The notes beneath the pieces were generated by a model. It ran no database searches and was not told the origin of the DNA. It saw only the letters and a list, made by a program, of their open reading frames with translations. A DNA stretch of 42,349 nucleotides from a virus. The position numbers and the translations under genes are program-made. How positions within the stretch are numbered: position 1 is the stretch's first letter; each line of letters starts with the position of its first letter. This document shows positions 1-42,349 of the stretch, piece by piece. Location: the IMG/VR virus record IMGVR_UViG_3300029248_000015; one strand, 5' to 3'.

Positions 1-288
1 GGTTCCAGCGGACGTTACAGTACGGCGGGTTCCAGCGGACGTTACAGTACGGCGGCAGCCACTGGGGCTTATTGCAGCGCAAAAGCAGACGGAAAAGATA
101 GCATTGCCGTTGTAAACGGTGCTTGCGGTAAGGCGTGCGGCGCACTGGGCTGCTATCTGGTGCTGACCGAGTACGATAATGACGGCCACATGATCTGTGC
201 CAAAATGGCCCGCGTGGATGGTTCTGCCATCAGAGAAAACGTTTACTATACCCTCAAAAATGGCGAGTTTGTGGAGGCTGAACCGTGA
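1..288 (+). CDS. C-terminal part of nonapeptide-repeat protein (5' part is 41665..42349; gene spans the window junction)
   Basis: Frame 1 is open from nt 1: GSSGRYSTA x2, then AATGAYCSAKADGKDSIAVVNGACG...NGEFVEAEP. Stop TGA at 286-288. Same 27-nt repeat unit and same phase as the ORF running off the 3' end. Confidence 0.75.
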   Translation, partial: GSSGRYSTAGSSGRYSTAAATGAYCSAKADGKDSIAVVNGACGKACGALGCYLVLTEYDNDGHMICAKMARVDGSAIRENVYYTLKNGEFVEAEP

Positions 289-449
289 AGAAGCACTACA
301 ACAAGCGCTGGCTCGAACAGCGCTGGGATGCAAGGCAGCCGGAACGGTTGGAGCACATCCAGATGAAGCGGCAGCTGAGAGAAAAAAAGGAGGAGTGCGG
401 TAGTGAAGCCGAACATGGGAATTGCAGAGTGCGTCCAGATCATGCGTGA
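285..449 (+). CDS. Possible small basic coiled-coil ORF (54 aa), uncertain
   Basis: GTG at 285 overlaps the preceding stop (GTGA). Translation VKKHYNKRWLEQRWDARQPERLEHIQMKRQLREKKEECG.... It overlaps the next gene by 47 nt, has no clear RBS, and is below the ORF-track size cutoff. Confidence 0.25.
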   Translation: MKKHYNKRWLEQRWDARQPERLEHIQMKRQLREKKEECGSEAEHGNCRVRPDHA

Positions 450-639
450 TAACAACATTTCGGTGAGCGAGCCGATCTTTACCGGTATGATTCAGGCCGG
501 CAGCTTCCCGGCATGGGCGGTGCCGTCTATTGACACCAAGAGCGCCGCCCCGCTGATTTCCCGCGCCGGATTTATGGCGTGGGTGAAGGATTTTTACAAG
601 CTTGAGAAGGTTTATACAAAGGAGGAACCGAGAGAATGA
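403..639 (+). CDS. Small protein, possibly excisionase/HTH_17-like DNA-binding
   Basis: GTG start 8 nt after AAGGAGG. 78 aa. The pattern ...ISVSEPIFTGMIQAGSFPAWAVP...LISRAGFMAWV resembles Xis/MerR-type winged-helix proteins (recollection only). Confidence 0.5.
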   Translation: MKPNMGIAECVQIMRDNNISVSEPIFTGMIQAGSFPAWAVPSIDTKSAAPLISRAGFMAWVKDFYKLEKVYTKEEPRE

Positions 640-920
640 AACTCAAATCTACTACTTACTACTGGATGGCCGTCATTTTTGGCGGCGTTGGAATGGGCAC
701 AGCTATGGGCGCAGAGGGCACCGCGCAGACCACCGGATACATCTCCGGCACGCTGTTTGCGGTGTCGCTGGTGCTGATTTTGGCAGCTGTTCTGCTGGCC
801 CGGCTGGGCTTTGCCGCAGAGGACAGGGAGAGAGCCGCAAAGCGGCGCAAGTACGGCAAGATCGACCGCACCCACGCCCGCAACCCGGAGTACCCGGAGA
901 ATCAGGAGCGTGGGGCATGA
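636..920 (+). CDS. Small membrane protein (2 predicted TM helices)
   Basis: ATGA overlap with the upstream stop. Hydrophobic segments YYWMAVIFGGVGMGTAMG and ISGTLFAVSLVLILAAVLLARLGF, followed by a basic tail. Confidence 0.6.
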   Translation: MKLKSTTYYWMAVIFGGVGMGTAMGAEGTAQTTGYISGTLFAVSLVLILAAVLLARLGFAAEDRERAAKRRKYGKIDRTHARNPEYPENQERGA

Positions 921-1126
921 TGACAGCCAAAGAGTACGTTGAGGACAAAGTCAAATCCTACACGCGGCTTGCTGAACGCTGCAGGCGAGAAGCCGAAACC
1001 TCAGATGACATTGTTGTCCGGGCCGGATACTCCGCACGGGCAAACGTCTGGGAGATGTGCGCCGAAGAAATGGACAACGTTCGGGAGATGCTGCAAGAGG
1101 AGTCCGGGGAGATCACGTATGCCTGA
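917..1126 (+). CDS. Hypothetical protein (69 aa)
   Basis: ATGA overlap with the upstream stop. MMTAKEYVEDKVKSYTRLAERCRREAE.... The upstream part of track ORF 602..1126 overlaps better-supported genes. Confidence 0.55.
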   Translation: MMTAKEYVEDKVKSYTRLAERCRREAETSDDIVVRAGYSARANVWEMCAEEMDNVREMLQEESGEITYA

Positions 1127-1268
1127 CAATGTCCACCATGTCATGTGGTACACCGTGTACGCCGCAAAAAAGAAGAACCTGCCCGTGCGCCAACACGGAC
1201 AAGTCCAAAGAGTGATGAGTTTCGCCGCCCATCACCACAAAAATAACATAAAACAGGAGGTTTTACAA

Positions 1269-1442
1269 GTGGCACTTTTGAGAATTTACGATGTGGAGCA
1301 AGAGCAGCCAGCGCTTGTTTCGCAACAGCAATTTCCGTTTGCTTCGGATGCAATTGAGGTTGCCGATGAACTGGCAAAGAGAAAGCCCGAACGGCTGTAC
1401 AGGGTGTTTGACGCCGATATGAACGTTGTGTATGCGAGGTGA
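1269..1442 (+). CDS. Hypothetical protein (57 aa; start uncertain, in-frame ATG also at 1119)
   Basis: GTG at 1269 lies 8 nt after AGGAGG. VALLRIYDVEQEQPALVSQQQFPFASDAIEVADELAKRKPERLYRVFDADMNVVYAR. Confidence 0.45.
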   Translation: MALLRIYDVEQEQPALVSQQQFPFASDAIEVADELAKRKPERLYRVFDADMNVVYAR

Positions 1443-1448
1443 ATATTT

Positions 1449-2378
1449 ATGCAAGAAGAATTGACTGTCCGGGTGGAGCACCCGGAACTGCCAGCGATCC
1501 GGTGGAACGAATCCGAGGTGCAGCAGAATCTGACCGAGATGCTGGCCACCTACACTGGCCGCGTCTACACCCCGGACACCATCAAGGATGCCAAGGCCGA
1601 CCGCGCCGCCGTGAACAAGCTGGACAAGCAGCTCAGTGACGCTGCCCGCAGTGCAAAGTCCTTTTACATGAAGCCTCTGGAGGAGTTTTTGCAGAGCACC
1701 AAGCAGATGCAGGCCCAGTGCAAGGCCGTCTCCGGGGCTATTGACCAGCAGGTGAAGGCGGTGGAAGAAGCCGAACGGCAGGACAAGCAGGATGCGCTGC
1801 GGGCCGTTTATACCGACTGCATCGGAGAACTGCGGGAGCTGATCCCCTTTGACCGCCTGCTTGTGCCCCAGTGGCTCAATAAAACCTATGACCTGGCAAA
1901 GGCCAGCCGGGAGCTGCGCAAGAGCGTGGAGACCCGGCGGGAAGAACTGCGGCTGATCCGGGAGACCTGCGGCGAGGATGCCGAAGCCTGCACCACGGAG
2001 TATCTGCGTGAGCTGAATCTGAACGTCGCCCTTGTGGAGCACAGCCGCCGCCAGAATGCCCGGGATGCACAGCGCCGCGCAGAGGCCGAACGGAAGGCCA
2101 CAGAGCGCGCGCAGGCCGCCGCCCCGGTCATTATCCCCCCGACCGATGAAGAACGCCAGATCGCCGCAGAAGCGGCTCAGACGGCGCAGGCCAATGCAGC
2201 CATCACGCCGGATGGCAGGTTGGATTTCAGCATGCTTCAGAAATTCGCAGAGCCTGCCCAGCCGGAAGCTCCTGCCCGCAAGCAGTATCGTTTCTGGGTG
2301 GAGTTCACCCGCGAGGATATCGCATGGTTCAAGCAGGGAGCCGCAGAGCGCGGTTTCCACTATGGCTCTATCAAATAA
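1449..2378 (+). CDS. DUF1351-like phage protein (RecT-associated)
   Basis: 309 aa, coiled-coil rich. Sits immediately upstream of recT, as is typical for DUF1351 genes in Firmicutes phages. Family assignment is from recollection. Confidence 0.7.
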   Translation: MQEELTVRVEHPELPAIRWNESEVQQNLTEMLATYTGRVYTPDTIKDAKADRAAVNKLDKQLSDAARSAKSFYMKPLEEFLQSTKQMQAQCKAVSGAIDQQVKAVEEAERQDKQDALRAVYTDCIGELRELIPFDRLLVPQWLNKTYDLAKASRELRKSVETRREELRLIRETCGEDAEACTTEYLRELNLNVALVEHSRRQNARDAQRRAEAERKATERAQAAAPVIIPPTDEERQIAAEAAQTAQANAAITPDGRLDFSMLQKFAEPAQPEAPARKQYRFWVEFTREDIAWFKQGAAERGFHYGSIK

Positions 2379-2396
2379 TTTTGGAGGTATTTACTT

Positions 2397-3248
2397 ATGG
2401 CACTCACTCGACCCGGCGCGGCTGCGCCCACTTTGTCCGTTCCCAACGCCCAGGCTGTGGCAAACCGTTCCTTGCAGAGCGCAAGCCGTGCAGGCAGCAC
2501 GGCCCTGCAGGCTGCGTCCCCGTCCGTGCCGGTGGAGATCACCGGTGCCGACGGTCAGCACTTCACCGTGAGCTTTGCAGATATCCGCAATTTCATTGAG
2601 CCGAAAGCCACCGACGCCGAATGCAAGATTTTTCTGGAGACCTGCAAGCAGTATCACCTGAACCCTTTCACGAAGGAAGCCTACCTCATCCACTACGATA
2701 ATAAAAACGAGAGTGCTGCTAGCACCATTGTGCTGGGCAAGAACTGCTATCTCCAGATGGCCGAGCGGCATCCGGCCTATGACGGTTTTGAAGCTGGCGT
2801 GATCGTGCTGACTGCTGACGGCCAGTTGCTCAACCGCGAGGGTTCCATTGTCTACGACGGAGACGGCGGCGAGACCCTTCTCGGCGGCTGGGCCAAGGTC
2901 TACCGCAAGGACCGCACCCGCGCCAGCTACGAGGAAGTCAAGCTCACCGAGTACGACACCGGCAAGTCTCTCTGGAACGGCAAGAAGGCTACCATGATCC
3001 GCAAGGTGGCGCTGGTGCACGCCCTGCGCGAGGCCTTCCCGTCTACCTTTGGTGCACTGTACGACGAAAGCGAGGTTTCCGTCCATGTGGATGCAGAAAG
3101 CACCGCCCGCGAAATCGACCCGGAAGACCTGCCCGTCCTGGACCCTTACGCAGGCACCAAGCGCCCCCGCAAGACGGCTGGCACCCTCCCCCCTGCGCCG
3201 GAGGAGCCTGCTGTTGAAGATGATCCGTTCCGGGGTGATGATGCATGA
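2397..3248 (+). CDS. recT: RecT-family single-strand annealing recombinase
   Basis: RBS GGAGG. Motifs ...CKIFLETCKQYHLNPFTKEAYLIHYD...GKNCYLQMAERHP...ATMIRKVALVHALREAFP are typical of phage RecT. Confidence 0.9.
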   Translation: MALTRPGAAAPTLSVPNAQAVANRSLQSASRAGSTALQAASPSVPVEITGADGQHFTVSFADIRNFIEPKATDAECKIFLETCKQYHLNPFTKEAYLIHYDNKNESAASTIVLGKNCYLQMAERHPAYDGFEAGVIVLTADGQLLNREGSIVYDGDGGETLLGGWAKVYRKDRTRASYEEVKLTEYDTGKSLWNGKKATMIRKVALVHALREAFPSTFGALYDESEVSVHVDAESTAREIDPEDLPVLDPYAGTKRPRKTAGTLPPAPEEPAVEDDPFRGDDA

Positions 3249-3775
3249 TCGTCCAGACCAAGAACGGCGTCATGCTGCACGGCGAGATCAGCAAAGACCC
3301 GGTGCTCCGGGATGCCGGGCAGAAGCGGGTGATGAAATTCGACCTGAAAGCCAGCCGCACACAGGATGAATCCGGCAAATGGCAGAGCTTCTTTGTGGGC
3401 GTGAACCTCTGGCACGGCATCGACCAGTGGGACGGCATGCTGCAGAAAGGCGATCAGGTCACAGTTTTTGCTCAAAAGCTGAAAGAGCGGGAGTATAACG
3501 GCAAGATCTATTACGACGTGGACGCGGATGATGTTCAGCCCGGTGGGCTGGTGACATTCCGTTGGCTGCAGCAGATGATCGACCTGATGGCGCAGCCCGG
3601 CCTGCCGCTGGAGCCTGCAAAGCCGGCAGCAGAACCGGAAGGCCTGCAGGGTGCGCAGATATACCCCGGCGAAAGCCTTGCAGACTACGCGCCGCACAGC
3701 ACTGACGCTCCGGAAGCGGCCCCTTCTGCTGAGTATGACCCCATCAACGATGATGCCGAAGACCTTCCGTTCTGA
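3245..3775 (+). CDS. ssb: Single-stranded DNA-binding protein
   Basis: ATGA overlap. OB-fold-like N-terminal half, a Pro/Ala/Glu-rich linker, and an acidic C-terminal tip DDAEDLPF matching the SSB D-D-D-I-P-F type tail. Confidence 0.85.
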   Translation: MIVQTKNGVMLHGEISKDPVLRDAGQKRVMKFDLKASRTQDESGKWQSFFVGVNLWHGIDQWDGMLQKGDQVTVFAQKLKEREYNGKIYYDVDADDVQPGGLVTFRWLQQMIDLMAQPGLPLEPAKPAAEPEGLQGAQIYPGESLADYAPHSTDAPEAAPSAEYDPINDDAEDLPF

Positions 3776-3828
3776 TCTCGCAAGCTGTGCTATCTGGCTA
3801 TACGGGCGTGCAAAGGAGGTGAAAGCAG

Positions 3829-4614
3829 TTGAAAGAGGAAGAGCAGAAAAGCATAGTCATTTACAAATCATGGAAAAAGCCGTTGCGGAAATTGTCTCTG
3901 GAGCAAAAAGGCAGGATTTTTGACGCGCTGCTTGATTTCCCCGATCCGCCGAATTTTGAGGACGACCAGAAGCTCGAAATGGCGTGGGATTTTATGTCCG
4001 AGGCGGTGGAATCAAATTCTAAAAAATGGAACGAAAAACGAGAAAAGAGAGCTGCCGCAGGGCGTAAAGGCGCAGAAGTTACAAACGGCAAGCGTCAGCA
4101 AAACGCGGCAAATCCGGCAAATGCCGACTTTGACGAGCAAAAACAGCAAAACGCGGCAAATCCGGCTGTAAATGTAAATGGTAATGTAAATGGTAATGGT
4201 AATGTAAATGGTAATGGTAATGGTATATCACCTAACGGTGGTGTATATAATAGCGCCGCACCCGCCGCCGTTGACGTAGAACTTTCCAAGATCGTCCAGC
4301 ATTATCAGCAGGCCGTTGGAGACTTCCCACGTTCTGCACTGGACAAGCTGCAGAAGTGGCGGCAGGAGTACAGCACAGAGATGATCCTGCTGGCGATTGA
4401 CAAGGCCACAGAAGCCGGGAAGCGCTCGTGGAGCTACATCAACGGCATATTGTCCGGCTGGAAACGGGACGGCCTGCGCACGCCGGGAGACGTGGAAGCC
4501 AATGAACAAAGCCGACAAGCCAGACCGAGGGGCAAGCAGCCAACCGAGACCGTAGACGACCAGCTTGCCCGGGTGCTGGCGAAGATGGACAGAGAAAGGG
4601 GTTTTGAGACATGA
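3829..4614 (+). CDS. Replisome organiser / replication initiation protein with C-terminal DnaD domain
   Basis: TTG start 6 nt after AAAGGAGGTG. The C-terminal ...MILLAIDKATEAGKRSWSYINGILSGWKRDGLRT is the DnaD-domain signature. A low-complexity NVNG linker carries DNA repeats. Confidence 0.85.
   Translation: MKEEEQKSIVIYKSWKKPLRKLSLEQKGRIFDALLDFPDPPNFEDDQKLEMAWDFMSEAVESNSKKWNEKREKRAAAGRKGAEVTNGKRQQNAANPANADFDEQKQQNAANPAVNVNGNVNGNGNVNGNGNGISPNGGVYNSAAPAAVDVELSKIVQHYQQAVGDFPRSALDKLQKWRQEYSTEMILLAIDKATEAGKRSWSYINGILSGWKRDGLRTPGDVEANEQSRQARPRGKQPTETVDDQLARVLAKMDRERGFET
4096..4166 (+). repeat. Two exact 23-bp direct repeats (CAGCAAAACGCGGCAAATCCGGC) 48 bp apart; candidate origin iterons
   Basis: Copies at 4096-4118 and 4144-4166, inside the inter-domain linker of the DnaD-type gene. 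Confidence 0.7.
4168..4225 (+). repeat. Tandem GTAAAT/GGTAAT hexamer array (AT-rich relative to surroundings)
   Basis: gtaaatgtaaatggtaatgtaaatggtaatggtaatgtaaatggtaatggtaatggt, encoding (VN/GN)n. Lies immediately after the 23-bp repeats. Confidence 0.8.
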
Positions 4615-5180
4615 CGCGGGAAGACGTGGCAAAGCTGATCCGCATGAATTTTGTACTGTACAAGCTGGGATCTAAGCCACTGACCGATGAGGAGATGCAG
4701 ACCACCATCGATGCGTGGACGTACCAGTTTGGCGACTATGACGGCGATACTGTTAAGCGGGCTTTTCTGGCGGCAAACCGGGTATGCGTTTATCCGGTCA
4801 CGGTGGCCGACATCTTCAAGCAGCTTTCCCAGTGCCTTGACCCGTCCGCTGAATGGGAAGCTCTGGCTGTAGCGGCACGCAAGGCACAGACATTTTTGAA
4901 CTGGCGCAAGTTCCCGATGATCATCGGCATTGACGAAAAGGGCGAGCTGCTGCGTAGTGACGGGCAGAAAGAACTACAAGCTCTGTATGACCAACTCCCC
5001 CCGGCGGCAAAATCCTATGCCGGGAGCGTGGGAGGGCTGGCAGAGCTGGCTGAAATGCCAGACCTTACATACCGCCGGGGGGAGTTTTTGAAGCAGGCGC
5101 AGGCCTATATCACCACTGCCCCGCGTGAAGCAGCAAGGCTGCGGGCGAGTGAGCCGACAAGGAAGGAGATTGAAAAATGA
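4611..5180 (+). CDS. Putative helicase loader (G39P-like N-terminal domain)
   Basis: ATGA overlap. IDAWTYQFGDYDGDTVKRAFLAANRVCVYPVTVADIFKQL resembles the SPP1 G39P loader motif (recollection). Position is right after the replisome organiser. Confidence 0.55.
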   Translation: MTREDVAKLIRMNFVLYKLGSKPLTDEEMQTTIDAWTYQFGDYDGDTVKRAFLAANRVCVYPVTVADIFKQLSQCLDPSAEWEALAVAARKAQTFLNWRKFPMIIGIDEKGELLRSDGQKELQALYDQLPPAAKSYAGSVGGLAELAEMPDLTYRRGEFLKQAQAYITTAPREAARLRASEPTRKEIEK

Positions 5181-5521
5181 GCGATAAAAGATTGATTGAC
5201 GCGAACGCTTTGCACAAGCGCATTGAAATGAACCTTCGTGCAAGCAATCCGTTCACTATTGAAGAATGCTGCTATAAGGATGCCCTGAACAGCGTGGACG
5301 AGGCTCCAACCATCGACCCGAAGACGCTGCGGCCTGTGGCACACTGGGAGGAAATTCCCGGCTCCTATGAGGCCTGTGCCGGGAAAAACGGCTCATGGTG
5401 TGTACCGGCAACCCGTTGCTCGAACCCGGAATGTGGAGAGGTGAACCCGTGTGGCCTCAAAACGCCATTTTGCCCGATGTGTGGATTCAGGATGGAGGAC
5501 GTGCCGTATGACGATGATTGA
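5177..5521 (+). CDS. Hypothetical protein with C-terminal Cys4 zinc-ribbon-like motif
   Basis: ATGA overlap. C-terminal ...CSNPECGEVNPCGLKTPFCPMCGF. Confidence 0.6.
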   Translation: MSDKRLIDANALHKRIEMNLRASNPFTIEECCYKDALNSVDEAPTIDPKTLRPVAHWEEIPGSYEACAGKNGSWCVPATRCSNPECGEVNPCGLKTPFCPMCGFRMEDVPYDDD

Positions 5522-5969
5522 CCGCGACGAGCTGCTCAAGCACGAAGTTATGATTATCACCAATGGTAACGCCGCTTTTCATGGCGTTCCGTCCTCACTT
5601 ATCGAGACGGCCCCGGTTATTGACCTCAAGAACCTGCAGCCCGTATGGAGAGACCCGGAAACCGACCCGCCGAAGGTCGAAGAAGAAGTGCTGATTATGT
5701 ATCAGACTGCATCTGGAAAATGCGGAATCACAACGGCCCACTACGAAGATGGAACGCTCTTGTCCCAAGATAGCATTTTTTACTGGGATGAACTTGCAGC
5801 ATGGGGCGAGCTGGATGAAGAACATGATGATTACATCATCCCCAAAGGGTGGTGGGAATATCGCCACTTCAATCAGGACGAAGTATACAACAACCGGGTA
5901 GATTATCCTGTGAGGGGCTGGATGCCGCTGCCGCCGGAGGTGCTGAAAAATGACAATGACTCCGTGTAA
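5508..5969 (+). CDS. DUF551-like phage protein
   Basis: ATG at 5508 after GGATGGAGGAC. The C-terminal ...VRGWMPLPPE is the DUF551-type W-x-P-L-P ending (recollection). Confidence 0.6.
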   Translation: MTMIDRDELLKHEVMIITNGNAAFHGVPSSLIETAPVIDLKNLQPVWRDPETDPPKVEEEVLIMYQTASGKCGITTAHYEDGTLLSQDSIFYWDELAAWGELDEEHDDYIIPKGWWEYRHFNQDEVYNNRVDYPVRGWMPLPPEVLKNDNDSV

Positions 5970-6168
5970 AGACTGCCCCACTCGGCACCCGGTATGCCAC
6001 GACAGTTGCCTTAAATACGCCGAGTTTAAGCTCCAGCATATCGCAGAGCTTGCTTACACAAAGCAGATGACCGACCGGGGCGTTGTATACAACTACGACC
6101 ACGAGGACCGTCACCGGGAACGGGGCCGTAAGAAATACATGGGAGCGAACGGAGGAGCGAACAGGTGA
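5950..6168 (+). CDS. Small Cys-rich protein (72 aa)
   Basis: RBS GGAGGTG. MTMTPCKDCPTRHPVCHDSCLKYAEFK.... Confidence 0.6.
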   Translation: MTMTPCKDCPTRHPVCHDSCLKYAEFKLQHIAELAYTKQMTDRGVVYNYDHEDRHRERGRKKYMGANGGANR

Positions 6169-6431
6169 AGCGGACTGCAAGTAAATGGGTTGACCCATCA
6201 AAGAGACTGCCTCGTAGCCTGAAGCCCGTCCTCTTTGTGGAAAAATCGCTCTTCCACGAGGAATCGGTGGTCGGATGCTATGACTCCACCTATAAATGCT
6301 GGACGATTTTAGAGCGTGGGTACAGCATCACAAGATCCATTCCAACCGAAAACGTGCGGTGTTGGATGCCGAAGCCCAAGCCGCCTAGAAAGAGGGAACC
6401 TGCAAAAGCGAACGGAGGTGCGGACAGATGA
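6165..6431 (+). CDS. DUF551-like small protein
   Basis: GTG after GGAGGAG. ...WVDPSKRLP...VRCWMPKPKPP. Confidence 0.55.
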   Translation: MKRTASKWVDPSKRLPRSLKPVLFVEKSLFHEESVVGCYDSTYKCWTILERGYSITRSIPTENVRCWMPKPKPPRKREPAKANGGADR

Positions 6432-7125
6432 AAGTACTTATCGCCTGTGAGGAATCGCAGGAAGTATGCAAGGCGTTTCGGGCAAAAGGACACGAAGCCT
6501 ACTCCTGCGACATTCAGGAGCCGTCCGGCGGGCATCCAGAGTGGCACATCCTCGGCGACGCCCTCAAGGCTGTTGAGGGGGGGGGCAAGTCGTGACGATG
6601 GACGGTGTAACGCATGACGTTGGCAAGTGGGACTTGCTCATTGCACACCCACCTTGCACATACCTGAGCAATGCAGCAACGCGCTCATTCAGCTTGCGTG
6701 TCACCCCGGCGGAAAAGGTTGTTGCCCGGTGGGCGGAGCGTGTAAAAGCTGCAATTTTCCTTATGCAGTTCATGTTGGCAGATGTCCCCAAAATTGCAGT
6801 CGAGAACCCTGTAGGCATCATGAACACGGCGTACAGAAAAGCCGACCAGATCATTCATCCGTATTACTTTGCCGAAAGCAAGGAAGACGTAGAAAACTAT
6901 CACACAAAGCGCACTTGTCTTTGGCTGAAAAACCTGCCGCCTCTGGAACGGAAAAACAACTTTCCACCGCCAGAGCCCGTGTACGTCTCAAATGGGGAAA
7001 GGCGCAAGAAAATCAGCTGGTGCGAAGGCATACGAAATACGCACAACGGCCAAGAGGGCCGGGCAAAAGCCAGAAGCAAAACCGCACCAGGAATTGCAAA
7101 AGCAATGGCAGAGCAGTGGGGGTGA
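6428..7125 (+). pseudogene. DNA (cytosine-5)-methyltransferase-like gene split by a frameshift at a G9 tract (6428..6595 in one frame, 6592..7125 in the -1 frame)
   Basis: N-terminal piece MKVLIACEESQEVCKAFRAKGHEAYSCDIQEPSGGHPEWHILGDALKAVEGGGKS*. Downstream piece carries WDLLIAHPPCTYLS (motif IV PC), AVENPVG (motif VI ENV) and a C-terminal ...APGIAKAMAEQW. One extra G or two fewer Gs fuses the two pieces in frame. Confidence 0.75.
6577..6585 (+). repeat. Homopolymeric G9 tract at the methyltransferase frame break
   Basis: tgttgaGGGGGGGGGcaagtcgtga, counted directly. Confidence 0.9.
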
Positions 7126-7129
7126 GCAG

Positions 7130-7507
7130 ATGAAGCTGACTCTCTACGGCGACCCACGAACCAAAAAAAACTCTGCCCGTATCTTTAAAAGCCGCTCAGG
7201 CGGGCGCTTTGTGGCCCCTAGCAAGGCCTACGTGGATTATGAGACGGACTGTCTGCGGCAAATCAAAAGGCCGCACAGCCCCATTTCTGCCCGCTTGAAC
7301 GTGAGGTGCGTGTACTACATGAAAACCGCCCGCCGGGTCGATCTAGCAAACCTCATCGAGGCTACCACAGACATCCTGGTAAAAGCCCGCGTGCTGGAGG
7401 ACGACAACAGCAAGATCGTCGCCGCCCACGACGGCAGCCGGGTGGAGCTTGACCGGAAAAACCCGAGGGCGGAAATCGAGATTGAAGAAATGGAGGACGA
7501 TACATGA
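7130..7507 (+). CDS. rusA: RusA-family Holliday junction resolvase
   Basis: MKLTLYGDPRTKKNS...VDLANLIEATTDILVKARVLEDDNSKIV matches the RusA pattern (D-x-D-N / DD). ATG at 7130 follows GGGGGTGAG. Confidence 0.8.
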   Translation: MKLTLYGDPRTKKNSARIFKSRSGGRFVAPSKAYVDYETDCLRQIKRPHSPISARLNVRCVYYMKTARRVDLANLIEATTDILVKARVLEDDNSKIVAAHDGSRVELDRKNPRAEIEIEEMEDDT

Positions 7508-8208
7508 TGTTTGTGTTAAACAAATGCTATAACATGGACTGCATGGAAGCAATGAAAGAGTTCCGGGACGATTTCTTTGATCTTGCTGTGGTAGACCCGC
7601 CGTATTTTTCGGGGCCTGAACGCAGAGGATTCTACGGGTCAAAAATCAGCAAGATTGGAGTACATCGTGACTATCCGGTTTCGCCGGAATGGACGAAGCC
7701 GGGAAAGGAATACTTCGACGAGCTGCGCCGGGTAAGCCGACACTACATTGTATGGGGCTGCAACTACTTCGATTATAGTTTTGCATCCGGTCGGATCGTG
7801 TGGGACAAGTGCAATGGAAAATCGAGTTTCTCAGACTGTGAGATCGCGGCGACGGATTTGTTCTCTAGTGTTCGGCTGTTTCGGTATATGTGGTCTGGAA
7901 TGATGCAAGGTAAGAGCATCACAGAAGGACATATCATGCAGGGCAATAAAAGCCTGAACGAGAAAAGAATCCATCCAACACAGAAACCAGTTGCGCTGTA
8001 TGATTGGATCTTCAAAAACTACGCAAAGCCTGGACAAAAGGTGCTAGATACTCACCTTGGCAGCGGAAGTAGCAGAATTGCCGCTTATGAAGCCGGAATT
8101 GACTTTATCGGGTTTGAAATTGACAGTTCCTATTTTCACATGGAAGAAGAGAGGTTTGCGGAGCGCACAAGTCAAATGAGCCTACTACACATCGAGGAGG
8201 GAAAGTGA
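7504..8208 (+). CDS. DNA methyltransferase, N6-adenine/N4-cytosine class (DPPY motif)
   Basis: VVDPPYF (motif IV), HPTQKP, and LDTHLGSGSSRIAA (motif I) in beta-class order. Hand-counted GC in a sampled 60-nt line is about 45%, lower than the flanking sequence. Confidence 0.85.
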   Translation: MMFVLNKCYNMDCMEAMKEFRDDFFDLAVVDPPYFSGPERRGFYGSKISKIGVHRDYPVSPEWTKPGKEYFDELRRVSRHYIVWGCNYFDYSFASGRIVWDKCNGKSSFSDCEIAATDLFSSVRLFRYMWSGMMQGKSITEGHIMQGNKSLNEKRIHPTQKPVALYDWIFKNYAKPGQKVLDTHLGSGSSRIAAYEAGIDFIGFEIDSSYFHMEEERFAERTSQMSLLHIEEGK

Positions 8209-8708
8209 TGACCCGCACATGGACACCTGAAAGCGAACAACCAAAACCCCGCACCGGTGTGGACTATCGCGAGGTAAAGGCGTGGTTCCAGCAGTGCAGA
8301 GACCTGGCGGAGCAGGTCGAGGCCCAGAAGCAGAAGATCCAGCGCATCCGGGACACTGCCGAAAAATGCACCCAGAGCATGAGCGGGATGCCGATGGGCG
8401 GTGGAGCCGGTGACAAGGTGGGCTTTGCCGTGGAGAGAATTGACACAGAAGAGCGGAACCTCAAGCAGATGGAGCTTGATCTCTGCGAACTGCGCATCGA
8501 AGCTGCCCGGCGGGCCTACTGCCTGAGCGGGTCTGCTCGGTCTGAAAAGCAAGCAAAGTGCATCTGCGGCTGGTATATCGACCTGAAACCACAAAAGAAG
8601 ATCGCGGTAGACGTGGGCTTGTCCAGAGACAATTCGGTCTCTACCTACATCCACGAGGGGTTTGACGCTTTGGCAGAAATCTGGGAGGATGTACAAAACG
8701 ACCATTGA
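8205..8708 (+). CDS. DUF1492-like sigma-region-4-type HTH protein (putative late-gene activator)
   Basis: The architecture (coiled N-terminus, SGMP...GD, ERIDTEERNL, C-terminal HTH ...KKIAVDVGLSRDNSVSTYIHEGFDAL) and the position before the terminase genes are typical of DUF1492/RinA-like regulators (recollection). Start is GTG 8205 or ATG 8208. Confidence 0.6.
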   Translation: MMTRTWTPESEQPKPRTGVDYREVKAWFQQCRDLAEQVEAQKQKIQRIRDTAEKCTQSMSGMPMGGGAGDKVGFAVERIDTEERNLKQMELDLCELRIEAARRAYCLSGSARSEKQAKCICGWYIDLKPQKKIAVDVGLSRDNSVSTYIHEGFDALAEIWEDVQNDH

Positions 8709-9192
8709 AAGCGCTTTGATTTCTACACTTTATTTGAATCGTTGTGAAACACATGTGAATCGAAGTGTGGTAAAATGACTACAAGCGGAACCGCGCAAAG
8801 CGGTGCGCCGCTCCTCAGCAGCTTCCAAAGTGCGGCCCCGTACGAATTCTCCTTTCGTTCATGCCGCTTAACGCTTTTCACTCTGACACCGTGCTTTGCG
8901 GGCTGCTTCTATGTGCGAGATTCCGAAACGGCTCCGCTCAGAGCTGCGCAACTTTGAGCGTATTGGGAAGGTTCGAGGCTTTCCTCTCCGCGCGGTTTGA
9001 CTCCGCGATCTCGCACCAAACGCCGCAAAGTCTGTAACGCGGCAGGTCTGACGCATGGAGTGATTCACCACCGGTGTGCGGGTGGGTGTGGGATTCCTGA
9101 AATCTTGCCCACGCCCTGAAACCTCCGCCCGTGAACAGCAGCACCGGAAATCCGAGCGGGCCAGCATGCCCCGCAGGATGTGCGCCAACCAA

Positions 9193-9222
9193 CAGCCCCG
9201 GCGGCGAACCGGAGCTGTTTTT
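9193..9222 (+). terminator. Intrinsic terminator-like hairpin plus T-run
   Basis: CAGCCCCGG-cggcgaa-CCGGAGCTG (one mismatch) followed by TTTTT. Confidence 0.5.
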
Positions 9223-9227
9223 ATATG

Positions 9228-9295
9228 GCCGCCTGAGCGCAGTTTGGAGCGCGGCGCGTGTGTGTAGACACGGCTGGTTCGATTCCAAGGGCGGC
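9228..9295 (+). other. tRNA-like element (non-canonical / degenerate, Thr-like acceptor)
   Basis: Acceptor GCCGCCT/GGGCGGC, D-arm GCGC-agtttgga-GCGC and a TTCGATT T-loop are present. The anticodon arm is CGTGT-gtgtag-ACACG with a 6-nt loop, the T-stem has only 3 bp, and the element is 68 nt long. Followed by TTTTT. Confidence 0.4.
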
Positions 9296-9302
9296 TTTTT
9301 AT

Positions 9303-9377
9303 ATTCCCGTAGTTCAAAATCGGTAGAGCAGCGGTCTCCAAAACCGCATGTTGCAGGTTCGAGCCCTGCCGGGAGTG
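9303..9377 (+). tRNA. tRNA-Trp (anticodon CCA)
   Basis: Hand-folded cloverleaf: acceptor ATTCCCG/CGGGAGT (one G-U pair), D-arm GTTC..GAGC, anticodon arm GCGGT-CTCCAAA-ACCGC, T-arm GCAGG-TTCGAGC-CCTGC. No encoded CCA. Confidence 0.8.
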
Positions 9378-9509
9378 CTTGCGTGCCCTATGAGGGGGCC
9401 GCGCAATAGCGGGGCATCCGGCCGCGAAAGTTCCGGATGCAGCAGCGCCCACCGTTTGACGCATGTCCAACGAACTGAATGCACGGGTGCTGCTTATTTT
9501 GATATTTTG

Positions 9510-9540
9510 ACCGTTCGGATTTCCGGGCGGTTTTTCTTTT
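9510..9540 (+). terminator. Intrinsic terminator after the tRNA region
   Basis: ACCGTTCGG-attt-CCGGGCGGT (two G-U pairs) followed by TTTTCTTTT. Confidence 0.55.
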
Positions 9541-9565
9541 GCGCAAGTTTAGAGAGGTGGTGGCG

Positions 9566-10030
9566 GTGGGGGCAAAACTGACAGACCGACAGAAAAAGAA
9601 AATCATTGCGGACTATGTACAGCTCCACAATTACCGCAAAACTGCCAAGCTGAACAACGTCGCCGAAAGCACTGTGCGCAAGGTTGTGAGAGAAAATCCG
9701 GTATGTGCAGATTTGTGCGCCTTAAAAAAAGAGCAGAACACCCGGGATATGCTTTCATATCTGGACAGCAAGCGCGGGGAAGCACAGGATCTTCTCGGGC
9801 TGTACCTTCAGGCGATGGCAGACCCTGACAAAATCGCAGAAGCGACGCTGCCGCAGCTGTCCACGGCGTTCGGCACCATTGTGGACAAGTTTGCCATGCT
9901 GAGAGACCAGAGCGGCATAGAAGCCCCGGACGATGGCCTGCTTGAGGCCCTGAGCGCTGCCGCAGACCTCAGCCCGCCGGATGATGTGGAGATGCTGCCA
10001 AAGGAAGAGGACGACAATGCGGAAAAGTAA
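9566..10030 (+). CDS. Terminase small subunit (HTH-type); start uncertain (track ORF begins at TTG 9539)
   Basis: GTG at 9566 follows AGAGAGGTGG. KLTDRQKKKIIADYVQLHNYRKTAKLNNVAESTVRKVV is a TerS-like HTH. Acidic C-terminus. Lies directly upstream of TerL and overlaps it. Confidence 0.7.
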   Translation: MGAKLTDRQKKKIIADYVQLHNYRKTAKLNNVAESTVRKVVRENPVCADLCALKKEQNTRDMLSYLDSKRGEAQDLLGLYLQAMADPDKIAEATLPQLSTAFGTIVDKFAMLRDQSGIEAPDDGLLEALSAAADLSPPDDVEMLPKEEDDNAEK

Positions 10031-11264
10031 CGGCTTTCGCTGGAAAGCCCTCAGCCAGCGGCAAAAGCAGGTCTTGAGCTGGTGGACACCGCAGAGCGCA
10101 TACAGCGGCTACAACGGCATCATTGCCGATGGCGCTATCCGTTCGGGCAAGACCTTTGCCATGAGCTTTTCGTTCGTCCAGTGGGCTATGACCTGCTACA
10201 GCGGCCAGCAGTTTGCCATGTGTGGAAAAACCATCGCCAGTTTCCGGCGCAACGTGCTGGGCACACTCAAGCAGCAGCTTGCAGCCCGTGGTTACAACGT
10301 CAAGGAGCACCGGGCTGAAAACTGCATGACCGTCAGCAAGGGCGGAAAAACCAACGAATTTTACTTTTTCGGCGGCAAGGACGAGAGCAGCCAGGACCTG
10401 ATCCAGGGCATCACACTTGCCGGGGCATTCTTTGACGAGGTGGCCCTGATGCCGCAGAGCTTCGTCAATCAGGCCACGGCCCGCTGCTCTGTCACCGGGT
10501 CAAAGTTCTGGTTCAACTGCAACCCGGGCAGCCCGCAGCACTGGTTTTATCTGGAGTGGGTGCGCAAGTGCCGTTCCCGCAGGATGATGTATCTCCATTT
10601 CACGATGGACGACAACCTTTCGCTTTCAGAGGACATCAAGGCCAGATACCGCAGCCAGTACAGCGGAGTTTTCTATCAGCGTTACATTCTGGGCCTGTGG
10701 ACGGTGGCAGAGGGCCTTGTCTATGACATGTTCGACCGCAAGAAGCACGTCGTTGATGTGCTGCCGGAGCTGTCTCCAAAGAGCGCCTATGTGGCGTGCG
10801 ACTTCGGCACCCAGAACGCAACGGTTTTTTTGCTGTTCCGGAAGCAGGCAGATGCAGACTGCTGGATCGTCACACGGGAGTACTACTACAGCGGCCGCGA
10901 ACAGAAGCGGCAAAAGACCGTGGGCGAGTACGTAACAGACCTCAAGGCGTGGCTGAACGGGCTCAAGCCGGAAAGGATCATCGTTGACCCCTCTGCCCTG
11001 CCCCTGATTACAGAGCTGCGCAAGAACGGCTTTACCCAGACTCCCGCAAACAACGACGTTCTGAGCGGCATTCTGGACGTTCAGACCATGCTGCAGACCG
11101 GGCGGCTGAAGGTCTACAAGGACTGCAAGCACACGCTGGAAGAATTCGGCGTGTACGCTTGGGACCCGGACAAAGACGACACCGTGCTGAAGGTCAACGA
11201 CCACTGCATGGACGCTATCCGCTATTTCGTGCGCACAAAGCGCCTTGTAAAACTGAGGGATTGA
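10017..11264 (+). CDS. Terminase large subunit
   Basis: ATG at 10017 after AAGGAAGAGGA. Walker A ADGAIRSGKT. Length 415 aa. C-terminal nuclease-type ...VNDHCMDAIRYFV. Confidence 0.9.
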   Translation: MRKSNGFRWKALSQRQKQVLSWWTPQSAYSGYNGIIADGAIRSGKTFAMSFSFVQWAMTCYSGQQFAMCGKTIASFRRNVLGTLKQQLAARGYNVKEHRAENCMTVSKGGKTNEFYFFGGKDESSQDLIQGITLAGAFFDEVALMPQSFVNQATARCSVTGSKFWFNCNPGSPQHWFYLEWVRKCRSRRMMYLHFTMDDNLSLSEDIKARYRSQYSGVFYQRYILGLWTVAEGLVYDMFDRKKHVVDVLPELSPKSAYVACDFGTQNATVFLLFRKQADADCWIVTREYYYSGREQKRQKTVGEYVTDLKAWLNGLKPERIIVDPSALPLITELRKNGFTQTPANNDVLSGILDVQTMLQTGRLKVYKDCKHTLEEFGVYAWDPDKDDTVLKVNDHCMDAIRYFVRTKRLVKLRD

Positions 11265-11266
11265 TT

Positions 11267-12655
11267 TTGAGCACTGTATACACATTCCAGACCTTCCAGC
11301 AGGCGCAAGCCGCCGGGGAACAGCCTGATTTCATCCGACGGTTCGTGCAGCAGCACTGCAGTTCCGGACCGTACAAGATGGCGCTGGACGCCGACCTGTA
11401 CGACGCCCAGAAAAACCCGGGGGCTGAACGCTTCGCGCAGGCTTACGCTTTGATGCTGAAACGCCTGTCCAAAAACACCAAGCAGGACATCCTGCACCCC
11501 GATATGGTCAAGAGCAATCTTTTCCGGCGGCTGAACAAGCAACGCGCTACCTACTCCCTTGGCAACGGCGTGGTCTTTGCGGACGATGGCGTGGACAAGG
11601 ACAAGCTGGGGCAGAACTTTGACGAGCAGATCCAGAAAGCCGGATACTTTGCCCTGATCCACGGCGAGAGCTTCGGATTTTGGAACAACGACCACTTGGT
11701 GGTTTTCAAGTTGACCGAGTTTGCGCCCCTGTACGATGAAAAAACAAGCCTTTTGCAGGCGGGTGTGCGCTTCTGGCGGCTGAATCCTGACACGGATATG
11801 CACTACATCCTGTACGAGCTGGACGGCTTTACCGAGTATACGGAAAGCAAAATCGGCAATGTGATGCAAGAGACAACGCCGAAGCAGGCATACAAGAGCG
11901 TGACCGTCACCACACCCGGCGGCGGGCTGGAAAGCGTGGAGGGCGAAAACTACAGCGCTCTTCCCATTGTGCCGCTGTGGGGCTCCGACCTCCACCAGAG
12001 CACCCTTGTGGGGCTGAAAGCCTACATCGACAACACCGATCTGGTGATGTCCGGCTTCTGCAATGACCTGCAGGACTTTTCGCAGATCTACTGGCTGTGC
12101 GAGAACTTCAACGGCATGACCGATGACGAGCTGCAGGAGTTCCTTGTCAAGCTGAATTTGTACCACATTGCAGGCGCAGACACCAGCGAGGGCGGCAAGA
12201 TCACCCCCTACACCACTGAGATTCCTGTGACGGCTCGGCAGGCTCTTTTGGAGCTGCTCCACACCCGGGTGTATGAGGACTTCGGCGGTCTGGATGTGCA
12301 CTGTGTCAGCGCGGACAGCACCAACGACCATCTGGATGCAGCCTATGAGCCGCTGAACCAGAACGCGGACGACTTCGAGGCGCAGGTAAAGCCGTTCATC
12401 CGGCAGATCTGCGCACTGGCTGGCTTTGAAAACGCTATGCCGGCATTCAACCGCAGCAAGATCACCAACACGGCTGAACAGGTCGGCATGGTGATTTCTG
12501 AGGCGCCGATCATTGGGCAGGACATGGCCATTGACCTGCTGCCCAACCTGACCCCGGAACAAAAGGAGCAGGCCAAGGCCGCGCTGATGGCTGAGAGCGC
12601 AACGAGAGAAACAACGGACGATGACACAGACGAAGAGGACAATAATGATGAGTAA
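11267..12655 (+). CDS. Portal protein (SPP1 gp6-like by size and position)
   Basis: TTG at 11267 (or 11261) after GAGGGA. About 462 aa, directly after TerL. Acidic C-terminal tail TTDDDTDEEDNNDE. Confidence 0.8.
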   Translation: MSTVYTFQTFQQAQAAGEQPDFIRRFVQQHCSSGPYKMALDADLYDAQKNPGAERFAQAYALMLKRLSKNTKQDILHPDMVKSNLFRRLNKQRATYSLGNGVVFADDGVDKDKLGQNFDEQIQKAGYFALIHGESFGFWNNDHLVVFKLTEFAPLYDEKTSLLQAGVRFWRLNPDTDMHYILYELDGFTEYTESKIGNVMQETTPKQAYKSVTVTTPGGGLESVEGENYSALPIVPLWGSDLHQSTLVGLKAYIDNTDLVMSGFCNDLQDFSQIYWLCENFNGMTDDELQEFLVKLNLYHIAGADTSEGGKITPYTTEIPVTARQALLELLHTRVYEDFGGLDVHCVSADSTNDHLDAAYEPLNQNADDFEAQVKPFIRQICALAGFENAMPAFNRSKITNTAEQVGMVISEAPIIGQDMAIDLLPNLTPEQKEQAKAALMAESATRETTDDDTDEEDNNDE

Positions 12656-12806
12656 GAATGAAGACTACCCGCTTGTTCAGGCTTTTATTAACGCCCTGAA
12701 CGCAAAATCTCAGGGTGAAGTTGAAAAACAGGCCGAGATTATGTACGACCAAGTGTTCCGAAACCGTTATAGCGGAAGAGACGGCCATGAAACAAACCGA
12801 CCGTGA
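12645..12806 (+). CDS. Small hypothetical protein (53 aa)
   Basis: ATG after GAGGA. Overlaps the portal stop and the next gene's start. MMSKNEDYPLVQAFINALNAKSQGEVEKQAEIMYDQVF.... Confidence 0.4.
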   Translation: MMSKNEDYPLVQAFINALNAKSQGEVEKQAEIMYDQVFRNRYSGRDGHETNRP

Positions 12807-13815
12807 CCGCATCTCTACCCGTCAGCTGAACCGCCTGCGCCGCCGCATTTTGCGGGTATACGGAACTGCCCGCCGGGAGATGACCGAGCAACTCACCGAG
12901 TTTCTGGCAAAGTACAAAGCGCTGGACGAGCGTAAGCGGGCGCAGCTGGATGCGGGCGAGATCACCGAAGAGGATTACCGCATCTGGCTGCAAAATCAGG
13001 TCTTTCAGTCCGATTTGATGCACGCCAAGCTGGACGGTATCACGCAGACCTGCACCACAGCCCAGCAGACGGCCTACAAGCTGGCCAGGGATGAGCAATA
13101 CAACATCTTTTCCTTTGGCGCAAACTGGGCTTTCTACGAGCTGGAACAGGCCGCAGGCGTGACGTTCGGGCTGACCCTGTACAACACCGAAGCGGTGCGG
13201 CTGCTTTTGCAGGAGCGCCCCCGGCTTGTACCCAACAAGCGTATCAAAAGCGAGAGCAACAAAACCTATGATGCAAAGGTATTCAACCGCTACGTCATGC
13301 AGGGCATCGTGCAGGGCAAAAGCGTCCACGACATCGCCGTGCAAGCCGTCAACGGCATGGCTGATACAGAGATCCACTGGGCTATGAACAACGCCATCAC
13401 AGCCCTTACCAGCGCCCAGAACGCCGGGGCTTTGCAGCAGATGCGCAACGCCCAGGCTTTGGGCATCGAGGTCAAAAAGCGGTGGAACTCCACCCACGAC
13501 TACCGTACCCGTGATACCCACCGCCTGCTGGACCAGCAGACGGCAGAGCTTGACGAGCCTTTCAAGGTCATGGGCTACGAGATTCAGCGCCCCGGCGACC
13601 CCAACGCCGCCCCGGAGATGGTTTACCACTGCCGCTGTGTGCTGTCCTCTGCGCTGGGCAAGTATCCCCGGCAGAACGCTATGCAGCGGGACAACGTAAC
13701 AAAAGAGGTCACGCCTGTCATGGATTACACCGAGTGGTATAAATCCAAGGGCGGCAAGGAAGCCGAACAGATGTGGTGGGCGGAAGAGCGAAAGAGAAAG
13801 AGGGAGCGAAAATGA
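12787..13815 (+). CDS. Head morphogenesis protein (Mu F / SPP1 gp7 family)
   Basis: ...WNSTHDYRTRDTHRLLDQQ...PGDPNAAPEMVYHCRCVL matches the Mu-F-like D-x-R-T-R-x-x-H ... N-C-R-C signature. Confidence 0.85.
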   Translation: MKQTDRDRISTRQLNRLRRRILRVYGTARREMTEQLTEFLAKYKALDERKRAQLDAGEITEEDYRIWLQNQVFQSDLMHAKLDGITQTCTTAQQTAYKLARDEQYNIFSFGANWAFYELEQAAGVTFGLTLYNTEAVRLLLQERPRLVPNKRIKSESNKTYDAKVFNRYVMQGIVQGKSVHDIAVQAVNGMADTEIHWAMNNAITALTSAQNAGALQQMRNAQALGIEVKKRWNSTHDYRTRDTHRLLDQQTAELDEPFKVMGYEIQRPGDPNAAPEMVYHCRCVLSSALGKYPRQNAMQRDNVTKEVTPVMDYTEWYKSKGGKEAEQMWWAEERKRKRERK

Positions 13816-13856
13816 AGCATAAAAATAAGGCCCTGCCGCCCGGCAGAGCCTAAAGG

Positions 13857-14138
13857 TCACAGACCTTTGATTTGGTTGAGCAAAGCCGCACGCAGGGCAT
13901 CGGTTTCAGCGTCCGCTTGTGGCTTGTTCGGGTCATCCGGGATATATTCCAGTATATCGCCGGGCTGACAATGAAGCGCCTCACAAATTTTGTCAAGCGC
14001 CCCAACGGGAAACTGCTTGATAGTGCCAAGACAGATTGCTGATATGGTAGGCGGTCTAATCCCAGTAGCTTCAGCGAGTTCCTTTTGGGTCATGTTTGCG
14101 TCTGCGAGCAAAGCCTTTAAGTGATAGCTTATCGACAT
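13857..14138 (-). CDS. XRE-family HTH transcriptional regulator (repressor-like), embedded in the structural module
   Basis: ATG at 14138 after AAGAGGTG. MSISYHLKALLADANMTQKELAEATGIRPPTISAICLG.... The track ORF start at 14192 lies inside the gene's own promoter. Confidence 0.8.
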   Translation of the reverse strand: MSISYHLKALLADANMTQKELAEATGIRPPTISAICLGTIKQFPVGALDKICEALHCQPGDILEYIPDDPNKPQADAETDALRAALLNQIKGL

Positions 14139-14163
14139 TTCTAACACCTCTTTTCCTACATCT

Positions 14164-14192
14164 ATAATACTACGCCATCCGTTAATGGTCAA
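14164..14192 (-). promoter_or_regulatory. Sigma-70-type promoter for the XRE gene (TTGACC-17-TATTAT on the minus strand)
   Basis: Minus strand reads TCGTATTGACCattaacggatggcgtagTATTAT, about 20 nt upstream of the RBS. Confidence 0.6.
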
Positions 14193-14235
14193 TACGAAAA
14201 ACGTAAAAATATTTTGAAAAATTACGTAAATCGTA

Positions 14236-14264
14236 TTGACGAATTACGCAATTCGTAGTATAAT
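14236..14264 (+). promoter_or_regulatory. Near-consensus sigma-70 promoter (TTGACG-17-TATAAT) divergent from the XRE gene, with repeated ATTACG(T/C)AA(A/T)TCGTA operator-like sites
   Basis: TCGTATTGACGaattacgcaattcgtagTATAAT. The direct repeats attacgtaaatcgta and attacgcaattcgta overlap the -35 element and the spacer. Confidence 0.65.
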
Positions 14265-14322
14265 AGATGCATGGAAAGGAGGTCGGAGGTGCAAGGGAGC
14301 AAATACCGGGAGGGGATGCTCC

Positions 14323-14421
14323 GTGACTAGCAAGGAGTTTGCAAAGCTCACCAGAGCCGAGCAGTTGGCACGGTTTGACGCATATAAAAAAGCGGCCAGC
14401 GCTGGAACGCTGAACCGCTAA
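14323..14421 (+). CDS. Possible very small ORF (32 aa), uncertain
   Basis: GTG after GGGAGGGG. VTSKEFAKLTRAEQLARFDAYKKAASAGTLNR. The upstream part of track ORF 14236..14421 overlaps the promoter. Confidence 0.3.
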   Translation: MTSKEFAKLTRAEQLARFDAYKKAASAGTLNR

Positions 14422-14512
14422 GACACAAGAAAGCAACCAGTCAAGAAGCCCCTTGCACCTCCATTTTATTTTTTTATAAGCGATTTGTCAAGTAAAATGT
14501 GAGGTTTTAGTA

Positions 14513-14800
14513 ATGGAAACACCAAAAATCACGAAGGTGGAGCTTGAACTGGATGCTGTTTCTGGCGAACTCCGAGTAATGCACGACCTGTTGAACATCT
14601 TTGCCAACTGGTTTGAGGAAACGCACAAGACCGATATGATCAAGCGGGAGCGCACCAGCGAGCTTGTGAGCCAGATTTGGAACGAAGCCCCGATGTACAG
14701 CTCCATGCTGACGGCCCTGTTCGCATCCCTTACCGGGTTGGAAAAGGAAGTAGACGAAGTGCTTAACTATCAAATTGCAGAACAAGAGGTAAACGCATGA
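14513..14800 (+). CDS. Hypothetical protein (95 aa)
   Basis: ATG after GTGAGG. ATGA overlap with the next gene. Confidence 0.6.
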   Translation: METPKITKVELELDAVSGELRVMHDLLNIFANWFEETHKTDMIKRERTSELVSQIWNEAPMYSSMLTALFASLTGLEKEVDEVLNYQIAEQEVNA

Positions 14801-15543
14801 GTAACATTCAGATTTTCAACTACCAGTCCAACGAAGTCCGCACCGTAGAGATGGGCGGCGAACCGTGGTTTGTCCTCAAGGACGTTTGCAACATTCTCGG
14901 CGTGGTCAATGACCGCAATGTTGCCGCACGGCTGGATGAAGACGAAAAGGGTGTCTGTCAGATGGACACCCTTGGCGGCACGCAAAATGTAACAGTGGTC
15001 AGCGAATCCGGCCTTTACCACGTCATTCTCCGCAGCGACAAGCCGGAAGCGGCTCCGTTCCGCAAGTGGGTCACGTCCGAGGTGCTGCCGTCCATCCGCA
15101 AGAATGGCGGTTACATCGCCGGACAGGAGCAGCTCACCCCGGAGGAGCTGATGGCAAAGGCTCTGCTTGTGGCAAACAAGACCCTTGCAGACCGGGAAGC
15201 CCGCATTTGTGAGCTGACCGCACAGAACAGCCAGCTCACCGTAGAGAAGCAGATCATGCAGCCCAAGGCAGAATACTTCGACGAACTGGTTGACCGCAAC
15301 CTGTTGACCAATTTCCGGGAGACAGCCAAGGAGCTTGGCATCAAGCCCAAAGCCTTTGTGGCATGGCTGCTGGAAAAGAAATTCCTTTACCGTGACCAGA
15401 AAGGCAAGCTGCTGCCCCGAGAGGACAAGAACAACGGCTTGTTTGAGATCAAGGAAGCCAAGAATGACAAGACCCAGTGGAGCGGCGTGCAGACGCTTAT
15501 CACTCCCAAAGGCCGTGAGACCTTCCGGCTGCTGTACCTGTAA
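14797..15543 (+). CDS. Phage antirepressor (Bro-N N-terminal domain plus KilAC/ANT C-terminal domain)
   Basis: ...IQIFNYQSNEVRTVEMGGEPWFVLKDVCNILG...SESGLYHVILRSDKPEAAPFRKWVTSEVLPSIRKNGGY is the Bro-N signature. The C-terminal ...LLTNFRETAKELGIKPKAFVAWLLEKKFLYRD is KilAC-like. Confidence 0.85.
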   Translation: MSNIQIFNYQSNEVRTVEMGGEPWFVLKDVCNILGVVNDRNVAARLDEDEKGVCQMDTLGGTQNVTVVSESGLYHVILRSDKPEAAPFRKWVTSEVLPSIRKNGGYIAGQEQLTPEELMAKALLVANKTLADREARICELTAQNSQLTVEKQIMQPKAEYFDELVDRNLLTNFRETAKELGIKPKAFVAWLLEKKFLYRDQKGKLLPREDKNNGLFEIKEAKNDKTQWSGVQTLITPKGRETFRLLYL

Positions 15544-15555
15544 CTGAATCACCGA

Positions 15556-15584
15556 CCCTGCCCCACACCGGGGCGGGGTTTTGT
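15556..15584 (+). terminator. Intrinsic terminator closing the XRE/antirepressor island
   Basis: CCCTGCCCC-acacc-GGGGCGGGG followed by TTTT. Confidence 0.65.
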
Positions 15585-15601
15585 TATACATGGAGTATAG
15601 C

Positions 15602-16054
15602 ATGAATTTCAACTACGATATCAAATTCACCGACAACACCCCGCAGCTCCACGAAGCGCTGGATTCATGGGCGGAGCGGGTGCTGACCATCTGGGGGATG
15701 AAGGTGCAGGACTACGCCCAGCTGCTTGTACCCACCGGCACGGCAGACAGCACGGGCATTGAGGGCTATGTTGGCGGCGCACTCAAGCAGAGCCTGACCT
15801 ATGCCACCGACCTCGCAAAAAAGACCGTGACCATCGGCAGCAACCTGTTTTACAGCGTGTATGTGGAGCTGGGCACGGGCATCTTTGCCGAGAAAGGCAA
15901 CGGACGCAAAACGCCGTGGGTCTGGAAGGACTTCAACGGCAAGTGGCACTTTACCCGGGGCATGGCTCCCCGTCCGTTCCTCCGCCCGGCGGTGGAAGAT
16001 CACATTGACGAGCTGCGGCAGATCGCCGTGGAAGAAGCAGAGAAGGGAGAATGA
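15602..16054 (+). CDS. HK97 gp10-family head-tail joining protein
   Basis: ATG at 15602 after GGAG. ...LFYSVYVELGTG...RPFLRPAVE resembles the HK97 gp10 family. Unusually placed upstream of the scaffold and capsid genes. Confidence 0.6.
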   Translation: MNFNYDIKFTDNTPQLHEALDSWAERVLTIWGMKVQDYAQLLVPTGTADSTGIEGYVGGALKQSLTYATDLAKKTVTIGSNLFYSVYVELGTGIFAEKGNGRKTPWVWKDFNGKWHFTRGMAPRPFLRPAVEDHIDELRQIAVEEAEKGE

Positions 16055-16434
16055 CTATGAGAAAGATTTTTGCAGCAATCACGCTTTTGGCTGTGTTGCT
16101 TCTGTGCGGATGCTCTGAGGCTGACAAGGCGAACGCCAACATCTCAAAGCAGGCAGACTATTTCGAGAGCGAGCGCAAGATCACCGTCTACAACGCTCGC
16201 ACGGATAAGGTCATCATGGAAGCCGAGGGCTATATGTCCATTTCTAACAACTCGGACAACGAGTTGGTCTGCACTGTGAAAATCGGCCCGGACGCCTACC
16301 GCAAAAATTACATCTACCTGAACGACTACACCATGTATGTGGTAGAGGACATCACCGGCACCCATACCGACCCCTACCACTACAAGCTCTATTTCCACAC
16401 TGATATCCTGCCCAGCGTGGAAACAAGACCGTGA
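16051..16434 (+). CDS. Lipoprotein (signal peptide plus lipobox), function unknown
   Basis: M(TM)RKIFAAITLLAVLLLCGCSEADK. Lipobox L-C-G-C. Start is ATG 16051 or 16057. Confidence 0.7.
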   Translation: MTMRKIFAAITLLAVLLLCGCSEADKANANISKQADYFESERKITVYNARTDKVIMEAEGYMSISNNSDNELVCTVKIGPDAYRKNYIYLNDYTMYVVEDITGTHTDPYHYKLYFHTDILPSVETRP

Positions 16435-16447
16435 AATTTAATACTCA

Positions 16448-16479
16448 GCGGTTGGCGCACAGCGTCAGCCGCTTTTTTA
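16448..16479 (+). terminator. Intrinsic terminator
   Basis: GCGGTTGGCG-cacag-CGTCAGCCGC (10 bp including G-U pairs) followed by TTTTTT. Confidence 0.65.
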
Positions 16480-16480
16480 T

Positions 16481-16557
16481 GCCGCTTTAGCTCAGGTTGG
16501 CAGAGCGCCGGATTTGTAATCCGGGGGCCGTGGGTTCAAGCCCCACAGGCGGCACCA
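16481..16557 (+). tRNA. tRNA-Thr (anticodon TGT), CCA encoded
   Basis: GCCGCTT-TA-GCTC-AGGTTGGCA-GAGC-G-CCGGA-TTTGTAA-TCCGG-GGGCC-GTGGG-TTCAAGC-CCCAC-AGGCGGC-A-CCA. Canonical cloverleaf. Confidence 0.9.
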
Positions 16558-16633
16558 CGCCGGCAGCACGTCCGGCAAATTAAACCTTATTGCCAAGCAT
16601 GGCAGCCCGAGCAAGGGCGGAAAGGACTATCAC

Positions 16634-17221
16634 ATGGCACTCAAAAGAGCTGACATCCGCACGATTCTGGAGAACGCCGAAACCTCCAACGATGACAAGG
16701 CCAAAGCCATTCTGGACGCCCTGCACAAGGAGACGGACGAGCTCAAAGACCAGCTGGATGCAGAAAAAACGGCCCGCACACAGGCCGAGAAAGAGCGGGA
16801 CGAGGCCAACGGCGGCAAGGAAGCCGCTGAAAAGGCGCTGACCGACTACAAGGCCCAGCAGACCCAGAAGGACACCCACGCAGCCAAGGAAGCAAAGTTC
16901 CGGGAGCTGCTGAAGTCCGTCGGGGTGCTGGACAAGTATGCTGATCGGGTCGTGCGGCTGTCCGGCGAGGACATCGACAAGCTGGAGCTGGACGAAAAGG
17001 GCAACGTCAAGGACGCCAAGAAGCACGCCGACAGCCTGAAAGCGGATTGGGGCGACTTTGTGGCTACGACCACGACCACCGGCGCAAAGGTGGACAACCC
17101 GCCCACCAACACCGGCTCCAAAATGACCAAAGACCAAATTTTTTCAATCAAGGACGCTGGCGAACGCCAGGCCGCGATTGCTGCAAATGCCGACCTGTTC
17201 ACAGGCGGCGGAAAGGAATAA
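16634..17221 (+). CDS. Scaffolding protein
   Basis: 195 aa, highly charged coiled coil (KDQLDAEKTARTQAEKERDEANGG...). Lies immediately upstream of the major capsid gene. Confidence 0.75.
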   Translation: MALKRADIRTILENAETSNDDKAKAILDALHKETDELKDQLDAEKTARTQAEKERDEANGGKEAAEKALTDYKAQQTQKDTHAAKEAKFRELLKSVGVLDKYADRVVRLSGEDIDKLELDEKGNVKDAKKHADSLKADWGDFVATTTTTGAKVDNPPTNTGSKMTKDQIFSIKDAGERQAAIAANADLFTGGGKE

Positions 17222-17224
17222 TCT

Positions 17225-18118
17225 ATGGCAGCAAAAGAAAATCTGATTACCACCACCGAGATCACCGTCAACCCCCGCGAGATCGATTTCGTGACCCGCT
17301 TTCAGCGCAACTGGGAACACCTGCGGGAGATCATGGGCATCATGCGTCCCATCCGGATGCAGCCCGGCACCGTGCTCAAGAGCAAGTACGCTCAGGGCAC
17401 CCTGCAGAGCGGCACCGTGGCAGAGGGCGAGGAGATCCCCTACAGCCAGTACACCGTCAAAGAGAAGGACTACGGCAAGATCACAATCGAAAAATACGCC
17501 AAGGCCGTATCTCTGGAGGCTATCCAGAATTATGGCTATGATGTGGCCGTGCAGAAGACCGATGACGAGTTCCTGTTCGACCTGACCGCAAAGGTCACGG
17601 ACAAGTTCTACAAGTACCTGAACACCGGCAGCCTGAAAGGCACCCCCAAGACCTTCCAGATGGCTCTGGCCATGGCAAAGGGCAGCGTGGAGAACAAGTT
17701 CAAAAATATGCACCGCACCGTCACCGGCGTTGTGGGCTTTGCCAACGTCCTGGACGTGGCGGAGTACCTGGGCACCGCACCGATCACCATCCAGAACCAG
17801 TACGGCTTCCAGTACATTAAGGATTTTATGGGCTACAACACCATCTTCCTGCTGTCTGACGGCGAGATTGCAAAGGGCAAGGTAATTGCCACCCCCGTGG
17901 ACAACATCGTGATGTACTACGTTGACCCCTCCGACAGCGACTACGCCAAGGCTGGGCTGGTGTACACCACAGCAGGCGAGGCCAGCAACCTGATCGGCTT
18001 CCACACCCAGGGCAACTACACCACCGCAGTCTCTGAGAGCTTCGCTATCACCGGCGTGACCCTGTTCGCTGAGTATCTGGACGGCATCTCTGTCCAGACT
18101 ATCACTCCGGGCGAGTAA
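17225..18118 (+). CDS. Major capsid protein
   Basis: 297 aa, strong RBS, follows the scaffold gene. Sequence is of the type seen in SPP1-like/HK97-fold capsid proteins. Assigned by position and size. Confidence 0.8.
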   Translation: MAAKENLITTTEITVNPREIDFVTRFQRNWEHLREIMGIMRPIRMQPGTVLKSKYAQGTLQSGTVAEGEEIPYSQYTVKEKDYGKITIEKYAKAVSLEAIQNYGYDVAVQKTDDEFLFDLTAKVTDKFYKYLNTGSLKGTPKTFQMALAMAKGSVENKFKNMHRTVTGVVGFANVLDVAEYLGTAPITIQNQYGFQYIKDFMGYNTIFLLSDGEIAKGKVIATPVDNIVMYYVDPSDSDYAKAGLVYTTAGEASNLIGFHTQGNYTTAVSESFAITGVTLFAEYLDGISVQTITPGE

Positions 18119-18145
18119 TCGCCCTTTTTGAGTAGGAGGCATCCA

Positions 18146-18556
18146 ATGACCGTCCCTGAGCTGTGCAGATACACGCACAATTTTTTTGACCGGGCGGACG
18201 ACCCCATTGCCGGGGAGTTTGCCTTTGAGCCGGACACCGTGCCCGCCGGGGTAGTGCCGGGGCAGTATTTCCTTGTGTGCGGATCCATCTTCAACGACGG
18301 CGTGCACAAGGCCGGGGACGGCGACCTCACCGCCGAAACCTTCACCGGGACGGTGCAGCCCATGCGCGTTCCGCCTGACTTTGTGGCGCTGGCTGAAAAA
18401 ATCGACGCATACGACAAGGCGCTGCCCTCCGGCGGAGTGTATGTGTCCCAGTCCTTTGCCGGATGGTCCGGCACGATGGCTACAGGCGCGGACGGCCTGC
18501 CCGCTGACGGCAAGACCCACTATAAATCCGAGATCAATCAGTGGAGGAAAATGTGA
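18146..18556 (+). CDS. Head-tail connector/adaptor protein (putative)
   Basis: ATG at 18146 after GTAGGAGG. First gene after the capsid gene. Confidence 0.5.
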   Translation: MTVPELCRYTHNFFDRADDPIAGEFAFEPDTVPAGVVPGQYFLVCGSIFNDGVHKAGDGDLTAETFTGTVQPMRVPPDFVALAEKIDAYDKALPSGGVYVSQSFAGWSGTMATGADGLPADGKTHYKSEINQWRKM

Positions 18557-18557
18557 C

Positions 18558-18926
18558 ATGGTCAACTCGTTCACTGCATCCACCGTGATGCAGAGCTTTA
18601 CCCAAAAATACCGTTTTCAGACCCGCAGCTATGAGCCGGACGGCGTGGGCGGCTTTGTTTCTGGCTGGAAGGACGGTCCCGAGTTTGAGGCCGTGGAGCG
18701 CCACGACACCACCGTGGAAGCACAGGTGGCAGAGCAGGCTGACACGGCATCTACCTATACCCTGCTGGTCAACACCGGCGTTCCTCTGGCTTTCCCGGAC
18801 TACATCAAGCGAGTGAGCGACGGCCAGACCTTTCAAATCACCAGCACGGCAGATGAGGGCAAAGCCCCGCCGGAATCCGGCATGGGACTGCGAGCCGTCA
18901 AGTGCAAAAAGGCGGTGCTGCCTTGA
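18558..18926 (+). CDS. Head closure / head-tail adaptor protein (SPP1 gp16-like)
   Basis: ATG at 18558. ...YRFQTRSYEPDGVGGFVSGWKDGPEFEAVERH...YIKRVSDGQTFQI fits the head-tail adaptor pattern (recollection). Confidence 0.6.
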   Translation: MVNSFTASTVMQSFTQKYRFQTRSYEPDGVGGFVSGWKDGPEFEAVERHDTTVEAQVAEQADTASTYTLLVNTGVPLAFPDYIKRVSDGQTFQITSTADEGKAPPESGMGLRAVKCKKAVLP

Positions 18927-19303
18927 TGGGACCGTCTGAGAGCATTAACCGGGCGCTGAACACGTTTTTTAACAGCTTCGGCATCCCGGGCTATCTGGAA
19001 GATAACATCTCTCCTGCCGCTTCACTGCCCTATCTGACCTACAAGCCCATCATCCCCGGCGGGTGGAACGAAACGGCATCCTTCCACGCCCGGCTGTGGT
19101 ACCCAAGCAAGGGCGGCAGGACCCCCATCCTGCAAACCGAGGATACGATCAGCGCGGCCCTTGAGGACAGCATAACGCTTTCCTGTGAGGGCGGCGCTAT
19201 TCTTTTGCAAAAAGGCACTCCGTGGGCACAGCCCCTCGACAACCCGCCCGAATGGTATCTGTGCGAATATCTCAATTTTGAAATTACGCAATTTTGCGAG
19301 TAA
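18926..19303 (+). CDS. Tail completion / tail terminator-like protein (putative)
   Basis: TGATG overlap. Sits between the head closure and major tail genes. ...ASLPYLTYKP... is reminiscent of DUF3168-type proteins. Confidence 0.45.
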   Translation: MGPSESINRALNTFFNSFGIPGYLEDNISPAASLPYLTYKPIIPGGWNETASFHARLWYPSKGGRTPILQTEDTISAALEDSITLSCEGGAILLQKGTPWAQPLDNPPEWYLCEYLNFEITQFCE

Positions 19304-19311
19304 GGAGCAAT

Positions 19312-19887
19312 ATGGGAAGAAAATTTTCCAAAATTTCGCAGGAAGCATTCAAGTCCATGCAGTTCAACGCCGGAATCGTGGTCAACAAGTTTGACGTGAC
19401 CGGCAAAACCGAGGTGCAGGACGCAGACATCATCACCGCCACTACCGGCGGCGTCACCGCAACCTGCAAGGCGAACTTCACCGATTTGGGCGCGGACGTG
19501 GACAACGCCCAGAAAAACACCGCAGAGCTGATGCAGATCGAGGACTACGACTGCACGCTGGCTTTTACGGCCCTGAATGCAACCACTGACGTCATCAAAC
19601 TGGCCCTCGGTGCAGCCGATGTGGAAGAAAAGAAGGTCACTCCTCGCATGACACTGGATCCCACTGAAAGCACCGGTGACTTTAAGGACATCTGGTGGGT
19701 CGGTGACACCATTGACGGTGGCTATGTGGCTGTACGTCTGATGAATGCACTCTCCACCGGCGGTTTGACCCTCAAGACCACTGACAAAGGCAAAGGCAAC
19801 ATTGCGGTCACCCTGACCGGCTGCCCCCGTCTGGGCAGCGACGTGGTGCCCATGGAGTGGTATTACAGCCCCAAGGCTGCAGCATAA
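19312..19887 (+). CDS. Major tail protein
   Basis: ATG at 19312 after TAAGGAG. 191 aa. Lies directly upstream of the chaperone pair and the tape measure gene. Confidence 0.75.
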   Translation: MGRKFSKISQEAFKSMQFNAGIVVNKFDVTGKTEVQDADIITATTGGVTATCKANFTDLGADVDNAQKNTAELMQIEDYDCTLAFTALNATTDVIKLALGAADVEEKKVTPRMTLDPTESTGDFKDIWWVGDTIDGGYVAVRLMNALSTGGLTLKTTDKGKGNIAVTLTGCPRLGSDVVPMEWYYSPKAAA

Positions 19888-19899
19888 GGAGGACAACGT

Positions 19900-20304
19900 A
19901 TGAAAACCCTGAACCAGATGGACGAAACCGAATTTCTGCGCCGCTGCTGGCTGATCGCAGACGCCGTTTCTGACCTTTTGGAGAAATCCAAGGTGGCGGA
20001 GCTGCGTAAGGTGATGCCGGTCCTGACCGGCAAGGAAACCCAGGAAGAGCTGGCACAGAAGAAGGATGAGCAGGCCAAGAAGAACATCAAGGCCATGGCA
20101 AAGAGCCTGCTTTTCGACAACGCAGAAACCACGGCAAAGCTGTTGCCCCTGCTGTATGAGCCGGACGTGGACGAGGACGGTACGCCCGAAACCATGACGC
20201 CGTTCAAGACCCTGCGCGTCATCACCGCCACCGTGGAGGATAAGGACGTGCTGGATTTTTTGTCCTCGTTGGTGAGGTTGGCGCAGACGGATATCGACGC
20301 TTAA
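19900..20304 (+). CDS. Tail assembly chaperone (gpG-like)
   Basis: RBS AGGAGG. 134 aa, acidic. Positioned before the tape measure gene, with a slippery site near its 3' end. Confidence 0.75.
   Translation: MKTLNQMDETEFLRRCWLIADAVSDLLEKSKVAELRKVMPVLTGKETQEELAQKKDEQAKKNIKAMAKSLLFDNAETTAKLLPLLYEPDVDEDGTPETMTPFKTLRVITATVEDKDVLDFLSSLVRLAQTDIDA
20256..20262 (+). promoter_or_regulatory. Candidate -1 programmed frameshift slippery heptamer T TTT TTG
   Basis: In the zero frame this reads ga-T TTT TTG. The -1 frame is open from 20259 through 20570. Confidence 0.55.
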
Positions 20305-20570
20305 CCTCCACCATCCGGCTGGATATGCTGCACTTGATCGGTAAGCCGTACATTATGCAGCATTGCATCATTGCGTCAAGACGGGAGCAACTCGATATCA
20401 GCTATCGCGCCTACATGACGGACGCTCTGGCGTCCTTGGCTGGCGTAGAGGAGCGCTGGGTTGACCGCGTGTCCGACCTTGTAAACGACCGTCCGCAGGC
20501 CCCGCAGCAGTCCGCGGATGAAGTGATTGCACAAATCAAAAACGGCTTGAATGGGGGTGATGGAACCTGA
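20259..20570 (+). CDS. Frameshift extension of the tail assembly chaperone (gpT-like part of a G-T fusion)
   Basis: The -1 frame relative to 19900..20304 has no stop from the slippery site to 20570. Track ORF 20325..20570 has no convincing RBS of its own. Confidence 0.55.
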   Translation, partial: FVLVGEVGADGYRRLTSTIRLDMLHLIGKPYIMQHCIIASRREQLDISYRAYMTDALASLAGVEERWVDRVSDLVNDRPQAPQQSADEVIAQIKNGLNGGDGT

Positions 20571-20581
20571 AACTTTTTGAA

Positions 20582-23359
20582 TTGAGCGCAACCCTCGGGC
20601 TGGACGACAGCGCCTACCGGCAGGGCGTAGAGGAGGCAAAGTCCCAGACTAAGGCCGCTGTCTCCACCATGATGAAGGATTATAACCGGCTGTACAGTGA
20701 GGTCATTCACCTTACGGCGGCCTACCAGAAATCACGGAAAGAGACCGGGGAAACCTCCAAAGAAACTAAGGAATTTGCCCAGAAGCTGAAAGAAGCTCAG
20801 GCCCAGCTCAATACCACGGCGCAGGGATTAAGGACTGCGGAAGGATACATGAGCAGCTTCGGGGAAGCCGCCTCAGGGTCCGGCTCATCTCTTTCCGGCG
20901 CAATTACTCAGGGCACAATTATGGCTGGTGTTTTCCAAAAGCTGGCCAGTGTTGCCTTAAATGCGGCCAAAAGCTTTATTTCTGCAGGTCTTGATTACAA
21001 CGCTCAGATTGAGACATACACCACCGGCTTGACCAACATGCTGGGCAGCGCAGAAGCAGCGCAGCAGGTCATGGAAAACATCCAGGCGGATGCTGCACGA
21101 ACCCCATTTGATGTCGAATCCCTGACGAAAGCAAACCAATACCTGATTTCTGCAGGCGAAAATGCGAGCTATGCACGAAAAACGATCAATGCATTGGGTG
21201 ACGCTGTTGCAGCAACCGGCGGCGGCAGTGATGAGCTGAACCGCATGGCGCAGAACCTGCAGCAGATCGCAAACACTGGCAAGGCCACCGCGGTCGATAT
21301 CAAGCAGTTTGCTTATGCAGGCATCAATGTCTATGGCATTTTGGCCGATTACACAGGCAAAAGCACCGCCGAAGTGCAGAAAATGACCATCAGCTATGAT
21401 CTGCTGACCGAAGCGCTGCAGGCTGCGTCCGAAGAAGGCGGGCGATACTATAACGCAATGGACGACCTGAGCCAGACGCAGAACGGCCGAACCAACACGC
21501 TGAAAGACAATGTCAAGCAACTTGCTGGCCTTATGACAAGCGATTTGGCAGACGGAATCGGTATGGTAACGTCAAATTTGAACACCATGACTGTTGCCGC
21601 CATAGAAGCTTATAAAACCGACGGCTGGAAAGGGCTTGGAGATGCGATCCTCGAACTGGATAATCCGATAAGCGCCGTTATCAAAAAGTTTGGAGAGCTC
21701 GGAAGTGCTGCAGTTAGTGCACTGGATAAAGCAAGCTACTACCTGAATAAGGCTTTAGGGAAAAACGCTTATGCAGATTATGACACCTACGAAGATTACG
21801 CAAACGACCAGCTCGGACAAAAAAACCGAGATCGCCTTAGACAGAACGCCTTAAACGGAGTAAGTGTCAGCAACAAAAGCTGGTCCGAACGTCAGGCAGA
21901 AATTGCGGCCGCAAACGGAAACGGAACAGATAGCTCGATTACAACAAGCCCAACAGGCACAAGCTCCACCAAAAAAACAGAATCCAAAACCGAAAAAGTC
22001 ATCGAGTCCATCTCTCACACGGTTACCACTACCAGTCAGAACGCTCTCGGCACGGTGACCACCAGCATCCAGACTCTGAACGAGAAGGTCAAGGACAGCG
22101 CGGGCAAAATCAAAGACCGCGTAACCACGACCACGACCGAGACCGGCAAGGAGATGGTAAACGGCGTGGCCACGACTTATAAAAAAGTTGAGACCAAAGT
22201 CAACGGCACGGTCACAAAGGTCACAAAGACCTATGACGACATGTCAAAAACGCTGCTGGGCACGCTGACGTCCATTTCGGAGACGACTTTTAACGGTATT
22301 ACAACAAAAATTCAGGAAGCAACCGAAAAATACGCCGATGGCAGCGAGCACGTCAAGCGCACCGAGACCGAGACCGGAGAGCACATTGTCGATGGCGTGG
22401 CGCAGACCTACACAAAGGTCATTACCTACATCGACGGTGTACAGGACAAAGTCACCGAGACGGAAACCGCCATTGACAAGAGCGTCAAAGCTACTCAGAC
22501 CCGCATTGACCAGTATTTAAGCGGTGCGTCCTCTGAGTCCAACAAAGGCATTTTTGGCATCCTGCGAAGCTTTATCTCCGACGCAAAAAACGGCGACGCG
22601 GCGGCGATCGGGCTGGACTTTGTCAACCTGCTTTGGGGCGAAGTGACGCAGGACCAGCGCGAGGCTATCTCCAAATGGGCAAAAAATGCGCTGGAAGTCA
22701 TCAATGAGGCATACTCCGGCGGCGGCCTGAAGAACTCCTTTGCCGTCTTCGAAAAAATCTTTACCGGAGGCGGCGTGGAAGCGGGCGTTGACGGCGTGAC
22801 CACAAAAGTGATCGGCCTTACCGAAGCACTGCAAAAGCTGGGCGCTACCGGCGGCGCGGGCGGCGTGCTGGCAAACGTTGGCACCGGTTTGGTGTCTTTT
22901 GGCAGCAAGATCATGGGCGTGCTGGGAAACGTCGTTGCATTTGTGGCAGAAAACCCCATTGCGCTGGCAATTGCGGCCGTGGTAGCCGGTGCTGTTGGAC
23001 TCGGCATCGCTCTTTGGAAAAAGTACAAGAGCGACAGCAGCAGTTCTTCCTCGTCCTCGAGCAAGCTGGGCTACAAAGACCTGCAGGACGCCTACTGGTA
23101 CGGCAACGAGCGGGCCTTTGCGGGCTACGACTACCGCACCGACCCTTACACCTTCAATCCGAACAACAGCGCTGTGCTGGGCTACCAGACCAAAATGCAG
23201 GAGCAGCTGGCAAAACTGACCGATGTTGTGCAGCAGTATCTTCCGGACGTGGCAAACCAGCAGATCGTGCTGGATGATGGTACGCTGGTTGGCAAAATTG
23301 CGCCCGGCATGGATGCGCAGCTTGGGCAGCTGTCTGTCTTGGCAGAAAGGGGTAATTGA
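20582..23359 (+). CDS. Tail tape measure protein
   Basis: 925 aa. TTG is the only start after the in-frame stop at 20558-20560. N-terminal tape-measure motif region (...RTPFDVESLTKANQYLISAG...AVDIKQFAYAGINVYGILAD...). Also a C-terminal TM segment and a poly-Ser run. Confidence 0.9.
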   Translation: MSATLGLDDSAYRQGVEEAKSQTKAAVSTMMKDYNRLYSEVIHLTAAYQKSRKETGETSKETKEFAQKLKEAQAQLNTTAQGLRTAEGYMSSFGEAASGSGSSLSGAITQGTIMAGVFQKLASVALNAAKSFISAGLDYNAQIETYTTGLTNMLGSAEAAQQVMENIQADAARTPFDVESLTKANQYLISAGENASYARKTINALGDAVAATGGGSDELNRMAQNLQQIANTGKATAVDIKQFAYAGINVYGILADYTGKSTAEVQKMTISYDLLTEALQAASEEGGRYYNAMDDLSQTQNGRTNTLKDNVKQLAGLMTSDLADGIGMVTSNLNTMTVAAIEAYKTDGWKGLGDAILELDNPISAVIKKFGELGSAAVSALDKASYYLNKALGKNAYADYDTYEDYANDQLGQKNRDRLRQNALNGVSVSNKSWSERQAEIAAANGNGTDSSITTSPTGTSSTKKTESKTEKVIESISHTVTTTSQNALGTVTTSIQTLNEKVKDSAGKIKDRVTTTTTETGKEMVNGVATTYKKVETKVNGTVTKVTKTYDDMSKTLLGTLTSISETTFNGITTKIQEATEKYADGSEHVKRTETETGEHIVDGVAQTYTKVITYIDGVQDKVTETETAIDKSVKATQTRIDQYLSGASSESNKGIFGILRSFISDAKNGDAAAIGLDFVNLLWGEVTQDQREAISKWAKNALEVINEAYSGGGLKNSFAVFEKIFTGGGVEAGVDGVTTKVIGLTEALQKLGATGGAGGVLANVGTGLVSFGSKIMGVLGNVVAFVAENPIALAIAAVVAGAVGLGIALWKKYKSDSSSSSSSSSKLGYKDLQDAYWYGNERAFAGYDYRTDPYTFNPNNSAVLGYQTKMQEQLAKLTDVVQQYLPDVANQQIVLDDGTLVGKIAPGMDAQLGQLSVLAERGN

Positions 23360-25305
23360 TGTACGAGATTTACGGCTATCCAAACGGAGAGCCTACGAAT
23401 GAGCTGCTCATTTACCAGCCCGGAAACACACATGCGCTTGTGCTGTCGCCTAAGCTTACCCGCGAGGTGAGCAAGGGCGGCAGCCTTACTTTTACAATGC
23501 CCCGGGACCACCCGCAGTACGATAACCTGCAAAAAATGTCTACCGTCGTCGTGGCAAAACAGGACGGCAAGGAGATTTGGCGTGGGCGCATTCTCAACCA
23601 CGAGGCAGACTGGTACAACCGTCGTGTGGTTTACTGCGAGGGAGCTTTGAGCTACTTTAACGACAGCTGCGTTACTCCTTTTAACTACCGCGGCACACTG
23701 AAGCAATTTCTGCAGCACCTTGTGGAGGCCCATAACAGCCAGGTTTCGGCAAAAATGAAGCAGTTTGAGCTTGGCACTGTCACGGCAGCGCTGGGTGATC
23801 TTGTCGTAGAATTTGGAGACGCCGACAAATACGGCGTTGGCGAAGACTACGGCAGCATCTGGGACATCATCGACAAGATGGTGCTCAAAACCTTTGGCGG
23901 TTATGCATACTGCACATTTAACGCCGAAACCGGAAACAATGTGCTCAACTACTGTGACCAGGCGGTGGAAGCGCAGCGACTTGTAAACCAAAAAATCCAG
24001 TATGGCGTGAACCTGCTGGACATTACCGAAAAAACGGATACTAACGACCTTTTTACCCGCATTTACCCCATCGGCAACAAGCACACTGTGGACACCTCAA
24101 AGTGGTATTATAAGCTGCTCTGGTGGAAGGACCCTTCCCAGTACAAGCATGAGGAGCGCTACGGCATCATGGGCGCGGACGCGGCGACCATCAAAAAGTA
24201 TCTTCCGGCATCCGGGTATTCTTACAACCTGAAGGAAGGGTGGATACAAAACGACGCCGCAGCGGAGAAATTTGGCATCATTGCCAAAATCCGCGAACAG
24301 GACGCGGACAGCGAAAATGAAGCCTTTGCTTCTGGCGTGCAGGACCTGCAGCAAAACTACGCGATGGTGACAAGCTACACCGTCAAAGCGGTTGACCTGG
24401 TGGATGCAGGGTATACAAACATTGGAGATGATCCGCTTGACCGGCTTACATTTGCCAGCTATGCACATATTATCAGCGAGCCTCACAGCGTGGATGCGAT
24501 CATGCTGTGCACAAAGCTGGTGGAGCCTTTTGACCAGCCGAATAAAAAGGAATACTCCTTCGGCATGACACGGCGGACGCTGACTGACCGACAGGTTGCA
24601 AACCTCGGCCGCACAAATGCGCTTGAGGAGCAGGCCAGCACGAGCGCAAACTCGTCCGAAAAGCTAATGAAGGACCTGACGGACTACAAAAAGTCGAACG
24701 ACAAAGCCGTTGCGGATGCAGCCAAAACGGCTACAAACTTCATCAGCTTTGACCCGCAGCACGGCCTTACGGTCGGGCACGAAACTCTTGCGGACAAAAA
24801 AGTTGTCATTACGGCAGACGGCATTTCCATCACAGATGGTGTTGGCAGCTGTACGATTGACAGCGGAAACATCACGTTCCACGGCATCCGCAACAAAACG
24901 GTGGCGCTGTCCTGGCTGGATGACGCCGGAAACGGCCTTTCCGGCTTTACGGCACAGACGATCGCGCATGACTTCAGCAGCGTTTCTGCAGTCTTGCTGA
25001 CGTTTGAGAGCAACAAGGGCTCCACCTGGCTTGCCAGCGGCGGCGGCGGCGGTGCAACTTCAATGGTTATCCCGGTAAATGGCAAAACCTACTCGATCGT
25101 TTACCCGTGGAACACCATGCACCGGCGAGACGTCGCCGTATACAAAGACAAAATTGTTTTTGGCAATGGTTACGAGCGCACATCCAGTTATGGCGGTGCA
25201 ACAGTCGTGGGCGTGTGGGGCTTTGAGTTGCAGACCCCCGGCAGTGACGGATGGTCGAGAAACGATGCGGTTTGCATCCCCCGCGAGCTTTATGAGTTTA
25301 TGTGA
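23359..25305 (+). CDS. Tail tip / Tal-like minor structural protein (prophage tail endopeptidase-type N-terminal region)
   Basis: tgATG overlap with the tape measure stop. 648 aa. The N-terminal ...LSPKLTREVSKGGSLTFTMPRDHP...IWRGRI...YCEGALSYFND resembles the phage minor structural protein N-terminal region (recollection). Confidence 0.65.
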   Translation: MYEIYGYPNGEPTNELLIYQPGNTHALVLSPKLTREVSKGGSLTFTMPRDHPQYDNLQKMSTVVVAKQDGKEIWRGRILNHEADWYNRRVVYCEGALSYFNDSCVTPFNYRGTLKQFLQHLVEAHNSQVSAKMKQFELGTVTAALGDLVVEFGDADKYGVGEDYGSIWDIIDKMVLKTFGGYAYCTFNAETGNNVLNYCDQAVEAQRLVNQKIQYGVNLLDITEKTDTNDLFTRIYPIGNKHTVDTSKWYYKLLWWKDPSQYKHEERYGIMGADAATIKKYLPASGYSYNLKEGWIQNDAAAEKFGIIAKIREQDADSENEAFASGVQDLQQNYAMVTSYTVKAVDLVDAGYTNIGDDPLDRLTFASYAHIISEPHSVDAIMLCTKLVEPFDQPNKKEYSFGMTRRTLTDRQVANLGRTNALEEQASTSANSSEKLMKDLTDYKKSNDKAVADAAKTATNFISFDPQHGLTVGHETLADKKVVITADGISITDGVGSCTIDSGNITFHGIRNKTVALSWLDDAGNGLSGFTAQTIAHDFSSVSAVLLTFESNKGSTWLASGGGGGATSMVIPVNGKTYSIVYPWNTMHRRDVAVYKDKIVFGNGYERTSSYGGATVVGVWGFELQTPGSDGWSRNDAVCIPRELYEFM

Positions 25306-25314
25306 GGTGCCAAC

Positions 25315-25536
25315 ATGAAAAAAGAAGGGTATGTATACCAGTGCAAGATTTGTTCGGACGGCCGGCTTTACAACGGCGTGTGGTCCGTAGCTTCTGGCGT
25401 CCCGCACCCGCTGCCGGAGAACGTCGTTGTTTTTGACGAGTTCCCGTCCAACATCAACGGCGGTGCCGACTATGTGTGGGACGGCAAAACGCTGACCTAT
25501 AGCCCGGCGGAAAAGACGGAGGAAAGCGCAGAATGA
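25315..25536 (+). CDS. Hypothetical protein (73 aa)
   Basis: RBS GAGGTG. ATGA overlap with the next gene. Confidence 0.55.
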   Translation: MKKEGYVYQCKICSDGRLYNGVWSVASGVPHPLPENVVVFDEFPSNINGGADYVWDGKTLTYSPAEKTEESAE

Positions 25537-25979
25537 TCGACTATAAGGCGCTTGAAAAAGCTGCTGCAGAAAACGCCAAAATTCCAAAGTTTTATGTCCA
25601 GATGGGCGATGGCTTCAAGTCTCTGCTGGAGGAATACGGCCTTCTCCTTTCGAGGGACGGCTTCAGCGTGGGCGCACCGGACGTGGAAGGTGAGCAGGAG
25701 TACCCGCCCGGGTACGACATTGTGCTTGATTTTACGCAGGCTTTGGATAGCAAAGTGCATTTTAAGCAGCGCAAAGTGTCCATGAGCTTCAAGTGTTTCC
25801 GCCCGAAGTCGCAGTGGGAGGACATCCGCAGCCGGATGGAGACCGATCTGCAGGGGCAGTGGCTTGCGTTTTACCGATCTGATGCACCAGAAACGCAGTA
25901 TGAGGGCCAATTTACGGTCGAAATGACGCCTGACAAGCATTATGCGGTGGTGGAGATTTCTGCCGCCTGCACGCCATAA
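25533..25979 (+). CDS. Tail/baseplate protein, paralogue 1 (possibly Dit-N-domain-like)
   Basis: Shares DYKA-E-AAA, SLL..GLL, D.K.H(F/Y)K.RK....F.CFRP.S....I......LQGQW and ...A.C.P with the next ORF. Confidence 0.55.
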   Translation: MIDYKALEKAAAENAKIPKFYVQMGDGFKSLLEEYGLLLSRDGFSVGAPDVEGEQEYPPGYDIVLDFTQALDSKVHFKQRKVSMSFKCFRPKSQWEDIRSRMETDLQGQWLAFYRSDAPETQYEGQFTVEMTPDKHYAVVEISAACTP

Positions 25980-25992
25980 AAGGAGGGATTGA

Positions 25993-26535
25993 GTGGATTA
26001 CAAAGCGGCCGAAGCTGCTGCGGCAAAAAGCGGCTTTAACGATTTCCTTCTCCTTGTGGGCGGAAACACCATTTCTCTGCTACAGAAGTTCGGGCTACTC
26101 TTTGACAAGACCTATCCCCAGATCGGCAAGGCGGAAACGCTTTCGATGCTGGTCAATGTACCAGGAGCCGGTCGTCCGTTGGACCTCAGCCGGTCCATTG
26201 ACGGTAAGCTGCACTACAAAAGCCGCAAAATTACGGTCAAGTTTTCGTGCTTTCGCCCTCAATCGGAGTATGACGGCATTCAAAAAGGACTCGAAAAACT
26301 TTTGCAAGGCCAGTGGGTGTGGTTCAAATTCCGCGAGGATTCGTTTTTTTGGCGCGGGCACACAACGGTAAACTTTGAACGGAAGGCAAACAAAGCGGCG
26401 GTGACGATCACTGCAGTTTGCAACCCGTACAAGTACAACCTGACAGCTTATCTCGGCAACGACTGGCTGTGGGATACGTTTAACTTTGAGACAGACACGA
26501 TCTATACAGAGCGAACGGAGGTGAAACGTCTGTGA
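25993..26535 (+). CDS. Tail/baseplate protein, paralogue 2
   Basis: GTG after AAGGAGGG. Paralogous to 25533..25979, with a 30-aa C-terminal extension. Confidence 0.55.
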   Translation: MDYKAAEAAAAKSGFNDFLLLVGGNTISLLQKFGLLFDKTYPQIGKAETLSMLVNVPGAGRPLDLSRSIDGKLHYKSRKITVKFSCFRPQSEYDGIQKGLEKLLQGQWVWFKFREDSFFWRGHTTVNFERKANKAAVTITAVCNPYKYNLTAYLGNDWLWDTFNFETDTIYTERTEVKRL

Positions 26536-27689
26536 CAAAAACTTTTGCAGATATCATCGACGGCATCCGAAAAGCAGTCCTCGGCGTGGAAGTGCGCGAG
26601 GACATTGCGCAGGGCATGGAGTATGTGGAGCAGTTTGCCGCCACGGCCACCCAAAAAGCCGAAGAAGCTGCATCCAGCGCCGAAAAAGCAGCCCAGGCAA
26701 AGCAGGACACCGAAGCAGCCAAAGAGACGGCTGTGTCTGCAATCAATACTGCGAAATCCGAAGCGACGGACGAGATCAACACTGAAAAAAGCGGCGCGCT
26801 GACCGCGATTGACAAGGCAAAAGAAACAGGCCTGAACGCGCTGAATGAAAAGCAGCAGGCTGCTCTTGACTCAGTGGCCGAAGCTGTATCCACCGCCCAG
26901 TCTGCCGCCGGTACTGCAACTGAGCAGGCCACTGAAGCCGCAACGCAGGCCACCGCCGCCGCGTCCAGCGCGTCCGCAGCGAAGACCAGCGAAAGCAACG
27001 CGAAAGCGTCCGAAACGGAGTCCGCCAAAAACCTGCAAGGAACCAAAGAATATTTCGAGCAGGTACGCACCATCACCATTGGCGCACAGGGCTGGTACGC
27101 CACGCCGGAAGCCCTCAAAGCCGCTGTTCCGGTGGGCGAAAACGGCTGGTGGGCAGTGGTCGGCACGACCGACACCATCTGGACGTGGGACAGCGACACG
27201 GGCGCGTGGAAGGACAGCGTGCAAAAAGCTGATTTATCCGACTACTACACACGGGAACAAGTAAACAGGCTTCTTGAAGCGCAAAAGCTTGCAAATCATC
27301 CCGTGGGCAGCATCTACCAGAGCACTGATGCCGCCAGCCCCGCTGCCCTGTTTGGCGGCACATGGGAGCAGATCGCCCAGGACCGCGTGCTGATGGGTGC
27401 CAGCGACAGCCACCCGGCAGGCAGCACCGTCGAGGCTGGCCTGCCTAATATTACAGGCACAATGACGATTGATGGTGGTTCTGGTATTATGAAGAAAGCA
27501 GACCCACCAAAATATTCTGGGTGCTTTTTCCCGGGAACAGACGAGTATTCGTATTGTCCGGGTGGTGAAAGCTATAATCATGGTTACAATCTTGAATTTA
27601 GCGCTTCAAAAAGTAATAGTATCTATGGTGCGTCTACCACAGTACAACCAGCGGCATATTATGTCTATATATGGCGTCGTGTAAGCTAA
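26532..27689 (+). CDS. Tail fibre / receptor-binding protein (currently expressed C-terminal tip)
   Basis: GTG start. Ala/Glu/Thr-rich coiled-coil N-terminal half. C-terminal ...NHPVGSIYQSTDAASPAALFGGTWEQIAQDRVLMGA is typical of phage tail-fibre/collar tips. Contains the left inverted repeat. Confidence 0.8.
   Translation: MTKTFADIIDGIRKAVLGVEVREDIAQGMEYVEQFAATATQKAEEAASSAEKAAQAKQDTEAAKETAVSAINTAKSEATDEINTEKSGALTAIDKAKETGLNALNEKQQAALDSVAEAVSTAQSAAGTATEQATEAATQATAAASSASAAKTSESNAKASETESAKNLQGTKEYFEQVRTITIGAQGWYATPEALKAAVPVGENGWWAVVGTTDTIWTWDSDTGAWKDSVQKADLSDYYTREQVNRLLEAQKLANHPVGSIYQSTDAASPAALFGGTWEQIAQDRVLMGASDSHPAGSTVEAGLPNITGTMTIDGGSGIMKKADPPKYSGCFFPGTDEYSYCPGGESYNHGYNLEFSASKSNSIYGASTTVQPAAYYVYIWRRVS
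27410..27452 (+). repeat. Left 43-bp inverted repeat (inside the tail fibre CDS)
   Basis: CCACCCGGCAGGCAGCACCGTCGAGGCTGGCCTGCCTAATATT. Its exact reverse complement is at 27913-27955. Confidence 0.95.
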
Positions 27690-27690
27690 A

Positions 27691-27975
27691 TCAAGAAACT
27701 CTTTTCCAAATGTATACAAAATAGGCAGGAGGCTGAACGGTTGTAGCGTTACCATAGATGGAATTAGAACCAGATGCTTCAAATGACATATTTCCATATG
27801 TGGCTGGCATATTACCACCAGAGCGAAGATATGCACTACCTTTAACTGACACAGACACCCCTCCTGTACCCGTTGGGGATTCGCCGAAATAGTTGTCGTT
27901 TAGATTAAATACAATATTAGGCAGGCCAGCCTCGACGGTGCTGCCTGCCGGGTGGGTAGTTGTATCGCTATTTAA
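27691..27975 (-). other. Silent, start-less alternative tail-fibre C-terminal cassette (94 codons, convergent with the expressed tip)
   Basis: Minus-strand open frame LNSDTTTHPAGSTVEAGLPNIVFNLNDNYFGESPTGTGGVSVSVKGSAYLRSGGNMPATYGNMSFEASGSNSIYGNATTVQPPAYFVYIWKRVS*. It has no start codon or RBS. Its end is homologous to the expressed end SNSIYGASTTVQPAAYYVYIWRRVS*. Confidence 0.8.
27913..27955 (-). repeat. Right 43-bp inverted repeat
   Basis: AATATTAGGCAGGCCAGCCTCGACGGTGCTGCCTGCCGGGTGG is the exact reverse complement of 27410-27452. Confidence 0.95.
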
Positions 27976-27995
27976 CTATACAGAAAGGAGACATT

Positions 27996-28421
27996 ATGAA
28001 GATTATTGACGAAAACGGTTCAGTCGTTGAGAAACCCGACCTGACGGCGGGTTATCTTGCCGCCGACACCGAAGCGGTGGAGCACCCGGCCCAGGACGCC
28101 GTGGAGGAGCTGAGCCACTACGAGACGGTGGCAGAGTATCCCAACGGCGGCAAAGACGTGCGCAAGGTCATCGACCGTGCCGCCGTCCCGGCAGCGCCTG
28201 CGTGGACCGAGCAGGTGCCCATCCAGCGGTACATCCGCTACACGGCGGAGGAGCTGGCCCGGCGAGAAAAAGAGCAGCAGGAAGCCCGCCAGCAGCAGGA
28301 AGCACTGGACAAGCTGCCCCAGACGCTGGAAGCGCTGCAGGAAGATAACAAGACGCTGAAAAAAGAAAACGAGATGCTCAAGCAATGCTTGCTTGAAATG
28401 AGCGAGATTGTTTATGCATAA
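27996..28421 (+). CDS. Hypothetical protein with C-terminal coiled coil (tail-fibre/lysis junction)
   Basis: ATG at 27996 after GAAAGGAG. MKIIDENGSVVEKPDLTAGYL.... Confidence 0.6.
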   Translation: MKIIDENGSVVEKPDLTAGYLAADTEAVEHPAQDAVEELSHYETVAEYPNGGKDVRKVIDRAAVPAAPAWTEQVPIQRYIRYTAEELARREKEQQEARQQQEALDKLPQTLEALQEDNKTLKKENEMLKQCLLEMSEIVYA

Positions 28422-28605
28422 AATCACACAAAAATTAGAAAGGTTGGTACGTATGATGGCAATGTTATGGGCACAGGAAATCATGTCTGCTGAGACTGTC
28501 GAGGAGGCAAAGGCGCTGTATGCCCGCTGCCCCCGCTTGCTGAAGGAGAAGGTCAAGGCAATTCTTATCAAAAGCGGCTTTGAGGAGATCGTACAGGAGG
28601 AGTAA
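28408..28605 (+). CDS. Small protein, CD1375/XkdX-like (uncertain)
   Basis: ...AETVEEAKALYARCPRLLKEKVKAILIKSGFEEIV resembles small proteins found before lysis genes in clostridial phages (recollection). Start is uncertain. Confidence 0.45.
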   Translation: MFMHKITQKLERLVRMMAMLWAQEIMSAETVEEAKALYARCPRLLKEKVKAILIKSGFEEIVQEE

Positions 28606-28609
28606 AGCG

Positions 28610-29392
28610 ATGAAAAAACTTTTGGAATTTCTGGTGGGGCTCGTGAAGGTGCTTTTCGGCGTGGACAGCGAAAGTCCTGAGCCGGAAACGCCCAGAGAGA
28701 CTCCCGTTGAGGAGACCGTCACCGGCTGGGAGGGCGACCCGCCATACCGGTACATCGACGTGAGCCGCTATCAGGGCGCGATCGACTGGGCGCAGGTGGC
28801 AGCGGCGGGCTACAAGGGAGCGATGCTCAAGACGGTGAGTACCAACCACAAGCTCTCCAAGCGGGCAGACGGTCTGTACATCGACCCAACCTTTGAGACC
28901 AACTACGCCGGGGCAAGGGCTGCCGGGCTGGACGTGGGCGTCTACTACTACACCTACGCCACCAGCGAAGCGATGGCCGATGCAGAGCTGGCCCTTGTGC
29001 GGCAGGCGGTGTACGGCAAGGAGCTGACCATGCCCCTTGCGGTGGACGTGGAGGAAAACAAACTCAAGCAAATGAGCACCCTCGACCTCACCAACCTCAC
29101 CGCCTACGCGCTGGAACAGGTGGAAAAAATGGGCTTTTACGCCCAACTGTACACCTACACCGGTTACAAGTACGAGCTGGACATGGCTCGGCTGTCCTCT
29201 CGGTGGGACGTCTGGCTGGCCGACTACACGGGCGAGACGCCCAACGTGACGTTTAGCTACAACGCTCACCAGCACACCAGCAAGGGCAGCGTGCCGGGTA
29301 TCACGGGCAACGTTGACCTCAACGTGACTACCATCAACTACCCGAAAATCATCCGCAAGAAGGGTCTGACCCGTCTCCGGGAGGGCGCATGA
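28610..29392 (+). CDS. Endolysin, glycoside hydrolase family 25 muramidase, with hydrophobic N-terminal segment
   Basis: ATG at 28610 after CAGGAGGAG. YIDVSRYQGAIDWAQVAAAGYKGAMLK...DPTFETNYAGARAAGLDVGVYYY is the GH25 signature. N-terminus is MKKLLEFLVGLVKVLFG. Confidence 0.85.
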   Translation: MKKLLEFLVGLVKVLFGVDSESPEPETPRETPVEETVTGWEGDPPYRYIDVSRYQGAIDWAQVAAAGYKGAMLKTVSTNHKLSKRADGLYIDPTFETNYAGARAAGLDVGVYYYTYATSEAMADAELALVRQAVYGKELTMPLAVDVEENKLKQMSTLDLTNLTAYALEQVEKMGFYAQLYTYTGYKYELDMARLSSRWDVWLADYTGETPNVTFSYNAHQHTSKGSVPGITGNVDLNVTTINYPKIIRKKGLTRLREGA

Positions 29393-29640
29393 GCGAGGCA
29401 ATCATCGTAGCGTTTATTACCGGTGTTCTGGGGCTTTTGGGTACCATCTACGCCAACAACAGGGCGGCAAAGGACATGGATGCCAAGCTGGAAAAACAGC
29501 AGGCTATCATGGACACAAAATTGGAAGAACTGACCCGGGAGGTGCGGATGCACAACAATTTTGCCCAGCGCATCCCGGTGATGGAAGAACAAATCAAGGT
29601 GGCAAACCACCGTATTTCTGACCTAGAGAAAGGAGCATAA
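29389..29640 (+). CDS. Lysis-associated membrane protein (N-terminal TM plus coiled coil; holin/XhlA-like)
   Basis: ATGA overlap. MSEAIIVAFITGVLGLLGTIY, then a coiled coil. Confidence 0.5.
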   Translation: MSEAIIVAFITGVLGLLGTIYANNRAAKDMDAKLEKQQAIMDTKLEELTREVRMHNNFAQRIPVMEEQIKVANHRISDLEKGA

Positions 29641-29643
29641 CAC

Positions 29644-29985
29644 ATGGAAACACTGGTATCTAAAGCTGTAAGCATTCTCCCTGCGTGGGCAGCGCTGCTG
29701 CTGATGCTGGGAGGCCTTATCTTCTACGCCCTCGGCTGCATCCGGCTGGGCTATGGTGCCGCGGTGAAGCCTCTGGTGCTTGACCTCATCGAGCGGGCCG
29801 AGCATGAAATTCAGGGTACGAAGCGCGGCGCAGAGCGCAAAGCGTGGGTGACAAAGACCCTGCGGGCCGCCCTCAGCGCCAGCAAGTGGGGCAAGCTTAT
29901 CAGCTGGGCCATCACCGATGAGACTATCGGCAAAGTTATCCAGTTTTTCTTTGACCGCGCAAAGGCAGCACTGCAAAAGCAGTAA
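29644..29985 (+). CDS. Holin (LL-H-family-like)
   Basis: RBS AAAGGAG. N-terminal TM ILPAWAALLLMLGGLIFYALG, then ...GTKRGAERKAWVTKTL... as in LL-H-type holins (recollection). Confidence 0.6.
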   Translation: METLVSKAVSILPAWAALLLMLGGLIFYALGCIRLGYGAAVKPLVLDLIERAEHEIQGTKRGAERKAWVTKTLRAALSASKWGKLISWAITDETIGKVIQFFFDRAKAALQKQ

Positions 29986-29995
29986 GGAGGCTATC

Positions 29996-30178
29996 ATGGC
30001 AAGCACTACATACGAGCAGAAACGATTTTGCGAAATTAAGAGATGCGGCGAAATTGACCATCTCGGTAACGTCCCCGTGATGGTGCGCAACGCCGGACAG
30101 CTGCCGCAGCCTTTCTGGCTCGGTGCTGCTCATGGCGGCGGCTCGTGTAGTGCTGCCCGCTGCGCTGCAAGGGCTTGA
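29996..30178 (+). CDS. Small ORF (60 aa), possibly the 5' part of a split gene
   Basis: Perfect RBS GTAAGGAGG, then 6 nt, then ATG. MASTTYEQKRFCEIKRCGEIDHLGNVPVMVRNAGQLPQPFWLG.... Confidence 0.5.
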   Translation: MASTTYEQKRFCEIKRCGEIDHLGNVPVMVRNAGQLPQPFWLGAAHGGGSCSAARCAARA

Positions 30179-30368
30179 CCGACAGCAAATGACCGCCGCC
30201 ATCAAAATCGCACCGCTTGGGAGGGTAGACCGTAAGATAGCCTTACTTCGGTACGTGGAGCGGCTTCCGCTGCCGGACATTGCAGCGCAGACACATTACA
30301 GCCGGACAGCGATAGGCTACCGGCTGAAAGTTATTGATGAAAAGCTAGACGAAAGGAGCTCACCGTGA
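30123..30368 (+). CDS. Sigma-70 region-4-like HTH protein (81 aa; weak start signals)
   Basis: ...RKIALLRYVERLPLPDIAAQTHYSRTAIGYRLKVIDEKL. GTG 30123 and ATG 30132 both lack an RBS. The frame is open upstream to 30081, overlapping the previous ORF. Confidence 0.5.
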   Translation: MLLMAAARVVLPAALQGLDRQQMTAAIKIAPLGRVDRKIALLRYVERLPLPDIAAQTHYSRTAIGYRLKVIDEKLDERSSP

Positions 30369-30508
30369 ACCTCGAAAATGTTCCGACCGCAAATCTTATT
30401 ACAGAGCTTCGCAAACGCGAGGGCGTGGAAACGACCATTGTCGAGCCATATCAGGACGCAGAGGTCAGCGTCAACGGCCCTGCGCTGGTTCTTGTCGTGA
30501 CGGATTGA
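30365..30508 (+). CDS. BC1881-family-like small protein (47 aa)
   Basis: GTGA overlap. VNLENVPTANLITELRKREGVETTIVEPYQDAEVSVNGPALVLVVTD matches my recollection of the BC1881 family pattern. Below the ORF-track cutoff. Confidence 0.6.
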   Translation: MNLENVPTANLITELRKREGVETTIVEPYQDAEVSVNGPALVLVVTD

Positions 30509-30520
30509 TTGTGGTATAAT
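30492..30520 (+). promoter_or_regulatory. Sigma-70 promoter with extended -10 (TTGTCG-17-TGgTATAAT)
   Basis: cTTGTCGtgacggattgattgTGgTATAAT, overlapping the end of the preceding CDS. Confidence 0.55.
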
Positions 30521-30526
30521 AACATC

Positions 30527-30678
30527 AACAAATCCACCCGGCCTCTCGAAGAAGCACATTAGGGTGGATATCTGAACCCGTCAAGCCTCTCGACGATGCG
30601 TATCATGGCGGGTCTTTTTAGTTGATACAGTCTCCCGCCCGCCTACTTTCAGTGCGTACCATGCGGGAGACGATTTTA
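30527..30678 (+). ncRNA. Candidate structured RNA/leader: three related hairpins with ~22-28-nt loops
   Basis: ATCCACCC..GGGTGGAT (30532-30569). ACCCG..CGGGT followed by a T-run (30576-30619). GTCTCCCGC..GCGGGAGAC (30630-30671). The loops share CCTCTCGA and GCGTAYCATG-like words. Confidence 0.3.
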
Positions 30679-30686
30679 TATGAATT

Positions 30687-30854
30687 ATGGTAAATAAAAT
30701 ATATCACTTTTTGTCCCGTGTTTTGTTCGCTCTGATTATTTTTGGGGCGACATCAAGCGTTCTAAAAACCGTCCTTCCATTTTGGCATAGTGCATTTATA
30801 GGCGTGGTTTTGTCGGTATATGCGTCTTTGCATTATACGCCATACGATTTATGA
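30687..30854 (+). CDS. Possible 55-aa two-TM hydrophobic peptide in a low-GC island (uncertain)
   Basis: MVNKIYHFLSRVLFALIIFGATSSVLKTVLPFWHSAFIGVVLSVYASLHYTPYDL. No Shine-Dalgarno site. Below the ORF-track cutoff. Confidence 0.3.
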   Translation: MVNKIYHFLSRVLFALIIFGATSSVLKTVLPFWHSAFIGVVLSVYASLHYTPYDL

Positions 30855-31000
30855 TTTGAAAGGCTACGGCCTTTGTAGAGAGCAGCATTGCCTGTGGGCG
30901 GTTCCGCTCTTGATTTTAGACTTTGCCGTTTTGGCAGCATAAAACTCCCGGTGGTCCGTTTGGAGCATCGGGAGTATTTTTGTTTATATACAATTTTTCA

Positions 31001-31042
31001 AGCGCTCATGCGGATTTTTCCGTGTGGGCGCTTTTCTTTTTT
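31001..31042 (+). terminator. Intrinsic terminator
   Basis: 13-bp stem AGCGCTCATGCGG / CCGTGTGGGCGCT (with G-U pairs), loop attttt, then TTTCTTTTTT. Confidence 0.6.
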
Positions 31043-31120
31043 GTCCTTCGTTTGGCGTTCGTTGTCTCTCCCGGCGGTTTAAAAAAGTACACTGGGCGCA
31101 AAGGGAGGGGATGAGCGCCC

Positions 31121-31498
31121 ATGTGGCACAAGTATAACCCGAACCCTCACGGGAGCAGCGTCGGAGACTGTGCCGTGCGTGCAGTATCTGCAGCCACTGG
31201 GCAGAGCTGGGAGCAGGCCTACATTGGATTGGCGCTGACCGGCTTTGCTCTCGGCGATATGCCCAGCGCCAACCGCACATGGGGCGCATACCTCCAAAAG
31301 CACGGATTCAAGCGCCGCCTTGTCGAAGCGGACTGCACCACCTGTTACACGGTGGCAGATTTTGCCCGGGAGTACCCAAACGGCGTGTATGTACTGGGCT
31401 GCTCCGGCCACGTTCTGGCCGTCATCGATGGCAAGTGGTGGGACAGCTGGGACAGTGGCGCGGAATGCCCGATCTATTACTGGTATAAGGAGGACTAA
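31121..31498 (+). CDS. Cargo protein 1: possible papain-like (Cys-His) fold protein
   Basis: RBS AAGGGAGGGG. ...SSVGDCAVRAVSAATGQSW...GCSGHVLAVIDGKWWDSWDSG places Cys, His and Asp in papain-like order (inference). Confidence 0.45.
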   Translation: MWHKYNPNPHGSSVGDCAVRAVSAATGQSWEQAYIGLALTGFALGDMPSANRTWGAYLQKHGFKRRLVEADCTTCYTVADFAREYPNGVYVLGCSGHVLAVIDGKWWDSWDSGAECPIYYWYKED

Positions 31499-31501
31499 AC
31501 G

Positions 31502-31951
31502 ATGCCGTACAATCCATATGGCTACCAAATGCCAAACTACTACGGACAGCCTATGCCTGACCAGCTCACGCAGCTGCGGCAGAACGCCGGGTATCAGCCG
31601 CCCATGATGAGCCAACCGACAGGGCAAAGCTCCCCATCTACGCCTCCGATCATCTGGGTGCAGGGCGAAGAAGGCGCAAAAGCCTATATGGTCGCCGCAG
31701 GCAACAGCGTGTTGCTGATGGACAGCGAAAACAGCGCTTTTTACATCAAGAGCACCGACGCCAGCGGGATGCCGCTGCCTCTCCGCGTCTTTGACTACAA
31801 AGAACGCACCACGGCGACAAAAATGCCCCCTCAGACGGCGCAGCATCCCGGCGGGGAGTTTGTCACACGGGCAGAGTTTGACGCGCTGGCGGCCCGCTGC
31901 GCAGCGCTGGAAAAACAAGAGCCCGCAAAGCCTGAAACGGAGGTCAAGTAA
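31502..31951 (+). CDS. Cargo protein 2: P/Q/Y/M-rich N-terminus plus conserved IWVQGEEGAKAY...FYIKSTDASGMP domain, unknown function
   Basis: RBS AAGGAGGA. 149 aa. Confidence 0.6.
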   Translation: MPYNPYGYQMPNYYGQPMPDQLTQLRQNAGYQPPMMSQPTGQSSPSTPPIIWVQGEEGAKAYMVAAGNSVLLMDSENSAFYIKSTDASGMPLPLRVFDYKERTTATKMPPQTAQHPGGEFVTRAEFDALAARCAALEKQEPAKPETEVK

Positions 31952-31953
31952 TT

Positions 31954-32181
31954 ATGGCAAATCCTCTTTTTAATGCACTGGGCGGTGGAATGCCTGCCAT
32001 GATGGGCGGACCTATGGGGCAGTTCGGGCAGATGATGCAGCAGTTCCAGCAGTTCCGTGCAAACTTTCAAGGCGACCCGAAAGCAGAGGTGCAAAAGCTG
32101 CTGCAATCCGGCAAAATGTCACAAAACCAGCTGAACCAGCTGCAGGCGATGGCGCAGCAGTTTCAGCAGTTCCTTCATTAA
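31954..32181 (+). CDS. Cargo protein 3: small Gln/Met-rich protein
   Basis: RBS GAGGT. MANPLFNALGGGMPAMMGGPMGQFGQMMQQFQQFRANFQGDPKAEVQKLLQSGKMSQNQLNQLQAMAQQFQQFLH. Confidence 0.6.
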   Translation: MANPLFNALGGGMPAMMGGPMGQFGQMMQQFQQFRANFQGDPKAEVQKLLQSGKMSQNQLNQLQAMAQQFQQFLH

Positions 32182-32244
32182 GTCGTAACCGTGGCCACGG
32201 TTCAAGCATAAAAATCATTCAAAACACACGAAAGGAGTACAAAA

Positions 32245-33027
32245 ATGTCTCTTTCTTCCGATTCTGCGGTTCTGACCATGCCTGTTCAGCCCGCAAACAC
32301 CAACGGCGGCAACGGCTTTGGCTTTGGCAATGATGGCGCATGGTGGATCATCATCCTGTTCCTGTTCGCCTTCTGCGGCGGCTGGGGCGGCAACTGGGGC
32401 AACAACGGCAACGCAGCCACCGGTGCAGGTGTTGTGGACGGCTACGTCCTGACCTCCGATTTTGCGAACATCGAGCGCAAGATGGACAGCATCAACAGCG
32501 GCCTGTGTGACGGCTTCTACCAGCAAGCGCAGCTTGTCAATGGTGTGCAGCAGACCGTGAACAATGGCTTCATGTCTGCCGAGATCAGCCGCGCAAACCA
32601 GCAGGCTGCTTTCATGCAGCAGCTCTTTGCCATGCAGATGCAGCAGCAGGAGTGCTGCTGCGAGAACCGCTCTGCAATTCAGGGCGTCAACTACAATCTG
32701 GCTACCCAGTCCTGCGAGACCCGGAACACGGTGCAGAACACCACCCGGGACATCATCGACAACCAGAACCAGAACGCCCGCGCCATCCTTGACGCTCTGA
32801 CCGCGCAGCGCATCGAGGCAAAGGACGCAAAGATCGCTGAGCAGGGTCAGCAGCTGTTCGCAGCACAGCTTGCGGCATCTCAGGCAGCCCAGAACGAAAC
32901 GCTCAAGGCCTACATGAGCGGTCAGCTGGCCTACTACAATCCTCGCCCTGTGCCTGCTTTCCCGGTTCCTGCACCCTACCAGTACGGCAACTGCGGCACC
33001 GGATGCGGCTGCAACGGTTGCGGTTAA
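32245..33027 (+). CDS. Cargo protein 4: G/N-rich N-terminus with one TM, Q-rich core with CCC motif, Cys/Gly-rich C-terminus
   Basis: RBS AAAGGAG. ...NGGNGFGFGNDGAWWIIILFLFAFCGGWGGNWGNNGNA...QQQECCCENR...YQYGNCGTGCGCNGCG. Confidence 0.65.
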   Translation: MSLSSDSAVLTMPVQPANTNGGNGFGFGNDGAWWIIILFLFAFCGGWGGNWGNNGNAATGAGVVDGYVLTSDFANIERKMDSINSGLCDGFYQQAQLVNGVQQTVNNGFMSAEISRANQQAAFMQQLFAMQMQQQECCCENRSAIQGVNYNLATQSCETRNTVQNTTRDIIDNQNQNARAILDALTAQRIEAKDAKIAEQGQQLFAAQLAASQAAQNETLKAYMSGQLAYYNPRPVPAFPVPAPYQYGNCGTGCGCNGCG

Positions 33028-33098
33028 CCGAATAACGGCAACTGACTGCAAATTGTATGTAGTCTGTTCAGCCCCTGAGCTGATTTTGCAAACCAGAG

Positions 33099-33126
33099 CG
33101 CCGGGGCAGCAGTCCCGGCGTTTTTA
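33099..33126 (+). terminator. Intrinsic terminator inside the cargo cassette
   Basis: CGCCGGG-gcagcagt-CCCGGCG followed by TTTTT. Confidence 0.6.
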
Positions 33127-33146
33127 TTATGAAAGGAGCCGATAAA

Positions 33147-33569
33147 ATGGCTGAATTTAGCAACTCTAACACCGTCAGCGTGGCAGCGGGTGAAAACCTT
33201 CCCCTGACAGAGACCGCGGTGAAAGCGCCTGCCTGCATCGTGCACCGTGAGGGCAGCGGCCTTGTGACTCTGCGAGGCCTGACCAATCAGTGCAAAGCAC
33301 GCTTCAAGGTAAGCTTTGGCGGCAATATCGCCATTCCCACCGGCGGCACTGTGGGACCCATTTCCGTGGCGCTGGCTGTCGGTGGTGAGTCTCTGACCAG
33401 TGCGACCGCCATTGTCACCCCGGCGGCAGTCGAAAATTACTTCAACGTTTTCGTGGCCGCTTTCATCGAGGTGCCGCGCGGCTGCTGCGTGACCGTGGCG
33501 GTTAAAAACACCAGTACGCAGGCAGTCAGCATTGCAAACAGCAATCTGATCGTTGAGCGGGTAGCATAA
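33147..33569 (+). CDS. Cargo protein 5: beta-rich protein, possibly BclA C-terminal-domain (C1q/TNF-like) fold
   Basis: ATG at 33147 after AAAGGAG. Alternating beta-strand pattern, and the ending ...AVSIANSNLIVERVA resembles the BclA ending ...SASIIIEKVA (recollection; weak). Confidence 0.45.
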   Translation: MAEFSNSNTVSVAAGENLPLTETAVKAPACIVHREGSGLVTLRGLTNQCKARFKVSFGGNIAIPTGGTVGPISVALAVGGESLTSATAIVTPAAVENYFNVFVAAFIEVPRGCCVTVAVKNTSTQAVSIANSNLIVERVA

Positions 33570-33585
33570 GAAAGGAGATAAAATC

Positions 33586-33987
33586 ATGCTGGATAAACTG
33601 AATCACCTGAAGGATGAGATGTGCGACGAGCTCATGGAGCTGACCGACAAAAAGAACCGATCTCCGGGTGATGTTGAGATGATCGGCGAGATCGTGGACA
33701 TCATTCTGGACATCCACCGCATCGAGGATTACTGCGAGGGCGGCGAGTACAGCCGTACAGGCGAGTGGGAAGCTGACATGCGCGGATCCTTCAGCCGCGA
33801 TGCCGGGAACGGTTACAACCGGGGCAACAGCTACGCCAACCGTGGCCGTCACTATGTGCGCGGGCACTACTCCCGCACGGATGGCCGTGAGCGCATGATC
33901 TCTGACATCGAGGACATGATGCAGGAGGCCACCGGCGCAGAGCGCGATGCATACAAGCGGGCCGCTGACATCTTGCGCAACGCATAA
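33586..33987 (+). CDS. Cargo protein 6: hypothetical (133 aa), helical ends with a G/R/Y/N-rich centre
   Basis: RBS AAAGGAG. Confidence 0.6.
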   Translation: MLDKLNHLKDEMCDELMELTDKKNRSPGDVEMIGEIVDIILDIHRIEDYCEGGEYSRTGEWEADMRGSFSRDAGNGYNRGNSYANRGRHYVRGHYSRTDGRERMISDIEDMMQEATGAERDAYKRAADILRNA

Positions 33988-34004
33988 GAAAGGGGGCGGC
34001 AGGT

Positions 34005-34331
34005 ATGGATATTGACGAGATCAATGAGCACATCCGCAAGCTCAAGTGCGAGGAAACCAGCTGGCAGAGCGTCAACAAGCTTGCCGCCCTCTGCACCGTG
34101 CGGGACGAGCTGGAAGAAAAACAGGATTCCGCACCCCAGGTGGAGAACGCGCAGGAGCCGAAGCTCCAGGCATACTCTACATCCGGGCCGCCTCAAAGTG
34201 AGTTTGTGGAAGCTGCAAGCGCCGCCCCTTTTGGAGCGCTGATGGATATTCTGGACGAGCATATGAGCGCCATTAAGCTTGTGTATCCCAAGGAATATGA
34301 GCTTGTGATGCGAAAAATAAGGACAATTTGA
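34005..34331 (+). CDS. Cargo protein 7: hypothetical (108 aa)
   Basis: RBS AAAGGGGG. Confidence 0.55.
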   Translation: MDIDEINEHIRKLKCEETSWQSVNKLAALCTVRDELEEKQDSAPQVENAQEPKLQAYSTSGPPQSEFVEAASAAPFGALMDILDEHMSAIKLVYPKEYELVMRKIRTI

Positions 34332-34451
34332 TTGCATCATTGCAATATTTTTGCAAATGTGATAGACTAACCAAAACTCAAGTTCAAACTTCATAAGCTA
34401 ACAATAAGCAAACAAATCTAATTATTATAACGATACGTCGCAAAATAAATT

Positions 34452-34499
34452 TGATTTGTAATCAGTAGGTTACGGGTTCGACTCCTGCCACCAGCTCCA
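34452..34499 (+). other. 3' fragment of a tRNA-Thr(UGU)-like gene; probable attP core
   Basis: TGA-TTTGTAA-TCAGT-AGGTT-ACGGG-TTCGACT-CCTGC-CACCAGC-T-CCA gives the anticodon loop, variable loop, T-arm, 3' acceptor strand and CCA. No D-arm or 5' acceptor strand lies upstream. It sits between the cargo cassette and int. Confidence 0.65.
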
Positions 34500-34507
34500 A
34501 AAATAAA

Positions 34508-34549
34508 CGCACAGACGACAAAAATAAATCGTCTGTGCGCTTTTCTTTT
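34508..34549. terminator. Strong bidirectional-looking intrinsic terminator
   Basis: 11-bp perfect stem CGCACAGACGA / TCGTCTGTGCG, loop caaaaataaa. An A-run lies upstream and TTTTCTTTT downstream. Confidence 0.7.
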
Positions 34550-34609
34550 GCCTGAAATTCCCTGAAATCTTCTGAATGATTATCATAATCTAACAAACAA
34601 TCTAACAAA

Positions 34610-35743
34610 TCAGTACTTCATTTTCTGCATTTCATGCAACAAATAGGCCGGGTCGTTGTGAGAAACGTATTTGTTGGCGGTGGTAGAAAAATTTTTGTGT
34701 CCGAGTATAGCTTGCACCGCGGTTTTTTCCAGACCGCACTCCACCATCTTGCTGCTGGCCGTGTGGCGCAGCGTGTGCGGGTGTACTCCCTCTATATGGC
34801 ACTCCTGCATCAACGCTCGGAATTTTGTAGCCACATTGCGCTTGTCCAGCTTTGTGCCGGCTTTTGACGGTATCAGCCATTCACAGCCGCTGTCCATCAT
34901 CCAAAATGCGATGATTTTGTAAATCGGGTCCAGGATGGGAATAATGCGGTTTTTGCCTGCCTCCGTCTTTTCGCCGCCCTGCATATACCGCTCTTTCAGG
35001 TGCACATCTTCACAGCGCATGGAAAGCAGCTCGTCAATGCGCATACCGGTATAAAGCAGCACCATTGCGATTTGCGCCGTCTGCCCAAACTTCGGGTCAT
35101 TCTGTCGGCTGCTGATCTGCTCGATTTCTTGGGCGGTCAGGGTGCGCTCTGCTTTTCCTGTAGCCGCCGGGAGCTGCAGCAGCATGGCATAATTTTTGTT
35201 TATGATGTCCTGCGCCATAGCCCACTCGCAGATCTGGCTGAAAAGCGTGCGCTGCTTTTCGCAGGAGCTGCGGGAGAGCCCCTTTTCCACCATTGCGTCA
35301 ATGACCTGTTGATAATCTGCCGCTTTCAAGTCCCGCAATTGTCGGTCGTATAGCGGCGAAGCCTTTGCATAGGCCAGCTCGTACCCCTTTTGCATGTCCG
35401 TGCTGAGCTTTTCAAACTTTGGCTGCGCTCTCCATTGGGCATAGGCATCCGCAAAGGTGCATTTTAGACGCGCTGCGGGGGTGTTCTGGGCGTTGTAAGC
35501 GTCCAGCGCTTGTACTGCTTCGCCTGCCGTTTCAAACGTGCCCAGAACATCCCTGCGGGCTGTGAGTGCAACATACGGTCTTGCCCGCTCCCCGCTCAGT
35601 TTATACACGCTGCCGCTACCCTTTGGACGGCGGCGTTTTTTTCTTTGCTGCGGGGCGGCTTCCGGCTGTTTCTTCCCGCACCACGGACAAAAAGAAGCAC
35701 CATCCGGGATTTCCTTCCGGCAGCATGGTCTCACGCATTTCAT
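34610..35743 (-). CDS. int: Tyrosine integrase (phage integrase family) with N-terminal zinc-ribbon
   Basis: MKCVRPCCRKEIPDGASFCPWCGKK. C-terminal catalytic region ...HPHTLRHTASSKMVECGLEKTAVQAILGHKNFSTTANKYVSH carries the R..H-x-x-R..Y signature. Confidence 0.9.
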   Translation of the reverse strand: MKCVRPCCRKEIPDGASFCPWCGKKQPEAAPQQRKKRRRPKGSGSVYKLSGERARPYVALTARRDVLGTFETAGEAVQALDAYNAQNTPAARLKCTFADAYAQWRAQPKFEKLSTDMQKGYELAYAKASPLYDRQLRDLKAADYQQVIDAMVEKGLSRSSCEKQRTLFSQICEWAMAQDIINKNYAMLLQLPAATGKAERTLTAQEIEQISSRQNDPKFGQTAQIAMVLLYTGMRIDELLSMRCEDVHLKERYMQGGEKTEAGKNRIIPILDPIYKIIAFWMMDSGCEWLIPSKAGTKLDKRNVATKFRALMQECHIEGVHPHTLRHTASSKMVECGLEKTAVQAILGHKNFSTTANKYVSHNDPAYLLHEMQKMKY

Positions 35744-35746
35744 GGC

Positions 35747-36334
35747 TTACTCCTTTTTCTGCCCGATATATCCGAATGCACCATTTTCAGCAGCGGCCCT
35801 TCCGGCCTTGTAGTTGATTTTCAGGTCGTTAATGGGAGGATGCGGAGCGTCCGGGCATGGGTCAAGGCCAGCAATCTGCGCATAGGTATACTGGTCTATG
35901 ATGGTCCCGCACACGCTGACCCGGTTGTTGAGTGGGCAGTGCAGGTTTGCTGCCATCTCGGAGATCACCGCAGGCGGACTGCTGCCGTGTCGGCCCTTCA
36001 GAATGAAAAGCAGCAGTCGCTTCGTGATGGGCGGCAGAGCCCTCATCAGCAGATGCAGCTCCCGATCTACAGAATCTTCCAGCCTTTCGATGTCGGAAAC
36101 CGCATACAGATCTGGGTGCATCATCTCCATGAACACCGTGATGGGAGACACCCCGCACGCAGCGCACCAGTCCATGATCTCGTCACTGTCCGGGCTGGTG
36201 CAGCCTTTTTCCCAGCTCTGCACGGTGCGCTCTCCTTTTTCGATGCGCCTTGCGATCTCCACTTGACTCAGGCCAGCAGACACCCGTGCTTTTGCAAGCG
36301 CTTTCCCGATTTGGCTCGCCGTAAAATAACTCAT
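35747..36334 (-). CDS. XRE-family HTH protein with unknown C-terminal domain (co-oriented with int)
   Basis: ATG at 36334 after GGGGGCGAAAG. ...ARVSAGLSQVEIARRIEKGERTVQSWEKG. Ends 3 nt before the int start. Confidence 0.75.
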   Translation of the reverse strand: MSYFTASQIGKALAKARVSAGLSQVEIARRIEKGERTVQSWEKGCTSPDSDEIMDWCAACGVSPITVFMEMMHPDLYAVSDIERLEDSVDRELHLLMRALPPITKRLLLFILKGRHGSSPPAVISEMAANLHCPLNNRVSVCGTIIDQYTYAQIAGLDPCPDAPHPPINDLKINYKAGRAAAENGAFGYIGQKKE

Positions 36335-36372
36335 ACTTTCGCCCCCGTAAAACCAACGTGTTTTTAACAGAA

Positions 36373-36399
36373 AATGGCGCAGAAAAAATCTGCGCCATT
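36373..36399. promoter_or_regulatory. Perfect 11-bp palindrome AATGGCGCAGA-aaaaa-TCTGCGCCATT in a divergent intergenic region (operator candidate)
   Basis: Seen directly. Lies between the XRE gene (-) and small + strand ORFs. Confidence 0.5.
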
Positions 36400-36492
36400 C
36401 GACAAAAAATATCCGTATTTTGTTTTCCAACGGCGCATGGTAGAATTTGGAACATAAGACATAAATATGCACAAAAGAAAGGGGAAAACAAA

Positions 36493-36603
36493 ATGGATTT
36501 TGAGCAGAGAAACAGTAAAGAAGTTGAAACGACCATCATCGACGGAATGCCCGCCAGCATCCTGACCGGCACCGAACGCACCCCTGCACCCTGGGAGGAA
36601 TGA
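36493..36603 (+). CDS. Small ORF (36 aa)
   Basis: ATG after AAAGGGGAAAACAAA. MDFEQRNSKEVETTIIDGMPASILTGTERTPAPWEE. The upstream part of the track ORF has no support. Confidence 0.4.
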   Translation: MDFEQRNSKEVETTIIDGMPASILTGTERTPAPWEE

Positions 36604-36606
36604 GTT

Positions 36607-36819
36607 ATGAAAAAGCTGTCACACTTTCGCACCCATGCCCGTGCCCTGCTGGCCTGCTATTTGGATATGACCCCGGAGCAGCAGCGCCTTGCTCGCGCTT
36701 ACATTCAAGATAAGGCCCTGCCGGAGGTGCAAGCCCTGCGTAACGCAGCCGGTACGCCCGGCGGGGCGCTGGCCGCTGACTTGCTGCAAAATTTGCAGCA
36801 GCCTTGCAACCGCGAATAG
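36607..36819 (+). CDS. Hypothetical protein (70 aa)
   Basis: RBS GGGAGGA. MKKLSHFRTHARALLACYLDMTPEQQRLARAYIQDKALPEV.... Confidence 0.5.
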   Translation: MKKLSHFRTHARALLACYLDMTPEQQRLARAYIQDKALPEVQALRNAAGTPGGALAADLLQNLQQPCNRE

Positions 36820-36832
36820 CAACGTGCATATT

Positions 36833-36863
36833 TTGCACATTGCTTGTGCAAAACGCGTTTTTT
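36833..36863 (+). terminator. Hairpin TTGCACA-ttgct-TGTGCAA with a nearby T-run
   Basis: The T6 run begins 6 nt after the stem, so this is weaker than the other terminators. Confidence 0.35.
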
Positions 36864-36941
36864 CCGAAAATAAGCTGAAATGTCAGCGTAAATTCACGTT
36901 TTCAGTGGATTTTTCCGCCGAAAACAGTACACAAATGGGGA

Positions 36942-36970
36942 TTGACGGAAACAACCAGCGGTTTTATAAT
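36942..36970 (+). promoter_or_regulatory. Near-consensus promoter TTGACG-17-TATAAT pointing into the 3' end of a convergent gene
   Basis: aTTGACGgaaacaaccagcggtttTATAATatgg. No credible + strand CDS lies downstream. Confidence 0.4.
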
Positions 36971-36986
36971 ATGGTTGTAAACAGAT

Positions 36987-37958
36987 TTAAGCAGCTTTAC
37001 GGCCCTCAGCTTTACCCGAGTTCAGATAATGCTCGTAGTATTTTTGATTGTTATCGCCAAAAGCTGCAACCAGATCGGCATTATTTGCTTTGTACGCGGC
37101 GAGGTTAAATTCGGCACTACCCTGACGGCCCTCTTTCATGCCGCTGGTCACAAAGTGCTCGAGATATTTCCATTCGTTGTCCCCGTACAAAGCGGCCAGA
37201 TCGGCGTTGTTTGCTTTGTAATATTCAAAATTGTAAACAGGGCTGTATGCTTTAAGCATAGCAAAATAAGGGATATAATCAGGCTCTTTGCGGAAGTTTC
37301 CGGAGTACAAAGCTTTCTGGGAAATGGTCTCCTTGCTGCCATCCATGTACTCAACAACAGCCTGAGTAACGGCAATTTCTTCGATAGTTCCATTGTACCA
37401 CAGGCAATCCCATTCAACAGCCGTGTCATAAACAGCGTTCTGAATTTCAGATTCAGAAAGGTACGTCAAAGGATCACCATATTTTAAGCCATCGCTATAA
37501 TACGCATTCCAGTAATATGGGTTGCCGTACTTATCAAGCAAAATTTTGTTATTATGTCGCTCTCCAACATAAACATAATAGTCCGTTGTAAGTTGCGTTT
37601 GCTGTGAAAATGGAGTGCCACGCTTCGTGCTATCATCAAACGTTCCAATGATGCCGGAAGTGTTTAAGGATGTTGGGTAAATCGGGCCTACAAGACGTGC
37701 CTGTGTAGCAGAATAACCGCGAATGGAGCAAGACACCTTATCTCCAACCGCGTTCATGGGGACAAGAGTGAACGTTACATATTTGATGGTTTTGCCGGAA
37801 TTGTTTCGGAAACAGATGGTCGGTGTCACACCATTTGCGGAGTTTACAGAAAAATATACATCCGTAAGCTCTACGGACGGTTTTGCCGCAACCGCCGCCA
37901 TTGAAAAGAGTAACAATGTGCATAGTGTCAGAGCAAGTGAAATCAGTTTCTTTTTCAT
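36987..37958 (-). CDS. Secreted protein (signal peptide) with two C-terminal ~35-aa repeats, in a low-GC moron
   Basis: ATG at 37958 after GAGGTGG. MKKKLISLALTLCTLLLFSMAAVAAKP. Repeats are YYKANNADLAALYGDNEWKYLEHFVTSGMKEGRQG and AYKANNADLVAAFGDNNQKYYEHYLNSGKAEGRKA. A sampled 60-nt line has about 37% GC. Confidence 0.75.
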   Translation of the reverse strand: MKKKLISLALTLCTLLLFSMAAVAAKPSVELTDVYFSVNSANGVTPTICFRNNSGKTIKYVTFTLVPMNAVGDKVSCSIRGYSATQARLVGPIYPTSLNTSGIIGTFDDSTKRGTPFSQQTQLTTDYYVYVGERHNNKILLDKYGNPYYWNAYYSDGLKYGDPLTYLSESEIQNAVYDTAVEWDCLWYNGTIEEIAVTQAVVEYMDGSKETISQKALYSGNFRKEPDYIPYFAMLKAYSPVYNFEYYKANNADLAALYGDNEWKYLEHFVTSGMKEGRQGSAEFNLAAYKANNADLVAAFGDNNQKYYEHYLNSGKAEGRKAA

Positions 37959-38047
37959 GATAACCACCTCATAAACAAAAATAGGCAGCCAAACAACTGC
38001 CGAAAAACTTAAATTATCAATGATCTATGCCAAAGGAGGAAAATAAA

Positions 38048-38200
38048 GTGCAAGAAACTAGCACAATGTTTGCAAAATGTGATACAATGGAAGAAAAAGA
38101 ATCGCACGACAAGCTTGTGCATCTTGCCATCAGTGAGATTCTTTCGTTATCCGAAAACCAGCTTCAAGAAGTCATTCGGAGGTTTTATGCTGTATTGTAG
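38048..38200 (+). CDS. Possible small ORF (50 aa)
   Basis: GTG 8 nt after AAGGAGG. VQETSTMFAKCDTMEEKESHDKLVHLAISEILSLSENQLQEVIRRFYAVL. It fits better than the overlapping track ORF 38070..38342. Confidence 0.35.
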   Translation: MQETSTMFAKCDTMEEKESHDKLVHLAISEILSLSENQLQEVIRRFYAVL

Positions 38201-38321
38201 ACTGAACATTTTGAAGCAGGACGAGAAAGGAAACTGGTACAAGCCCAAAAACCAGCATCGAATCCGTCGCTTTTTTGTTGAGGACATCTTTTACCGCTTT
38301 GTCTGGTCGATTGAGTGGTTC

Positions 38322-38645
38322 TTATTTGAAAAGTATTGGTAACACATAATCTGAAATCAAATTCACAAGAACCGGAATCAAAATTAAGGTGACAATACCG
38401 CCGACCACTTTCGTCGGGAGCGAGAACCTGTTCGCTTTTCTATCTCGCAAATACTGCCTGCCGTTTTCCGTGATCCAAACCGCAGACTTGCGATAGCTCA
38501 CCGATGAGGAATCTGCAAGGCCAAGTTCTTCAAGCGTCATAGCGTCCTGGAGCAGTTCTTTTGTCCGTTCAACGCCACCGGGATATTCCCGATCGAGGGC
38601 TTTCAGCAGTTTGAGCTCTTTTCTATTAAGATGTATTATACTCAC
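38322..38645 (-). CDS. Membrane-anchored protein (C-terminal TM) co-transcribed with the CI-like repressor
   Basis: GTGA overlap with the repressor stop. Soluble N-terminal ~75 aa, then VVGGIVTLILIPVLVNLISDYVLPILF. Confidence 0.65.
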   Translation of the reverse strand: MSIIHLNRKELKLLKALDREYPGGVERTKELLQDAMTLEELGLADSSSVSYRKSAVWITENGRQYLRDRKANRFSLPTKVVGGIVTLILIPVLVNLISDYVLPILFK

Positions 38646-39010
38646 TCTGGAAGCTCCTTTTTAACTGCCTGAGCAATCCGAACAATTTTCATAATGTTTT
38701 CGTCGTCCATGCCATCCAGCGCTTCCAGCAGAGCCCGGCGGGCTGGTGACAATTTTTCAAGCTCAATGCCATCTAAGGCGTTGGGCTTTTCTTTTTGACC
38801 TGGCTCTTGGCCCATGAGCTCCTCAATAGAAATTTGCAAAAAATCGGCTACCAACAATAGCTTATCTTTCGGCGGATAACGCTTTCCGTTAGCCCATTTC
38901 CCAACTGTCCCATTAGCGAAGCTCAAGTCTTTTTCCATTTTCGTGATGGAACTATTTCTGCTTTTGCACGATACACGAATAAATTCTACCAACTCCGGCA
39001 AAGAACGCAT
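38642..39010 (-). CDS. CI-like repressor (XRE-family HTH)
   Basis: RBS GGAGGA. ...ITKMEKDLSFANGTVGKWANGKRYPPKDKLLLVADFLQISIEEL. Divergent from the Cro-like gene. Confidence 0.8.
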   Translation of the reverse strand: MRSLPELVEFIRVSCKSRNSSITKMEKDLSFANGTVGKWANGKRYPPKDKLLLVADFLQISIEELMGQEPGQKEKPNALDGIELEKLSPARRALLEALDGMDDENIMKIVRIAQAVKKELPE

Positions 39011-39026
39011 AAAAAATTCCTCCGAT

Positions 39027-39069
39027 AGCCTAATTTTCTATTGACAACTAGAAAATTAGGCTATATAAT
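39027..39069 (+). promoter_or_regulatory. Consensus early promoter TTGACA-17-TATAAT embedded in a perfect 14-bp inverted repeat operator
   Basis: AGCCTAATTTTCTA-TTGACAAC-TAGAAAATTAGGCT-a-TATAAT. A further ATTTTCTAG half-site lies near 39170. Confidence 0.75.
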
Positions 39070-39209
39070 AGAGAACGTAAGGAGCAAACAAAACCAAGGC
39101 CCCTTGCAATAATACATCGGGCTGTCGCTAGAATTGTTTACTTTGTATCTCGCAACTACATAGTAGCATATTTTCTAGTGATTTTCAAGCCCGGAAAGGA
39201 GAATTGCTA

Positions 39210-39416
39210 GTGAATGTATCAAAAATTGACCAGTTTTGCAAGTTGCACGGACTGAGCCGCACCGATCTGGAAGCGGCGGCAGGCCTGAGCAACGGCGCAA
39301 TCGGCAAGTGGGAGCGCTCGATTTACGGCCCCAGCATTTCGCAGCTGCTCAAGGTGGCGCACTATTTCCGGGTGCCGGTAACGGCGCTGATCGTAGACGA
39401 GGAGGCAAAAGTATGA
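39210..39416 (+). CDS. Cro-like HTH regulator (XRE family)
   Basis: GTG at 39210 is 8 nt after AAAGGAG (the track start is TTG 39204). ...LHGLSRTDLEAAAGLSNGAIGKWERS.... Confidence 0.75.
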   Translation: MNVSKIDQFCKLHGLSRTDLEAAAGLSNGAIGKWERSIYGPSISQLLKVAHYFRVPVTALIVDEEAKV

Positions 39417-40228
39417 GCAACCTTATCCCTATCAACTATGACAACCCGGAGCGCCCCACCGTGAGCGGCCGTGAGCTGCACGACTTCTTGGAAGTCGGCG
39501 CAGATTATCGTCACTGGTTCCCCCGTATGTGTGAGTACGGCTTTACTGAGGGCGAAGATTTCAACTCGGTCAAAATTGACCGGGTTCAGAATGAGGGCGG
39601 GCGGATGGTCAGCCGCACAGTTGATGACCACCAGCTCACCATCCCAATGGCCAAAGAGCTGTGCATGATCCAGCGCAACGAGCGTGGCAAGCAGGCCCGG
39701 CAGTATTTCTTGGCCGTGGAGGCGCAGTGGAACAGCCCGGAAGCAGTCATGCGCCGTGCGGTGCTGATCGCCCAGAAGCAGAACGACCAGCTCAAGGCCG
39801 CCAACCGTCAGCTTCTGGCAGAGAACAACGACCTGAAGCCGGATGCAGAGTATGCCCGGGCGGTGTGCGTGGGCAAGAACTGCCGCACCACTACCACCCT
39901 TGCCAAGGATTACGGCCTGAGCGCCGAGAAGCTCAACAGCATTCTCCACGGACTGAAGATCCAGTACAAGACCAGCGACGGCCAGTGGGTGCTATACGCC
40001 AAGTATAGCGGCAAAGGTTACACCAAAAACCGCAAATCCACGCCGTTCCAGCACAAGAGCACCGGCGAGTGGGACACCAAGAACACCACCGTATGGACAG
40101 AAGCTGGACAGCGCTTTATCTATGAGCAGCTCAAGGCCGTGGGAATGTTGCCCAGCGTGGAGCGCAGGCAGAGCGTGGAGCAGATGGAGCTTGCCGCCCG
40201 GCAGCACAGCCAGGACGGCGTGGCGTAA
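39413..40228 (+). CDS. Antirepressor (AntA-type N-terminal domain plus KilAC/ANT C-terminal domain)
   Basis: ATGA overlap with the Cro-like stop. ...VSGRELHDFLEVGADYRHWFPRMCEYGFTEGEDF...IPMAKELCMIQRNERGKQARQYFL is AntA-like. The track ORF start at 39236 runs through the Cro-like gene in another frame. Confidence 0.8.
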   Translation: MSNLIPINYDNPERPTVSGRELHDFLEVGADYRHWFPRMCEYGFTEGEDFNSVKIDRVQNEGGRMVSRTVDDHQLTIPMAKELCMIQRNERGKQARQYFLAVEAQWNSPEAVMRRAVLIAQKQNDQLKAANRQLLAENNDLKPDAEYARAVCVGKNCRTTTTLAKDYGLSAEKLNSILHGLKIQYKTSDGQWVLYAKYSGKGYTKNRKSTPFQHKSTGEWDTKNTTVWTEAGQRFIYEQLKAVGMLPSVERRQSVEQMELAARQHSQDGVA

Positions 40229-40253
40229 GCAATATATTTTGGAGGTTACTATT

Positions 40254-40886
40254 ATGAAAAAACTGCATGTGAAAGCTACGTTTATTGAGCCGGTGCTGGG
40301 CACATGGCCCGCAAACCCCAATGTTGCCCGGGAGTTCATCGCCAGCAAGTCGCCGGATGCTGCAACCATCGAGGATGAAGTGGCGGCTCTTGGCCCCGAT
40401 GCGGTAGCTGACAAGGGCATGACCGTTTTCCCGCGTGACCCGGACGGCAATCCGATCTTTTACGATTACCAGATCAAAGGCATGTTTAAGGATGCTTGCG
40501 GTATGCTTTCCCGCATCGGCGGCAAGACCGAGACTGGCAAGAAGAAGGCCGTGAACGAAAGCGGCAAGCTGACTGCTTACAAGAAGGTCATTGACGGCCT
40601 GATCTTCGTTCAGCCCCGCATGATTCCCATTCACGTGAATGGTGAGATTACCGACTGTCAGCGTCCGCTGCGTGCTCAGACCGCACAGGGCGAGCGCGTG
40701 AGCCTTGTCAACAGTGAGGAGATCCCGGCGGGCAGCACCTGCGAGTTTGACGTGACCCTCCTTGACGACAGCCACGAAAAGGTTGTGCGTGAGTGGCTGG
40801 ATTATGGCATTCTGCGCGGCATCGGCCAGTGGCGCAACAGCGGAAAGGGCCGCTTTACCTACACCGCTTATGAGGTGAATGCCTGA
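40254..40886 (+). CDS. Hypothetical early protein (210 aa) with Gly-rich C-terminal motif GIGQWRNSGKGRF
   Basis: ATG at 40254 after TTGGAGG. I cannot assign a family. Confidence 0.65.
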   Translation: MKKLHVKATFIEPVLGTWPANPNVAREFIASKSPDAATIEDEVAALGPDAVADKGMTVFPRDPDGNPIFYDYQIKGMFKDACGMLSRIGGKTETGKKKAVNESGKLTAYKKVIDGLIFVQPRMIPIHVNGEITDCQRPLRAQTAQGERVSLVNSEEIPAGSTCEFDVTLLDDSHEKVVREWLDYGILRGIGQWRNSGKGRFTYTAYEVNA

Positions 40887-40889
40887 GAG

Positions 40890-41390
40890 CAACGGCATGG
40901 CATTGACGGCCCGGATTCGCAAAGGCAAGGCGAGGTAGAGCGACGTTTTGCGAAGCAAAGGCAAGGCCTGGCTTGGAGAAGCAAGGCGCAGCGACGTTTG
41001 GCAAAGGCTATGAGGTGAACTGCTGTGCAGTGGCAGCGTGTTGCGACCTACCGCATCGCAGCGGCACTGAGAAGCACAGACAGGCAAGGCGAAGGAAAAG
41101 CGAAGCAGAGCATGGAGAGGCTGAGCAAGGCATGGCACGGCACCGAGAAGCAAAGGCACGGTGAAGCAATGCGAGGCGAAGGAATGGCAGAGAAAAGCGC
41201 TGATGTGATTTGCGAAGGAAAAGTGGTGCACCGTAACGATTCGCTGCGGCAAGGCTTTGCTTCGGATGCATTGGCATGGCAGAGAGAAGAAATGCCGTGA
41301 TTTGCGCAGCGATGGCATGGCCAAGAGCGGTCAGGCGTTGCGTTGCGACGGCACAGCAAAGAAAAGACATTTTATTAAACATTTTATTAA
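40890..41390 (+). repeat. ORF-poor, strongly purine-skewed region of degenerate short repeats (GCAAGGC, GCGAAGGAA, ATGGCA, AGCGACGTTT)
   Basis: At least 6 copies of GCAAGGC, 3 of GCGAAGGAA, and 2 of AGCGACGTTT. About three quarters purine on the + strand in the ~117 nt I counted (about 41083-41200). No ORF has an RBS. Confidence 0.6.
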
Positions 41391-41404
41391 AAGGAGAAAC
41401 GAGC

Positions 41405-41647
41405 ATGAAAAAAATTATTGTTGGCGTAGCGTCCGTATTGGCAAGCGCTTTGCTGATGGCCGGATGCAATAAGCAGGTCGTCGATTTGACTTATGAATAC
41501 AACTGGGCGCAGCTGAAAATGCCTGACGGAACGATTGTCGAGGGCAAGGTCGAAAGCTGGTGCGACTATGAAGGCGACCAGCTTCAGGTTGTGATTGACG
41601 GTGTGACCTATCTGGTTCATTCGTCCAATGTTGTGCTGCGACATTGA
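41405..41647 (+). CDS. Small lipoprotein (80 aa)
   Basis: RBS AAAAGGAG. MKKIIVGVASVLASALLMAGCNKQ. Lipobox L-M-A-G-C. Confidence 0.7.
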   Translation: MKKIIVGVASVLASALLMAGCNKQVVDLTYEYNWAQLKMPDGTIVEGKVESWCDYEGDQLQVVIDGVTYLVHSSNVVLRH

Positions 41648-41664
41648 TAGAAAGGAGGACACCC

Positions 41665-42349
41665 ATGAGTGAGAAAATCATCGCCTACAAGGCCATGGAC
41701 AAAAACATGATGTGCCGTGGCAAGCAGTACGAGGTGGGTAAGACCTACCATGAGGACAAGGCCGACCGCTGCCGCGCTGGTATGCACGCCTGCGAGAACC
41801 CGCTGGATGTGCTGCACTACTACCCGTTAAAGGATAGCCCGCGCTTTTTTGAGGTCGAGTGCGGCGGGAACGTGGATAAAAGCGAAGAGGACAGTAAACT
41901 GGCCTGCACTGAGCTGACAGTGAAAGGTGAGGTGAATTTTGCAGGGCTGGTAAAAGCTATGGTGAATGCCGTTTTTAATCGGGCGAAGGGCAAAGAACCT
42001 TTTTCCAGCGGACGTTACAGTACGGCGGGTTCCAGCGGACGTTACAGTACGGCGGGTTCCAGCGGCGATTACAGTACGGCGGGTTCCAGCGGTGATGCCA
42101 GTACGGCGGGTTCCAGCGGACGTTACAGTACGGCGGGTTCCAGCGGACGTTACAGTACGGCGGGTTCCAGCGGTGATGCCAGTACGGCGGGTTCCAGCGG
42201 CGATTACAGCACGGCGGGTTCCAGCGGACGTTACAGTACGGCGGGTTCCAGCGGCGATTACAGCACGGCGGGTTCCAGCGGTGATGCCAGTACGGCGGGT
42301 TCCAGCGGTGATGCCAGTACGGCGGGTTCCAGCGGACGTTACAGTACGG
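41665..42349 (+). CDS. DUF7666-like N-terminal domain fused to a (GSSG[RD][YA]STA)n nonapeptide-repeat array; runs off the window end and continues at nt 1
   Basis: RBS AAAGGAGGA. MSEKIIAYKAMDKNMMCRGKQYEVGKTYHEDKADRCRAGMHACENPLDVLHYYP..., then 13 repeat units. No stop before the window end. Confidence 0.75.
   Translation, partial: MSEKIIAYKAMDKNMMCRGKQYEVGKTYHEDKADRCRAGMHACENPLDVLHYYPLKDSPRFFEVECGGNVDKSEEDSKLACTELTVKGEVNFAGLVKAMVNAVFNRAKGKEPFSSGRYSTAGSSGRYSTAGSSGDYSTAGSSGDASTAGSSGRYSTAGSSGRYSTAGSSGDASTAGSSGDYSTAGSSGRYSTAGSSGDYSTAGSSGDASTAGSSGDASTAGSSGRYST
42004..42349 (+). repeat. Tandem 27-bp coding repeat (about 12.8 units here plus 2 units at nt 1-54); three unit variants (RY, DY, DA)
   Basis: Units TCCAGCGG(A/C/T)(CGT/GAT)(TAC/GCC)AG(T/C)ACGGCGGGT, read directly. 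Confidence 0.9.

What the first reader, a model, noticed from the sequence alone, without database searches (positions are those of the whole stretch)
6428..7125. C5-methyltransferase gene interrupted at a homopolymeric G9 tract: candidate phase-variable (or slippage-dependent) phage methylase
**Two pieces.** The N-terminal piece (6428..6595) reads MKVLIACEESQ...HPEWHILGDALKAVEGGGKS*. The downstream piece (6592..7125) carries motif IV PPC, motif VI ENPVG and a C-terminal GIAKAMAEQW. Together they make one small C5-MTase-like protein, but they lie in frames that differ by -1.

**Where the break falls.** The break is exactly at nine consecutive Gs (6577-6585). With 10 Gs or 7 Gs the reading becomes ...AVEGGG(G)QVVTMDGVTHDVGKWDLLIAHPPC..., a continuous ~233-aa protein.

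**Possible mechanisms.**
- Slipped-strand ON/OFF switching.
- RNA polymerase slippage, or a -1 ribosomal slip on G GGG GGG.
- A homopolymer sequencing error.

Phase-variable methyltransferases are well known in bacterial restriction-modification systems. I am not aware of a well-described case in an orphan phage methylase.
Basis: partly seen in the sequence, partly recalled or inferred. Interest (0 to 1): 0.65.

Follow-up and report, generated by a model that had tools for sequence, protein, structure and literature searches.

The report
Poly-G switch in phage methylase gene
A gut phage's DNA-methylase-like gene is broken only by a run of nine Gs whose length differs between otherwise identical copies in hundreds of human-gut samples, so the gene is probably switched on and off by replication slippage rather than dead or mis-sequenced.

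Summary
Nine Gs at 6577-6585 split one gene into a 55-aa ORF (6428-6595) and a 177-aa ORF (6592-7125, -1 frame). A run of 7 or 10 Gs gives one protein of 231 or 232 aa.

That protein matches PHROG 757 ("DNA methyltransferase") end to end. Its predicted fold hits only C5 DNA methyltransferases. It fails the Pfam C5-MTase model and lacks the FxGxG cofactor loop, so I call it "C5-MTase-like, activity untested".

The run is polymorphic in nature:
- **Frame-blind census:** of 119 IMG/VR copies, 90 are in frame (mostly G7) and 29 (24%) are out of frame. Every out-of-frame copy differs only in run length.
- **Interrupted runs:** all 12 copies with an interrupted run are in frame.
- **Young alleles:** 12 of 35 out-of-frame alleles have an in-frame twin identical over 681 nt, and none carries a second lesion.
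- **Retention:** the run is kept in 81 of 90 haplotypes although GGG is a minor codon.
- **Independent assembly:** G9 itself appears in many samples.

Length is not conserved and there is no downstream RNA structure, which argues against programmed frameshifting.

Best reading: this is a slipped-strand contingency locus and the window carries an OFF allele. Reversibility and methylation were not tested. It is a new member of a known kind, with T2 agt and Campylobacter-phage polyG tracts as precedents.

The parts
6428..7125 (+). Whole C5-MTase-like gene (phrog_757 family), split in this window. It is a single 231-aa ORF with 7 Gs and a 232-aa ORF with 10 Gs.
   Evidence: The repaired protein matches phrog_757 full length (E 3e-54) and is 93-95% identical to the intact 231-aa proteins P0001-P0003.
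6414..6418 (+). Shine-Dalgarno-like GGAGG, 9 nt upstream of the ATG at 6428.
   Evidence: Read directly from the sequence.
6428..6595 (+). N-terminal piece (55 aa), ending at a TGA created by the frameshift. It encodes strand 1, helix A and strand 2 of the Rossmann-type fold, including the invariant ACEESQ and SGGHPEWH motifs.
   Evidence: The exact 55-aa product is indexed in 57 blocks of public assemblies.
6577..6585 (+). Hypermutable poly-G run, G9 here (OFF). G7 is the common in-frame state. The run encodes the Gly-Gly turn at residues 52-53.
   Evidence: Lengths of 5 to 12 are seen in relatives. In the IMG/VR census every out-of-frame copy differs only in run length.
6592..7125 (+). C-terminal piece (177 aa from the GTG at 6592) with invariant PPC (motif IV-like), ENP (motif VI-like) and the RSKT...AMAEQW C-terminus.
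   Evidence: The exact 177-aa product was found on 24 contigs read, listed in 54 index blocks.
6592..6595 (+). GTGA overlap: the stop codon of the 55-aa piece overlaps the GTG start of the 177-aa piece. The G run lies 7-15 nt upstream and looks like a Shine-Dalgarno sequence.
   Evidence: Read from the sequence. Any functional meaning, such as re-initiation, is inference only.

Best explanation
The gene encodes a small, divergent, orphan C5-cytosine-methyltransferase-like enzyme of a temperate siphovirus-type phage from the human gut. Two glycine codons near its 5' end, together with the last base of the preceding codon, form a run of Gs. During DNA replication the run gains or loses bases by slipped-strand mispairing.

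A run of 7 Gs (rarely 10) keeps the frame and gives the full 231/232-aa protein. Runs of 6, 8, 9, 11 or 12 Gs stop translation after 54-63 residues, removing the catalytic PPC and ENP motifs. The window carries an OFF allele (G9), two steps from G7 and one step from G10.

What is shown:
- The run length is polymorphic among otherwise identical genes.
- OFF alleles are frequent, young and otherwise intact.
- The run is preserved against synonymous change.

What is inferred:
- Switching is fast and reversible within a population.
- The protein methylates cytosine.
- ON/OFF heterogeneity is a bet-hedge. Methylated phage DNA would escape methylation-sensitive restriction but be exposed to methylation-dependent (type IV) restriction. 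Alternatively, methylation may be costly in lysogens.
For: 1. **Anatomy.** G9 lies at 6577-6585, and 7 or 10 Gs restore one ORF.
2. **Same flanks, different lengths.** Independent metagenome contigs with identical flanks carry G6, G7, G8, G9 or G11.
3. **Exact-sequence census of this lineage.** Contig counts for the N-terminal piece are G6 22, G8 94, G9 28, G11 2, G12 1. The fully identical intact forms are G7 19 and G10 1.
4. **Frame-blind IMG/VR census.** 90 of 119 copies are in frame and 29 are out of frame. All 29 have uninterrupted runs (G5, G6, G8 or G9). All 12 interrupted runs are in frame (Fisher one-sided p = 0.029).
5. **Haplotypes.** 6 of 20 multi-member haplotypes identical over about 680 nt outside the run carry more than one run length. 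12 of 35 OFF alleles have an ON twin at 0 differences and 3 more at 1 difference.
6. **No second lesions.** OFF alleles keep complete upstream and downstream ORFs. All 15 further G9 alleles are restored to 206-231 aa by resetting the run to 7.
7. **Retention of the run.** It is uninterrupted in 81 of 90 haplotypes. The invariant SGG pair in the same genes uses six codon pairs and is never GGG-GGG. GGG is 15% of Gly codons, and 0 of 78 other Gly-Gly pairs are GGG-GGG.
8. **Distant homologues.** Homologues in other Clostridia genomes carry poly-G at the same Gly-Gly site, and two are frameshifted exactly there: L190 (G9) and L195 (G7).
9. **Other homopolymers.** Those with enough matched copies are stable: C6 in 17 of 17 and A6 in 8 of 8.
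10. **G9 recurs.** It is found in at least 7 different gene contexts from independent samples.
11. **Enzyme class.** phrog_757 'DNA methyltransferase' matches at E 3e-54. The AF2 model has pLDDT 82 and pTM 0.81. The top 20 PDB fold matches are all C5 DNA methyltransferases. PPC and ENP are invariant.
12. **Precedent.** A homopolymer in T2 agt, a phage DNA-modification gene, switches reversibly and trades off TgvAB against McrBC restriction (bioRxiv 10.1101/2025.10.21.683753).
Against: - No reads were available, so heterogeneity within one population, the switching rate and reversibility are not shown. All counts come from consensus assemblies.
- Contigs are phylogenetically related, so counts are not independent events.
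- The exact-sequence counts of ON versus OFF are not comparable, because ON needs 231 identical residues.
- The in-frame G10 state is rare (2 copies seen), so expansion beyond G8 mostly stays OFF.
- Homopolymer controls were few: only three other runs had at least 5 matched copies, and one of 6 copies of the A8 run differed.
- The protein may not be an active methylase. It has no Pfam or NCBIfam hit, no sequence match to any PDB chain even with profiles, and invariant ACEESQ in place of motif I FxGxG. Fold TM-scores are only 0.31-0.50.
- The adaptive value is inferred, not shown.
Confidence: 0.7

Rival explanations
1. This is a mutational hot spot with no adaptive role. The methylase-like gene is a dispensable accessory gene. 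The G run is simply fragile, and OFF alleles are ordinary loss-of-function mutations held at mutation-selection balance rather than a maintained switch.
For: OFF alleles are common (24%), which fits weak selection on the gene. The gene sits in a mosaic 'nin-like' accessory region whose neighbours vary between phages. G10, the ON state reached by expansion, is rare. No phenotype is known.
Against: The run is retained in 81 of 90 haplotypes. Synonymous positions of a control Gly-Gly pair in the same genes have diversified, and GGG-GGG is otherwise absent from the phage. A purely deleterious fragile run should be replaced by GGT/GGC, as in the 12 stable interrupted alleles. No OFF allele carries a second lesion, and many are identical to ON alleles. 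Poly-G recurs at the same site in distant homologues.
Confidence: 0.2
2. This is programmed recoding. The G9 DNA is the functional allele, and full-length enzyme is made by -1 ribosomal frameshifting on G GGG GGG, or by RNA-polymerase slippage that adds one G to the mRNA.
For: G GGG GGG formally fits the X XXY YYZ slippery pattern in the zero frame. A -1 slip would give exactly the 232-aa product. Long homopolymers can cause low-level transcriptional slippage (general knowledge), so OFF alleles may be leaky.
Against: Run length is not conserved: most copies are in-frame G7. The commonest OFF allele (G8) needs a +1 shift, not -1. The 100 nt downstream fold no better than shuffles (z = +0.78; 155 of 200 shuffles fold at least as well). 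Programmed sites are normally fixed across homologues.
Confidence: 0.06
3. This is a sequencing or assembly error. The real run in this genome is 7 or 10 Gs, and the gene is intact.
For: Homopolymers are error-prone on some platforms. The platform behind this window is unknown, and no reads could be inspected.
Against: The exact G9 N-terminal piece is listed in 57 index blocks. It was read on 21 contigs from independent human-gut samples in at least 7 gene contexts, and on the near-identical 42,092-bp contig L014/L221. Fifteen more G9 alleles were verified. Other homopolymers in the same contigs are stable. Consensus-level errors in 24% of assemblies are not expected for Illumina data (general knowledge).
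Confidence: 0.04

Closest known systems
Phage T2 agt contingency locus (Gomez, Barrick & Waters, bioRxiv 10.1101/2025.10.21.683753)
   Same: A homopolymer inside a phage DNA-modification gene gains or loses single bases and gives ON and OFF progeny. In T2 this is experimentally reversible (about 1000-fold above a point mutant) and trades off two restriction systems: TgvAB, which attacks glucosylated DNA, and McrA/BC, which attacks unglucosylated hmC DNA.
   Different: T2 is a virulent coliphage, the run is poly-A, and the enzyme is a glucosyltransferase. Here the phage is temperate and from the gut, the run is poly-G, and the enzyme is C5-MTase-like. The evidence here is natural polymorphism across metagenomes, not laboratory switching.
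Hypermutable polyG tracts of Campylobacter phages (Sorensen et al., Cell Rep 2021, doi 10.1016/j.celrep.2021.109214; cited in PMC12823448)
   Same: Poly-G runs inside phage genes create phenotypic diversity by frameshifting.
   Different: From my own knowledge of that paper, which I did not read here, those tracts lie in receptor-binding and structural genes of virulent phages, whose host is itself rich in polyG. Here the target is a DNA-modification gene in a phage of Clostridia, where GGG is a minor codon.
Bacterial phase-variable methyltransferases (phasevarions): Type III mod genes of Haemophilus, Neisseria, Moraxella and Helicobacter, C. jejuni cj0031, Streptomyces pglX
   Same: A simple-sequence repeat within a methyltransferase ORF switches the enzyme ON and OFF. 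Poly-G runs are the usual repeat in Campylobacter, Helicobacter and pglX (review PMC13076061; pglX from my own knowledge).
   Different: Those genes are chromosomal, usually part of R-M or BREX systems, encode N6-adenine enzymes, and regulate host regulons. This gene is phage-borne, has no restriction partner nearby (its neighbours are DUF551, RusA, an N6/N4 MTase and a regulator), and is C5-like.
Prophage-encoded orphan methyltransferases without switching, for example S. aureus PamA (PMC13076061)
   Same: A prophage methyltransferase with possible effects on the lysogen's epigenome.
   Different: PamA is Dam-like and is not reported as phase-variable.
Canonical C5 cytosine methyltransferases (Pfam PF00145: M.HaeIII, M.HhaI, DNMT1/3)
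   Same: The predicted fold retrieves only these enzymes. The Pro-Cys and Glu-Asn-x motifs are invariant.
   Different: The protein is only 231 aa and has no large target-recognition domain. Motif I FxGxG is replaced by invariant ACEESQ.

Membership tests
SSR-mediated contingency (phase-variable) locus | A simple-sequence repeat inside the ORF, placed so that length changes not divisible by three truncate the product | tested here: met
   G9 lies at 6577-6585. Runs of 7 or 10 Gs give 231/232 aa; runs of 6, 8, 9, 11 or 12 Gs give 54-63 aa.
SSR-mediated contingency (phase-variable) locus | Repeat-length polymorphism among otherwise identical or near-identical alleles | tested here: met
   6 of 20 haplotypes identical outside the run carry more than one length. 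12 of 35 OFF alleles have an ON twin at 0 differences over 681 nt. Lengths G5 to G12 are seen.
SSR-mediated contingency (phase-variable) locus | OFF alleles are otherwise intact, with no secondary disabling mutations | tested here: met
   OFF alleles have complete flanking ORFs of normal length classes. All 15 extra G9 alleles are repaired by resetting the run.
SSR-mediated contingency (phase-variable) locus | The repeat is maintained against synonymous interruption | tested here: met
   The run is uninterrupted in 81 of 90 haplotypes. The control SGG pair is never GGG-GGG. GGG is 15% of Gly codons, and 0 of 78 other Gly-Gly pairs are GGG-GGG. All 12 interrupted alleles are in frame.
SSR-mediated contingency (phase-variable) locus | High-frequency, reversible switching within a clonal population | not testable with these tools
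   This needs read-level data or plaque-lineage experiments. Only consensus assemblies were available.
SSR-mediated contingency (phase-variable) locus | A phenotype that differs between ON and OFF | not testable with these tools
   This needs methylome and host-range assays.
C5 cytosine DNA methyltransferase (Pfam PF00145) | A significant match to the family model | tested here: not met
   The window protein and P0002 have no Pfam hit at E <= 0.1. Only 7 of 62 relatives hit PF00145, weakly (best E 0.055). There is no NCBIfam hit.
C5 cytosine DNA methyltransferase (Pfam PF00145) | A catalytic-domain fold like solved C5-MTases | tested here: met
   The AF2 model has pLDDT 82. The Foldseek PDB top 20 are all C5 DNA MTases (1dct E 4.8e-5, probability 0.97-1.0), although TM-scores are only 0.31-0.50.
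C5 cytosine DNA methyltransferase (Pfam PF00145) | Motif IV Pro-Cys (catalytic nucleophile) and motif VI Glu-Asn-Val | tested here: met
   P74, C76, E125, N126 and P127 are invariant in 62 diverse relatives, and P75 is nearly invariant. The window has HPPC and ENPVG. Equivalence to the motifs is by position and pattern, not by a significant alignment.
C5 cytosine DNA methyltransferase (Pfam PF00145) | Motif I FxGxG AdoMet-binding loop | tested here: not met
   The first strand-loop reads VLIACEESQ, with C7, E8 and S10 invariant, Q11 nearly invariant, and no glycine.
C5 cytosine DNA methyltransferase (Pfam PF00145) | Transfer of a methyl group to cytosine C5 in DNA | not testable with these tools
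   No biochemical or methylome data are available. Database names such as 'DNA methyltransferase' or 'Dcm-like' are annotations only.
Programmed -1 ribosomal frameshift site | A slippery heptamer X XXY YYZ in the zero frame | tested here: met
   (GA)G GGG GGG at 6577-6583 fits the pattern formally.
Programmed -1 ribosomal frameshift site | A stimulatory RNA structure a few nucleotides downstream | tested here: not met
   Bases 6586-6685 fold at -26.3 kcal/mol against a shuffle mean of -28.6 (z = +0.78).
Programmed -1 ribosomal frameshift site | The two-frame arrangement is conserved among homologues | tested here: not met
   76% of copies are single in-frame ORFs. OFF alleles need either -1 or +1 depending on run length.

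The most novel reading that the evidence does not exclude
Temperate phages of human-gut Clostridia may carry an adaptively maintained poly-G 'phage phasevarion'. A slippage switch would toggle cytosine modification of the phage genome, and of the lysogen's chromosome. Each burst or lysogen population would then contain both modified and unmodified genomes, hedging between methylation-sensitive and methylation-dependent host defences. It may be one of several such switches, because related phages carry a second length-variable poly-G run inside a PAPS-reductase-domain gene. A further untested twist concerns the G6/G9/G12 frame. There the stop of the first piece overlaps a GTG start (GTGA), with the G run acting as a Shine-Dalgarno-like element. 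These alleles might therefore produce a two-piece protein rather than none.
Probability: 0.35. Interest if true: 0.75.

Novelty: new member of a known kind. Interest (0 to 1): 0.55.

Why it matters
If the switch is real and adaptive, abundant temperate phages of the human gut would vary their own epigenetic mark stochastically. That would affect which hosts they can infect, how prophage methylases reshape lysogen methylomes, and how methylation-based host-linking of phages in metagenomes should be read.

The finding also matters for annotation. About a quarter of the copies of this gene in public viral catalogues are split into two 'hypothetical proteins' of about 55-63 and 177 aa, and these should be recognised as one switchable gene.

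It extends the recent laboratory demonstration of phage contingency loci (T2 agt) to natural populations, to a different enzyme class and to poly-G. It also offers a system that existing deep metagenomes can test directly.

Tried and rejected
- **Exact-pattern scan of GTDB species-representative genomes.** This gave 0 hits, so no isolate genome of the close lineage was found. The profile-based scan found only relatives at 65% identity or less.
- **Host identification.** This failed. The only cultured-phage link is 338 bp at 92.6% (269 bp at 95.2%) to Faecalibacterium phage FP_Epona, in the upstream DUF551 gene. Looking up a near-identical 55-aa piece returned only phage-sized contigs without taxon names. 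The host is therefore stated only as human-gut Clostridia, possibly Faecalibacterium.
- **Programmed -1 frameshifting.** Considered and rejected.
- **One-off assembly error.** Considered and rejected.
- **Literature.** Searches for a described phase-variable phage or prophage methyltransferase found none. The library is partial, so this is not proof of absence. The CJIE1 prophage paper looked promising, but its homopolymer tracts are in host genes.
- **Homopolymer controls.** These were limited by how little of the window the fetched loci cover. Only three other runs had at least 5 matched copies.
- **JGI metagenome scan.** Not run, because the other collections gave enough.
Full report
**1. 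The observation**

Bases 6577-6585 of the window are nine consecutive Gs. This is the only G/C homopolymer of 7 or more in the 42,349-bp window (54.5% G+C).

An ORF from the ATG at 6428 is preceded by GGAGG at 6414-6418. It reads MKVLIACEESQ...ALKAVEGGGKS and stops at 6593-6595. A second ORF in the -1 frame runs from the GTG at 6592 to 7125. It carries HPPC, ENPVG and GIAKAMAEQWG.

Rebuilding the gene with different run lengths shows that only 7 or 10 Gs give a single ORF, of 231 or 232 aa. Runs of 6, 8, 9, 11 or 12 Gs terminate after 54-63 codons.

**2. What the gene is**

The repaired protein matches PHROG 757 ("DNA methyltransferase") over its whole length (E 3e-54). It has thousands of intact homologues of 226-255 aa and belongs to a family of about 4,000 clusters at 50% identity. 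The family is present in 409 cultured-phage records. There it is annotated as DNA methyltransferase, SAM-dependent methyltransferase or Dcm-like C5 methyltransferase.

No curated model recognises it:
- It has no Pfam hit and no NCBIfam hit.
- It has no sequence or profile match to any PDB chain.
- Among 62 diverse relatives, PF00145 is the only Pfam family hit repeatedly, but only weakly (7 members, best E 0.055).

An AlphaFold2 model is confident (pLDDT 82, pTM 0.81). Its top 20 PDB fold matches are all C5 DNA methyltransferases: M.HaeIII, DNMT1, DNMT3A/B and MET1. Probabilities are 0.97-1.0 and TM-scores 0.31-0.50.

P74, C76 and E125-N126-P127 are invariant across the family, and P75 is nearly so. 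This fits motifs IV and VI. In contrast, the first strand-loop is an invariant ACEESQ rather than the glycine-rich FxGxG of motif I.

I therefore call the protein a divergent, small, C5-MTase-like enzyme. A methyltransferase activity is plausible but untested.

No restriction gene is adjacent. The neighbours are a DUF551 protein, RusA (7130-7507), an N6/N4 methyltransferase (7504-8208) and a phage transcription regulator.

The window as a whole is a temperate siphovirus-type phage. It has an integrase, a large terminase, an SPP1-type portal, a tape measure, RecT, and DnaB_2/DUF6291 replication proteins. All related contigs come from human-gut metagenomes. The only cultured-phage link is a short, highly similar stretch of Faecalibacterium phage FP_Epona in the upstream gene.

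**3. The run length varies in nature**

The closest intact proteins (93-95% identical) read AVEGGQVV, which is the 7-G form. Their DNA carries GAG GGG GGG CAA (L001-L008).

Looking up the window's exact 177-aa downstream product returned contigs from many independent samples. Their flanks are identical, but their runs are G6 (L018), G8 (L013, L015, L016, L019, L020), G9 (L014, L017, L021) or G11 (L012). Two diverged lineages are also out of frame at the same place (L009/L010 and L011).

An exact-sequence census of the products expected for each run length gave these contig counts:

| Run | Product counted | Contigs |
|---|---|---|
| G6 | N-terminal piece | 22 |
| G8 | N-terminal piece | 94 |
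| G9 | N-terminal piece | 28 |
| G11 | N-terminal piece | 2 |
| G12 | N-terminal piece | 1 |
| G7 | intact protein, fully identical | 19 |
| G10 | intact protein, fully identical | 1 |

The ON and OFF rows are not directly comparable, because the ON forms require all 231/232 residues to be identical.

Those look-ups were conditioned on the split state. I therefore scanned IMG/VR with a pattern that fixes only the flanks and leaves 8-24 free bases between them.
- 90 are in frame and 29 (24%) are out of frame.
- Run lengths are G7 73, G8 19, G6 10, G9 3, G10 1 and G5 1, with 12 interrupted runs such as GGTGGG.
- Every out-of-frame copy has an uninterrupted run.
- All 12 interrupted copies are in frame (one-sided Fisher p = 0.029; the copies are phylogenetically related, so this is indicative only).

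**4. Evidence that this is hypermutation rather than decay or error**

- **Variation within identical haplotypes.** Of 20 haplotypes with more than one member that are identical over about 680 nt outside the run, 6 contain more than one run length. Of 35 OFF alleles, 12 have an ON counterpart with zero differences over 681 nt, and 3 more have one difference. The run therefore changes faster than the rest of the gene combined.
- **No second lesions.** OFF alleles have complete upstream and downstream ORFs of the same length classes as ON alleles. All 15 additional G9 alleles are restored to 206-231 aa simply by resetting the run to 7.
- **Retention of the run.** GGG accounts for 15% of glycine codons in the window, and none of 78 other Gly-Gly pairs is GGG-GGG. 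The invariant Gly-Gly pair of the SGGHPEWH motif in the same genes uses six different codon pairs and is never GGG-GGG. The run, by contrast, is uninterrupted in 81 of 90 haplotypes.
- **Recurrence in distant homologues.** In homologues of 44-68% identity from other Clostridia genomes, poly-G recurs at the same Gly-Gly position. L155, L163, L171, L187 and L200 have G7 and L179 has G10. Two are frameshifted exactly there: L190 (G9) and L195 (G7).
- **Rarity of other G/C runs.** In 1.14 Mb of related viral loci, about 96 of the 111 G/C runs of 7 or more are this one site.
- **Stability of other homopolymers.** C6 at 4997-5002 is invariant in 17 of 17 matched copies and A6 at 4021-4026 in 8 of 8. 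A8 at 7163-7170 is unchanged in 5 of 6. This control is small.
- **G9 is not a one-off.** The 55-aa product is listed in 57 index blocks and was read on 21 contigs, in at least seven different neighbouring-gene contexts. One of these is a near-identical 42,092-bp contig (L014/L221).

**5. Alternatives**

*Programmed -1 frameshifting.* This is formally possible on G GGG GGG and would give the 232-aa product. However:
- The arrangement is not conserved, since 76% of copies are plain in-frame ORFs.
- The most common OFF allele (G8) needs the opposite shift.
- The 100 nt downstream fold no better than shuffled sequence (z = +0.78).

Low-level transcriptional or translational slippage that makes OFF alleles leaky cannot be excluded.

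*Neutral fragile site in a dispensable gene.* This remains the main rival. It explains the high OFF frequency. It does not explain the retention of the run or the absence of old, decayed OFF alleles.

**6. How it most likely works**

*Shown.* A poly-G run encoding a Gly-Gly turn varies in length between otherwise identical genes. The turn is at residues 52-53, in a confidently modelled region between a helix and a strand. G7 gives the full protein. The in-frame G10 variants show that an extra glycine can be encoded there. Other lengths truncate the protein before the PPC and ENP motifs.

*Inferred.* The changes arise by slipped-strand mispairing during phage or prophage replication and are reversible. 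The ON state modifies cytosines. A mixed ON/OFF population hedges between hosts whose defences attack unmethylated DNA and hosts whose defences attack methylated DNA. Alternatively, it relieves a cost of methylating the lysogen's chromosome.

The last idea follows the demonstrated case of T2 agt. There a poly-A run switches glucosylation and trades off TgvAB against McrA/BC restriction (bioRxiv 10.1101/2025.10.21.683753).

**7. Comparison with what is known, and novelty**

Repeat-mediated phase variation of methyltransferases is classical in bacteria (review PMC13076061). PolyG tracts in Campylobacter phages were described in 2021 (reference 58 in PMC12823448). Phage contingency loci, including a DNA-modification gene, were demonstrated in 2025.

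My searches found no described phase-variable phage or prophage methyltransferase. The held library is incomplete, so this is not proof of absence.

I therefore rate this a new member of a known kind. It combines a known mechanism (SSR contingency locus) and a known target class (DNA modification) in a new setting: a temperate gut phage, a C5-MTase-like orphan enzyme and a poly-G run. Its natural-population support is unusually rich, but it lacks read-level or experimental proof.

**8. Limits**

- No raw reads were available, so switching rate, reversibility and within-sample heterogeneity are untested.
- Counts are of related consensus contigs, not independent events.
- The host is not established.
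- The enzyme's activity is not established, and its cofactor loop is atypical.

Noticed in passing
Related loci, not in the window: L056 (~8601-8607, - strand), L057 (7678-7685), L068, L072, L090, L124, L134: There is a second length-variable poly-G/C run with conserved flanks (GTCCTATGGCCGGTA-Gn-CAGACAGCGYGAGTT). It lies inside an ORF with a PAPS-reductase domain (PF01507, E 9e-13). Seen once each are G6, G11 and an interrupted run (GGAGGGG); G7 and G8 are each seen twice. This may be a second contingency locus in a DNA-modification-type gene of these phages.
   Followed up: partly
L089 7766 and 10173, L100 5145; L053 4701, L059 1660, L113 8217: Two further recurrent G/C runs of 7-8 have conserved flanks: GTCAAAGCCCTTATA-G7/8-CGCAGGC, and GCTCTTCTCACGCCG-C7-TCGCTTGCC. 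The genes were not identified.
   Followed up: no
window 6592-6595: The TGA stop of the 55-aa piece overlaps the GTG start of the 177-aa piece (GTGA), and the G run 7-15 nt upstream looks like a Shine-Dalgarno sequence. In the G6/G9/G12 frame, termination-reinitiation could produce the C-terminal fragment. Whether the two pieces could complement each other is unknown.
   Followed up: no
window 7504-8208 (+): A second DNA methyltransferase (PF01555 N6_N4_Mtase, E 5e-16; phrog_23224) lies two genes downstream, with its start overlapping the RusA stop. The phage thus encodes two orphan methylases, and only one has a homopolymer.
   Followed up: partly
window 9303-9378 and 16481-16557 (+): The phage carries two tRNA genes: tRNA-Trp (CCA), just upstream of the terminase genes, and tRNA-Thr (TGT), within the structural module.
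   Followed up: no
window 7163-7170: There is an A8 run inside the RusA gene. One of six flank-matched relatives has A7, which would frameshift RusA.
   Followed up: no
L208, L217 (Helicobacter pylori genomes); phage record MG945386 (hit H23): Homologues 44-45% identical occur in two H. pylori genomes. A 58.7%-identical match covering 74% of the protein lies in a 5.6-kb record labelled 'Microviridae sp.' from pig faeces, an unusual place for a methylase-like gene.
   Followed up: no
L216 and L145 (distant homologues): L216 has an in-frame G9 at a different glycine run of the gene, equivalent to the SGGHPEWH motif. L145 is broken near an A7 run. Homopolymers may have arisen more than once in this family.
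   Followed up: no

What the first reader, a model, noticed from the sequence alone, without database searches (positions are those of the whole stretch)
27410..27975. Miniature invertible tail-fibre tip: perfect 43-bp inverted repeats bracket two convergent alternative C-terminal cassettes
**Inverted repeat.** The 43 nt at 27410-27452 (CCACCCGGCAGGCAGCACCGTCGAGGCTGGCCTGCCTAATATT) lie inside tail-fibre CDS 26532..27689 and encode HPAGSTVEAGLPNI. They recur as an exact reverse complement at 27913-27955, downstream of the gene.

**Silent cassette.** Reading the minus strand from 27975 gives an open frame with no start codon and no RBS:
LNSDTTTHPAGSTVEAGLPNI-VFNLNDNYFGESPTGTGGVSVSVKGSAYLRSGGNMPATYGNMSF-EASGSNSIYGNATTVQPPAYFVYIWKRVS*
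Its stop is at 27693-27691, one nucleotide from the expressed gene's stop (27687-27689).

**Expressed tip.** HPAGSTVEAGLPNI-TGTMTIDGGSGIMKKADPPKYSGCFFPGTDEYSYCPGGESYNHGYNLEF-SASKSNSIYGASTTVQPAAYYVYIWRRVS*

**Comparison.** Both cassettes share the repeat-encoded entry and a conserved final ~29 aa. That final segment is conserved at protein level but diverged at DNA level. They differ in a 44-49 aa central segment.

**Interpretation.** Inverting 27453-27912 would swap the tips exactly in frame. This is the logic of the Mu G / P1 C host-range switches, but reduced to about 0.46 kb (tip only). No Gin/Cin/Hin-type invertase gene is adjacent, or anywhere in the window.
Basis: partly seen in the sequence, partly recalled or inferred. 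Interest (0 to 1): 0.9.

Follow-up and report, generated by a model that had tools for sequence, protein, structure and literature searches.

The report
Invertible tail-fibre tip without invertase
A gut (Faecalibacterium) phage carries a 0.46-kb DNA segment that can flip to give its tail fibre one of two receptor-binding tips; the same module sits in unrelated phages in both orientations, yet none of them encodes a dedicated flipping enzyme next to it.

Summary
A perfect 43-bp inverted repeat (27410-27452 / 27913-27955) brackets two convergent C-terminal cassettes of tail-fibre gene 26532..27689, and their stop codons lie 1 nt apart.

- The same architecture occurs in at least 9 other contigs, on unrelated phage backbones.
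- Two phages about 97.5% identical over about 8 kb differ by a clean inversion of the 548-bp IR-to-IR block.
- A tip-B-like cassette is the expressed tip in a gut-metagenome contig.
- Cassettes in the silent position stay open and evolve at dN/dS 0.08-0.3 up to dS of about 2.
- A low-GC relative carries a nested three-cassette version.

The window is a complete circular 42.3-kb temperate phage. It has no serine invertase and no second tyrosine recombinase, only a tRNA-targeting integrase and a RecT/SSB/RusA recombination module.

The IR arms evolve in concert. IR sequence and position differ between lineages, and no recombinase travels with the module. I therefore favour homology-driven inversion (about 0.5) over a host invertase acting in trans (about 0.3). 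The enzyme step is inferred, not shown.

This is a new variant of a known kind (Mu G / P1 C / Rin).

The parts
26532..27689 (+). Tail-fibre / receptor-binding protein gene (385 aa). It has an Ala-rich coiled N-terminal part, a conserved shaft, and a gp10-like C-terminal domain starting near HPVGSIYQS.
   Evidence: ORF. Pfam Gp10_C, E = 1.1e-9. More than 6500 relatives share the conserved ...AGLPNITG / variable / F.AS.SN.IYG.S.TVQP.AYYV.IW.RV layout. A profile search hits T5 pb1 (8hqz) and T4 gp10 (2fkk). The best PDB fold match of the AF2 model is T4 gp10.
27410..27452 (+). IR-L, the left recombination arm, inside the CDS. It encodes HPAGSTVEAGLPNI.
   Evidence: Homologous arms of 36-44 bp are found in L004, L005, L034, L046 and L087.
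27453..27689 (+). Cassette A, the tip currently expressed (78 aa plus stop). It has low G+C.
   Evidence: The same cassette is expressed in contig 056142 (L002/L004) and, about 90% identical, in L116.
27690..27690 (.). Single nucleotide between the two convergent stop codons. It is the centre of the invertible segment.
   Evidence: The gap between the stops is 1 nt in every module examined: window, L004, L005, L034, L046, L003, and L110, L111 and L116.
27691..27912 (-). Cassette B, the silent alternative tip (73 aa plus stop). It has no start codon or RBS of its own.
   Evidence: A B-like cassette is expressed in L003. B is silent in L004, L110, L111 and L116. dN/dS is 0.15-0.21 against the expressed L003 copy. 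Window 27640-27912 reads almost the same as the low-GC phage L110, and a six-frame segment spanning 27609-27899 is 94% identical at protein level.
27913..27955 (-). IR-R, the right recombination arm, an exact reverse complement of IR-L.
27956..27975 (-). Decayed outer continuation of the duplicated coding sequence. It reads LNSDTTT on the minus strand, compared with GASDS in the gene.
   Evidence: Arm alignment. Residual AGCGA(C/T)A similarity lies just outside the perfect repeat.
27996..28421 (+). Conserved downstream gene (141 aa, coiled-coil C-terminus) that borders the module. It is not specific to the module.
   Evidence: It is 91-99% identical in the six other module-bearing loci where it aligns full-length (L001, L004, L034, L046, L084, L086, L087). 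It is 60-70% identical in single-cassette relatives, where it follows the fibre stop by about 20 nt.
2397..3248 (+). RecT-family single-strand annealing recombinase. It is the candidate catalyst for homology-driven inversion. This is an inference, not shown.
   Evidence: Pfam RecT, E = 1.7e-34. It is flanked by DUF1351 (1449-2378) and an SSB-like gene (3245-3775, weak Pfam match at 23 bits, below the cut-off of 26). RusA lies at 6992-7507.
34610..35743 (-). The only site-specific recombinase in the genome, a tyrosine integrase. It is an unlikely invertase.
   Evidence: Pfam Phage_integrase, E = 2.1e-31. An attP-like tRNA 3' end beside it has no similarity to the IR. It has no homologue in the other module-bearing loci held, except a 27%-identical integrase in L003.

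Best explanation
This is a functional two-cassette host-range (receptor-binding tip) switch at the 3' end of the tail-fibre gene of a temperate Faecalibacterium siphophage.

**How it works.** Reciprocal recombination between the two 43-bp arms flips the 460-bp segment 27453-27912. The constant part of the fibre (residues 1-307, ending ...HPAGSTVEAGLPNI) is then joined in frame to cassette B instead of cassette A. Only the cassette joined to the gene is translated. The switch changes a roughly 45-aa hypervariable insert in a gp10-like C-terminal domain and keeps the conserved last ~30 aa.

**Mobility.** The module (IR, tip, 1 nt, reversed tip, IR) is a portable unit. It has been inserted between the fibre stop codon and the next gene, and it is shared by unrelated phage backbones.

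**Enzyme.** The module carries no invertase of its own. The flipping step is most likely homology-dependent recombination between the identical arms, by the phage RecT/SSB/RusA module during replication and/or by host recombination. I put this at about 0.5, with a host-supplied site-specific invertase as the main alternative.

**Shown:** the anatomy, natural inversion of the module, selection on silent cassettes, and absence of a linked invertase.

**Inferred:** the catalyst, the switching rate, and that the two tips bind different receptors.
For: **Natural inversion.**
- The C/D cassette pair occurs in both orientations.
- Inner segments are 96% identical when flipped and 57% when not.
- L085 and L084 are colinear at 97.5% identity except for the 548-bp IR-to-IR block, which is inverted at 97.4% identity.
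- A B-like tip is expressed in L003.

**Conserved design.**
- Stops are 1 nt apart and IRs sit at the same motif in the window, L004, L005, L034, L046, L087 and L116.
- L112-L114 carry three cassettes with nested IRs. The inner IR is 43 nt with 462 nt between arms, the same geometry as here. This gives three tips through two inversions.

**Selection on silent copies.**
- There are no stops or frameshifts in any silent copy.
- For copies in the silent position, D(L034) against D'(L087) gives dS of about 2 and dN/dS 0.09. L087 against L112 gives 0.25.
- One residue, GG[N/K/T/D/S]MPA, is a replacement hot spot.

**No linked invertase.**
- The window is circular and complete. It holds only Int, RecT and RusA.
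- The module also sits in Rep3/ParA plasmid-like phages (L116) and in a 63-kb low-GC phage (L110). No recombinase lies within 8-10 kb in either.
- The only sequences shared with the low-GC phage loci (L110, L112, L113) are the fibre C-terminus, the cassettes and part of the downstream gene.

**Homology-driven step.**
- The arms are identical within each locus but differ between loci at four or more positions: GAG/AAG, GCT/GCC, GGCCTG/GGGTTG.
- The inner IR boundary moves from 36 to 42-44 bp as the head of cassette C is converted to that of D.
- IR sequence differs at nearly every synonymous site between the GC-rich and low-GC lineages. The nested shufflon uses two unrelated repeats.
- Perfect-identity lengths of 36-44 bp lie just above the published minimal pairing lengths, 31-34 bp for RecA and 23-27 bp for Red-beta. 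Rad52-like phage recombinases invert DNA between inverted repeats on lambda in a recA host (PMC3945230).
- Programmed inversions without any known site-specific recombinase are documented (PMC6620402).
Against: - No within-population evidence exists. All three contigs with the A/B pair (window, 056142, L116) have A expressed. The inverted protein form of this phage is absent from the protein database. The junction search of IMG/VR found nothing.
- L003 shows that a module can be locked by deletion of the silent cassette. Switching is therefore dispensable in some lineages.
- The outer IR of the low-GC relatives has only 19 perfect bp. This is below published minimal pairing lengths and fits a site-specific enzyme better.
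- The window IR contains an internal dyad, GGCAGGC-16-GCCTGCC, seen by eye. It could be a recombinase core site.
- Mu's gix-bearing repeats are also perfect (my own knowledge), so perfect arms alone do not prove homology-driven exchange.
- Receptor specificity of the tips is untested.
Confidence: 0.75

Rival explanations
1. The switch is the same, but the flip is catalysed by a site-specific invertase supplied in trans by the Faecalibacterium host or by another resident element. The 43-bp arms would contain its core site.
For: - Global invertases acting in trans are known. Mpi is cited in PMC6109161, where the authors proposed exactly this for a recombinase-less ~500-bp inversion in bifidophages.
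- The IR has an internal dyad, GGCAGGC-16-GCCTGCC.
- The outer boundary of the IR is identical in all GC-rich loci.
- The outer IR of the low-GC relatives has only 19 perfect bp.
- There is no invertase in the phage.
Against: - Conservative site-specific exchange does not homogenise arms, yet the arms co-vary at four or more positions and the IR boundary shifts.
- The homologous IR of the low-GC lineage differs at almost every synonymous site and lacks the dyad. The nested module uses two unrelated repeats.
- No Faecalibacterium inverton or invertase literature was found in the held library.
- No host genome was available to test.
Confidence: 0.3
2. The phage's own tyrosine integrase (34610-35743) doubles as the invertase.
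For: It is the only site-specific recombinase in the complete genome.
Against: - Its probable attP is the 3' end of a tRNA gene beside it, which has no similarity to the IR.
- The same A/B module lies in phages whose held sequence (about 23 kb of contig 056142 and 20 kb of L116) has no integrase but has Rep3/ParA.
- L003's integrase is only 27% identical.
Confidence: 0.05
3. This is an evolutionary relic. The reversed cassette is debris from tip replacement between phages. Inversions are rare accidents with no programmed role, and the silent copy is simply young.
For: - The segment has foreign (low) G+C, and window 27640-27912 reads almost the same as the corresponding stretch of a low-GC phage.
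- L003 has lost its silent cassette by deletion.
- All A/B contigs are in one orientation.
Against: - Silent cassettes remain intact with dN/dS 0.08-0.3 out to dS of about 2.
- The 1-nt stop spacing and the IR geometry are conserved across lineages that differ at most synonymous sites.
- A three-cassette nested version exists.
- Both orientations occur in 97.5%-identical phages.
- The arms are kept identical by conversion.
Confidence: 0.1
4. The silent cassette is a donor for non-reciprocal gene conversion, in the style of pilS/vls, rather than a partner in reciprocal inversion.
For: Conversion between the arms evidently occurs.
Against: In L085 against L084 the whole IR-to-IR block is reciprocally inverted, and both cassettes are retained and swapped.
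Confidence: 0.03

Closest known systems
Mu G segment / Gin, P1 C segment / Cin, e14 P / Pin, p15B Min (serine-invertase host-range switches)
   Same: A constant N-terminal fibre part is fused by inversion to alternative C-terminal parts. One arm of the inverted repeat lies inside the fibre gene, and only the joined cassette is expressed.
   Different: - Here the segment is 0.46 kb and carries only the last ~75 aa, with no separate assembly/chaperone gene. The G segment is about 3 kb (my own knowledge).
- No serine invertase is present in the whole genome.
- The host is a Gram-positive-type gut anaerobe.
- The fibre domain is gp10-like rather than Mu S/P1 S-like.
Bifidobacterium prophage Rin shufflon, and the second recombinase-less ~500-bp inversion in tRNA-Met bifidophages (Mavrich et al. 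2018, PMC6109161)
   Same: These are gut temperate siphophages in which variable RBP C-termini are swapped by inversion. The second system is about 500 bp, involves the 3' end of a gene plus a small reversed gene, and has no flanking recombinase.
   Different: - Rin has an adjacent armless tyrosine invertase and 11-bp asymmetric rix sites.
- The recombinase-less bifidophage case has an 8-bp repeat and genes of unknown function.
- Here the repeats are 36-44 bp, perfect, coding and concertedly evolving, and the protein family is different.
Gene-altering programmed inversions / intragenic invertons (Milman et al. 2023, PMC9881135; Chanin et al., bioRxiv 10.1101/2023.03.11.532203)
   Same: An inverted-repeat pair with one arm inside a CDS recodes the C-terminus. 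Tail-fibre genes are an enriched class.
   Different: Recombinase families (Mpi, Tsr0667, site-specific integrase) are among those enriched near the predicted programmed inversions in that survey. This module was not found described in the held literature.
Streptococcus pneumoniae spnIII hsdS inversions (De Ste Croix et al. 2019, PMC6620402)
   Same: Programmed in-frame cassette swapping at inverted repeats continues without any known site-specific recombinase.
   Different: It is a chromosomal restriction-modification specificity gene with repeats of 15, 85 and 333 bp. It was shown to be RecA-independent, and its locus does encode a recombinase (CreX) that contributes.

Membership tests
Serine-invertase tail-fibre switches (Gin/Cin/Pin/Min) | Invertible segment bounded by inverted repeats, with one arm inside the fibre gene, giving alternative in-frame C-termini | tested here: met
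Serine-invertase tail-fibre switches (Gin/Cin/Pin/Min) | Cognate resolvase/invertase-family serine recombinase gene adjacent to the segment | tested here: not met
   There is no Resolvase or Recombinase Pfam hit in the ORFs scanned. These were 40 selected ORFs and all stop-to-stop frames of at least 85 aa in 1-9968 and 29317-42349, apart from a dozen already scanned individually. None was found in the flanks of five other module-bearing contigs.
Serine-invertase tail-fibre switches (Gin/Cin/Pin/Min) | 26-bp gix/hix-type crossover sites and a Fis-bound enhancer | not tested
   No formal consensus scan was run. By eye the IR (CCACCCGGCAGGCAGCACCGTCGAGGCTGGCCTGCCTAATATT) bears no resemblance to the gix sequence as I recall it.
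Tyrosine-recombinase shufflons (R64 Rci, bifidophage Rin) | Adjacent dedicated tyrosine invertase, lacking an arm-binding domain in Rin | tested here: not met
   The only tyrosine recombinase is the integrase, 6.6 kb away, next to an attP-like tRNA fragment. It is absent from the other module-bearing loci.
Tyrosine-recombinase shufflons (R64 Rci, bifidophage Rin) | Several cassettes separated by short (11-19 bp) asymmetric repeats in both orientations | tested here: not met
   The window has two cassettes and one 43-bp perfect pair. Relatives L112-L114 have three cassettes, but with 43-nt and 22-nt repeats of unrelated sequence.
Gene-altering programmed inversion / intragenic inverton | IR pair with one arm in a CDS, and both orientations observed in natural sequences | tested here: met
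   for the C/D pair. for the B-like tip expressed in L003.
Gene-altering programmed inversion / intragenic inverton | Both orientations co-existing in reads from one clonal population | not testable with these tools
   No read data are available. The only hints are contigs L044 and L030, which end inside IR-L and IR-R.
Diversity-generating retroelement (considered as an alternative source of tip variation) | Reverse transcriptase plus a direct template/variable repeat pair | tested here: not met
   There is no RT family hit in the Pfam scans. The repeat is inverted, 43 bp and perfect.
Pfam PF21939 Gp10_C (T4 gp10 C-terminal domain-like fibres) | Profile match above the gathering score | tested here: met
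   39.8 bits against a cut-off of 27. The match is partial, covering profile positions 6-57 of 139. Supporting hits are a profile match to gp10 2fkk and T5 pb1 8hqz and a Foldseek top hit to the gp10 trimer at probability 0.96 but low TM-score.

The most novel reading that the evidence does not exclude
This would be a programmed phage host-range switch that needs no dedicated invertase. A portable roughly 0.55-kb 'plug-in' module would be flipped by general or phage-encoded homologous recombination (RecT-type annealing or host recombination). The recombination would act on coding inverted repeats that gene conversion keeps just above the minimal pairing length. Because it needs no cognate enzyme, the module can spread by recombination into any phage with a gp10-like fibre end: integrase phages, plasmid-like phages and low-GC phages. 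It can also be stacked into nested shufflons.
Probability: 0.4. Interest if true: 0.8.

Novelty: new variant of a known kind. Interest (0 to 1): 0.66.

Why it matters
**Host and field.** Faecalibacterium is a keystone gut commensal, and how its phages set host range is essentially uncharted.

**What a confirmed switch would mean.** Single phage genotypes would hedge between receptor variants. That affects how virome 'strains', host-range predictions and phage-host co-existence are interpreted.

**Mechanism.** The classical switches (Gin, Cin, Min, Rin) all come with their own invertase. A module that flips without one, and that has moved between unrelated backbones, would show that programmed inversion can be built from nothing more than two short identical coding repeats. 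It would also give an engineerable minimal tip-swap cassette.

**Testability.** The question of recombinase-independent programmed inversions, left open for pneumococcal spnIII, becomes directly testable in a 0.55-kb unit.

Tried and rejected
- **Exact-IR search of 185,579 species genomes.** No hit. The module was seen only in viral and metagenome contigs.
- **Junction-specific search of IMG/VR for the B-expressed state.** None found.
- **Chimeric 'inverted' protein query.** The best hit was the A form at 75%, so no flipped copy of this exact phage is on record.
- **Third protein search, meant to find samples holding both the C- and D-expressed fibres.** It did not retrieve those proteins at all; the top hit was 75%. 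The within-sample test was therefore impossible.
- **Downstream 141-aa gene as a module-specific factor.** Rejected, because it is present next to single-cassette fibres too.
- **Integrase attP similarity to the IR.** None.
- **DGR.** No reverse transcriptase.
- **Sequence search of the PDB with the tip domain alone.** Nothing significant. Only the profile and fold searches gave gp10/pb1.
- **Short 'tip-only' ORFs in L117 and L118.** These turned out to be same-strand tandem paralogues, not reversed silent cassettes. Not every short homologue marks a switch.
- **Literature search for Faecalibacterium invertons or invertases.** Nothing relevant.
Full report
**1.
The window contains a perfect 43-bp inverted repeat, 27410-27452 and 27913-27955, with 460 bp between the arms. 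Each half of the repeat occurs only at these two places even with 3 mismatches allowed, and none of 100 shuffles gave a match.

The left arm lies in frame in ORF 26532..27689 (385 aa) and encodes HPAGSTVEAGLPNI. The minus strand from 27975 reads LNSDTTT-HPAGSTVEAGLPNI-VFNLNDNYFG...VQPPAYFVYIWKRVS*, with no start codon.

The two stop codons are 1 nt apart, at 27687-27689 and 27691-27693. The last 30 residues of the two cassettes share 23 amino acids but only 58% of nucleotides, and the longest identical run is 9 nt.

The segment between the arms has G+C 0.42, against 0.55-0.62 around it.

**2. Context.**
The window is a complete, circularly permuted temperate siphophage. Its ends overlap by 25 nt inside a 27-nt tandem-repeat gene.

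The gene order is:
- DUF1351, RecT, a weak SSB-like gene, DnaB_2, RusA, methylase;
- terminase, SPP1-type portal, Mu-F-like protein, scaffold;
- tape measure, Prophage_tail, two small ORFs, the fibre, a 141-aa gene, a GH25 lysin;
- tyrosine integrase with an HTH repressor, and two antirepressor-type genes, one in the lysogeny region and one inside the structural block.

The likely host is Faecalibacterium. Ten of the 22 related loci found in species genomes, including most of the closest ones, are Faecalibacterium MAGs. There is also distant DNA similarity to Faecalibacterium phage FP_oengus.

The fibre belongs to a family of more than 6500 proteins. Their layout is a conserved shaft, then ...H.AG.TV.AGLPNITG, then a hypervariable stretch of about 45 aa, then a conserved F.AS.SN.IYG.S.TVQP.AYYV.IW.RV end.

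The C-terminal domain is gp10-like:
- Pfam Gp10_C;
- profile hits to T5 pb1 and T4 gp10;
- an AF2 model with pLDDT 77 whose best PDB fold match is the T4 gp10 trimer.

The repeat therefore sits exactly at the border between the constant part and the variable tip.

**3. The module is real, conserved and has inverted in nature.**
A search for the predicted 'flipped' junction (left flank + 43 N + start of cassette B) hit one human-gut contig, L003. There a B-like cassette is the expressed tip.

Scanning 80 related viral loci for reverse-strand copies of the tip motifs found the same convergent architecture in L004, L005, L030, L034 and L046. L087 was found through the IR itself. Perfect IRs measure 36 bp in L005, 42 bp in L034 and 44 bp in L046, and 43 bp in L087. 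L030's contig ends inside its right arm. The stops are always 1 nt apart.

At least six tip types occur in such modules, labelled A to F.

The decisive comparison is this. L005/L085 carries D forward and C reverse, while L034 and L046/L084 carry C forward and D reverse. The inner segments are 96% identical only after reverse complementation.

L085 and L084 are 97.6% identical over 7.7 kb upstream. They are 97.4% identical over the 548-bp IR-to-IR block in reverse orientation, and 97.5% identical downstream. That is a clean in-situ inversion between near-identical phages.

**4. Silent cassettes are maintained by selection.**
No silent copy has a stop codon or a frameshift. Nei-Gojobori comparisons give:

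| Comparison | State of the two copies | dN/dS |
|---|---|---|
| D(L034) vs D'(L087), dS about 2 | both silent | 0.09 |
| L087 vs L112 | both silent | 0.25 |
| B(window) vs B'(L003) | silent vs expressed | 0.15 |

Close pairs differ mainly by replacements in the variable insert. One position reads N, K, T, D or S in five copies (GG?MPA; window codon 27811-27813 on the minus strand).

A never-expressed copy would not behave this way. One lineage (L003) has lost its silent cassette. The loss was a deletion between a CACCGTC in the IR and the same heptamer near the cassette's end, leaving HPAGSTVQPAAYYVYIWRRIS* and a 22-bp IR. The switch can therefore be locked.

**5. The module is mobile and older than this phage.**
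- Single-cassette relatives have the downstream gene about 20 nt after the fibre stop. The module is an insertion of the reversed cassette plus IR-R at that point.
- The A/B pair also occurs on contig 056142 and on L116, whose structural genes differ. L116 has Rep3 and ParA genes about 5 kb from the module. The pooled scan that included 056142 also returned Rep3 and ParA hits, but it does not assign them to a locus.
- Window 27640-27912 reads almost the same as the corresponding stretch of a 63.6-kb low-GC phage (L110). There a 570-aa gp10-like fibre is convergent with a B cassette, and the stops are again 1 nt apart. This explains the low G+C of the segment.
- In that lineage the IR lies 30 nt further upstream, at NRVLMG, and is a different sequence with 19 perfect bp.
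- L112-L114 carry three cassettes. The inner IR pair is 43 nt (28 perfect) with 462 nt between the arms, the same geometry as the window. The outer pair is 22 nt. Two successive inversions can therefore bring any of three tips into the gene.

**6. Who does the flipping?**
A Pfam census found no serine recombinase, no second tyrosine recombinase, no transposase and no reverse transcriptase. It covered 40 selected ORFs and, in 1-9968 and 29317-42349, all stop-to-stop frames of at least 85 aa apart from a dozen already scanned individually.

The integrase sits beside a tRNA 3'-end fragment, its probable attP, which is unrelated to the IR. It has no counterpart in the other module-bearing loci apart from a 27%-identical one in L003. 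No recombinase lies within 8-10 kb of the module in L110, L112 or L116. With the low-GC phage loci (L110, L112, L113) the window shares nothing but the fibre end, the cassettes and part of the downstream gene. The module therefore does not travel with an enzyme.

Several features point to homologous rather than conservative site-specific exchange:
- (a) The two arms are identical within each locus but differ between loci at four or more positions, including synonymous ones: GAG/AAG, GCT/GCC, GGCCTG/GGGTTG. This requires gene conversion between arms.
- (b) The inner IR boundary moves. C's head is CAACATC in L005 (IR 36 bp) but has been converted to D's GAATAT in L034 and L046 (IR 42-44 bp).
- (c) The IRs of the two lineages, and the two IRs of the nested module, share no core sequence.
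- (d) The 36-44 perfect bp lie just above published minimal pairing lengths, 31-34 bp for RecA and 23-27 bp for Red-beta. Rad52-like phage recombinases invert a segment between inverted repeats on lambda in a recA host (PMC3945230).
- (e) The phage encodes RecT, a weak SSB-like gene and RusA.
- (f) Precedent exists for programmed inversion without any known site-specific recombinase (PMC6620402).

Against this view:
- the 19-bp outer IR of the low-GC relatives;
- an internal dyad in the window's IR;
- the known existence of trans-acting master invertases, which Mavrich et al. invoked for a similar recombinase-less ~500-bp inversion in bifidophages (PMC6109161).

My estimates are: homology-driven about 0.5, host invertase in trans about 0.3, the phage integrase about 0.05, and no programmed function about 0.1.

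**7. Comparison with known systems, and novelty.**
The logic is that of Mu G/Gin, P1 C/Cin, p15B Min and bifidophage Rin. Membership of the serine-invertase and tyrosine-shufflon families fails on the defining feature of a linked invertase. The locus does fit the broad class of gene-altering programmed inversions / intragenic invertons, in which tail fibres are enriched (PMC9881135).

I found no description of this module, or of Faecalibacterium phage invertons, in the held literature.

I rate it a new variant of a known kind. It is a miniature tip-only switch that is horizontally mobile, apparently lacks an invertase, and has nested multi-cassette relatives.

**8. Limits.**
No reads were available, so switching within one population of this phage is not shown. 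All three A/B contigs are in the A state. Two related contigs break exactly inside IR-L (L044) and IR-R (L030). This would fit mixed orientations in those samples, but it could equally be an assembler effect. Receptor specificity of the tips and the catalyst are inferences.

Noticed in passing
window 41599-42349 joined to 1-285: The window ends overlap by 25 nt inside a gene with many 27-nt tandem repeats encoding (A)GSSG(R/D)(Y/A)ST. This implies a circular, complete 42.3-kb genome. The repeat array may be collapsed or expanded by assembly.
   Followed up: partly
window ~34455-34500: A fragment resembling the 3' end of a tRNA gene (T-arm GGTTCGACTCC plus acceptor ...CACCAGCTCCA) lies about 110-155 nt downstream of the integrase gene's stop codon. 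It is the probable attP core. ARAGORN does not call it.
   Followed up: partly
window 9303-9378 and 16481-16557: There are two phage-borne tRNA genes, Trp-CCA and Thr-TGT. The second sits inside the structural module.
   Followed up: no
window 14797-15543: A Bro-N/ANT antirepressor-type gene is inserted in the head-morphogenesis block, between the Mu-F-like gene and the scaffold gene. A second AntA/ANT antirepressor lies at 39236-40228.
   Followed up: no
window 27811-27813 (minus strand; residue N in GGNMPA of cassette B): This single codon reads N, K, T, D or S in five otherwise near-identical copies of cassette B: window, L004, L116, L110 and L003. It looks like a receptor-contact hot spot under diversifying selection.
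   Followed up: partly
L112 9985-10909 (also L113, L114): This is a three-cassette nested shufflon in a low-GC phage. It has an expressed tip, a second silent cassette in the same orientation, and a third reversed cassette. The inner IR is 43 nt and the outer IR is 22 nt, and their sequences are unrelated.
   Followed up: yes
L003 8214-8290 (minus-strand gene; ENA UONX01000260): This is a locked derivative. The silent cassette is reduced to HPAGSTVQPAAYYVYIWRRIS* by a deletion between two CACCGTC heptamers. The remnant is GC-rich and matches the end of the GC-rich cassette F of L030.
   Followed up: yes
L044 (end of contig) and L030 (end of contig): Two IMG/VR contigs terminate inside the inverted repeat, 8 nt into IR-L and 15 nt into IR-R respectively. 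Seven more loci end within the conserved shaft just upstream and two end shortly after the AGLPNI motif. Contig breaks therefore cluster at the constant/variable border of this fibre.
   Followed up: partly
L116 2445-4807: The A/B module also lives in an element with Rep3 initiator and ParA genes and no integrase in 20 kb, so it is probably a phage-plasmid. The pooled scan that included contig 056142 (L001) also returned Rep3 and ParA hits, but which locus they came from was not resolved.
   Followed up: partly
L117 8609-10609; L118 8001-8809: Other phages carry two or three short gp10-like tip genes in tandem on the same strand, not reversed. This is a different way of holding several tips, or several separate small receptor-binding proteins.
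   Followed up: partly
L110/L112 heads of the reversed cassette: The two unrelated repeats of the low-GC lineage share an 8-mer in opposite orientation, TTTTGATG ... CATCAAAA, 13 nt apart. This may be chance in AT-rich DNA or a small protein-binding palindrome.
   Followed up: no
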